A stretch of DNA of 32,000 nucleotides from Bacillus massiliigorillae (GTDB lineage Bacteria; Bacillota; Bacilli; Bacillales; DSM-1321). The stretch spans positions 1,546,654 through 1,578,653 of the forward strand of contig NZ_HG428741.1 of the NCBI RefSeq assembly GCF_000380245.2, in the 5' to 3' direction. Made by a program: the position numbers and the translations under genes. Position 1 is the first letter of the stretch, and every line of letters starts with the position of its first letter. Positions 1 through 32,000 of the stretch are shown in pieces. Below the pieces are notes generated by a model. The model had not been told where the DNA came from. It worked only from the letters and a program-made list of their open reading frames with translations, and ran no database searches.

Positions 1-300
1 TTTATAGAAAAATTAGCGCCTTATAAACACGCGAGTTCGTTTCAGACAGAACAACACTTTCGACTTGAAAAAAAATTATTTCAGCAATTACAGCCACTTA
101 TACAACAGGTAATTGAAGAAGGAGTAATAAATCGTATTTTTCATACTAATAACACGTACTTAGCTTCTAGATATATTTTATTTGGTCTCAGTAGTATCGC
201 CCATTCGGAAAATATAGAGTTGAATGCTGATACGAAGAAAGAAATGGTTCAATTAGTATTAACCACACTTGGATATAATCAAAAAGAAAATGTTAGCTAA
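1..300 (+). CDS. 3' end of a CDS entering from the left edge; helical regulator-like C-terminal domain (possibly TetR/AcrR family, product uncertain)
   Basis: Frame 1 is open from base 1 to TAA at 298-300 (...QQVIEEGVINRIFHTNNTYLASRYILFGLSSIAH...GYNQKENVS*). The N-terminus is outside the window, so no HTH can be checked. Confidence 0.5.
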   Translation, partial: FIEKLAPYKHASSFQTEQHFRLEKKLFQQLQPLIQQVIEEGVINRIFHTNNTYLASRYILFGLSSIAHSENIELNADTKKEMVQLVLTTLGYNQKENVS

Positions 301-426
301 TTGATTCTGTAAAATCAGTTTTAGGAAAAAATAATAAGTATCCTAGTTACGCCTAATGAATTTCAAAAATAATAATGGATTATTATCTCAGAAAACATCC
401 ATTATTTCGTATAAAGGAGATTTAAA

Positions 427-1173
427 ATGAAAATATTTATCGACGGAAACTCTTTATCACCAGAACAACTTACAAATTGGAAAAGAAAACGAATAAAAAA
501 AACTTTTCATAATTTAGGACAAAAAGAGCCTCAAATTAGCAATACAGACGCGTTGCTAAAAGAATTAACTCAATTAAAGATGCAGTATTCCTATGAAGAA
601 ATTTACAATAAATTAAAATCTAAACTTAAACTAGGCGGAATAATTATGCATGTCTGCGTCAAATTTTCTGGAAATAAACGCAAATTTGCGAAAGCTGATT
701 TCCATTTAGATGGTATTACAGCTGAAGACATCTTAAATGGATTTGATAATCTTATGCTAAAGCAATCAAAAGAAAATGATTTAATTAATTTATCTGCTTG
801 TCCGGATCACTATGTATTAAGACCAATAACCGAAAATGGACAAGAAGTCATTGAATATACCGGGAATTCACCGTTTCCAGTTCAATTCTTTATTATTTAT
901 GGCGATGAGACAGGATTAACAACACCTAGAGACAATTCCTATCAGTTCCAATCTGCAGGAGTTGCACGAATGAAAGACGGTACTATTATTGGTGGAGTTC
1001 GACACCAATTCAAAAATACTGATACTGGAGTTGAAGTAAGGGCTACAGTTGAATTTCCAGCGCTATGTCCGACAAGCATTGTAAAAGCACACCAAATCCA
1101 TTTAGCATGTGAGTTTTCTTACTGGCTACAATTTATAAAAAGCCAAAAAATGGGAATAACAGAACAATCCTGA
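427..1173 (+). CDS. hypothetical protein (248 aa), no family recognised by eye
   Basis: ATG at 427 preceded by AAGGAG at 414-419. Uninterrupted 248-codon ORF followed by a hairpin terminator. Confidence 0.7.
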   Translation: MKIFIDGNSLSPEQLTNWKRKRIKKTFHNLGQKEPQISNTDALLKELTQLKMQYSYEEIYNKLKSKLKLGGIIMHVCVKFSGNKRKFAKADFHLDGITAEDILNGFDNLMLKQSKENDLINLSACPDHYVLRPITENGQEVIEYTGNSPFPVQFFIIYGDETGLTTPRDNSYQFQSAGVARMKDGTIIGGVRHQFKNTDTGVEVRATVEFPALCPTSIVKAHQIHLACEFSYWLQFIKSQKMGITEQS

Positions 1174-1220
1174 ATTGAATTTTTTATACATTGCTAAAGC
1201 TTGGATTGTTTTTATAAACA

Positions 1221-1268
1221 AAACAGTGACTTTGATAAAACAATGTCGCTGTTTTAAATTTTTTTTCA
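1221..1268 (+). terminator. rho-independent terminator after the 427-1173 CDS
   Basis: Stem AAACAGTGAC (1221-1230) pairs with GTCGCTGTTT (1245-1254) with one G-U pair, followed by a T-rich run (TAAATTTTTTTTC). Confidence 0.7.
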
Positions 1269-1331
1269 GCTTATGATAAAGTAAATAATTTATTGAAAAT
1301 GAAGGTTTTTAATATAAAGGGCAGGTTTTTT

Positions 1332-2273
1332 ATGTTTGCAATGATTTTAGGGATAAGTATCGGAGCTGTTTTTGCTGCTCAAACAGCAATTAATGCTCAG
1401 TTAAGAAAGTTTGTTAGTTCTCCTTATTTAGCTTCAATGATTTCATTTGCTGTAGGAGTCATTTTTTTATCTATCACAATATTATTTAGTGGGTCGCCTT
1501 TAGGTATTCCATTAAACGTATTCTTGAATCAACCTATCTATATATGGCTAGGGGGGATTATAGGATCAATTGCTTTAACTATCAATATTCTTTTGTTTCC
1601 TAAATTAGGAAGCGTTCAAACAGCAATAATGCCTATTTTGGGAATGACTTTGATGAGTATGTTAATTGATCAATATGGTTGGTTTAATTCAATTCAATAT
1701 TCTTTTGGATGGAATAGAATAATAGGAGTGTTACTAGTCTTATTAGGTGTTTTTCTAGCTGTAGCTATACAAAACTCTCAAAATAGACTGCAAGCTTCTC
1801 AAACAATTAATGAAGAAAAATTGAATCAGTGGATTTGGCGTATAGTAGGTATAGTGGCAGGGATGTTACTAGCCATACAGATTGCTATCAATGGTCAATT
1901 GGGTAAAGTCCTTCAATCTTCTTCACATGCATCTCTTGTTTCATTCTTTGTGGGTACGGTAACTTTAATGATGACTGTTGCGGTTATTGATCGTTCTTAT
2001 GCTAATATAAAAAAACCATTAAAGCTCTCAGCTCCTTGGTGGATATGGATTGGTGGTATATTAGGAGGATCATATATTTTAGTCAATGTTTTTCTAGTTT
2101 CTCAAATAGGAAATGGGCAAACCGTGATTCTCACTTTATTTGGTCAAATCATTGGTAGCTTAATAGTTGAGCAGTTCGGCTTATTTAACTCCAATAGAAA
2201 TAGAATTAGACCAGTACAAATAGTGGGCTTAATAGTTATGATAGTGGGCATCTTTTCGATTAGAATCTTCTAA
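1332..2273 (+). CDS. DMT-superfamily membrane protein made of two fused YdcZ/DUF606-like halves
   Basis: About 10 hydrophobic segments. Both halves start with the same pattern (GAVFAAQTAINAQLRKFV... and GMLLAIQIAINGQLGKVL...). The preferred start is ATG 1332 (AAGGGCAGG RBS), rather than the ORF-track TTG at 1293. Confidence 0.75.
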   Translation: MFAMILGISIGAVFAAQTAINAQLRKFVSSPYLASMISFAVGVIFLSITILFSGSPLGIPLNVFLNQPIYIWLGGIIGSIALTINILLFPKLGSVQTAIMPILGMTLMSMLIDQYGWFNSIQYSFGWNRIIGVLLVLLGVFLAVAIQNSQNRLQASQTINEEKLNQWIWRIVGIVAGMLLAIQIAINGQLGKVLQSSSHASLVSFFVGTVTLMMTVAVIDRSYANIKKPLKLSAPWWIWIGGILGGSYILVNVFLVSQIGNGQTVILTLFGQIIGSLIVEQFGLFNSNRNRIRPVQIVGLIVMIVGIFSIRIF

Positions 2274-2283
2274 ATAAAACTCT

Positions 2284-2366
2284 GATTGTTCCTTCATAAA
2301 AATGAGCTTTATGAAGGAACAATCAATAAAAGCATGTTTCAAATAAATTGATGAAACATGCTTTTT
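2284..2366 (+). terminator. two tandem hairpins; the second is a canonical terminator
   Basis: Hairpin 1: GATTGTTCCTTCAT (2284-2297) with ATGAAGGAACAATC (2311-2324). Hairpin 2: AAAAGCATGTTTCA (2328-2341) with TGAAACATGCTTTT (2352-2365), followed by T. Confidence 0.75.
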
Positions 2367-2633
2367 AATTTCCTTTCTAAAACGATGTGTTTCCTTTTTT
2401 AAAATTTAATGTTGGCATAATGATGATTCTTTGCATAATAACAGCGAAATCACATCACTTTATATTCAAAAATGCATATGGTTTTATTTTTAGGTTGATA
2501 AAACTGACTATTTAATATTGGCACGAGAATTGCATTAAATTAATAGCACTAGTGTTGAGTTAAATTATCATGTTAAGTGATCACAAACGGATAATAATCG
2601 TTTTTTATTCTTTTTGAAATGAGGTAGCTAATT

Positions 2634-2857
2634 ATGCCACTAATTGGATTAGCATGCGGTGTAATATTATTATTTTACTAATCGTATTTTTAAAACTGAA
2701 TCCATTCCTATCTTTGATAATTTCAGCAATATTTGTTGGTATTTTTCAAGGTATGCCCCCAATAACTATTGTTAAATCGATTGAAGCAGGTCTAGGAGGT
2801 ACTTTGGGCCATTTAGCCATTATTATTGGTCTTGGAGCTATTTTTGGAAAAATTAAG
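2634..2857 (+). pseudogene. N-terminal fragment of a GntP-family (gluconate-type) permease, frameshifted and truncated
   Basis: ATG 2634 gives MPLIGLACGVILLFY*. After a frameshift in the A/T run the text continues LIVFLKLNPFLSLIISAIFVGIFQGMPPITIVKSIEAGLGGTLGHLAIIIGLGAIFGKI, the typical GntP N-terminus. Similarity stops near 2857, with only about 75 of the ~450 expected codons present. Confidence 0.6.
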
Positions 2858-3330
2858 ATCGGTGTAACAGACTTAATAGATAACACGTTTTACCCCTGTG
2901 AAGGATGAACATTGGCGAATGATTGGTTACATTATAGAAGAAAAGTACAAGGTTTACATAAAGCATTTACTGAATTATTGTGTTGTCCTCAATGCGTTGA
3001 GGTTAGTAACGGCTATACAAAAGATGAAATGAAGTCGCTTCTTTCGTAAGACAAGCGGTGTGTTATCTTTTATAAAAAGTTATCGTACTGCTTTTTTGAT
3101 GTCCAATTACATATATTAGGTATTAACCTAAAATACACAATTATTATATTTCAATTACACGTTAGCAAGACAATGGAAATGGGTAGATAAAATAGTAAGA
3201 AATAGCTGATTAATTAAGGTTAATTAAAGAAGAAAGGCTTCAACCTTTAATATATTAGGCTATTTCCTAATATAAAATTGTGATATATTGGAAAAGTGAA
3301 TTAGTAAAACACACGAAAGAGTTGAGATAA

Positions 3331-4161
3331 TTGACAGAAGAACAAATGACAAATCGGCCAAAAACGTATCAGTTAGATACCTTTAATGAGTTGCATGGTA
3401 GAGGAATGTCGATAGAAGATATTTGTTTAATGTATATAAAGACGATAGAAGATGATTTTCATTTAACAATTGACGAAATAGTAGACTATTTACAATGCTC
3501 GGATCGCTACGTAAGAAATGAAATACTACCTTATGTAGAACATATCCGTATTAATCAAGTTGCTAGAAGTATGCTTATGAAGTATGCAAAGGAGCATGAC
3601 GAACCGAATGAGCTTTATAAGAAACGTATTTTATTTTCTTTATCATCGTTTCATAAGTTTTTCTTGAAAAATACAATTTATAGCAAGGCTTATATTCGTT
3701 TCTATATGGCTGATTTTGATTTTGAAGTGATGGAATAGCTGATTACTATTGTAAATGAGTATAATGCGAAATATGAAGAGAATTTAACTGTAGCAGAAGC
3801 ATTACAAGATACGATAGATGCTTTAAAATCAAAGGATTTTATAAATCATCTCATAAAGACTAAATTTGCTGTTCCTCCAGAAAGCTTGTTATCCGCTAAT
3901 TATATAAAAGCAGAAAAGGGCATTAAATATGATGTGATTTTTTATAAATACACAGCAAATGCTGGACTGAATAAAGTGGAATTTGGCTCTGACAAGAACG
4001 GTAATCCTATTTTTGTTCGATATATAAAAAAAGAAATGGATGATAGATTTTTAGTCAAAATGTAAGTAACTTTATATGAGCATTTGCAACGATTATATGG
4101 TGATGAGATGAAAAGCTGGTTATTAGAAGAAACAAAAAATAAATTATTGAAAGTTATATAG
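3331..4161 (+). pseudogene. hypothetical gene interrupted by two in-frame stops (TAG 3736-3738, TAA 4063-4065)
   Basis: A single reading frame stays coding-like across both stops (...FYMADFDFEVME*LITIVNEYNAKYEENL...FLVKM*VTLYEHLQRLYGDEMKSWLLEE...KVI*). No family recognised. Confidence 0.5.
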
Positions 4162-4174
4162 GGTAGGTACAGGT

Positions 4175-4354
4175 ATGGTTAGGCTTGATAAAAAAACGAT
4201 TGAATTATTAGAAAGTAGAAATTTGGAGTTAAATAATTTCACTGCTCGCATTAGCGTTGAATGTAATGGTTATAGTGATGACGAAAAGGATCATACAACT
4301 TTTGAAGTGACTTTTCATGAAGAAGCAGAAGAAATAGAACAAATTGGCTCTTGA
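4175..4354 (+). CDS. small hypothetical protein (59 aa)
   Basis: ATG 4175 to TGA 4352-4354. Acidic, coding-like text (MVRLDKKTIELLESRNLELNNFTARISVECNGYSDDEKDH...). Its stop overlaps the next ATG by 1 nt. The RBS is weak. Confidence 0.4.
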   Translation: MVRLDKKTIELLESRNLELNNFTARISVECNGYSDDEKDHTTFEVTFHEEAEEIEQIGS

Positions 4355-4959
4355 TGTATGACGCAACTAAAATGAGTGCAGCTGATATTCGGGAATGTGC
4401 AGATAACTTGGAATTTAGTTTGTATCAAGCGGTATCATCAGTCCGCATCTATCCAACAAAAGCCGATACTAAATTTGATGAAATGCATGGCTTTGAAAAG
4501 GATAATGAGAATACAGATATATTGCTTTATAAGGAGTATTTCAAAGAAATGGGGCTACCATTCCCATCACCTTATCCAGAAGAATTTCAACATGGTGTAT
4601 TTGAAGGGAAGCCATATAATGCCCAAACCGAAAGCGTATATGGAAGAATCCTTGTTTTGCAAGATTGGGAGCTGAAAAATGAATATAAAACAAATGCTAT
4701 TATCAAGGTATTATTTAGTAGCATGATGAAGGGTTTTTATTCGTTAGGACAAGATTGGATCATCTTTAACCCGAATGTAGCGGAAAACTACATGAAGGAA
4801 ATGAATTATTTGTACCATACGAAAAAATCATATGAGAACTTCTTGGAGAAACAGGGGTTTATAAAGACATATGGTAGGTTGCATGATGGTGACTATTGTT
4901 ATTGCTACCATATACAAAATAGATTGGATAAGCCCACTTTATCATTTTTTACAAACTAA
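4354..4959 (+). CDS. hypothetical protein (~201 aa)
   Basis: Long ORF whose ATG 4354 overlaps the preceding stop (TGATG), suggesting translational coupling. No family recognised. Confidence 0.6.
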   Translation: MYDATKMSAADIRECADNLEFSLYQAVSSVRIYPTKADTKFDEMHGFEKDNENTDILLYKEYFKEMGLPFPSPYPEEFQHGVFEGKPYNAQTESVYGRILVLQDWELKNEYKTNAIIKVLFSSMMKGFYSLGQDWIIFNPNVAENYMKEMNYLYHTKKSYENFLEKQGFIKTYGRLHDGDYCYCYHIQNRLDKPTLSFFTN

Positions 4960-4988
4960 TTATAACTTATGGGAAATGAGGTTACAGA

Positions 4989-5585
4989 ATGGCTGATTTT
5001 GATGCTTTAATTGATTTACCAGATGATAAGGTATACGAAGATTTCTATGCAGAATATCCAAAATTAAAAGAATTACTTAGTTATCCAGATTTTATTGATA
5101 GTTTTGGTGACGATTTTACAAAAATCAATTTTCATTGTGTAAATGTCATATTTCTATGGAGAAGTTTCGAGGATCATTACAAAAAGTTAGTAAACTCGTT
5201 TCATAATAATGGCATAACGACCAATTTTGAAGCCACCGTTTAGTTCGTTATTTTTACGCTGATGCTATTAGCTTAAGAGATGTTATTGGTAACGCTATTG
5301 ATAAACAGAATTGGAAAAAGATTGAAAAATTTTTTTGTGCTGGACTTTTCGAAATTTGATGAATCGAAAATTAAGATTATAAGAAATCAAATACTGCATG
5401 ATGGGGTATTAGGTATTTTAAGTCATTATAAAGAAGCATCTATTTCACATAGTGATTTAGCTGCACCACCTAGCAATATCGCACAGTTTTATTACATTGA
5501 TGATTCAGGTTTCAAATATTATATAAATCGTGCAATTGTGACGGATCATTGTCATAAGACAATTAAAACTATATTCTCGTTTTAG
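4989..5585 (+). pseudogene. frameshifted ORF with a HEPN-like R-x4-H motif (Abi-like?)
   Basis: Three coding-like pieces. The first is 4989-5243 in frame 0. The second is 5246-5359 in frame 2 (RYFYADAISLRDVIGNAIDKQNWKKIEKFFCAGLFEI). The third is ~5350-5585, back in frame 0, and contains KIKIIRNQILHDGVLG (RNQILH = nt 5382-5399). Confidence 0.4.
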
Positions 5586-5589
5586 ATTA

Positions 5590-5825
5590 ATAAAAGCAAT
5601 TGCTGAAAATACTACATTGAAAGGAAATAGTGTGGATTTAGTAACTGTTGCCCAGGCATTACATTGGTTTGATAAAAAAACATTCAAAATCGAATGTCAA
5701 CGGATTTTGAAACAAAAGACAAATGTTGATCTTGTTTGGAATAGCAGAGATTTAACTAGTCCGATTATTAAAGCGAATGCAGAAATTTGCCAAAAGACCT
5801 GTTCAAATTTTAATGAAAAATATGT
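5590..5825 (+). pseudogene. C-terminal fragment of a class I SAM-dependent methyltransferase
   Basis: ...LKGNSVDLVTVAQALHWFDKKTFKIECQRILK...VDLVWNSRD... is the post-motif-II region of Methyltransf_11-type enzymes. The SAM-binding N-terminal half is absent. Boundaries are approximate. Confidence 0.5.
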
Positions 5826-5858
5826 TGATTACTATTTTAGAATAGATTATAATGAGGC

Positions 5859-5872
5859 TGTAAACGGTTACA
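5859..5872. promoter_or_regulatory. LacI-family operator-like palindrome upstream of the regulator gene
   Basis: TGTAAACGGTTACA lies 35 nt upstream of the TTG 5907 start and fits TGTAAnCGnTTACA. Confidence 0.5.
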
Positions 5873-5906
5873 TCCATTTTATTAATTGTAAGGAAGGATG
5901 CTTAGA

Positions 5907-6887
5907 TTGGCAACAATTAAACAAGTTGCAAAGCTAGCTGGTGTTTCTGTAGCGACAGTTTCTCGCGTATTAAATAACAGTGGCTATGTACAAGTGGATA
6001 CTAGAAAAAAGGTAGAGGAAGCTATTCATAAATTGGAATATATTCCGAATGAAGTAGCACGCTCTTTATATAAGAAAGAATCACGTTTAGTAGGGTTACT
6101 ATTACCTGATATTACGAACCCTTTTTTTCCTGAGTTAGCTCGTGGTATAGAAGATGAGCTTCAGAAAGAAGGTTTTTACCTCTTATTTGGTAATTGTGAT
6201 GAAAAGTTAGAAAAAGAGCTGAATTACATACAAACTTTTGTACAAAATAATGTGGTTGGTCTTATTTCAGCTATAAATTTAGCGGATAAATCTAATTATG
6301 AGAATTTGTCTATCCCAACGGTTTTCTTAGATCGTGGTTCAGAAAGTGAGTATTCTGTTTTTTCTGATGCCAAAGAAGGAGGAAGAATAGCGGCTCGTGA
6401 ATTAATTAAACGAGGAAGTGAAAAAATAACAGTCTTAAAAGGACCATCTCATGTACTCCCTGCTCAGGAGCGTTTTCAAGGGACTATTGAAGTCTTAGCT
6501 CAATCTAATGTGGATTTTCAAGTGATTTCGACAGCATCTTTTTCATTCCAAGAAGCAAAGACATGGGCGAAAGAAATATTTAAAAAGTACCCAGATACCG
6601 ATGGTATTATTGCAAGTAATGATATTACAGCTACCGCTATACTTCATGAAGCTCTTATACAAGGAAAAATAGTACCTGATGAACTTCAAATTATTGGGTA
6701 TGATGATATACAACAAAGTAGTTTATTATTTCCATCTTTATCTACGATTAGACAGCCTATTTATGAGATGGGAAAAGAAGCTGCTAAATTACTGATAAGT
6801 TTAATAAAAAGACAAATAATTGAAGAATCTCAAATTAAGTTATCGGTATCTTTTGTAGAACGTAATACAACAAGGAAGGAGACATAA
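5907..6887 (+). CDS. rbsR: LacI-family transcriptional repressor (ribose/nucleoside-operon type)
   Basis: N-terminal HTH ATIKQVAKLAGVSVATVSRVLNN plus a periplasmic-binding-protein-like sugar-binding core. TTG 5907 has better spacing from AGGAAGG (5891-5897) than ATG 5898. Sits immediately upstream of the ribokinase gene. Confidence 0.85.
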   Translation: MATIKQVAKLAGVSVATVSRVLNNSGYVQVDTRKKVEEAIHKLEYIPNEVARSLYKKESRLVGLLLPDITNPFFPELARGIEDELQKEGFYLLFGNCDEKLEKELNYIQTFVQNNVVGLISAINLADKSNYENLSIPTVFLDRGSESEYSVFSDAKEGGRIAARELIKRGSEKITVLKGPSHVLPAQERFQGTIEVLAQSNVDFQVISTASFSFQEAKTWAKEIFKKYPDTDGIIASNDITATAILHEALIQGKIVPDELQIIGYDDIQQSSLLFPSLSTIRQPIYEMGKEAAKLLISLIKRQIIEESQIKLSVSFVERNTTRKET

Positions 6888-6889
6888 TA

Positions 6890-7774
6890 ATGGTTAAAGT
6901 AACAGTCATTGGCAGTTCCTCTATGGATCTAGTTGTAACTTCTGGGATACGTCCCGGAGTAGGAGAAACTGTGTTAGGTGATTCTTTTAAAACTGTTCCG
7001 GGAGGAAAAGGGGCAAATCAGGCCGTTGCAGCTTCTCGTTTAGGGGCAGATGTAACAATGATTGGTTGTGTCGGTGAAGATCAGTATGGTGAAGTGATAA
7101 TAAGTAACTTAATACAGAATGGTGTTTGTACAGATTATGTAAAAGCAGTTACTGGTGTTGAAAGTGGTACAGCTCATATCATCTTAGCAGAGCAAGATAA
7201 TAGCATTATTGTAATAAAGGGGGCGAATGATTATGTTACTCCAACGTACGTTCAACAGGCTTTGAAAGTGATTATTGACTCAGATATTGTAATTGTTCAA
7301 CAAGAGATTCCAGAAGAAACGGTTGAGTATGTTTGTGAAGTATGCGAGGTAAATGGAGTTCCTTTATTACTGAATCCTGCACCTGCTCGATCTTTAAAGA
7401 AAGAAGTGGTAGAAAAAGCTACATATTTAACACCTAATGAACATGAAGTAGCTATTCTATTTATGGGTGCTAGTCAATCCGAAATGTTACAGCAGTATCC
7501 AAATAAATTGTTTATTACTGAGGGTGAAAAAGGAGTCCGATATTTTAATGGAAAAGAAGAAGTACTAGTTGCTACATTCCCTGTTCAAGTAATAGATACA
7601 ACTGGGGCTGGAGATACATTCAACGCAGCTTTTGCTGTTGCACTTGCTGAAGGCAAGGAATATACACAAGCATTAAAATTTGCAAATCGTGCTGCTTCTT
7701 TATCAGTTACAAAATTTGGAGCACAAGGTGGAATGCCTACTCGTCAAGAAGTAGAGGCTTGCCTGAATAAATAG
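6890..7774 (+). CDS. rbsK: ribokinase (PfkB family)
   Basis: GGKGANQAVAA and DTTGAGDTFNAAFAVAL signatures. AAGGAAGGAG RBS. The start is 3 nt after the regulator stop. Confidence 0.9.
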   Translation: MVKVTVIGSSSMDLVVTSGIRPGVGETVLGDSFKTVPGGKGANQAVAASRLGADVTMIGCVGEDQYGEVIISNLIQNGVCTDYVKAVTGVESGTAHIILAEQDNSIIVIKGANDYVTPTYVQQALKVIIDSDIVIVQQEIPEETVEYVCEVCEVNGVPLLLNPAPARSLKKEVVEKATYLTPNEHEVAILFMGASQSEMLQQYPNKLFITEGEKGVRYFNGKEEVLVATFPVQVIDTTGAGDTFNAAFAVALAEGKEYTQALKFANRAASLSVTKFGAQGGMPTRQEVEACLNK

Positions 7775-7826
7775 ATAGTTAAAGAACTCTATATATAATA
7801 TGAAATAATTTTTTTTCTGATTCGCC

Positions 7827-7840
7827 AGTAACCGGTTACA
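7827..7840. promoter_or_regulatory. LacI-family operator-like palindrome
   Basis: AGTAACCGGTTACA, with a perfect 12-nt palindromic core GTAACCGGTTAC, in the 236-nt spacer before the hydrolase gene. Confidence 0.45.
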
Positions 7841-7965
7841 TAAGGGAAAATATTTTATCAACATCACGTGTTAAGAGATGATTCTATGTATTTTACTATT
7901 CAAGTGTCAATGTTCTAGTTTAAGAGACTTTGCATTGCACTTCTCTTAATATGACGTTTTCTTAG

Positions 7966-7979
7966 TGTAATCGTTTATA
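7966..7979. promoter_or_regulatory. LacI-family operator-like site
   Basis: TGTAATCGTTTATA lies 32 nt upstream of ATG 8011. Confidence 0.4.
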
Positions 7980-8010
7980 TATATACAGTATTACAAGGAG
8001 GAGTAACGTA

Positions 8011-8907
8011 ATGAGAAGAATACCAATTATTATTGACACAGATCCTGGTATTGATGATGCTGCAGCAATAGGATTAGCTTTTTACAGAGATGAACTAGAT
8101 GTGAAATTAATTACGACAGTAACAGGAAATGTAGACATTAATAACATAACATCGAACGCCTTGAAACTTTTAACATTTTTTGATAAAGATATTCCAGTAG
8201 CTAGAGGTATGGAGACGCCTTTATTGAAGCCGGTAGAGGGAAGTGGAGTTCATGGTGAAACAGGAATGGATGGCTATAATTTCCCTGAACCTACACGTAC
8301 AATTGTTCGAGAGCATGCAGTTGAAGCAATACGTTCTATGTTAGAGAAATCGGAAGAGAAAGTTACAATTGTGCCAATTGGACCATTAACAAATATTGCA
8401 GTATTGCTTTTAATGTATCCTCAATTGAAAAATAAAATTGAGAGAATAGTATTAATGGGTGGTTCTTTATCGGGTGGAAATATGAATGGTCCTGCTGAGT
8501 TTAATATGTGGGCAGATCCGCATGCCGCAAAAATTGTATTAGAATCCGATTTGGATATCGTAATGATTGGTTTGGATGTTACATTGAAAGCGCTTATTGG
8601 GGAAGATGAGTTATCGAAATGTCAAAATAAATCAGCTGAAATGTTTAACGCAATCTTCCATCATTATAGAGATGGTGATATGGAACGGGGAGTAGTTATG
8701 CACGATTCATGTACAATTGCGTATCTAACAAAGCCTGAAATGTTTAGAATTGAGCGTAGACATGTGAAGGTAGTCACAGAAGGTCCTGCAAGTGGTATGA
8801 CAATGGAAATGCCAGAAGAAGAAGAAATGAATTTAAATGTTGCAGTCGGAATTGATTCTGATGCATTTCAAGAATGGTTTCTTGAGACATTAAATAAAAT
8901 GATCTGA
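8011..8907 (+). CDS. ribonucleoside hydrolase (IU-nucleoside hydrolase family)
   Basis: N-terminal Asp cluster IIIDTDPGIDDAAAI, typical length and GPLTNIA motif. AAGGAGGAG RBS. Confidence 0.9.
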   Translation: MRRIPIIIDTDPGIDDAAAIGLAFYRDELDVKLITTVTGNVDINNITSNALKLLTFFDKDIPVARGMETPLLKPVEGSGVHGETGMDGYNFPEPTRTIVREHAVEAIRSMLEKSEEKVTIVPIGPLTNIAVLLLMYPQLKNKIERIVLMGGSLSGGNMNGPAEFNMWADPHAAKIVLESDLDIVMIGLDVTLKALIGEDELSKCQNKSAEMFNAIFHHYRDGDMERGVVMHDSCTIAYLTKPEMFRIERRHVKVVTEGPASGMTMEMPEEEEMNLNVAVGIDSDAFQEWFLETLNKMI

Positions 8908-8940
8908 TTTTGTTATATTTGAAAGGTATGTATGTTGTTT

Positions 8941-8954
8941 TGTAAACGATTACA
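8941..8954. promoter_or_regulatory. LacI-family operator-like palindrome upstream of nupC
   Basis: TGTAAACGATTACA lies in the hydrolase-nupC spacer. Confidence 0.5.
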
Positions 8955-9025
8955 TTTTCGTGCATACTTTCATCACTTTTTTGACAGCAAGTGCTCTAAA
9001 CAAAATTGAAAAAAAAGGTGATAAA

Positions 9026-10222
9026 ATGAAGTTTATTATTTTCATTCTATGTTTAATAGCCATTTTTTTATTAGCGTATCTAGTTAGTTTCGACCGAAAA
9101 ATGGTTAAAAAGAAACTTGTTACAATCGCTATAATTATTGGAATTCAAATATTATTAGCATTTACTTTCCTTCATACAACTATTGGTATAAAAATTATTG
9201 GTGGAGCATCAAAAGCGTTTGAGAAATTGCTTGGTTATGCTAATGTCGGAATTGAATTCGTATTCGGTGGCATGATTGAAGGTGGATTGGCAACTTTCGT
9301 ATTAACAGCATTGCTTCCAATTGTATTTATTTGTGCATTGCTTGGTATTTTACAGTATTTCAAAGTTCTTCCTTGGTTTATTAAGATTATGGGATTTTTA
9401 CTTAATAAAATTAGTAGACTTGGAAAGTTAGAATCATATAGTGCTATAAGTGCGGTTATTATTGGTATGACAGCTGTGTTTGTATCAATTAAAGATATCC
9501 TTCCGAAATTAGGAAAGAAACAGATGTATTCGATTGCAGCTTGTTCAATATCAACGGTAGATTTAAGTATCGTTGGTGCATACATGAATATAATCGATCC
9601 AAAATTTGTTATTCTAGCTATTGTTTTAAATTTGTTCAGTGTGTTTGTTATCCTTTCTATCATCAATCCATATAATTCAGATGAAGAAAATGATGTCCTT
9701 GCCATTGTAAATAATCCAACGGAAAAAGATGAACGTGGATTTTTTGAAGTGTTATCTGATTACATGATGGACGGTTTCAATTTAGTGCTAGCAATTGTAG
9801 CGATGTTATTAGGTTTTGTGGCATTAATCGCTTTCTTAAATGGCGTGTTTGATGGTATTTTCGGTGTGGATTTTCAAACGATTCTTGGTTATATCTTTGC
9901 TCCTATCGCCTTTCTTCTTGGTGTACCATGGGACGAAGCAATTCGATTTGGAGGCTTAATTGCTACAAAACTTCTTTCAAACGAATTTGTGGCAATGACA
10001 AGTTTTATGGAAATGAAGGATTTATCTGAGAGATCAATTGGCATTATCTCAGTATTCTTAGTATCATTTGCAAACTTTGGATCTGTTGGTATGATCATCG
10101 GTGCATTAAAAGGATTATGCCCTGATCAAAGTAAAGTGGTAGCTGGATTTAGTATGCGTCTACTATATGGAGCGACTTTAGTAAGCTTCTTATCAGCTGC
10201 AGTTGTTGGTTTAGTTCTATAA
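9026..10222 (+). CDS. nupC: NupC/CNT-family nucleoside transporter
   Basis: Polytopic membrane protein with GIEFVFGG, SNEFVAM and FANFGSVG motifs typical of NupC. ATG 9026 (AAAGGTG RBS) is preferred over the upstream ORF-track start at 8960. Confidence 0.85.
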   Translation: MKFIIFILCLIAIFLLAYLVSFDRKMVKKKLVTIAIIIGIQILLAFTFLHTTIGIKIIGGASKAFEKLLGYANVGIEFVFGGMIEGGLATFVLTALLPIVFICALLGILQYFKVLPWFIKIMGFLLNKISRLGKLESYSAISAVIIGMTAVFVSIKDILPKLGKKQMYSIAACSISTVDLSIVGAYMNIIDPKFVILAIVLNLFSVFVILSIINPYNSDEENDVLAIVNNPTEKDERGFFEVLSDYMMDGFNLVLAIVAMLLGFVALIAFLNGVFDGIFGVDFQTILGYIFAPIAFLLGVPWDEAIRFGGLIATKLLSNEFVAMTSFMEMKDLSERSIGIISVFLVSFANFGSVGMIIGALKGLCPDQSKVVAGFSMRLLYGATLVSFLSAAVVGLVL

Positions 10223-10307
10223 GTTAGTTAAGCTACGGTGGCGGAAGCAGTACTCTTGAATAGCCGTTTGATAGGATGTAGCTTTAAAATTAGGAGGAAA
10301 GTAGAAA

Positions 10308-10976
10308 TTGGGAAAAATTTTGAGACATCCACTATTTATTATTTGCGCTAGTTTATTAGCTGTCATTGTAGGATGGATGGTTCATTCTCCCATACTAGAT
10401 ATCATTGTATCTGTATTTGGTATGGTACATGTTTGGTTATTAATGAAAGAGAAGATGGCTAATTTTATCTTTGGAATTCTTGCGTTCGGTAGCTATGTGT
10501 ATATTTATATTTCGTCAGGATTAAATGCAATGGCAGTGGTTGCTTTTGTGCAAACAGCGTTTCTTATATATGGCTGGTATTTTTGGACGAAAAATAAGAA
10601 AGGAAATGAAGTTCCTGCAACGAATCGATTCACTCGTAAACAATTAATGTTTTGGGCCACAGGAATGGGGGTTGCTTGGATCCTTTGGGGTTTACTTGAA
10701 AAGTATGTGTTTCACGGTTCACTACCTTTCTTAAACAGTTTAACCGCTGTATTGAGCTTAACGGCTGAATATTGGCTAAGTCGTAAGTATCTTGAGAATT
10801 GGCACCTCTGGATTATTGCCGATGCGATAGCTGTACTTACAGTTTTCTTAAGCGGTTTATATCCAATGGTTATATTAATGGGTATTAATACATTACTTTC
10901 TATACAAGGTTTACGCGAATGGAGGGCAAACGAAGGTAAAGAAATGAATAAAGAGAAAATAACTCAATTTGTGTAA
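10308..10976 (+). CDS. pnuC: nicotinamide riboside transporter PnuC
   Basis: 7-TM-like pattern with VHVWLLMKEKMANFIFGIL and AFLIYGWYFW motifs. TTG start sits 10 nt after AGGAGG. Confidence 0.8.
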   Translation: MGKILRHPLFIICASLLAVIVGWMVHSPILDIIVSVFGMVHVWLLMKEKMANFIFGILAFGSYVYIYISSGLNAMAVVAFVQTAFLIYGWYFWTKNKKGNEVPATNRFTRKQLMFWATGMGVAWILWGLLEKYVFHGSLPFLNSLTAVLSLTAEYWLSRKYLENWHLWIIADAIAVLTVFLSGLYPMVILMGINTLLSIQGLREWRANEGKEMNKEKITQFV

Positions 10977-11093
10977 TGATAAATTGTTCATAGCATTAAG
11001 AAGAAAAGAGCAAAGTAAAGACAGATTCTACTGAATGATTCCGTAAATGAAAGTAAAGAAGAATCAGAACAATCATTGTGATGAGTAAAAGAT

Positions 11094-11130
11094 TGGGAGA
11101 TAAACAGATTAGCTATCTCCCATCTTTTTA
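11094..11130 (+). terminator. rho-independent terminator after pnuC
   Basis: TGGGAGATA (11094-11102) pairs with TATCTCCCA (11114-11122), followed by TCTTTTT. Confidence 0.75.
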
Positions 11131-11480
11131 GAATAATATTTTAGGAGGAGAAGGTACTATTGCAATGAAAGAATTATTAGTAAACAAAGAAGATAGTAAG
11201 AAAAACACATACATGTGGTAGGGTGTGACTGGTTTTTAGATTTACGTGCTGTGTCGCGTAATTTGTTAATAGGAAATTAGACCTTGGTAAAAAATGTAGA
11301 AAAATATAAAGCGTACTGTAAAGTATTCAGGAACGAAAAAAACTTTTCATAGTTACTTTAACAAATAATATATGATGAACACGGGAATATAGTCTGACGT
11401 CTAGCAAGTTTGATGAACTAGTTTAAGCATGATAACTATGGTAAAAGTTTTTATTCAAAATAATGAAGGGAAATCGTAAA

Positions 11481-13850
11481 ATGACAAATTTTGATTCAAA
11501 AGACTATTTAGCAAAAGTTGATGCATGGTGGCGTGTTGCTAACTATATTTCAGTGGCACAAATGTATTTAAAAGATAATCCACTACTCAGAGAAGCCATT
11601 CAAGAAAAGGATGTAAAGATTCATCCAATTGGACATTGGGGAACAATTGCTGGCCAAAATTTTATTTATGCCCATTTAAATCGTGTAATAAATAAATATG
11701 ATTTAAATATGTTCTACATTGAAGGTCCAGGACATGGTGGTCAAGTGATGGTAGCAAATTCATATATTGATGGTAGCTACACTGAAATATATCCAGAAGT
11801 TACACAGGACGAAGCCGGATTAAAAAAGCTTTGTAAGATTTTTTCTTTTCCAGGGGGGATTGCCTCTCATGCAGCGCCTGAAACACCAGGATCTATTCAT
11901 GAAGGTGGCGAACTTGGTTATTCGTTATCACATGCGACAGGAGCGATTTTAGATAATCCAGATGTGATTGCAGCAACTGTTATTGGTGATGGAGAAGCAG
12001 AAACTGGTCCATTAGCTGCAGGTTGGTTTTCAAATGTTTTTATCAATCCAGTCAATGATGGAGCTGTTTTACCAATTCTTTACTTGAATGGTGGGAAAAT
12101 TTCAAACCCAACGATTTTAGAACGTAAATCAGATGTAGAGTTAACTCAATACTTCAAAGGTTTAGGTTGGGATCCAATTTTTGTTTCTGGAACAGATCCA
12201 GAGATTGTTCATCCATTAATGGCAGAGAGATTAGATCAAGCCATTGAACGAATCAAAGCTATACAAGCTGATGCTCGTCAAGAAAAGGCAGAGGTGGCAA
12301 AAATGCCTAACTGGCCAGTTCTAATTGTTCGTACTCCAAAGGGTTGGACAGGCCCTAAAGAATGGAATGGAGAGCCAATAGAAGGTGGATTCCGTGCGCA
12401 TCAAGTCCCAATACCAGTAGATGCCCATCATATGAAACACATTGATGTATTAGTCGAATGGTTGAATTCTTATCGTCCAAAAGAGCTATTCGATGAAAAT
12501 GGGGCAATTGTTGAAGAAATTCGTGAGATCTCTCCAAAAGGTAATCGTAGAATGTCTACCAACCCAATCACAAATGGAGGAATTAATCCAAAGCCATTAA
12601 AGATTACTGATTGGAAGCAATATGCCATTAATACGAAAAAACCTGGAGCAATTGTTGTTCAAGATATGATTGAATTTGGTAATTTTGCACGGGACTTAGT
12701 TCAGGCAAATCCAGATAATTTCCGTATCTTTGGACCAGATGAATCAAAATCGAATCGCTTAAACAAGGTATTTGAAGTAACGAACCGTCAATGGTTAGAA
12801 GCAAAGCAGAATGACTATGACGAATGGATTGCCCCGGTTGGTCGCGTGATTGACTCACAATTGTCCGAACATCAATGTGAAGGTTTCTTAGAAGGCTATG
12901 TTTTAACGGGTCGTCATGGATTCTTTGTTAGCTATGAGGCATTTTTCCGTGTAGTAGATTCAATGATTACTCAACATTTTAAATGGTTGCGCAAGGCTAA
13001 AGAACAATCATGGCGCAAGAATTATCCGTCATTAAATTTGATAGCTACTTCAACGGTGTTCCAACAGGATCATAATGGCTATACACACCAAGATCCTGGC
13101 TTGCTAACTCATTTAGCAGAGAAAAAACCGGAATTTATTCGAGAATATTTACCAGCAGATACTAATACAATGATGGCTGTTATGGCAGAAGCTTTAAGTT
13201 CAGAAGAACGAATCAATTTGATTGTTTGTTCGAAGCATCCACGCCCACAGTTCTATTCGGCAGAAGAAGCGGAAACGATAGTTAAGGATGGGTTGAAAAT
13301 AATTGATTGGGCATCAACTGTAAAAGATGGTGAGGAGCCGGATGTTATCGTTGCGGCAGCAGGAACAGAGCCTAATTTAGAAGCATTAGCAGCCATTACC
13401 ATTTTAAATAAGGCATTTCCAACGCTTAAAATTCGTTTTATTAATGTCCTTGATATTTTAAAATTACGTCATCCAGATGTCGATCCCCGAGGGCTAACAG
13501 ATAAAGAATTTGATGCTTATTTCACACAAGATAAGCCAGTCATTTTCTGTTTTCATGGTTATGAAGGGATGATTCGTGATATCTTCTTCAATCGTCACAA
13601 TCATAATCTGCATATTCATGGTTATCGTGAGAATGGGGATATTACGACACCATTTGATATGCGTGTCTTTTCTGAAATGGATCGCTTCCATATCGCACAA
13701 GATGCAGCTAATGCAGTATATGGTGTAGTAGCAGCGGATTTTGCAAGACAAATGGATGATACAATTAGTTTTCACCATAACTACATTCGTGATCATGGGC
13801 TAGATATTCCAGAAGTTGAAAATTGGACTTGGGGATTAGATAACAAATAA
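11481..13850 (+). CDS. xfp: xylulose-5-phosphate/fructose-6-phosphate phosphoketolase
   Basis: ~790 aa with [15 protein letters not shown] and GDGEAETGP (TPP-binding) signatures. ATG 11481 (GAAGGGA RBS) is preferred over 11463. Confidence 0.95.
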
Positions 13851-14065
13851 GCTATCTAGTTGAATTTTAATATTGAATGATTGGATAAAAAAACTTCCTT
13901 AGTTTCACCAACAGTTTGAATCTAGAGAGGTTTGAAAAAGAAGGAATAACAATGATTTCAATTCAAAAAGTTCCATTGGTCATACAAAGGATGGGGTTAA
14001 AAACAATAAAAATCAACAAACCTTATTGAAAATATTCGGTGGATTTCAGATTGGTGAAGCACTTG

Positions 14066-14098
14066 AAAAGCGATGCATTTAGACTTTGCATCGCTTTT
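14066..14098 (+). terminator. hairpin terminator about 215 nt downstream of xfp; also left copy of a repeat pair
   Basis: AAAAGCGATGCA (14066-14077) pairs with TGCATCGCTTTT (14087-14098). Confidence 0.7.
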
Positions 14099-14480
14099 GA
14101 TATAAAAGTTATTCATCTCAATATCTGTTAACCAAATGCTTTAAGGGCAATATGTAAAATGGATTTATCAAGTAATTTCCTTCACCTGTTTTAAATAATG
14201 CATAAATAAATAATGATCCTATTGGAGCAAAAATAAATCCTATTAAACTATCTTTAGTAATTTTTCTGTAATAGTATATCTTATTTTTAATAATCAAAAT
14301 CTCTGACTAGTATTTTCAAGTTATCTCCTTCATAAAATATGACTTTTATTAAATATTTCAGCCTTGTAACAACAAATATTCACCATGTACATATCTATCT
14401 AAATAAATATCTTAGAATGATAGCCATTTCCATCTTGATTTTTATTGTTGATATTAATTCTTTTACAATCAATGACCTCG

Positions 14481-15150
14481 TGAACTACTCACCACTTATC
14501 GACCTTACGGTCTGATTGAAGTGGGAGATTCTTGGGAAGTAGATACTTTTACTAGCTATCTATATTTACCAAGCTATAAGGGTAGTACCCCTAAAGAAGA
14601 TACCAATTACGTAGCTAGTTTTAGCAAGTTGATACTTGCGTTTACATCCTTGTCATGGTGACTATTACACATCAATACCAACTATTGTATCAATCTTAGG
14701 GAATAGTTATTCATTTTCTTCTACCAAAACAGAAGCAAAATATTTGCTAGTTGGTGTTTGGAAAATGGTCACAGACTTAATCAAGCCAAAAAATGGTCTA
14801 TGTTGTTTGATTCGAACCAGTGTTTTTAGCTTGGGCAATTTAATATAGCCGTTTTCCATGTATACTGTTCCTTTTTGATTATTGTTTGTATAGCTGCGGT
14901 GATGGTCTTTTTTGCTTTTGAATTTTGGAAATCCAACGGATTTATCACGAAAAAAGTTAGCATATGCTTTGTTCAGGTTCAATTGTGCATTAGCCAAGGC
15001 AAGACTATCAATTTCTTTTAGAAACGGAAATTCAGCCTTATATTGTGCAGGAGTAGGATATTTGATGGATTTATCAATATTCTTTTGAGATTCTTGATAA
15101 GAATTGATCTTATCGGCAAGCATTTTGTTGTACACAAAGCGTTATTCTAA
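14481..15150 (-). mobile_element. tnpB: IS200/IS605-family tnpB-only element remnant: TnpB pseudogene with internal deletion plus retained right end
   Basis: The minus strand reads RFVYNKMLADK...GFPKFKSKKDHHRSYTNNN...IKLPKLKTLVRIK...KYFASVLVEENE, then TAA, then LFPKIDTIVGIDV. It then jumps to CNSHHDKDVNASINLLKLAT* (stop 14607-14609). Most of RuvC and the zinc finger are therefore deleted, and the first ~40 codons are also missing. Nucleotides 14481-14600 are homologous to 25821-25935. Confidence 0.75.
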
Positions 15151-15329
15151 CCGAAAATTCATCTCCCACTTACTCATTAGGCTTTGCCCTCCACACTCCT
15201 TGAAGAGGGAGAATTCTTTTCGGAAACCTAGTTAAAATAAGGATTTTATTAATTTCAGAATTGAATTCGTATTCCTTGATATATTTTCCATTTTCTATAG
15301 AATTAAGAATATGGAGGAATAGAAATATC

Positions 15330-15470
15330 ATGATTAGCAAGGATAAACCACTTAAACGGCGACTAAGCATTCTAGTGAAACAATACGGTCTAACACATCC
15401 AATTGTTCTCAAATGTAGCCAAGAACTAGATAAAATTATTATCGAAATGCAGAGACGAAAATACCCATAA
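15330..15470 (+). CDS. Spo0E-family aspartyl-phosphate phosphatase-like small protein (46 aa)
   Basis: MISKDKPLKRRLSILVKQYGLTHPIVLKCSQELDKIIIEMQRRKYP carries the SQELD motif of Spo0E-like proteins. GGAGG at 15313-17. The longer ORF-track start at 15261 is unlikely. Confidence 0.65.
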   Translation: MISKDKPLKRRLSILVKQYGLTHPIVLKCSQELDKIIIEMQRRKYP

Positions 15471-15588
15471 TAGTATTTTGTGTGGAGGTTTTAGTTATGG
15501 AACCATATGCTGACTATCTAATTATCTGATCCCTCCTTTTCTTCCGCATCTTTCCAAATAAGTGGAACAAAAAGGTGGCTAATACATT

Positions 15589-15624
15589 AGAAAAAGAAAA
15601 AGACTCCCACTTAAAATGAGAGTC
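15589..15624 (-). terminator. minus-strand rho-independent terminator downstream of the integrase relic
   Basis: GACTCCCA (15602-15609) pairs with TGAGAGTC (15617-15624) with one mismatch. On the minus strand it is followed by TTTTTCTTTTTC. Confidence 0.55.
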
Positions 15625-15779
15625 CTTTCCACTGAATTGTTGAGTTAGAATGTGTGAATGCTACCAACTAAATAGGGGAACCACCCTGTTAAGCACCTTC
15701 TATTATAGTTCTTATGGACTATGATATCAAGTGGCTTTTAATATGTAAAAATGAAAAATATACTGGTACCGCTATAGTT

Positions 15780-16950
15780 AATAAATTAACAAAAACAGAT
15801 ATAATGGCTTCACATAAAGTAATTAAAAAAGATGAAAAAGAATGGATTAAAATTGAAAATGAATTGCCAACTACAATAGTGTGAGTAAATATCCAATGTG
15901 ATACCGACTCGTGCATGACCTAACCGCTTTCTCACAACTTTCGGATTTTCACCCATACGCATTAATATTGTTGCATGTGTATGTCGTAAATTGATTCACT
16001 GAACTTCTCTTTAAAGTCATGTTTGGATTCATTCATGAGACAATGCCTCTTTTTCGTAATGATTGCAGTTTACTTGTTGTAACGTAACGAACTCGTTTCT
16101 CTTCACTTTTAAAAGCATCTATTATCATCTTTATGTTGTTGCTCTCCTTGATAATGGTTTAGGTAGTTCATCTATCTACGGAAAGCATTACAACCACTTG
16201 GTGCTCTTGTGTCAATGGTAATGTTTTTAAAATGGGGAATGGTTGTTCAAATAGGCGGATGAAATACATCAGTTATATACAATCGATGCTGCAATTGATG
16301 AATGATGAAGCTTTGTTTGTGATGACTAATTAAGTAGAAGATATGATATGAAGCGCTGTATTGTTGTAAGTAGATCGCTAAAGTACATTCAGTCATGAAG
16401 TAAGTAGATGATCATTTGAGGATATAGAACTTTAGGTTTTGCGAGTTACAGACTATGAAAAATCCCCCCCCCGATCTCAAGAATCATATGGATTCAAGGA
16501 TAGAGGAGTGGTATTCATCTGAGGCATATTACTCTAGTGTAAAGCTGGGCACTTGATGATGCTGTTGGTTAATACCCGAATCTCTTCAACTCGTCACTTG
16601 CTTATTGAAAGCATATGCAGTTTCGCCCACATGTATCATGACGAGCACCATTGACCGTAATCAATCGAAACTCCGTCCGAACCGTTGAATGCTAGAAGCC
16701 GTTGCTGCTTCTCTAAGACTCGCAATCAGGTCATAACACAACAGTAAAGACCTTGACTAATAGATTGCTACGTTGATTTTCTGTATTGGCTCAACTCACC
16801 TTACCTATTTAAGGGCATTCCCACGGATATGCTTTTTTCTTGTAAGTTAATGTCGTGACTAGTAATGACAGCGTCTCAAAAGTCAGAGCCGCCCCTCTGT
16901 CATAAATGTAATAAAACCATTTGAGTACTACAAGGCATGGTTGAATTATT
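15780..16950 (-). pseudogene. heavily decayed tyrosine recombinase (phage-type integrase); outer boundaries approximate
   Basis: Minus-strand 15879-15992 translates to NLRHTHATILMRMGENPKVVRKRLGHARVGITLDIYSH. This is the box II HxxR, GH and catalytic Tyr region. A TGA lies immediately upstream in frame, and the remainder is broken by stops and frameshifts. No ORF of 60 aa or more exists on either strand across 15917-17142. Confidence 0.7.
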
Positions 16951-17164
16951 ATAAAGACAGGTAGATTTTATAGTGATTTTGACCTACAATTAATTAGTGT
17001 GAAAGTCCTTAATGAAAGAGTGACTTTGTAGCTAGATGAACAGAATAGGGTCAGAGTTTTTTGCTCAATGATGAGCATTTAAAGCTTTTTCGCCTAGATA
17101 ACAACTTGGAAAATGGTGAATTTGTAATTTACCTTATTGTATCTATAGGCTAAGGAGGTATTTC

Positions 17165-18214
17165 ATGTCGATATTTCGCATTAATAATGAAGCAAAACAG
17201 GCAAGAAACATAAGCAAGGAAAAGATGACTAAGTTATATGAAGTAAAGGGGAAAAATGTTCGGGTTGATTTTCTCGACGCAAGTTTTGGTGAATTAGATG
17301 GAAAGAAGATACCATTGGATGAGAGCGTGGTAACCCAGGCAACCAAACAGCTGTTAAAAGTCTTCTCAATAAATGAAACAAAATATAACCCAATTCCTGC
17401 TCACATCATCATTTCTAACAAGATGATAGAGGATAACCAATTTAATGGGAATTCGTCTGAAAGCGACTTCACTATTTCTGTTGCTGAACCTCGCTATTCT
17501 TTTTATGAAATATACCTACCAGCTAAAACAAAAAAGCAAATTATGACGGCTTTAACGATCCAAAAGCATAATGACAAGCTCCGTAATCAATGGGGATTAG
17601 AAACGATCCTTAAAGATGGACGAGCAGTCATATTGAACTTTTTCGGTTCACCAGGTACCGGGAAAAGCATGACTGCTGAAGCAATCGCTCATTATCTGGG
17701 CAAACAAGTAATTAATGTCAATTATGCACAGCTTGAGTCCAAATATGTTGGTGAAACACCAAAAAACATTAAAAGATACTTTACGGAAGCAACCGAAAAA
17801 AATGCTATTCTTATATTTGATGAAGCAGATTCCTTCCTTGGAAAAAGACTAACTAATGTAAGCCAGTCGGCCGATTATGGAGTGAATGTAACCCGAAGCG
17901 TTATGCTGATGGAATTGGAACAGTTTACAGGAGTTGTTATTTTTACGACGAACTTGCTTTCGAATTATGATCAGGCTTTCAAACGGAGAATTTTTGCCAA
18001 TATTGAATTTACCCAACCTGATCAAGAGGCAAGAGAGAAAATTTGGGATATTCATTTGCCGGAGAAGTTGCCAATTAAGGAAGGAATTACCGCCAATTTT
18101 CTGGCTGGGAAATTCGAGAATATCACCGGTGCTGATATCAAGGACATTGTTCTATATGCATCTATCAATTGCTTAGAGAGAGGCAGTGAAGTTATCCATT
18201 TAGAGGACTTTTAG
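17165..18214 (+). CDS. classic-clade AAA+ ATPase with ~130-aa unknown N-domain; in-frame TAG at 18212-18214, frame stays open to TGA 18326-18328
   Basis: AAGGAGG at 17152-17158. Walker A GSPGTGKS (17645-17668), Walker B ILIFDEAD, sensor-1 TTN and second-region-of-homology arginines FKRRI. The post-stop text EAYAYIIARYNN... looks like the end of the lid helix. Confidence 0.85.
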   Translation: MSIFRINNEAKQARNISKEKMTKLYEVKGKNVRVDFLDASFGELDGKKIPLDESVVTQATKQLLKVFSINETKYNPIPAHIIISNKMIEDNQFNGNSSESDFTISVAEPRYSFYEIYLPAKTKKQIMTALTIQKHNDKLRNQWGLETILKDGRAVILNFFGSPGTGKSMTAEAIAHYLGKQVINVNYAQLESKYVGETPKNIKRYFTEATEKNAILIFDEADSFLGKRLTNVSQSADYGVNVTRSVMLMELEQFTGVVIFTTNLLSNYDQAFKRRIFANIEFTQPDQEAREKIWDIHLPEKLPIKEGITANFLAGKFENITGADIKDIVLYASINCLERGSEVIHLEDF

Positions 18215-18340
18215 GAAGCGTATGCTTATATTATAGCCCGCTACAATAATGGCAATAATATCGAGATTAATTCGAAAATTATTTCTGAGGAACAATATAA
18301 AAAAGAAATGACTTTGGGTAAAGTCTGATGAGGTGCGGTT

Positions 18341-18997
18341 ATGATAACTAAACTTGTTCATTCCTATCAAAGTGCTAAACTGTCAGCTACAAAAAAGTTT
18401 TCTAATCATTGTTACGATATTTTGGAAGAGCCTGGATTTATGGATAATGGATATATCCGAGCGAAAATCAAGCAATTAAAAAAAGAATGTACCAATATAG
18501 AGAATGAAATAGAACTACTCCTTCAATATGATAAAAAGGATGAATACTATAAGCAAAAAGTGTCAGTTTTAATGGAAAATAGAGATTATATATTACATTA
18601 TCTTTCCTTTCTTTCATCCAACAGCTTTAACAGTCTGGAATACTCGATAAGCATGATTCAAAACATTCAAACAGATTTTTTTCTATGTTTGAATGCCCTA
18701 ATAAGTTATCAAAAGGGTGATGAAGAAAAGGCTTTAATGTTGTTTGAACAATATTTTGAAAAGTATCCAGAGCCAATAGAACACTTTTTAATTAACAAAA
18801 CTTATGGTGAGTTGCTTTTTAAACAAGATAACATCGAGAAAGCGGTGGCTCATCTAAGAAAAGCTACTGAAAAAAGACCCGAAGATGATGATGTCCATGT
18901 GATTCTTATTCAAGCATATCAAAAACTGGGTAACTATCATCAGGCTAAAATTCATGAAGATATCCAAAAGCTATTAGGTGGTGTGAATGATGACTGA
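18341..18997 (+). CDS. TPR-repeat protein (218 aa) with coiled-coil-like N-terminal half
   Basis: GAGGTG RBS. The C-terminal half shows TPR-like repeats (GDEEKALMLFEQYFEKYPE..., YGELLFKQDNIEKAVAHLRKATEKRPED..., ILIQAYQKLGNYHQA). Confidence 0.75.
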   Translation: MITKLVHSYQSAKLSATKKFSNHCYDILEEPGFMDNGYIRAKIKQLKKECTNIENEIELLLQYDKKDEYYKQKVSVLMENRDYILHYLSFLSSNSFNSLEYSISMIQNIQTDFFLCLNALISYQKGDEEKALMLFEQYFEKYPEPIEHFLINKTYGELLFKQDNIEKAVAHLRKATEKRPEDDDVHVILIQAYQKLGNYHQAKIHEDIQKLLGGVNDD

Positions 18998-19244
18998 TGT
19001 GAATTTTTTAAATAAGGACAACGGCATTTCTTCCACCCGGACCACGATTGGGAAAGGCAACGGTAAGGTGAGCTTAACCCAATATCATAACTCCACTAGA
19101 GGAGGCGTTACTTTTCGAAATTCTCAAATGACTTCTAGGGTGAACAACAAAGGGCAGTCGCTAAGCAGTGGTTTTAAAACAAACGGAAAAATGACTTACA
19201 TTGGAAGTAAGAACAAAGCTTCAAATACTATAGCTCCATTTTAA
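18987..19244 (+). CDS. small basic S/T/N/G/K-rich protein (85 aa), predicted disordered
   Basis: GGTGGTG RBS. Overlaps the TPR gene by 11 nt. No hydrophobic core (MMTDVNFLNKDNGISSTRTTIGKGNGKVSLTQYHNSTRGG...). Operon context supports translation. Confidence 0.55.
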   Translation: MMTDVNFLNKDNGISSTRTTIGKGNGKVSLTQYHNSTRGGVTFRNSQMTSRVNNKGQSLSSGFKTNGKMTYIGSKNKASNTIAPF

Positions 19245-19262
19245 AGATACGAGGTAACTAAA

Positions 19263-20069
19263 ATGATAGAAACCCATTTGTTTTCCCATCCGTTAGAAGA
19301 AACGGCATTTGATGAAGTAACTAAAACGGTAAATTTCAAAAGTGTACTTGAGGATCAATACATTCATTTTGAAGAGAAAAAGAGAAAACCCGATTTGTTA
19401 GGGAAGACAGTAAAAGTGAGTGAAAGGCAGTTTCCTGAAGTTTTTTACATAGTAAAAAAGATTGAACAGCGTACTAGGCTAAAGATGCCTGATATTTTTG
19501 TGTACGAAGACTTTTTTTATGCAATTGAAAGCAAAGGCATTGATAATCCGTGGATTGAGGTTTCGGCATCAATGATTACGGACTTTACAGAAAAAGAACT
19601 TGAATTTATGTTAGCAAGGGAAATTTGTAGAGTTTATTATAAGCATACCCACTATACTACATTAATGAATGAATCTCTTGAAATGTATGCAAAAGGTTTA
19701 ATTCCCTTTAGTAACGGTATTGTCGGAGATGTGGCTAAGGTCATTTTTTACAGATGGAACCGTCTAGCCAACTATTCGGCGGATTGTTTTGGCTATTTAA
19801 TCTGCATGGACCTGCATGCCTCAACAAAATCGATTCTTAAATGTGTGTTAAATAGTAAGTTTTTGGCTAACAATATCAATCTTGCAGAATACTTGAAACA
19901 AGCAGAAGCTATCAATGAGCTACATGATTCTGTTTACGAGTCAACAAAAATCGATGAACAATACCCTTATGGACCTTTTCGTATCAAGAATCTAATTGCC
20001 TTTGCTTCTTCAGAGAGAATGATACGGGCAAACAAACAACTTAAGAATTTTAAGGAGGTAGGACAATGA
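19263..20069 (+). CDS. M48-like (Zn-metallopeptidase fold) protein lacking the HExxH motif
   Basis: MPDIFVYEDFFYAIESKG...ELEFMLAREICRVYYKHTHY...WNRLANYSADCFG follows the M48 layout. However, REICR replaces HExxH, N replaces the third-ligand Glu, and there is no HExxH anywhere in the ORF. Confidence 0.6.
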   Translation: MIETHLFSHPLEETAFDEVTKTVNFKSVLEDQYIHFEEKKRKPDLLGKTVKVSERQFPEVFYIVKKIEQRTRLKMPDIFVYEDFFYAIESKGIDNPWIEVSASMITDFTEKELEFMLAREICRVYYKHTHYTTLMNESLEMYAKGLIPFSNGIVGDVAKVIFYRWNRLANYSADCFGYLICMDLHASTKSILKCVLNSKFLANNINLAEYLKQAEAINELHDSVYESTKIDEQYPYGPFRIKNLIAFASSERMIRANKQLKNFKEVGQ

Positions 20070-20422
20070 GTTTTCTAGCAGCATTAGGTTGGGTGTTATT
20101 GGGTGGAATAGTAACTGGAGGGTTGGTAACTTTCTGGGACGAAATCAGACAATGGTTGAATCAGGTAGCGGCTGATGCAGTGGAAAAGATGTTTGGTTAT
20201 AAAGCAAGGCAAACGATGCAACGGGCTGTAGTGAAAATTGACCGTGTAATGAGCAGCGTACGAAATACTTCGACCATTTATACAAAGAAGAATCCTTTGG
20301 ACTCATATATAGTTAAAACAGATGTAGTTGCCGAAGCATCGATTAGGGAAATCGACCAGCAAATTTTAGACGAAATTGAAAGGAAAAAGACACTTGTGCA
20401 AGAGTTTGAATACAAAGGATGA
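20066..20422 (+). CDS. single-pass membrane protein (118 aa)
   Basis: ATGA overlap with the upstream gene and AAGGAGG RBS. N-terminal TM segment FLAALGWVLLGGIVTGGLVTFW followed by a charged soluble domain. Confidence 0.7.
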   Translation: MSFLAALGWVLLGGIVTGGLVTFWDEIRQWLNQVAADAVEKMFGYKARQTMQRAVVKIDRVMSSVRNTSTIYTKKNPLDSYIVKTDVVAEASIREIDQQILDEIERKKTLVQEFEYKG

Positions 20423-20428
20423 TTGTAG

Positions 20429-22981
20429 ATGTTTAAAGTAAAGGAAATAAATGTAACTTCTATTGTCGATAAAGATCCTAATGTATATGTAATGAGAGCG
20501 GAAGATAATCTCAAATTACACAAATACCAGGAAGCATTGAGGGAAATGGATCAGGCGATAGAATATGCTCCTACTAATCAAAAAGAGAACTATGCCTTTG
20601 AAAAAATAAAAATACTTGATGTAATAGGTTGGCATTCCGATAGTGTTGACTTTATAAAAAAATATCTAAAAAGGTTTTATTCAGAGCTACCCTTATCTGA
20701 TTTCTATCGTGTTCTTCGTGTACTAAAAAAAAATAGTACATCTGATCTTTTCTCTATTCTTAAGCAAAATGGCATTCCAACCATATTGTTGGAAGTGTAC
20801 CAAAGTGAGCGGTCAGATGAAGCTTTCTTTAAACAAAAAGCCCGGGAGTATTTGAGTAAAGACCAATTTTCTAATGCATTTGCTATGACGAAGCTGATAA
20901 GTGAAAAGTCCGGGTTTGATTCAGATTTATGCCTTTTAAATGGACAAATTTATAAGGCACAAGGTACTTTTTCTGGAGCACTCTCCTACTTTTTGAAGGC
21001 AGCAGATTTCCGCGATCCACAATTAGAGGTTTTTATCGAAATTGCTGATACCTATGTCATTTTAGAAAAAATAAATGAGGCCCAGATCTGGATTGAAAAG
21101 GGGCTAGCTGCGTTCCCTTTCAATAACAAACTTTTACACTTTAATGCGAAACTTTATTATAGAAGTAATCAATATGATCTATGCTTATTAGTGTTAAACG
21201 ATATACTAAAAAAAGAACCTAATGACGCAGAAGCATTTTATATGAAAGGGTTAATTTACGATTATAGAAAAAGATATCTATTAGCAAATTCAAATTTTAA
21301 AAAAGCAAAAATTATAAACCCGAGCCTTAAGGAACCAGAGAACCGAGAAAAGAAACGATTCCTTCATCGGATGAAAATATTTGTTGTTAGTATAAGCATA
21401 GCTATATTACTATTGTTGATTGGGCAATTTGTACTATTTAAAACTGGAATGATCAAACCGATTGTGAAAGGGGCTATTCTTAAAACAGATGATATCCTCT
21501 TTTTAGGAAAAACGATGCAAATATACGATGACTATGACTACTTCCCTTCCTATGCAAAAAAGCCGAAAATGAAGTACAGGATTAAGGATCCTCATATTGC
21601 TAAAGTTAGTTCTTATGGAGAAATTAAGGGATTAAAGGTAGGTACCACATCTGTTCAATTACTTGAGGGAAATAGGGTTCTCGCCTCTTCTGAAATCAAG
21701 GTGGTTAAGCCAGAAGTTTTAGCAATAACAATTGAACTAACCAATAATAATTTAGTTGTCGGAGAAAAGGAAAAATTAACCACTAAAGTAGAAATGGATT
21801 ATGAAGATGCAGAAATCCCGAAAATTACATATAGCTCAAGTAATCCATCTGTTATTTCTGTTAATCAAGATGGAGAAATTGAGACACTAGATATAGGTGA
21901 GGCCACGATTAAAGCAAGCGTTGGTGGGAAAAGTTCTAGTTTTACAGTTCATTCATATGCCAAAGTGGATGAAATCCTCTTAGAAGATTTAATAGTGGAA
22001 ATTGGAAATTCTTTAACGTTAAAACCAACGGTAAAAACAACACCTGAAGATGGGGAAATCTATCCGTTAAAATATGAAACATTGGATAGCTCTATTGCCA
22101 CAGTAAATACTCATGGAGAAGTTACTGGCGTAAGTGCTGGTGAAGTTGAAATCGTTATATCTTCCTTTAATGGTGTGGAAAAAAGGGTCAAAGTTTTGGT
22201 TGAGATTAATAGTCCAAGTGATTTAACAGCAACGTTTGATATGGAAACTCAGACCATTCACTTAAACTGGGATTACGACTTTACTTCAAATGAAAGTGTA
22301 CAATTTGAATTGTCTGGAGCGATTGCTAATAATGATTACTCTGAAATACTCACCTCTAAAGAGACATCAGCTGAGTTTAAGGGGGTTTCTGGAGAGCAAT
22401 ATTCGTTTAGAGTTCAGGCAATAGTAGGTGATCGTATAAGTATGCCTGCATTCGTCTCATTGACCGTTCCCGAAATTTACAAAGAGGATAGTAATAACAT
22501 GGATTCTGACTCAAAGGTTTCAGATTCAAACTATGAAGAAGCTGAAGGGAGTAAGACCGTTTCTAAAACACCTGAAGAAATTCAAAAAGATAAAGATGTA
22601 GAAAACATGATAAAGCTTATGTCTAGTGTGGAGGGATATTGGAAAAATGCGAGCCCAAATGATAGTGATTATCGAGATCTTAAATATGCTCTCATAAGTA
22701 ATAGCTCTACAGAAAGTCGGAAGGATTCTTTTGGAGTATCATTACTTGCTAAAAGCTATTACGATGGAGTCGAAACCTCTTTTTGGGAATATGGTCTTCG
22801 ATCGAATTTGATTAAAATTGATGGAAATAAGCTAATTGATAGCGATGAAGACACAATGACAATCCATAATCCTAATATGTTTACAATAGAGATTAGCGGA
22901 AAGACATTAACCTTTATAAGATGCAAAAAAACTGATATCCCTAACGATTATCTTATAAATAGAACAGTTGAATTACCTTAA
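20429..22981 (+). CDS. 850-aa bitopic protein: N-terminal TPR region, one TM helix, three Big_2-like Ig domains, FN3-like domain, acidic linker, unknown C-terminal domain
   Basis: TPR-like text in aa 20-300. TM segment KIFVVSISIAILLLLIGQFVLF (nt ~21374-21442). Three repeats end ...SSNPSVISVNQDGEIETLDIGEATIKA, ...LDSSIATVNTHGEVTGVSAGEVEIVIS and ...IAKVSSYGEIKGLKVGTTSVQL. The FN3-like segment is PSDLTATFDMETQTIHLNWDY...YSFRVQAIV. Confidence 0.8.
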   Translation: MFKVKEINVTSIVDKDPNVYVMRAEDNLKLHKYQEALREMDQAIEYAPTNQKENYAFEKIKILDVIGWHSDSVDFIKKYLKRFYSELPLSDFYRVLRVLKKNSTSDLFSILKQNGIPTILLEVYQSERSDEAFFKQKAREYLSKDQFSNAFAMTKLISEKSGFDSDLCLLNGQIYKAQGTFSGALSYFLKAADFRDPQLEVFIEIADTYVILEKINEAQIWIEKGLAAFPFNNKLLHFNAKLYYRSNQYDLCLLVLNDILKKEPNDAEAFYMKGLIYDYRKRYLLANSNFKKAKIINPSLKEPENREKKRFLHRMKIFVVSISIAILLLLIGQFVLFKTGMIKPIVKGAILKTDDILFLGKTMQIYDDYDYFPSYAKKPKMKYRIKDPHIAKVSSYGEIKGLKVGTTSVQLLEGNRVLASSEIKVVKPEVLAITIELTNNNLVVGEKEKLTTKVEMDYEDAEIPKITYSSSNPSVISVNQDGEIETLDIGEATIKASVGGKSSSFTVHSYAKVDEILLEDLIVEIGNSLTLKPTVKTTPEDGEIYPLKYETLDSSIATVNTHGEVTGVSAGEVEIVISSFNGVEKRVKVLVEINSPSDLTATFDMETQTIHLNWDYDFTSNESVQFELSGAIANNDYSEILTSKETSAEFKGVSGEQYSFRVQAIVGDRISMPAFVSLTVPEIYKEDSNNMDSDSKVSDSNYEEAEGSKTVSKTPEEIQKDKDVENMIKLMSSVEGYWKNASPNDSDYRDLKYALISNSSTESRKDSFGVSLLAKSYYDGVETSFWEYGLRSNLIKIDGNKLIDSDEDTMTIHNPNMFTIEISGKTLTFIRCKKTDIPNDYLINRTVELP

Positions 22982-23011
22982 AAAGGAAAATGTTGTTGTT
23001 ATTAATAGTCT

Positions 23012-23113
23012 CAAAAATTGCACAGAATTTCTAGAAACAATGGAATTAAGAGACACACTTTGCATAAATACACATAACGCCTTGATTTACTGGATTTAAT
23101 GGAATCAATTTAT
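23012..23113 (+). repeat. left copy of a ~102-nt imperfect direct repeat (partner 31238-31340)
   Basis: The first 43 nt match the partner with a single mismatch (CAAAAATTGCAC[A/G]GAATTTCTAGAAACAATGGAATTAAGAGAC). The rest is conserved in blocks (TGCATAAATA, CATAAC, CTTGATTTA, ATGGAATCAATTTAT). Overall identity is roughly 85% by eye. Confidence 0.8.
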
Positions 23114-23290
23114 TTATGCGAAAAATCTATCAAATAACTTGTCTAAACTCCTTTTTATTCCACACTTAAAACTGTTTCTTCTTCATGCATCTATTTTTCT
23201 GGATTTTGTAATAAATTCACTTAAGTATCTGATTTTGGAGGAATTTATACAATTTTGTCGAATTTTACCTTAATATAGGAAAAGGAGGAG

Positions 23291-23476
23291 ATTGGGATCG
23301 CAGAATCAAAATGTCCAGAGTGTAAAGGAGAGGGATTAAAGCATATTCTACCTAAGGGGACTCACAAGAACATAGCAGGGGACACATGTTATGATATAGT
23401 TCATTGCGATAATTGTGGTCATGTGTATGGTGTATTTACAAGGGGTGGTAAATCTATTTATTATATGTCGAAATGA
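23291..23476 (+). CDS. possible small zinc-ribbon protein (~60 aa) without a canonical start codon
   Basis: AAAGGAGGAG at 23281-23290. The frame reads ...ESKCPECKGEG...HCDNCGHVYGVF...MSK* with two CxxC pairs. Only ATT 23291 or ATC 23297 is available in frame. A weak hairpin plus T-run follows at ~23505-23530. Confidence 0.35.
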   Translation: MGIAESKCPECKGEGLKHILPKGTHKNIAGDTCYDIVHCDNCGHVYGVFTRGGKSIYYMSK

Positions 23477-23710
23477 GACTGTACTAGTTAGATAGATAAT
23501 GGAGGAGCATCCGATGGGGGTGCTTTTTATTTGTGTACAATGGGTTCAATCTAAAACAATTTTTTGATTTCTTATATAACTAAACCAGCTAATAGTTTGT
23601 CAAACATTTCGCTAAATAATAAAATTCTAGCGTGCTATATTAAAAGTAGGCATGATAAATAAGCTTCCTTTAACCTTATGGAAGTTCCTTGAATATATGT
23701 GAAATATTAT

Positions 23711-24230
23711 TTAAGCAACATCTTGGAATGATGTTTTGTTTTTCAAAAGAGCGTAAATCCAATGTAAAAGCTTGTTAGCACAGGCAATAATGGATACTCG
23801 ATAAGGTTTGCCTTCTTCACGTTTTTTATCGTAGAACTCACGTAATCTCTTATTTCTAGGGATAATTTCTTTGGTCGTTCGGGTTTTGCGTGCATCTCTA
23901 ATAGGCACAACGGACGGATGTGAATAGGGCATGTCTAAGCCTGCTGGAACCCCTTTTTGTGATACGATTGTTAGTACCTTTAAAAGTACCAGATTCAAAT
24001 ACACTAGGGTCAATTCCTGCGAAGGCAACTAATTTTTTAGGGTGATTAAACCGGTCTATTTCTCCAATTTCAGAAATAATCGTTGCCGCGATTTTTTCAC
24101 CGATGCCAGGAATGGATTGGATAATCTTATATTCTTCTATATTTTTTACTAAAGCATCTATCTCTTCTTCAAGCTTGGATAGGTGCTTTATATATTCAAG
24201 AAGTATTTCGATAAGCACCTCTAAACAAAT
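23711..24230 (-). pseudogene. C-terminal half of an IS110-family transposase, frameshifted and 5'-truncated
   Basis: ...IIQSIPGIGEKIAATIISEIGEIDRFNHPKKLVAFAGIDPSVFESGTFKG...KRGSSRLRHAL. After a frameshift near 23920 it reads ...NKRLREFYDKKREEGKPYRVSIIACANKLLHWIYALLKNKTSF. The N-terminal DEDD domain is absent. The upstream boundary is approximate. Confidence 0.75.
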
Positions 24231-25720
24231 TAAGTGACTATGATTTGAACCTCTCATGACTAAAGTCACGAGATTCTTGGGAATAGAGCATACTTGTTAG
24301 CTTATTTCTTTACCAACAGAGGTTTCTCTTATTGACCAAGCTATCCCCGTAGTTCCAACGGTTTTTATTAATCTTAGCTCATACAAGAGCTTGTATTTTA
24401 AGACCTTCGGTCAAAATATTCTTGCTACCATTTATGTCTCGGTCATGATGAGTATGACAAATAGGATAATTCCATTTTCGAATGTGGAGATTTTTCTTGC
24501 CATCTTGATGCCCACATTCCGAACAGATTTGACTAGACGGAAACCATTGATCTACTTTGAGATTTCACGTCCATACCAATCAGCTTTGTATTGTAGCTTT
24601 GAAACAAAAATAGACCATGACACGTCTGAGATACTCTTTGCTAGTTTATGATTACGTAACATACCTTTCGTGTTTAAATCCTCTATACAAATAATATCGT
24701 GATTTTTGATAATGTTTGTACTCCATTTATTCAGAAAGTCATTACGTTGATTTAGTACTTTTTCGTGCAATCGAGCCACTTTTAGCTTTTGTTTCTGATA
24801 ATTTTTCGCTTCAAAAAGAGTAATGTCACTTTTTTGAGCAACTAATGCACGTCTGGATAATTTACGTTGTTCACGTTTCAATTTCTTTTCCATTTTGGAA
24901 GTGAATCTATTGTTATTAATCTTACTTCCGTCAGAAAGAATAGCAAAATCAGCGATACCTAAATCTATCCTAATTACAGAATTTATTTTTGTAAGTTCTT
25001 GGATTTCTTCTTCGCAAAGAATAGATACAAAGAATTTACCACTACCATTTTTACGAATGGTTGCATGTAAAATGCGCCCTTTCAGTTCTTGGCTTTTAGC
25101 AAACTTGACTAATCCAAGTTTAGGAAGTTTTATCGAATTTCCTAAAACAGCAATATTATGATTAGTGAATTGTGTTGTATAACTTTGAACAGGGTTCTTT
25201 TTACTCTTGAATCGAGGTTGCTGATTTTGTTTCTTAAAAAAACGAGAAAAAGAATCAGCAAGATTTTTCAGAGAAGATTGAAGAGCAATGCTATCCACTT
25301 CTTTCAACCAATTAGTCGATTCATCTTTCTTCATTTTGGGAAGCATAGAAGAACAAGAATGGTAAGATAAGCCTTTCCCATTCTTGAAATATTCTTTGTT
25401 CCATAGATTTAAAAAGTGGTTATAGACAAATCTTGAGCAACCAATCGTTTTAGTTATAAGGATTTCTTGATTTTGATTGGGATAGATTCTGAATTTATAG
25501 GCTTTGTGCCGTAGCATTGCATTCACCTCATCTCTTTTTCTGATTTTGAATATACTTACGAATCTGTACTTCTGTATTCTCACTTACAGTAGCAATAATA
25601 TAACTAGGATTCTATAGTTCATTTTTATACTTAAAGTAACATAAGTCGGTAGATTAATATAGCTAAAGCTATACTTCAACCGAAGCCGATTCATCTACAC
25701 GACTGAAGTCGCGAGTATTC
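24231..25720 (-). mobile_element. IS200/IS605-family tnpB-only element (IS1341-like) abutting the IS110 fragment; ends approximate
   Basis: Contains a near-full-length tnpB. There is a structured region downstream of its stop (24270-24378, sharing GAGATTCTTGGGAA with the 14.5 kb copy). A left-end-like hairpin is present at about 25690-25730: AGCCGA...TCGGCT with an inner CGAC-TTCA-GTCG, read on the minus strand. Confidence 0.65.
24379..25517 (-). pseudogene. tnpB: TnpB (RNA-guided nuclease of IS605 family) with one frameshift near 24553
   Basis: Probable start [18 protein letters not shown] (ATG 25515-25517, GAGGTG RBS). RuvC-I is IRIDLGIAD. The ORF stops at ...WYGREISK*, but the shifted frame continues [49 protein letters not shown]...* (stop 24379-24381). 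Confidence 0.8.
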
Positions 25721-25820
25721 TCGGCTATTTGATAAAAGCAAGTTACAAAAAAAGTTCTCTAATCAAGTGTCAGAAGAATTTCGGAAGCAAGATAGTACAA
25801 CAAGTAAGATAGAAAGAACA

Positions 25821-26630
25821 GTGAACTACCCATCACTTAACAGCCCTTACGGGCTTGTTTGAAGCGGGGGCTTCTCAGGTAATAGGTACTTTTACTAGCT
25901 ACCCAAATTGACCGAGCTAACTCCCTTGTTCAGAAAGGTTATATATGTATATCTTTCTATTCTAACGCCAATAGGCGTATGGCTTCATTCTTGATATTGA
26001 TTGCAGCGTTGTGATCACGTTCCATAATAGAGCCACAAGAACATTCATATGTACGTACAGACATAGGCATCTCTTTTTTATTTCCGCAACAAGAGCACGT
26101 TTGAGTAGAAGGAAACCACTTATCAACTTTGATAAGTTTCTTTCCTTGCTCTTCTAGTTTGTAAGTTAAGTAGGTTGTGAACATAACCCAATCATTGTCT
26201 GCAACGCTTTTGCCGAATTTTAACGCACGAGACATCCCTTTCATATTCAAATCTTCGACTGCAACGGCATCGAACACTGTTGCTAATTCTTTGGATTTGT
26301 GATGAAGGGAATTTTTACGTTGGTTAGCTACTTTTTCGTGTAATTTTGCAACAAAAAGACGTTGTTTTTTCCAACGTTCAGAACCTTTGATTCTTCTCGA
26401 TAATACTCTTTGTGCCTTTGTTAGGCGGTCCATTATTTGGCGAAAAAACGAGGGTAGTTGGCTTTCTTACCTTCGTTATCTACATATAATTCAGCCATCG
26501 CAAAGTCTAGTCCAACCACTTTTTCTAATTTGGGTTACACTATTTGTTTTTCATATAATGATTGTGATTAAAGATAAAATAGTAATTGTAACTTTGCTTG
26601 ATGGCGCAGAAGTTGAATGTTAAATTTAAT
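25821..26630 (-). mobile_element. tnpB: third TnpB element remnant: 5'-truncated, frameshifted tnpB plus conserved right end
   Basis: ORF 25957-26433 encodes ...EDLNMKGM...KVDKWFPSTQTCSCCGNKKEMPMSVRTYECSCGSIMERDHNAAINIKNEA. Upstream, EKVVGLDFAMAELYVDNEGKKANYPRFF lies in another frame, implying a shift in a T6 run near 26440. The N-terminus is lost. Nucleotides 25821-25935 are homologous to 14481-14600. Confidence 0.8.
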
Positions 26631-26730
26631 AAAGGCAAATGGGATTTCTGAACCATAGAAAATTAAAAATTGAGGAAACCCAATCGAGTTTCCTTATTTC
26701 TTATTCAATTATCAATATTCAAATTTAACG

Positions 26731-27054
26731 GAGCCTATTAATAATGAGGGCACAATAAATGGACTTGAAATATATGGAGCATATGAAAATGGGGATCTTA
26801 TTGGCGTCATAGCAACAAGAAGCGAGGGCAGCTCTATTGTATTATTCTTTGTACATGGAAAATACCAAAGGAAAGGAATAGGGCGGAAGTTATTTGAAGT
26901 GGTTCTGAAAAAATAGCACCTCAGAATTAATCACTGTAAATTCATCACCTTATGCAACAGAGATATTCATAAACTTGGATTTGTAGATACCGATATAGAA
27001 CAGACAAAGGAAGGTATGAGATTCACACCAATGAAGCACCAAAAATGGGTATAA
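26731..27054 (+). pseudogene. GNAT-family N-acetyltransferase fragment (N-terminally truncated, internal TAG and frameshifts)
   Basis: ...GLEIYGAYENGDLIGVIATRSEGSSIVLFFVHGKYQRKGIGRKLFEVVLKK* carries the acetyl-CoA motif Q/RxxGxG. The downstream pieces ...ELITVNSSPYATE... and ...KLGFVDTDIEQTKEGMRFTPM... are in shifted frames. Confidence 0.65.
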
Positions 27055-27277
27055 TACTAAATTAACAAATTTCAATTTGTCTAATAGATAAAGGATAATA
27101 GAGTTGAGGAAGCGTTTGTTCTGCCGGATGGGAATGAGATGAAAACTGAAAATGATTGTAAATATCAGGATAATAACAGAGAAGAGTGAAAATACACTAT
27201 TTTTAAAGATATTATCTGAAGAAAAATGTCATAACAGTAAGTAATAGTAGTGATTTTTTCAGTTTAGGAGAGTAGAA

Positions 27278-30200
27278 ATGACAAACATAGAGAAGAAGAA
27301 AGTACTTGAAATACTTGATTTTTGGAAGACGATAGAACTTTTAAATCAAGTAGATATCCCACAGGAGAGTGAAGACAATAAGAAAGTAGTAAAAAAGATT
27401 ACAAGAGGTGAACTGATTGATAGTAGTTTGGACAAGATTTCAATATTTACCAGTCTAAACGTGCCTTCGATTGATCTTTCTGATAAATTAAAAACCGACA
27501 AGGAGAAATTTTCTCGATTTCCTGGCGAGGGGGCAGATTTGTCATTCCTTTTTGGTAGAATTAAAAGGAATGACATGGTTGATTATCTTGCTAAATTTGT
27601 GAAGAATCATGATGAACAGCCAGACATAGCCTATCCGAAAAGAAGCGAGATTGCATGGTTCTCATTTAAAACTGATTCGGAAGGCATTTATCAGAAGAAT
27701 TCATTCCAGCTATCTCCACTTTTGTGGGCTATTTCTGTATGGAATAAAAAAGTCAATGGATTTTCTTTGAACTCGATTGATTATGATGATGAGACCAAAA
27801 AGTATGACAGTTGGCTTCAGGAAGCAGAGGAGTTATTTGCTGTATTGCCTTCTGTGTTTTCAGATATTCATAATTCATATGTGAAGACAATAACGCCGGA
27901 ACTTCCTGCTGATTATATAGGACTCTTTATCTATGACAGATACAAGAATGATGAGGCAAAGGATAAAGACGAAAATCCAGAAGATTATGCAAGTTTAGGT
28001 AAGAGCTTTTTTTTGGATGATATCGTTTTGCTCATAGATGAAATCAAAGCAGGAAAATTTGGAGAGGGTTCTGATTATGAGCGTAAAGTGATAAATTATA
28101 TTTTGTCTGCACATAATAAAACTGCAGGAATTATTCCAGCAAATTGTATATCTATTTCTCCAAAGGAAGAGCGTCAGAAGATGATGAATTTCTTTCAAAA
28201 TACCCTTAATATCAAAAATGCTCCACTAGGAAAGTGGCCTGCTAAATTCATGCCTGCTCTTATGCAACAGGTGGCAGTGAATCTTGCGATAGATGAAAAA
28301 GCACACACGGAAGTATTTTCTGTTAATGGTCCTCCTGGCACCGGAAAGACAACACTTCTCAAAGAAATCGTATCTAGCAATATAGTAAAAAGAGCTGAGC
28401 TGTTAGCGGAAGCGGCACATTCAGATCCGGACGATGCTTATGAGAGGTGTTCATTTACACAGGGACCGTTGGTTAGTAAGGGATATTTTCAGTATGCACC
28501 ATCTTATTTTAAGCTGAAGAATGATAAAATCAATCAATATGGAATGTTAGTGGCATCATGTAATAATTCGGCTGTTGAAAATATCACTGCAGACCTTCCT
28601 AAAAGTGATGACATTCTCAAGAGTCTTGAACCTTCAAAAGATGATGATGTATCGGTGGCGTCAGGATTGAATGAAGTTCATGATTTGTTTGACGTCGAAA
28701 AATCAGAAGATATTGAGCAAATAAAGATATCTGGTGAAATAAAAGAAGTGCGTGATATTTATTTCACGCGCTATGCTAATAAACTCCTAAATAGAAATGA
28801 CTGCTGGGGTCTTGTATCAGCTCCGTTTGGAAAACGTGCTAATATAAACAAGTACTGTGTATCTGTACTTAAAAAGTTTATTAACGATTATAAGCTTAAC
28901 AATGTGCGTGAGAAACATCGAAAGAAATATGTAGAGCAGAGAGAATGCTTTCTTAGACAGCTTAAGATTGTGAAAGAACTTGAGAAAGAGTTGGAAATCC
29001 TGTGTGACTATGCAAAGTCTTTGCCATTGACTAATGAGAATATTTCTGAGGATGATCTTGATAGAAAAATAAAAGAAAATTATGCATATGTAATGGAACT
29101 TGAGGAATCAAGACCTAGGGGATTATTCGGAAGATTGAAGAAAGATTCTACACGAGACAATTTGATATCAGAGAAAAAGATTGAGATCGAAGTTTTGAAA
29201 AAGCAAAAAGACGGTCTTTCAAAAATTGCTAGCTATCATAATCTTTTAAGCAGACATAGCGAAGGTGCTGAGAAGCTTACTCCTATTGATTCATCTTTTA
29301 TGGATAGATATGTATCGCTTGATGAGAGAGCATCAACGTGGGCACAGGATACAAATCCTTGGTTTACAGAGCATTACAACAGGGAGCGTGAAAAGCTGTT
29401 CTTGTATGCTTGTAAACTTCATAAGGAATTTGTAATTTCCTCTAAATCGTTTAGGCAAAATGTAATCAATCTTTTGATCGCATGGGATATGTATGATGAT
29501 TGTGATGAACGTATGGGTGAGAAAGACAGAATAGATGCCTTCCCAGCATTGATTCAGAATGTATTTCTCATTACCCCGGTTATATCAACTACATTTGCGT
29601 CTGCACAGACCTTCTTACGTGATATAAAGAGTCCGGGTACCCTTGGAACGCTTATTGTGGATGAAGCAGGGCAGGCACAACCTCAGATGGCGGTTGGAGC
29701 TTTGATGCGATGCAGAAGAGCTATAATTGTTGGAGATCCTAAGCAAATTGAGCCGGTTGTGACGGAAGAAACAGACATGATTAAAAGTCTTCTTACATCT
29801 GATTTACTTACACCATATAAGGACAAGAAAATATCTGTACAAGGCTTTGCTGATTATATTAATAGCTATGGCACTTTTCTTGGAGAAGATGAAGAAAAAG
29901 AGTGGGTTGGATGTCCGCTTACTGTACATAGACGTTGTATAGATCCGATGTATAGCATATCAAATCACCTTTCTTATGAAGACACTATGAAACAGCAGAC
30001 AGCACCACCAAAGGAAAACGCTGTGAAGACCTTTATCTTGGATAAGTCATATTGGATAAATGTTAAAGGTGAGGAACAGTCCGGCAATAAGAACCATTAT
30101 GTACCGTCACAAGGTCAGATTGTTCTAAAGCTTCTCGAAGAAAAATTCAAGAAAGACAGTAGTAATATACCGAAATTGTTTATTATTACACCATTCACGT

Positions 30201-30772
30201 CCGTGAAGAAGGGAATGATTGATGCACTAAGCAAATCGGATTTCTATAGACGTGAACCACGTGTAAGAAAATGGTTAAAAGATAAAAATATCGGAACTGT
30301 TCATACATTCCAAGGACAAGGAACAGATGAGGTTATATTCTTGCTTGGTTGCGATAAATCATCTGTAAAGGCGGCAAACTGGGTAAATAAAAATATTGTG
30401 AATGTGGCAGCCACAAGAGCTAAATACCGTCTATATATTATAGGAGACAAGGAAGTATGGAGTTGTAAGCCTGTGAAAGTTGCACGCGATACAGTTAATA
30501 ATGAGATATCATCGGATAATTTGATGACAATGCTATCAGGTTTTGAAAATACAGAGTCAGTTCTGGCACCTGCAATTCAAACTGCTGAAGTCAAAAAAAT
30601 GGAATTTACAACACAGGAAAAGAAGCGCGAGGTAGCGACTTTATCGGGAAACATATCAAAGGTCTGCCCGAAATGCGGAAAACCGCTTGTAGAACGAAAA
30701 AGTGAGTATGGAGTTTTTTATGGATGTAAAGGGTTTCCTAAGTGTAGATATACTGAGAGTACTAAGAAATAA
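27278..30772 (+). CDS. 1164-aa SF1 helicase of the Upf1/Dna2-like (AAA_11/AAA_12) type with unknown ~340-aa N-domain, coiled-coil insertion and C-terminal topoisomerase-type C4 zinc ribbon
   Basis: GGAG RBS. Walker A GPPGTGKTT (28328-28354), motif II DEAGQ (29660-29674), VGDPKQIEPV, HTFQGQGTDEVIF and VAATRAKYRLYIIG. Zinc ribbon CPKCGKPLVERKSEYGVFYGCKGFPKC (30665-30745). Confidence 0.9.
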   Translation: MTNIEKKKVLEILDFWKTIELLNQVDIPQESEDNKKVVKKITRGELIDSSLDKISIFTSLNVPSIDLSDKLKTDKEKFSRFPGEGADLSFLFGRIKRNDMVDYLAKFVKNHDEQPDIAYPKRSEIAWFSFKTDSEGIYQKNSFQLSPLLWAISVWNKKVNGFSLNSIDYDDETKKYDSWLQEAEELFAVLPSVFSDIHNSYVKTITPELPADYIGLFIYDRYKNDEAKDKDENPEDYASLGKSFFLDDIVLLIDEIKAGKFGEGSDYERKVINYILSAHNKTAGIIPANCISISPKEERQKMMNFFQNTLNIKNAPLGKWPAKFMPALMQQVAVNLAIDEKAHTEVFSVNGPPGTGKTTLLKEIVSSNIVKRAELLAEAAHSDPDDAYERCSFTQGPLVSKGYFQYAPSYFKLKNDKINQYGMLVASCNNSAVENITADLPKSDDILKSLEPSKDDDVSVASGLNEVHDLFDVEKSEDIEQIKISGEIKEVRDIYFTRYANKLLNRNDCWGLVSAPFGKRANINKYCVSVLKKFINDYKLNNVREKHRKKYVEQRECFLRQLKIVKELEKELEILCDYAKSLPLTNENISEDDLDRKIKENYAYVMELEESRPRGLFGRLKKDSTRDNLISEKKIEIEVLKKQKDGLSKIASYHNLLSRHSEGAEKLTPIDSSFMDRYVSLDERASTWAQDTNPWFTEHYNREREKLFLYACKLHKEFVISSKSFRQNVINLLIAWDMYDDCDERMGEKDRIDAFPALIQNVFLITPVISTTFASAQTFLRDIKSPGTLGTLIVDEAGQAQPQMAVGALMRCRRAIIVGDPKQIEPVVTEETDMIKSLLTSDLLTPYKDKKISVQGFADYINSYGTFLGEDEEKEWVGCPLTVHRRCIDPMYSISNHLSYEDTMKQQTAPPKENAVKTFILDKSYWINVKGEEQSGNKNHYVPSQGQIVLKLLEEKFKKDSSNIPKLFIITPFTSVKKGMIDALSKSDFYRREPRVRKWLKDKNIGTVHTFQGQGTDEVIFLLGCDKSSVKAANWVNKNIVNVAATRAKYRLYIIGDKEVWSCKPVKVARDTVNNEISSDNLMTMLSGFENTESVLAPAIQTAEVKKMEFTTQEKKREVATLSGNISKVCPKCGKPLVERKSEYGVFYGCKGFPKCRYTESTKK

Positions 30773-30858
30773 AGCTATCCATTAAGACTTCTCGATATGT
30801 TTGGCCAAACGTAGACATACCAAATGAAGTCTCGTGCCATGTGGAATGTATAACCACT

Positions 30859-30899
30859 ATCAAATAGCGATGCAAATTCTGTATGCATCGCTATTTGAT
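30859..30899 (+). terminator. 16-bp perfect hairpin 87 nt downstream of the helicase stop; right copy of the 14066 repeat pair
   Basis: ATCAAATAGCGATGCA (30859-30874) pairs with TGCATCGCTATTTGAT (30884-30899). The downstream T-run is weak, so terminator function is uncertain. Confidence 0.45.
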
Positions 30900-31237
30900 T
30901 TAAGTGTAATGGCATGTCGATGTCTGCTAACCAAATGCTAACATTTTGCTAACGAAACCTAATAAATTGCATTTAACTTCAGTTAAAGATATTATACATA
31001 AGATGAGTGAAACGTTGATTTGACGCAGTTTTTTTCTTCTATCGGGAAACATATTACACTTTAAAACTATATGGGCGGCATGATGTAATATGTCTGTTGT
31101 ATTTACTTAAATAGAATAAGGTAAACATTACTACATCAATTTATCTATTATCACCATCCAAGGCGAGATGGAGTGAGTAGATAAATATAAGGTACACCCT
31201 ACCACATCTCCCTTAATATTCATTTATACAGAATGCA

Positions 31238-31340
31238 CAAAAATTGCACGGAATTTCTAGAAACAATGGAATTAAGAGACTTATATTGCATAAATAATCA
31301 TAACTACCTTGATTTAACGGACTCTATGGAATCAATTTAT
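31238..31340 (+). repeat. right copy of the ~102-nt imperfect direct repeat (partner 23012-23113)
   Basis: See the 23012-23113 feature; same orientation. Confidence 0.8.
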
Positions 31341-31374
31341 ACAAAAACACTGAATAAAAGTAAATTTGCAAGAT

Positions 31375-31416
31375 TGACAGGGATGAGGGTTTGGGGTTCG
31401 AATCCCTCTCGGGTCA
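31375..31416 (+). other. tRNA 3'-end-like remnant (T-arm plus acceptor 3' strand), no complete tRNA
   Basis: TGGGG-TTCGAAT-CCCTC (31392-31408) resembles a T-arm with the canonical TTCGAAT loop. It is followed by TCGGGTC-A. No complementary 5' acceptor strand (GACCCGA) was seen in the ~65 nt upstream that I read through (31320-31385), and there is no encoded CCA. Confidence 0.45.
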
Positions 31417-31663
31417 TTTAAAATAAATCGCTTGGGATTAGCAACAAATCAACCTTATAAGTTCGAGGGAAAAGGTCAGTTCTGGGTTCTATGAAATCTT
31501 TTTGGGCTATCAGTTTGCGCTACGCTACAAGGATATTTTGTAGGGTATATCACTCATACAGGAATAAATAAGGTTAAAATCATCGATAAAACTGGTAATA
31601 TTTCGAATCAAAAAGGATGATTTAACAAACTTTTCACCATACATAATAGACGTTGCTAAAGAA

Positions 31664-31822
31664 ATGGATGATGATCTTGATACTACTATTCAATATTACA
31701 ATCAAGCTATGTGGGAACAGAAGGAATCTCTACAAAAGCTATATGAAGCCTATGCTCAAGAAATAGAGGAACGTGTAATGCAGATTGATAAGCTTAAGAG
31801 TTTCGGCTTTACTATTAAGTAA
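31664..31822 (+). CDS. possible small coiled-coil protein (52 aa) or 3' fragment of a longer gene
   Basis: MDDDLDTTIQYYNQAMWEQKESLQKLYEAYAQEIEERVMQIDKLKSFGFTIK*. The frame is open upstream to 31568 without a start codon. No clear RBS. Confidence 0.3.
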   Translation: MDDDLDTTIQYYNQAMWEQKESLQKLYEAYAQEIEERVMQIDKLKSFGFTIK

Positions 31823-32000
31823 TGGAAGCCTTCTAACTCATAAGTTTTGTGAATGTACGTGGAACTGACAAGGGCCACTCCCTAATTAATCATCATTCAT
31901 TATAATAGTTACTATTTATTATTTTAAGATAGTATTTCAACTTAACTAGAATAAAATTAAAATTACCAATTTAAATGGTGATGATGTACAAATTCATATC

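What the first reader, a model, noticed from the sequence alone, without database searches (positions are those of the whole stretch)
17152..22981. Tightly coupled six-gene operon (AAA+ ATPase, TPR protein, disordered basic peptide, HExxH-less M48-like protein, 1-TM protein, 850-aa TPR-TM-Big_2/FN3 protein) as cargo of a dead integrative island
Seen: there are six same-strand ORFs, each with an AG-rich RBS. Intercistronic distances are 12, -11, 18, -4 and 6 nt, counting the AAA+ frame to its downstream stop at 18328. I noticed no internal hairpin terminator. The operon is divergent from a decayed tyrosine-integrase gene and is followed by repeats and IS debris. Established: classic-clade AAA+ unfoldases combined with TPR scaffolds and protease-fold partners recur in NTP-dependent conflict and signalling systems, and Big_2/FN3 ectodomains are surface-recognition modules. 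Inference: this is a membrane-spanning sensor (the 850-aa protein) coupled to a cytoplasmic AAA+/TPR/pseudo-protease machine. The gene composition does not match any named defence, secretion or sporulation system that I can recall, so it is the best candidate for an undescribed system in this window.
Basis: partly seen in the sequence, partly recalled or inferred. Interest (0 to 1): 0.85.

Follow-up and report, generated by a model that had tools for sequence, protein, structure and literature searches.

The report
Conserved AAA+/dead-protease operon, variable partner
A real, tightly packed six-gene operon of Bacillus massiliigorillae turns out to be one copy of an undescribed gene module of spore-forming Firmicutes, in which a protein-unfolding ATPase, a TPR protein, a catalytically dead M48-type protease and a small membrane protein always travel together with one or more fast-evolving partner proteins that share a short N-terminal tag; its function is unknown.

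Summary
Six same-strand ORFs lie at 17165-22981 with the stated spacings, and the AAA+ gene carries an in-frame TAG at a conserved codon.

The block is not an accident of this genome. In 36 distinct groups of loci (g4 at most 90% identical between groups), from Bacilli, Clostridia and a Selenomonadaceae genome, the order AAA+ / TPR protein / (85-aa protein) / M48-like / 1-TM protein recurs. The AAA+ gene is present in 24 of 26 groups with enough upstream sequence.

New findings:
- The whole M48-like family, not only this copy, has lost both zinc-binding histidines. Its nearest outgroup keeps GHExGH.
- A natural TPR-M48-like fusion and a stand-alone TPR + M48-like pair exist.
- The sixth gene is a variable slot. 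Its products share only a roughly 95-aa N-terminal "handle". Downstream they carry TPR, Sel1, ankyrin, RCC1, MORN, beta-helix, Big_2/fn3, SH3b or SPOR modules, with or without a membrane helix, and they evolve fastest.
- Some copies sit beside recombinases or between IS elements.

No PADLOC or NCBIfam system and no paper found describes it. The most likely mechanism is a membrane-tethered unfoldase with a dead-protease receptor acting on handle-tagged partners. Its role (conflict or defence versus envelope) is unresolved.

The parts
17165..18214 (+). g1: classical-clade AAA+ ATPase, truncated to 349 aa by an in-frame TAG at 18212-18214. It has Walker A GSPGTGKS, pore loop KYVGE, Walker B ILIFDEAD, sensor-1 TTN and arginines FKRRI. 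A small N-terminal beta/alpha domain has no structural match.
18215..18331 (+). Same-frame remainder of g1 after the TAG (38 codons plus stops). It aligns to the conserved C-terminal tail 'I[ST]xE[EQ]YxKE' of intact homologues.
18341..18997 (+). g2: 218-aa protein with a helical N-terminal half and C-terminal TPR repeats. It is found fused to the M48-like domain in P0190 and paired alone with it in L014.
18987..19244 (+). g3: 85-aa basic protein rich in G/S/T/N, with the conserved pattern F..SS.R..T.Y..GG.T..R..G..G..TY. It is present in about half of the groups and absent from one clade.
19263..20069 (+). g4: soluble M48-fold protein without zinc ligands (AREIC in place of HExxH). The glutamate E120 is invariant.
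20066..20422 (+). g5: 118-aa protein with an N-terminal membrane helix followed directly by a conserved amphipathic helix (FWDxIxxWLNxxAAxxVE) and a small C-terminal domain. An N-out/C-in topology is inferred.
20429..22981 (+). g6: the variable partner of this copy, 850 aa. Its layout is handle (aa 1-95), cytoplasmic TPR, membrane helix (aa 317-335), three Big_2 domains, an fn3-like domain and an unassigned C-terminal domain.
20429..20713 (+). The N-terminal 'handle' of g6 (V.D.NP..Y..RAE.AL...A..E.D.AI). It is the only part shared by all partner proteins.
21377..21433 (+). Membrane helix of g6 (IFVVSISIAILLLLIGQFV). The N-terminal flank is rich in K/R, so an N-in/C-out topology is inferred.
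15880..15995 (-). Remnant of the C-terminal catalytic region of a tyrosine recombinase (LRHTHAT...LGHARVGITLDIYSH). The rest of the gene is broken by stops.
14707..15135 (-). A 142-aa minus-strand ORF read as an N-terminal TnpB fragment of an IS605-type element. This reading rests on its sequence and on the adjacent 64-nt repeat (14513-14576) shared with the region below the TnpB fragment at 25957-26433. Pfam gave no hit at E <= 0.001.
23711..26433 (-). IS debris downstream of the operon: an IS110-family fragment (23898-24269), a TnpB at 24552-25583 without a Pfam match to the C-terminal TNB domain, and a TnpB C-terminal fragment at 25957-26433. The 64-nt repeat copy lies at 25856-25919.

Best explanation
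The operon is one copy of a conserved Firmicute module. In this genome it is probably impaired.

Composition (shown): the core is g1 (AAA+ unfoldase), g2 (TPR protein), g4 (M48-fold protein that has lost its zinc site) and g5 (small membrane protein), usually with g3. The core works together with one or more 'partner' proteins encoded next to it. The partners share only a roughly 95-aa N-terminal handle and otherwise carry interchangeable binding or repeat modules.

Proposed mechanism (inferred):
- g2 and g4 form a non-catalytic receptor, in which the dead protease groove and the TPR act as a holdase.
- The receptor docks on the g1 hexamer, plausibly through the conserved acidic C-terminal tail of g1 binding the TPR.
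- g5 holds the assembly at the cytoplasmic face of the membrane.
- The receptor captures the handle of the partner, and g1 threads or remodels the partner from its N-terminus using ATP.
- The variable module of the partner decides when, where or on what this happens. In this copy that module is an extracellular Big_2/fn3 ectodomain. In other copies it is a cytoplasmic ankyrin, Sel1, RCC1 or beta-helix domain.

Proposed role (inferred): the patchy distribution, the mobile-element contexts and the fast-evolving partners favour a conflict or defence-type system in which the partners are the specificity (sensor) subunits.

In this window: the g1 nonsense codon removes the tail and the end of the lid domain, so this copy may be at an early stage of decay.
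For: Synteny:
- Among 36 groups of loci (g4 at most 90% identical between groups), g1 is present in 24 of 26 and g2 in 25 of 26 groups with enough upstream DNA. g5 is present in 25 of 30 with enough downstream DNA. Order, strand and tight spacing are the same throughout.
- The two groups without g1 are an IS3-disrupted copy (L030) and a two-gene g2+g4 variant (L014).

g2-g4 coupling: P0190 is a natural g2-g4 fusion (g2 profile 1e-20 at residues 48-292, g4 at 319-579).

Dead protease:
- All representatives with E below about 5e-33 to the g4 profile lack HExxH.
- The next shell has G-H-E-x-G-H-I-K, and intermediate sequences keep only the second histidine.
- The M48 fold is confirmed by structure search.

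g1 is a competent unfoldase in homologues: Walker A and B, the KYVGE pore loop, sensor-1 and the arginines are nearly invariant. The best solved relatives are VAT, p97 and Cdc48.

Handle: pairwise BLAST between partner proteins matches only residues about 5-100, and a profile finds 34 handle-bearing ORFs. Some loci carry 2-3 of them.

Partner modules seen: TPR, Sel1, ANK, RCC1, MORN, beta-helix, Big_2/fn3, SH3b and SPOR.

The partner evolves fastest, and its handle is more conserved than the rest of the protein.

Mobile or variable contexts:
- IS6 copies on both sides (L023).
- A large serine recombinase directly upstream (L026, L027).
- An integrase remnant and IS debris in the window.
- Neighbours that include BrxC, a type I R-M-like pair, a HepT toxin, SUKH immunity proteins and a Mokosh-like helicase.
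Against: - No physical interaction, ATPase activity or phenotype has been tested.
- No recognisable effector (nuclease, TIR, pore toxin or active protease) is present in the core.
- The handle shows no homology to any core protein (hhalign probability at most 1.4%), so which subunit reads it is a guess.
- Within C. perfringens and Peptacetobacter hiranonis, every copy examined lies at the same chromosomal site: a capsule locus and a site next to sialic-acid genes, respectively. A metagenomic copy also lies in a polysaccharide locus. This looks more like a housekeeping or envelope function than a defence island.
- There are no copies on phage or IMG/VR contigs, and none closely related on plasmids.
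- Defence-gene neighbours were not tested against a background rate, and most of the 133 neighbours scanned are ordinary genes.
- Pulling a partner with a 500-aa folded ectodomain through the membrane from the cytoplasmic side is mechanically implausible, so 'threading' may be limited to the cytoplasmic part.
Confidence: 0.42

Rival explanations
1. A dedicated envelope machine. The AAA+/TPR/dead-M48/g5 core helps to insert, export, position or turn over handle-tagged proteins that act at the cell surface (binding to wall, septum or polysaccharide). This would be analogous to the pairing of a pseudoprotease with a Cdc48-type ATPase (Derlin-p97) or to the inactive FtsH motors of chloroplast import.
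For: - Many partners carry extracytoplasmic or wall-binding modules after a membrane helix: Big_2/fn3, SH3b and SPOR. Others carry polysaccharide-type beta-helices.
- Two independent copies lie inside capsule or exopolysaccharide loci.
- g5 has a layout of membrane helix plus amphipathic helix.
- M48 proteases (HtpX, BepA, Ste24) are membrane or envelope protein quality-control enzymes by established knowledge, and they are the structural matches of g4.
Against: - Several partners are soluble ankyrin, Sel1, RCC1 or TPR proteins with no membrane helix or signal peptide.
- No channel-forming component is present beyond a 1-TM protein.
- The distribution is sporadic among close relatives, and copies lie in IS or recombinase contexts, which is unusual for an envelope biogenesis function.
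Confidence: 0.25
2. A toxin-antitoxin-like or abortive-infection module of the IetAS type. The ATPase keeps a toxic partner in check (the small membrane protein g5 or the M48-like protein), and loss of control kills or arrests the cell.
For: - g1 matches IetA profiles (PADLOC 3e-28; NCBIfam IteA 1e-24).
- IetAS is described as an ATPase antitoxin with a protease toxin (PMC13069673, read).
- Small single-helix membrane proteins are common Abi effectors (general knowledge).
Against: - The IetA similarity is no stronger than that to PAN or Cdc48 (93 and 76 bits) and is far below the family cut-off of 510.
- The protease-fold partner is catalytically dead family-wide.
- B. massiliigorillae tolerates a truncated ATPase next to intact g4 and g5, which argues against an essential antitoxin, unless the truncated protein still works.
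Confidence: 0.12
3. A transmembrane signalling device of the BlaR1 or anti-sigma type. The ectodomain of the partner senses a ligand, and the cytoplasmic complex releases or destroys a regulator to change transcription.
For: - g4 also resembles the BlaR1 M56 domain structurally.
- The window partner has a sensor-like topology.
- An HTH_16 gene follows the operon in C. perfringens.
Against: - No DNA-binding or sigma or anti-sigma component is conserved with the block in the other loci.
- g4 cannot cleave anything with a standard zincin mechanism.
- Many partners are not membrane proteins.
Confidence: 0.07

Closest known systems
IetAS / IteAS (Gao_Iet) anti-phage and plasmid-stabilisation system
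   Same: A classical-clade AAA+ ATPase is encoded next to a protease-fold protein. g1 hits IetA profiles, including part of the region N-terminal to the ATPase core.
   Different: - IetS is an active subtilisin-like serine protease, whereas here the partner is an M48-fold protein without zinc ligands.
- Three to four further conserved genes are present (TPR protein, 85-aa protein, 1-TM protein, handle-tagged partner).
- g1 scores 87.5 bits against the IteA cut-off of 510.
M48 metalloproteases of membrane and envelope quality control (HtpX, BepA with its TPR domain, Ste24/ZMPSTE24) and the FtsH-HtpX pairing
   Same: The same parts are present: an M48 fold, TPR repeats, an AAA+ unfoldase and a membrane location. 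g4 aligns to the HtpX active-site helix and matches the 3c37, ZMPSTE24, BepA and HtpX structures.
   Different: - The parts are separate polypeptides.
- g4 is soluble, and both histidines of HExxH are replaced throughout the family.
- The Pfam M48 score is below threshold (14.2 against 20.3).
NTPase-centred conflict systems with variable repeat sensors (Kaur, Burroughs, Iyer and Aravind 2020, PMC7159879)
   Same: The logic is shared: an ATP-driven chaperone-type core, inactive peptidase domains, and fast-diversifying TPR, ANK or beta-propeller-type modules, with sporadic distribution.
   Different: - The components differ. There is no MoxR-vWA, STAND or FtsH, and no effector-associated domain shared between a core protein and the partner.
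- The paper's text has no M48 or classical-AAA+ system of this composition.
Pseudoprotease plus Cdc48/p97-type ATPase machines (Derlin-p97 in ERAD; Ycf2-FtsHi import motor). Named from general knowledge as an analogy only.
   Same: A protease fold that has lost catalysis serves as a substrate receptor for a classical AAA+ unfoldase at a membrane.
   Different: The protease folds are unrelated (rhomboid and FtsH M41 against M48). These are eukaryotic or organellar systems, and no homology is implied.

Membership tests
AAA (PF00004), classical clade | Pfam score above gathering threshold; Walker A/B, pore loop 1, sensor-1 and arginine fingers present | tested here: met
   88.2 bits against a cut-off of 21.2. 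The motifs are read in the alignment. The best solved relatives are VAT, p97 and Cdc48 at E 5e-32 to 1e-27.
IetA/IteA anti-phage ATPase (NCBIfam NF042959) | Score at or above the curated equivalog cut-off of 510 bits | tested here: not met
   87.5 bits. This is comparable to the scores for PAN (93.4) and Cdc48 (76.1).
IetAS system | Adjacent IetS subtilisin-like serine protease | tested here: not met
   No IetS or serine-protease hit for any of g2-g6 in PADLOC, Pfam or NCBIfam.
Peptidase_M48 (PF01435) | Pfam score above the gathering threshold of 20.3 bits | tested here: not met
   14.2 bits, E 0.039. A few family members and the outgroup do pass.
Peptidase_M48 (PF01435) | M48/zincin fold | tested here: met
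   The AlphaFold model has pLDDT 89.8. Foldseek hits are 3c37, ZMPSTE24, BepA, HtpX and BlaR1, with probabilities 0.9-1.0 but modest TM-scores of 0.3-0.5. The viral library gives M48 hits.
Peptidase_M48 (PF01435) | HExxH zinc-binding and catalytic motif | tested here: not met
   The motif reads A-R-E-I-C-R in the window. No representative with E below about 5e-33 has HExxH at this position. Only the glutamate is kept.
Any PADLOC v2 defence system | Profile hits to the components of one named or candidate system | tested here: not met
   Only g1 has hits with E below 0.001 (IetA, TRIP13, mad8). g2-g6 have no such hit.
Big_2 / fn3 surface modules (g6) | Pfam scores above threshold | tested here: met
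   Big_2 scores 83.5 bits against 22.8, in three copies. fn3 scores only 18.7 against 25, so the fn3 call is tentative.
Integrative island bounded by attachment sites | Intact or decayed integrase plus direct repeats or a tRNA at the borders | tested here: inconclusive
   An integrase remnant is present. There is no tRNA in the window. The only flanking direct repeat lies next to the two flanking IS605/TnpB fragments and so probably belongs to those elements rather than to attachment sites.

The most novel reading that the evidence does not exclude
This is a previously undescribed family of Firmicute immune or conflict systems. A Cdc48-like unfoldase, equipped with a catalytically dead M48 receptor and a membrane tether, reads out a set of interchangeable, fast-evolving sensor proteins through a common N-terminal handle. 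Some of these sensors project Ig-like, SH3b or SPOR domains outside the cell, so that invaders or damage could be sensed at the cell surface as well as in the cytoplasm.
Probability: 0.22. Interest if true: 0.85.

Novelty: new variant of a known kind. Interest (0 to 1): 0.66.

Why it matters
If the module is a working machine, it adds a new way in which bacteria use a classical AAA+ unfoldase. The unfoldase would be paired with a protease fold kept only as a receptor, and with a plug-in slot for partner proteins marked by a common tag.

This gives a concrete, testable case of pseudoprotease-plus-unfoldase cooperation in bacteria.

It also assigns a context to several 'hypothetical' families: the 85-aa protein, the 1-TM protein and the handle domain. 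These occur in gut and soil Firmicutes, including C. perfringens.

If the role is defence, it would be a system type missing from current catalogues, which are heavily biased to Proteobacteria. If the role is in the envelope, it may bear on capsule or surface-protein biology in C. perfringens.

Tried and rejected
- Structure search with the g1 N-terminal domain (model pLDDT 74.5) gave no significant PDB match.
- Profiles of g3 and g5 found nothing among solved structures.
- A search of the 5.8-billion-protein set with the handle profile returned only 4 fragments, because the domain is too short for that database size. The catalogue of partners therefore rests on loci fetched by other routes.
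- hhalign found no homology between the handle and g1, g2, g3 or g5, so a homotypic adaptor (death-domain-like) model was rejected.
- Rfam found no riboswitch or leader. No tRNA is present.
- Phage, IMG/VR and plasmid searches gave no close relatives. The distant Thermus and Rhodococcus plasmid hits are active M48 enzymes in other contexts.
- A PADLOC scan of 133 neighbouring ORFs gave scattered hits: BrxC, a MkoC-like helicase, LeoA/LeoBC, Csx1, RmrA, and TnpB scored as Cas12f. I could not locate all of them in a follow-up call, and there is no background rate, so no enrichment claim is made.
- Five literature searches and three papers read found no description of this gene set.
- A Pfam call on raw frame translations of the integrase region failed because of stop codons. 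It was replaced by direct reading of the frames.
- Sporulation, T7SS/EccA and eCIS/Pvc15 analogies were considered. They were set aside because the other defining genes of those systems were not seen in the loci examined.

Full report
**What is in the window**

The window is Bacillus massiliigorillae chromosome: g4 is 100% identical to a RefSeq protein of that species, and the other five products are also on record under generic names.

Six ORFs on the + strand occupy 17165-22981:
- g1: 17165-18214
- g2: 18341-18997
- g3: 18987-19244
- g4: 19263-20069
- g5: 20066-20422
- g6: 20429-22981

Each is preceded by a purine-rich ribosome-binding site. The gaps are 12 nt (counted from the downstream stop at 18328; 126 nt from the real TAG), -11, 18, -4 and 6. 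Terminator-like hairpins inside the block are no more frequent than in shuffles. The first convincing terminator is at 23502-23528.

The g1 frame is interrupted by TAG at 18212-18214. The 38 codons that follow align to the C-terminus of intact homologues of 385-426 aa. The TAG replaces the D/E of a conserved DF[DE]xAY motif. RefSeq annotates the 349-aa product as an ordinary 'ATP-binding protein'.

**What the proteins are**

- g1 is a classical-clade AAA+ (PF00004, 88 bits). Its best solved relatives are VAT, p97 and Cdc48. It has an intact Walker A, a KYVGE pore loop, Walker B, sensor-1 and arginines.
- The roughly 90-residue N-domain of g1 gave a moderate model (pLDDT 74.5) of a long beta-hairpin plus a helix. 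It has no significant structural neighbour.
- g2 has a helical N-terminal half and C-terminal TPRs.
- g3 is basic and rich in G/S/T/N. It has invariant residues in 11 orthologues, so it is a conserved small protein rather than random disorder.
- g4 scores below the Pfam M48 threshold. Its profile nevertheless aligns 'LAREIC' to the HtpX active-site helix 'LAHEVSH'. Its model (pLDDT 89.8) matches M48 and M56 structures.
- g5 has one N-terminal membrane helix followed by a strongly conserved amphipathic helix.
- g6 is TPR, then a membrane helix (residues 317-335, with a K/R-rich N-side), then three Big_2 domains, a sub-threshold fn3 and an unassigned C-terminal domain.

**The block is conserved**

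This gave 36 groups of loci whose g4 proteins are at most 90% identical to each other.

| Gene | Groups with the gene | Groups with enough flanking sequence |
|---|---|---|
| g1 | 24 | 26 |
| g2 | 25 | 26 |
| g5 | 25 | 30 |
| g3 | about half (one clade lacks it) | 26 |

The two groups without g1 are a copy cut by an IS3 insertion (L030) and a two-gene g2+g4 variant in Clostridium massiliodielmoense (L014).

Named hosts or bins are Bacillus, Peribacillus, Neobacillus, Rossellomorea, Lysinibacillus, Ureibacillus, several Clostridium species, Peptacetobacter, Herbinix, and Lachnospiraceae, Oscillospiraceae and Selenomonadaceae bins.

**The protease is dead family-wide**

An exhaustive profile search of 1.84 billion representatives found 57 proteins at E <= 1e-30, 808 at E <= 1e-10 and 2006 at E <= 1e-3. 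I aligned the 147 listed hits not already retrieved to the profile:
- No protein with E below about 5e-33 has HExxH at the motif position. These read A-[RK]-E-x-C/x.
- A middle shell keeps only the second histidine.
- The next shell (E about 1e-32 to 1e-20) almost uniformly reads G-H-E-x-G-H-I-K.

The family therefore descends from active soluble M48 enzymes and has been kept without a zinc site. Only the glutamate (E120) and a set of other polar residues remain invariant.

One representative, P0190, is a natural fusion of a g2-like region and a g4-like domain. Together with the stand-alone g2+g4 pair, this argues that the TPR protein and the dead protease work as one unit.

**The sixth gene is a variable slot with a common handle**

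BLAST among the proteins encoded after g5 matches only their first 50-110 residues. The alignment shows a motif V.D.NP..Y..RAE.AL...A..E.D.AI, and a profile finds 34 such ORFs in the loci.

Beyond the handle, the architectures differ:
- TPR-TM-Big_2(-fn3) in the window, P. asahii, L. timonensis and Herbinix.
- Big_2 plus SH3b in C. aceticum.
- TM-SPOR in C. perfringens.
- MORN-TM-SH3b in Ureibacillus.
- Beta-helix, ankyrin and RCC1 propeller proteins.
- Sel1 repeats and 3-TM proteins with only a loosely similar, TPR-like N-terminus (not detected by the handle profile) in part of the clade without g3.
- A 1375-aa unassigned protein in P. hiranonis.

Some loci carry two or three handle proteins (L006, L029, L046). 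One variant has none (L015).

The partner is always the fastest-evolving gene. Between the window and P. asahii it is 54% identical, against 62-79% for the core. Within the partner, the handle is the best-conserved part.

The handle shows no detectable homology to any core protein.

**Context**

In the window:
- Nucleoside-utilisation and phosphoketolase genes precede the operon.
- Next come an IS605-like fragment (read from sequence; no Pfam hit) and a tyrosine-recombinase remnant on the opposite strand.
- IS110 and TnpB debris and a Mokosh-like SF1 helicase follow the operon.
- There is no tRNA. The only flanking direct repeat lies beside the IS605/TnpB fragments.

Elsewhere:
- The block is bracketed by two IS6 copies (L023).
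- It follows a large serine recombinase (L026, L027).
- It sits next to an orphan BrxC (C. aceticum) and beside a type I R-M-like pair (L047).
- It also sits in capsule or EPS loci (C. perfringens, L022) and next to sialic-acid genes at the same site in all P. hiranonis-type copies examined.
- It was not found on phages or IMG/VR contigs. Plasmids hold only distant active M48 relatives.

**Interpretation**

Shown:
- The module is conserved and co-inherited.
- g2 and g4 are coupled.
- The loss of catalysis in g4 is ancient and maintained.
- The ATPase is competent in homologues.
- The partners are modular with a shared tag.

Inferred:
- g2 and g4 act as a receptor for the handle.
- g1 remodels the partner.
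- g5 tethers the complex to the membrane.
- The acidic tail of g1 docks on the TPR.

The biological role is open. The patchy distribution, mobile contexts, fast-evolving repeat-type partners and several defence neighbours favour a conflict system. Wall-binding ectodomains, capsule-locus positions and the known envelope-QC role of M48 enzymes favour an envelope function. The IetAS resemblance is generic: 87.5 bits against a cut-off of 510, similar to the scores for PAN and Cdc48.

No paper found describes this gene set. The absence of a description is limited by the library searched.

**Verdict**

This is a genuine, conserved and apparently undescribed multi-protein module built from known kinds of parts. 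The copy in this window carries a nonsense codon in its motor gene.

Noticed in passing
window 27278-30772 (+): A 1164-aa SF1 (Upf1-like, AAA_11/AAA_12) helicase with a C-terminal topoisomerase-type zinc ribbon. It matches the PADLOC Mokosh MkoC profile at 8e-61 over the helicase part, and no PLD nuclease domain was detected. It may be a defence-type gene at the far edge of the same IS-rich region.
   Followed up: partly
window about 23290-23476 (+), terminator 23502-23528: A small ORF encoding a CxxC...CxxC zinc-ribbon peptide lies behind a strong aaaggagga ribosome-binding site, about 300 nt after g6. It is followed by the only convincing intrinsic terminator of the region. Its start codon is unclear (possibly non-canonical), and it was not seen after the operon in other loci.
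   Followed up: no
window 14513-14576 and 25856-25919: A 64-nt direct repeat (78% identity) lies just below the IS605-like fragment at 14707-15135 and the TnpB fragment at 25957-26433, one on each side of the island and in the same orientation. These are probably the element ends or the guide-RNA regions of two decayed copies of one IS605-type element.
   Followed up: partly
L024 (Thermus thermophilus plasmid pTthSNM3-3c) 7625-8915: A distant M48 relative of g4 (24% identity) is encoded directly after an HNH endonuclease gene, with only a 1-nt gap. The pair lies inside a defence island (Swt1-type HEPN, RelE/HicB, type I-U CRISPR). It may be a separate two-gene system.
   Followed up: no
L039, L043, L044, L045, L049 (metagenome contigs), gene after g5: In part of the clade that lacks g3, the gene after g5 encodes a protein whose N-terminus is conserved within the set (MPNWSEPKV...AERAYVNA in three of the five). 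It is followed by three membrane helices in the three complete copies, and further secreted or anchored proteins follow in L039 and L049. This looks like a distinct subtype of the module.
   Followed up: partly
L023 (Peribacillus asahii) 6857-7564 and 14276-14983; L030 5394-6949: The whole operon is bracketed by two IS6-family transposase genes in P. asahii, in a composite-transposon-like arrangement. In L030 an IS3-type element has cut off the start of g4.
   Followed up: partly
P0198, P0200, P0212, P0230 (representative proteins): These are long proteins (680-1150 aa). Two look high-G+C (P0212, P0230) and two low-G+C (P0198, P0200). They carry a g4-like domain that keeps only the second histidine of HExxH, fused to a 400-850-aa N-terminal region with no Pfam match in the three members scanned (P0198, P0200, P0230). 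This is an unexplored sister branch of the dead-M48 family.
   Followed up: no
window 427-1173, 3331-3738, 4351-4959, 5280-5937 (+): Several ORFs of 100-250 aa upstream of the LacI/ribokinase/nucleoside-hydrolase cluster have no Pfam match.
   Followed up: no

What the first reader, a model, noticed from the sequence alone, without database searches (positions are those of the whole stretch)
27278..30772. Stand-alone 1164-aa Upf1/Dna2-like SF1 helicase with uncharacterised N-domain, coiled-coil insertion and topoisomerase-type zinc ribbon
Seen: a complete SF1 motif set is present (GPPGTGKTT, DEAGQ, VGDPKQIEPV, HTFQGQG, VAATRAKYRLYIIG). About 340 N-terminal residues show no motif I can place. 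A long charged or coiled-coil insertion lies between motifs I and II (aa ~540-700). There is a C-terminal CxxC...CxxxxC ribbon like zf-C4_Topoisom. The gene sits alone between a GNAT pseudogene and repeats. Its codon usage looks different from the neighbouring core genes by eye, with frequent AAG, CTT and GAT where xfp and nupC use AAA and TTA. Established: large solitary Upf1/Dna2-like helicases fused to extra domains include known single-gene anti-phage proteins (for example staphylococcal Nhi and Mokosh helicases). Inference: this is a horizontally acquired single-gene immunity or mobile-element maintenance helicase. I see no PLD HxK motif. Only a weak PD-(D/E)xK-like string is present (LDDIVLLIDEIK, nt ~28010-28050), and it cannot be judged by eye.
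Basis: partly seen in the sequence, partly recalled or inferred. Interest (0 to 1): 0.7.

Follow-up and report, generated by a model that had tools for sequence, protein, structure and literature searches.

The report
Mobile Mokosh-like helicase lacking its nuclease
This is an intact, recently transferred single gene for a large Upf1-type helicase; it resembles the helicase of the Mokosh type II anti-phage system but has a zinc ribbon where Mokosh has its essential nuclease, and it starts with a 340-residue domain of unknown fold, so it is a plausible but untested new variant of bacterial immunity.

Summary
The ORF (27278-30772, +, 1164 aa) is real. The best match in any library is PADLOC MkoC (Mokosh type II, E 8e-61). 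That match covers only the helicase part of the profile, and no PLD motif or domain is present. Nhi is not a relative: it is 606 aa with a DUF2075 helicase and a PD-(D/E)xK nuclease. The suspected PD-(D/E)xK string here is not conserved. Residues 1-340 fold confidently (pLDDT 85) but match nothing in PDB or BFVD. This domain occurs in only 448 of 1.84 billion protein clusters, always at the N-terminus. Relatives carry different C-termini: zinc ribbon, no tail, a tail with an invariant RNxxxH (HEPN-like) motif, or rarely NERD. The gene plus about 120 nt upstream and 75 nt downstream is 93-98% identical in Metabacillus, Sutcliffiella and a Niallia plasmid. There the GC content is foreign to the flanks, dS is 0.04-0.14 and dN/dS about 0.3. 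No partner gene is conserved, and defence genes are frequent but not universal neighbours. Verdict: a horizontally mobile, PLD-less Mokosh-like helicase, probably a single-gene defence. The function is inferred, not shown.

The parts
27159..27277 (+). Upstream non-coding part of the transferred cassette. It holds promoter-like sites (27146-27174, 27186-27215) and an AGGAGAG ribosome-binding site 8 nt before the ATG.
   Evidence: This is the left limit of the 93-98% nucleotide identity to L001, L014 and L098. The consensus promoter matches are no more frequent than in shuffled sequence, so promoter function is inferred only.
27278..30772 (+). Complete CDS of 1164 aa: a Upf1-like SF1B helicase of the MkoC-like lineage.
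   Evidence: dN/dS is 0.25-0.37 against four near-identical copies.
27278..28297 (+). N-terminal domain (aa 1-340), an alpha/beta fold with no known relative. Invariant residues are W16, E20, Q24, R97, Y138, S146, W150, P316, W320 and P321. It ends in the GKWP...MQQxAVN motif that leads into motif I.
   Evidence: The model has pLDDT 85 and pTM 0.80. The best Foldseek hit is E 0.88 in PDB and 0.038 in BFVD, none at E <= 0.001. A profile search finds only 448 clusters, always N-terminal.
28298..28687 (+). First part of RecA1 (aa 341-470), with Walker A GPPGTGKT at nt 28328-28351.
28688..29572 (+). Insertion in RecA1 (aa 471-765): a small beta unit (1B-like), a long antiparallel helical stalk (helices 541-581, 591-610, 624-658) and a helical 1C-like part.
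   Evidence: Secondary structure of the full model. The stalk is variable and its tip has indels. There is a weak coiled-coil Pfam hit at aa 629-662.
29573..29917 (+). Second part of RecA1 (aa 766-880), with motif II DEAGQ (nt 29660-29674) and motif III VGDPKQ (nt 29729-29746). This is the most conserved segment.
   Evidence: Mean entropy is 0.71 bits.
29918..30532 (+). RecA2 (aa 881-1085), with HTFQGQG (nt 30302-30319) and motif VI VAATRAK (nt 30404-30424).
   Evidence: Pfam AAA_12. Foldseek superposes it on Dna2 and Upf1 at 5-6 A over about 380 columns.
30533..30661 (+). Disordered, fast-evolving linker (aa 1086-1128).
   Evidence: pLDDT is below 50 for aa 1089-1127. Entropy is 3.0 bits with 37% gaps.
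30662..30769 (+). Topoisomerase-I-type C4 zinc ribbon (aa 1129-1164; C1130, C1133, C1150, C1156).
   Evidence: Pfam PF01396, E 3e-13, 49.8 bits against a cut-off of 32. The cysteines are invariant or nearly so. The model shows three strands.
30773..30845 (+). Downstream non-coding part of the transferred cassette. Identity to all other copies stops at about 30845.
30859..30899 (+). Perfect 16-bp inverted repeat just outside the shared cassette. It is probably the local terminator supplied by the host locus.
   Evidence: The terminator rule did not call it because no T-run follows.

Best explanation
The gene encodes a self-contained, horizontally mobile helicase of the Upf1-like SF1B class, from the lineage that PADLOC models as MkoC (Mokosh type II). 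It differs from Mokosh at both ends. In place of the C-terminal PLD nuclease it has a flexible linker and a topoisomerase-I-type zinc ribbon. At the N-terminus it has a 340-residue domain found only in this clade. It most likely acts as a single-gene defence against phages or other invading replicons. Inferred steps: the tethered zinc ribbon captures single-stranded DNA exposed in replication, rolling-circle or transcription intermediates. The motor then moves 5'->3' on the strand using ATP, unwinding the intermediate or stripping proteins from it. The N-domain, packed on the motor, gates this activity by sensing a ligand or protein linked to infection. No nuclease is recognisable, so interference would come from the motor itself or from host nucleases acting on the unwound substrate. 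Shown here: the domain anatomy, intact motifs, purifying selection, recent transfer between genera and onto a plasmid, absence of a conserved partner, and modular C-termini in relatives. Inferred: the substrate, the polarity, the gating role and the defence phenotype.
For: Anatomy and class:
- All SF1 motifs are intact, with Pfam AAA_11, AAA_12 and Zn_ribbon_Top1.
- The best model in any library is MkoC: E 8e-61, 204 bits, query aa 307-1085.
- The full model (pLDDT 84, pTM 0.78) is closest to SETX/Sen1, Aquarius, Dna2, Upf1, IGHMBP2 and ZNFX1 (E down to 3.6e-14).

Mobility and selection:
- The cassette window 27104/27159-30845 is 93-98% identical to Metabacillus indicus, Sutcliffiella horikoshii and metagenome contigs.
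- The protein is 94.5% identical to one on a Niallia circulans plasmid.
- Cassette GC is 36% against flanks of 44% (chromosomes) and 29-30% (plasmid).
- dS is 0.04-0.14 and dN/dS 0.25-0.37.
- TTA codon use is off-core.

Defence-type company:
- L009 is a dense island with Abi_2, toxin-antitoxin, SIR2, AAA_15+RloB and AbiH.
- L001 has MutH-like/Vsr/Dcm genes and an SNF2-PLD gene.
- The Niallia plasmid has TIR and DUF3800 genes.
- The Vibrio plasmid has AbiH, a P-loop NTPase fold protein and a GIY-YIG nuclease.
- Among 138 immediate neighbours, PADLOC hits include WYL 5, mad3 3, IetA 2, AbiEi 2, PDC-M39A/B 2 each and GajB 2.

Modularity typical of defence proteins: the same N-domain plus helicase carries a Zn ribbon (89 sequences), no tail (56), a 270-330 aa tail with invariant RNxxxH (about 50), or rarely NERD, DEAD/Helicase_C, VWA or Sel1.

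The family is rare and patchy: 448 clusters of 1.84 billion.
Against: - No defence phenotype has been tested for any member of this clade.
- Mokosh needs its PLD active site to defend, and this protein has no PLD or any other recognisable nuclease.
- Several loci show no defence neighbours. One example is the spoIVA/serpin locus of Acetatifactor-like genomes. Immediate neighbours also include housekeeping genes such as groESL, queA-type genes and ispD.
- The count of PADLOC hits among neighbours has no matched control.
- The window itself has no certain defence system next to the gene. The nearest candidate is an IetA-like ATPase 9 kb upstream.
- A 30%-identical PLD-less relative sits in the transfer region of 542 Klebsiella conjugative plasmids. 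That hints at a plasmid-biology role for part of the wider superfamily.
Confidence: 0.5

Rival explanations
1. It is a nuclease-helicase after all. The N-terminal domain would be a nuclease of an unrecognised fold, so the protein would degrade invading nucleic acid in the way Nhi, Dna2 or Mokosh do.
For: Single-protein helicase defences described so far pair the motor with a nuclease. The N-domain is confidently folded, under purifying selection (dN/dS 0.19-0.58) and present in every member, including those with no C-terminal module. It has an invariant E20 and a D248 conserved in at least 90% of relatives, plus R97, Y138 and S146.
Against: No nuclease fold was found by Foldseek in PDB or BFVD, nor by profile search of PDB sequences. 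Only one invariant acidic residue (E20) and one nearly invariant one (D248) are present. The PD-(D/E)xK-like string is not conserved. Some relatives add a separate NERD or HEPN-like module, which would be redundant if the N-domain were the effector.
Confidence: 0.2
2. It is an accessory nucleic-acid-metabolism helicase carried by mobile elements for their own benefit (replication restart, R-loop or primer removal, conjugative DNA processing), not an immune protein.
For: One copy is on a plasmid. Distant PLD-less relatives are common on conjugative plasmids and lie inside the tra region in Klebsiella. In some loci the gene sits next to the edge of a conjugative element. The Zn ribbon is typical of DNA-processing enzymes.
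Against: The transferred unit is the gene alone, without replication, partition or transfer genes. In chromosomes it lies at unrelated sites, for example right after groESL in Sutcliffiella. Relatives fused to HEPN-like, NERD or Sel1 modules fit immunity better than housekeeping for a replicon. The family is nearly absent from phage genomes.
Confidence: 0.2
3. It is a decaying remnant of a Mokosh type II gene that lost its PLD nuclease and no longer has a function.
For: The MkoC profile is matched only over positions 231-971 of 1136. The Niallia plasmid copy has a frameshifted, half zinc ribbon.
Against: The reading frame is intact over 1164 codons in five copies, with dN/dS 0.25-0.37. All catalytic motifs are invariant across 52-62 relatives. 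The Zn-ribbon form is the commonest C-terminal form in the sequences examined (89), so it is an established architecture and not an accident.
Confidence: 0.04
4. It is a housekeeping helicase of the host, an orthologue of a core repair or RNA-decay helicase.
For: Within one group of Lachnospiraceae the gene keeps the same position between spoIVA and a serpin gene.
Against: The distribution is patchy: 448 clusters in 1.84 billion, and near-identical copies occur in different genera with foreign GC. No curated NCBIfam equivalog is reached (best 58.9 bits against a cut-off of 348.9). Neighbourhoods vary.
Confidence: 0.02

Closest known systems
Mokosh type II (MkoC), Millman et al. 2022
   Same: Both are large single polypeptides of comparable size (EcMokosh II is 132 kDa). 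Both have a Upf1-like (COG1112) SF1 helicase. MkoC is the best-scoring model (E 8e-61). The region just before motif I (GKWP...MQQxAVN) is shared with other MkoC-like proteins. Both occur as stand-alone genes in variable, often defence-rich contexts.
   Different: Mokosh II is defined by a C-terminal PLD nuclease whose active site is required for defence. Here profile positions 972-1136 are unmatched, there is no HxKx4D motif and no PLDc Pfam hit. A linker and a Zn ribbon take that place. The first 300 or so residues form a domain that HMMER finds in only 448 clusters, far fewer than expected if the reportedly widespread Mokosh proteins shared it.
Mokosh type I (MkoA helicase-kinase + MkoB PLD nuclease)
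   Same: The helicase core is related (MkoA models at E 1.5e-28 and 4.3e-13). One relative (P0041) has a Ser/Thr kinase gene 4 nt downstream.
   Different: This protein has no kinase domain, and no PLD gene or other conserved partner lies next to it.
Nhi (nuclease-helicase immunity, SERP2475 of Staphylococcus epidermidis)
   Same: Both are single-gene proteins with an SF1B-type helicase, and both are spread by horizontal transfer, partly on plasmids.
   Different: Nhi is 606 aa, with a DUF2075 (PF09848) helicase and a conserved N-terminal PD-(D/E)xK nuclease. Here PF09848 scores 14.1 bits against a cut-off of 24, over the P-loop only. The protein is twice as long and no PD-(D/E)xK motif is conserved.
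Eukaryotic Upf1-like helicases and Dna2 (SETX/Sen1, Aquarius, Upf1, IGHMBP2, ZNFX1, Dna2)
   Same: These are the closest solved structures. They share two RecA domains with a 1B/stalk insertion in RecA1 (E 3.6e-14 to 2e-7), which implies 5'->3' translocation on a single strand.
   Different: Sequence similarity is marginal (best E 1.9e-6). This protein has no CH domain, no Dna2 nuclease and no Fe-S cluster. Its stalk is much longer, and it adds a bacterial Zn ribbon and an unrelated N-domain.

Membership tests
Upf1-like SF1B helicases (Pfam AAA_11 + AAA_12) | Complete SF1 motif set (I, II DExx, III, V, VI) in two RecA domains | tested here: met
   The motifs lie at aa 351, 795, 818, 1009 and 1043. 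AAA_11 scores 57.9 bits and AAA_12 55.3 bits, both above the cut-off of 27.
Upf1-like SF1B helicases (Pfam AAA_11 + AAA_12) | 1B/stalk/1C insertion inside RecA1 and overall fold like Upf1, Sen1 or Dna2 | tested here: met
   The full model has pLDDT 84. The Foldseek top hits are SETX, Aquarius, Sen1, Dna2, Upf1 and IGHMBP2.
Upf1-like SF1B helicases (Pfam AAA_11 + AAA_12) | 5'->3' ATP-dependent translocation or unwinding | not testable with these tools
   This needs biochemistry.
Mokosh type II (MkoC) | Upf1-like/COG1112 helicase matching the MkoC model | tested here: met
   PADLOC PDLC03924, E 8.1e-61, 204 bits, query aa 307-1085 against profile positions 231-971 of 1136.
Mokosh type II (MkoC) | C-terminal PLD-family nuclease with HxKx4D active site, required for defence | tested here: not met
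   There is no H.K....D anywhere in the protein and no PLDc Pfam hit at E <= 1. Profile positions 972-1136 are unmatched in this protein and in 7 relatives.
Mokosh type II (MkoC) | Protects against phage when expressed | not testable with these tools
   This needs a phage challenge.
Mokosh type I (MkoA/MkoB) | Helicase protein carries a Ser/Thr kinase domain, and a separate PLD nuclease gene lies adjacent | tested here: not met
   There is no Pkinase hit. The flanks hold a GNAT pseudogene, IS remnants and small ORFs.
Nhi | DUF2075 (PF09848) helicase domain | tested here: not met
   PF09848 scores 14.1 bits against a cut-off of 24, over aa 345-410 only.
Nhi | Conserved N-terminal PD-(D/E)xK nuclease | tested here: not met
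   In the candidate string (aa 246-257) only D248 is conserved. Foldseek finds no nuclease fold.
Dna2-type nuclease-helicase | N-terminal PD-(D/E)xK nuclease with Fe-S cluster ahead of the SF1B motor | tested here: not met
   Only the motor aligns with Dna2 (384 columns). The N-domain has no invariant cysteines and no Dna2 or Cas4-type Pfam hit.
Topoisomerase-I-type C4 zinc ribbon (PF01396) | Four cysteines in CxxC...CxnC spacing and a match above the Pfam cut-off | tested here: met
   The cysteines are C1130, C1133, C1150 and C1156. The match scores 49.8 bits against a cut-off of 32. They are invariant or nearly so in Zn-ribbon relatives.
Hhe / ProA / PLuB helicase-type defence proteins (NCBIfam) | Score above the curated cut-off | tested here: not met
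   Scores are 23.5 against 2000, 30.7 against 1500 and 36.8 against 999.

The most novel reading that the evidence does not exclude
The clade is a new kind of single-protein immunity in which no nuclease is needed. A previously unseen 340-residue fold would sense infection and release a Upf1-like motor that, anchored to ssDNA by a tethered zinc ribbon, itself aborts phage or plasmid replication. Exchangeable C-terminal modules (Zn ribbon, HEPN-like, NERD) would tune the output. Alternatively, the N-domain could be a nuclease of a new fold.
Probability: 0.3. Interest if true: 0.75.

Novelty: new variant of a known kind. Interest (0 to 1): 0.5.

Why it matters
Automated tools that rely on the MkoC profile could label proteins like this one as Mokosh type II, even though the nuclease that Mokosh needs is missing. 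If this clade defends, it would show that the Mokosh-type helicase can work with other outputs, or with none. It would also assign a role to a confidently folded domain that has no structural relative in PDB or BFVD. The very recent spread of a bare 3.7-kb gene between Bacillaceae genera and a plasmid is also a clean example of how single-gene accessory functions move without their own mobility genes.

Tried and rejected
- **PD-(D/E)xK string at aa 246-257:** rejected, because only D248 is conserved.
- **PLD motif or domain:** none found. In long-tailed relatives, H.K....D appears in only 4 of about 50, which looks like chance.
- **Nhi kinship:** rejected after reading the Nhi preprint.
- **Fold of the N-domain:** Foldseek against PDB and BFVD and a profile search of PDB sequences gave nothing.
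- **Curated names:** no NCBIfam model is reached for this protein or for five relatives.
- **Conserved partner gene:** none among 138 immediate neighbours.
- **Flanking direct or inverted repeats, tRNA genes or Rfam families that could mark an integration module:** none. There is only a weak T-loop-like 13-mer at 31394-31406 (E 0.19).
- **Phage origin:** only 5 weak hits in 50,697 phage records and 8 in IMG/VR.
- **HEPN assignment of the long C-terminal tail of relatives:** it rests on the invariant RNxxxH motif only. Pfam and a PDB profile search gave no match.
- **Search for a true PLD-bearing MkoC on plasmids for direct comparison:** the five plasmid relatives opened were all PLD-less or ended straight after the helicase.
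- **Failed or empty look-ups:** the first cluster look-up timed out. The exact product of the window gene is not on record in the contig index.


Full report
**Observation.** The quoted motifs are present at aa 351 (GPPGTGKT), 795 (DEAGQ), 818 (VGDPKQ), 1009 (HTFQGQ) and 1043 (VAATRAK). The cysteine pairs are at 1130/1133 and 1150/1156, and there is no HxKx4D motif. Pfam gives AAA_11 (aa 333-829), AAA_12 (881-1058) and Zn_ribbon_Top1 (1129-1164, 49.8 bits against a cut-off of 32). No Pfam, NCBIfam, PHROG or PADLOC model covers residues 1-306. The GNAT pseudogene upstream is real. Further upstream lie decayed IS110 and TnpB genes. The 'repeats' downstream reduce to one perfect 16-bp hairpin. 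No tRNA gene or Rfam family lies in the window. The codon-usage impression is partly right. TTA makes up 12% of Leu codons against 46-60% in eight core genes. AAG makes up 45% of Lys codons against 9-40%. GC3 is 0.31 against 0.19-0.30. GAT is not enriched.

**Anatomy.** An AlphaFold2 model built on 52 relatives is confident (pLDDT 84, pTM 0.78). It shows, in order:
- an N-terminal alpha/beta domain (aa 1-340);
- the first half of RecA1;
- a small beta unit followed by a very long helical stalk (helices 541-581, 591-610, 624-658) and further helices up to aa 765;
- the rest of RecA1, then RecA2;
- a disordered linker (aa 1089-1127);
- a three-stranded zinc ribbon.

Foldseek places the whole model next to SETX/Sen1, Aquarius, Dna2, Upf1, IGHMBP2 and ZNFX1 (E 3.6e-14 to 2e-7). 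It is therefore a Upf1-like SF1B helicase, and the 'insertion' is the usual 1B/stalk/1C element, only longer. The N-domain modelled alone is also confident (pLDDT 85, pTM 0.80). It has no match in PDB (best E 0.88, TM at most 0.16), in BFVD (best E 0.038, none at E <= 0.001) or in a profile search of PDB sequences. Its invariant residues are W16, E20 and Q24 (one face of helix 1), R97, Y138, S146 and W150, plus the GKWP...MQQxAVN motif that leads into motif I. In the suspected PD-(D/E)xK string only D248 is conserved. Conservation is highest in the motor (0.4-1.2 bits). It is patchy in the N-domain, where aa 25-82 and 158-214 are variable. It is low in the stalk tip and the linker.

**Family.** A word-indexed search gave 2053 relatives. 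Three are at 87-98% identity and all others at about 60% or less, mostly from Clostridia. The N-domain aligns in most of the 120 listed hits. A profile of the N-domain, run against 1.84 billion cluster representatives, found only 448 proteins at E <= 1e-3. In all of them the domain starts at the N-terminus, mostly of 1000-1600 aa proteins, with the rest looking like fragments. Profile-profile comparison shows that the C-terminal two-thirds of the domain is distantly related to the short N-terminal region of a 964-aa Staphylococcus simulans protein (95% probability). That protein is itself MkoC-like and PLD-less. Within the N-domain family the C-terminus is modular:
- zinc ribbon in 89 sequences;
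- essentially no tail in 56;
- a 270-330 aa tail in about 50;
- rarely NERD, DEAD/Helicase_C, VWA or Sel1 modules.

The long tail has invariant W-W and R-N-x-x-x-H residues. RNxxxH is the signature of HEPN RNases (established knowledge). No Pfam or PDB match backs this, so it stays a motif-level inference.

**Mobility.** An exact match of the NupC protein points to Bacillus massiliigorillae as the source of the window. Nucleotide identity of 93-98% to Metabacillus indicus, Sutcliffiella horikoshii and metagenome contigs is confined to about 27104/27159-30845. That span is the gene plus about 120-175 nt upstream and 75 nt downstream, and it contains no mobility gene. A copy with a 94.5% identical protein lies on a 182-kb Niallia circulans plasmid. 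The cassette has 36% GC in every host, while the flanks have 44% (Metabacillus and Sutcliffiella, left flanks) or 29-30% (plasmid). Between hosts dS is 0.04-0.14 and dN/dS is 0.25-0.37, with no stop codon in five copies. The gene is therefore functional and was exchanged recently between genera. It is almost absent from phage genomes: 5 weak hits in 50,697 records and 8 loci in IMG/VR.

**Context.** There is no conserved partner. In 35 species-level loci the 138 nearest ORFs hit 165 Pfam families, none more than three times. Several contexts are clearly defence islands:
- Abi_2, toxin-antitoxin, SIR2, AAA_15+RloB and AbiH in L009;
- MutH-like/Vsr/Dcm genes plus an SNF2-PLD gene in Metabacillus;
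- TIR and DUF3800 on the Niallia plasmid;
- AbiH, a P-loop NTPase fold protein and a GIY-YIG nuclease on a Vibrio plasmid.

Among the 138 neighbours, PADLOC models hit WYL regulators (5), mad3 (3), IetA (2), AbiEi (2), PDC-M39A/B (2 each) and GajB (2). I could not run a matched control for these counts. Other loci are plain: after groESL in Sutcliffiella, and between spoIVA and a serpin gene in Acetatifactor-like genomes. In the window itself the gene stands alone. The nearest candidate defence gene is an IetA-like AAA+ ATPase 9 kb upstream.

**Comparison with known systems.**
- **Mokosh type II.** The best model in any library is PADLOC MkoC (E 8e-61). The match covers profile positions 231-971 of 1136 in this protein and stops before position 985 in all relatives tested. 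[quoted passage not shown] That defining feature was tested here and is absent, so the protein should not be filed as Mokosh. It is a PLD-less relative of its helicase.
- **Mokosh type I.** It needs a kinase domain and a separate PLD gene, neither of which is present.
- **Nhi.** Neither feature is met here.
- **NCBIfam.** No model is reached.
- **Plasmids.** PLD-less MkoC-like helicases turn out to be common there. They include a 1113-aa protein in the transfer region of 542 Klebsiella plasmids.

**Mechanism.** Shown here are an intact SF1B motor under purifying selection, a tethered ssDNA-type zinc ribbon, a clade-specific N-domain, modular C-termini in relatives, and single-gene transfer. 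From established knowledge of Upf1-like helicases (5'->3' movement on one strand) and of topoisomerase-I zinc ribbons (ssDNA binding), I infer the following. The ribbon captures exposed ssDNA of replication or rolling-circle intermediates. The motor unwinds or clears them. The N-domain gates the motor. It may be relevant that the one Mokosh II tested in a recent panel protected only against an ssDNA phage and was monomeric. I put the defence reading at about 0.5. The main rivals are that the N-domain is a cryptic nuclease (0.2) and that the protein serves mobile elements rather than the host (0.2). Decay (0.04) and housekeeping (0.02) are nearly excluded.

**Novelty and limits.** This is a new variant of a known kind: Mokosh-type helicase chemistry in a different package, with a domain of unknown fold. 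Nothing here shows a phenotype. I could not inspect model coordinates to see whether the invariant N-domain residues form a pocket. I could not search AlphaFold DB, run DefenseFinder or PADLOC as whole programs, or obtain a verified PLD-bearing MkoC for direct comparison.

Noticed in passing
window 17165-22981 (+): Five co-directional ORFs form a cluster: an AAA+ ATPase (349 aa) matching PADLOC IetA (E 3e-28), a TPR protein (218 aa), two ORFs with no family (268 and 118 aa), and a TPR + Big_2 protein (850 aa). There is no IetS-type protease. Codon usage is also off-core. IetA-like genes are immediate neighbours of the helicase family in 2 of 35 other loci.
   Followed up: partly
window 23711-26433 (-): Decayed insertion sequences: IS110-family transposase fragments and two TnpB/OrfB_IS605 fragments, one lacking and one retaining the Cas12f1-like TNB domain.
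   Followed up: partly
window 26730-27040 (+): A GNAT acetyltransferase pseudogene (motif QRKGIGRKLF, in-frame stop and frameshift). It is shared with metagenome contigs L003 and L004 but not with the other hosts of the cassette.
   Followed up: yes
window 31394-31406 (+): A T-loop-like GGTTCGAATCCCT with a weak match to the 3' end of tmRNA (E 0.19). It could be a remnant of an integration site, but no full tRNA or tmRNA gene lies in the window.
   Followed up: partly
relatives P0106-P0120, P0124 and others; alignment A7: Long-form relatives (1400-1580 aa) carry a 270-330 aa C-terminal tail with invariant WW and RNxxxH residues, a HEPN-like signature. No Pfam or PDB match supports it.
   Followed up: partly
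L105-L107, gene 4 nt downstream of the helicase (e.g. L105:11652-12758): In the P0041 group a Ser/Thr protein kinase gene and a 158-aa ORF follow the helicase directly. This recalls the kinase domain of Mokosh type I MkoA.
   Followed up: no
L099:3284-6625 (Klebsiella pneumoniae IncFIB plasmid) and 541 similar records: A 1113-aa PLD-less, Zn-ribbon-less relative (about 30% identity) sits between traG and a lytic transglycosylase gene in conjugative Klebsiella plasmids.
   Followed up: partly
L098:12001-15453 (Niallia circulans plasmid): The plasmid copy ends early, at 1150 aa. It keeps only the first CxxC of the zinc ribbon, so the ribbon is probably dispensable or this copy is impaired. The last 79 codons are also the fastest-evolving part of the gene.
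   Followed up: partly
L093-L097, ORF overlapping the helicase stop (e.g. L093:11843-12412): In the P0117 group a 189-aa ORF overlaps the helicase 3' end by 34 nt, and a conjugative element is inserted just beyond it in some strains.
   Followed up: no
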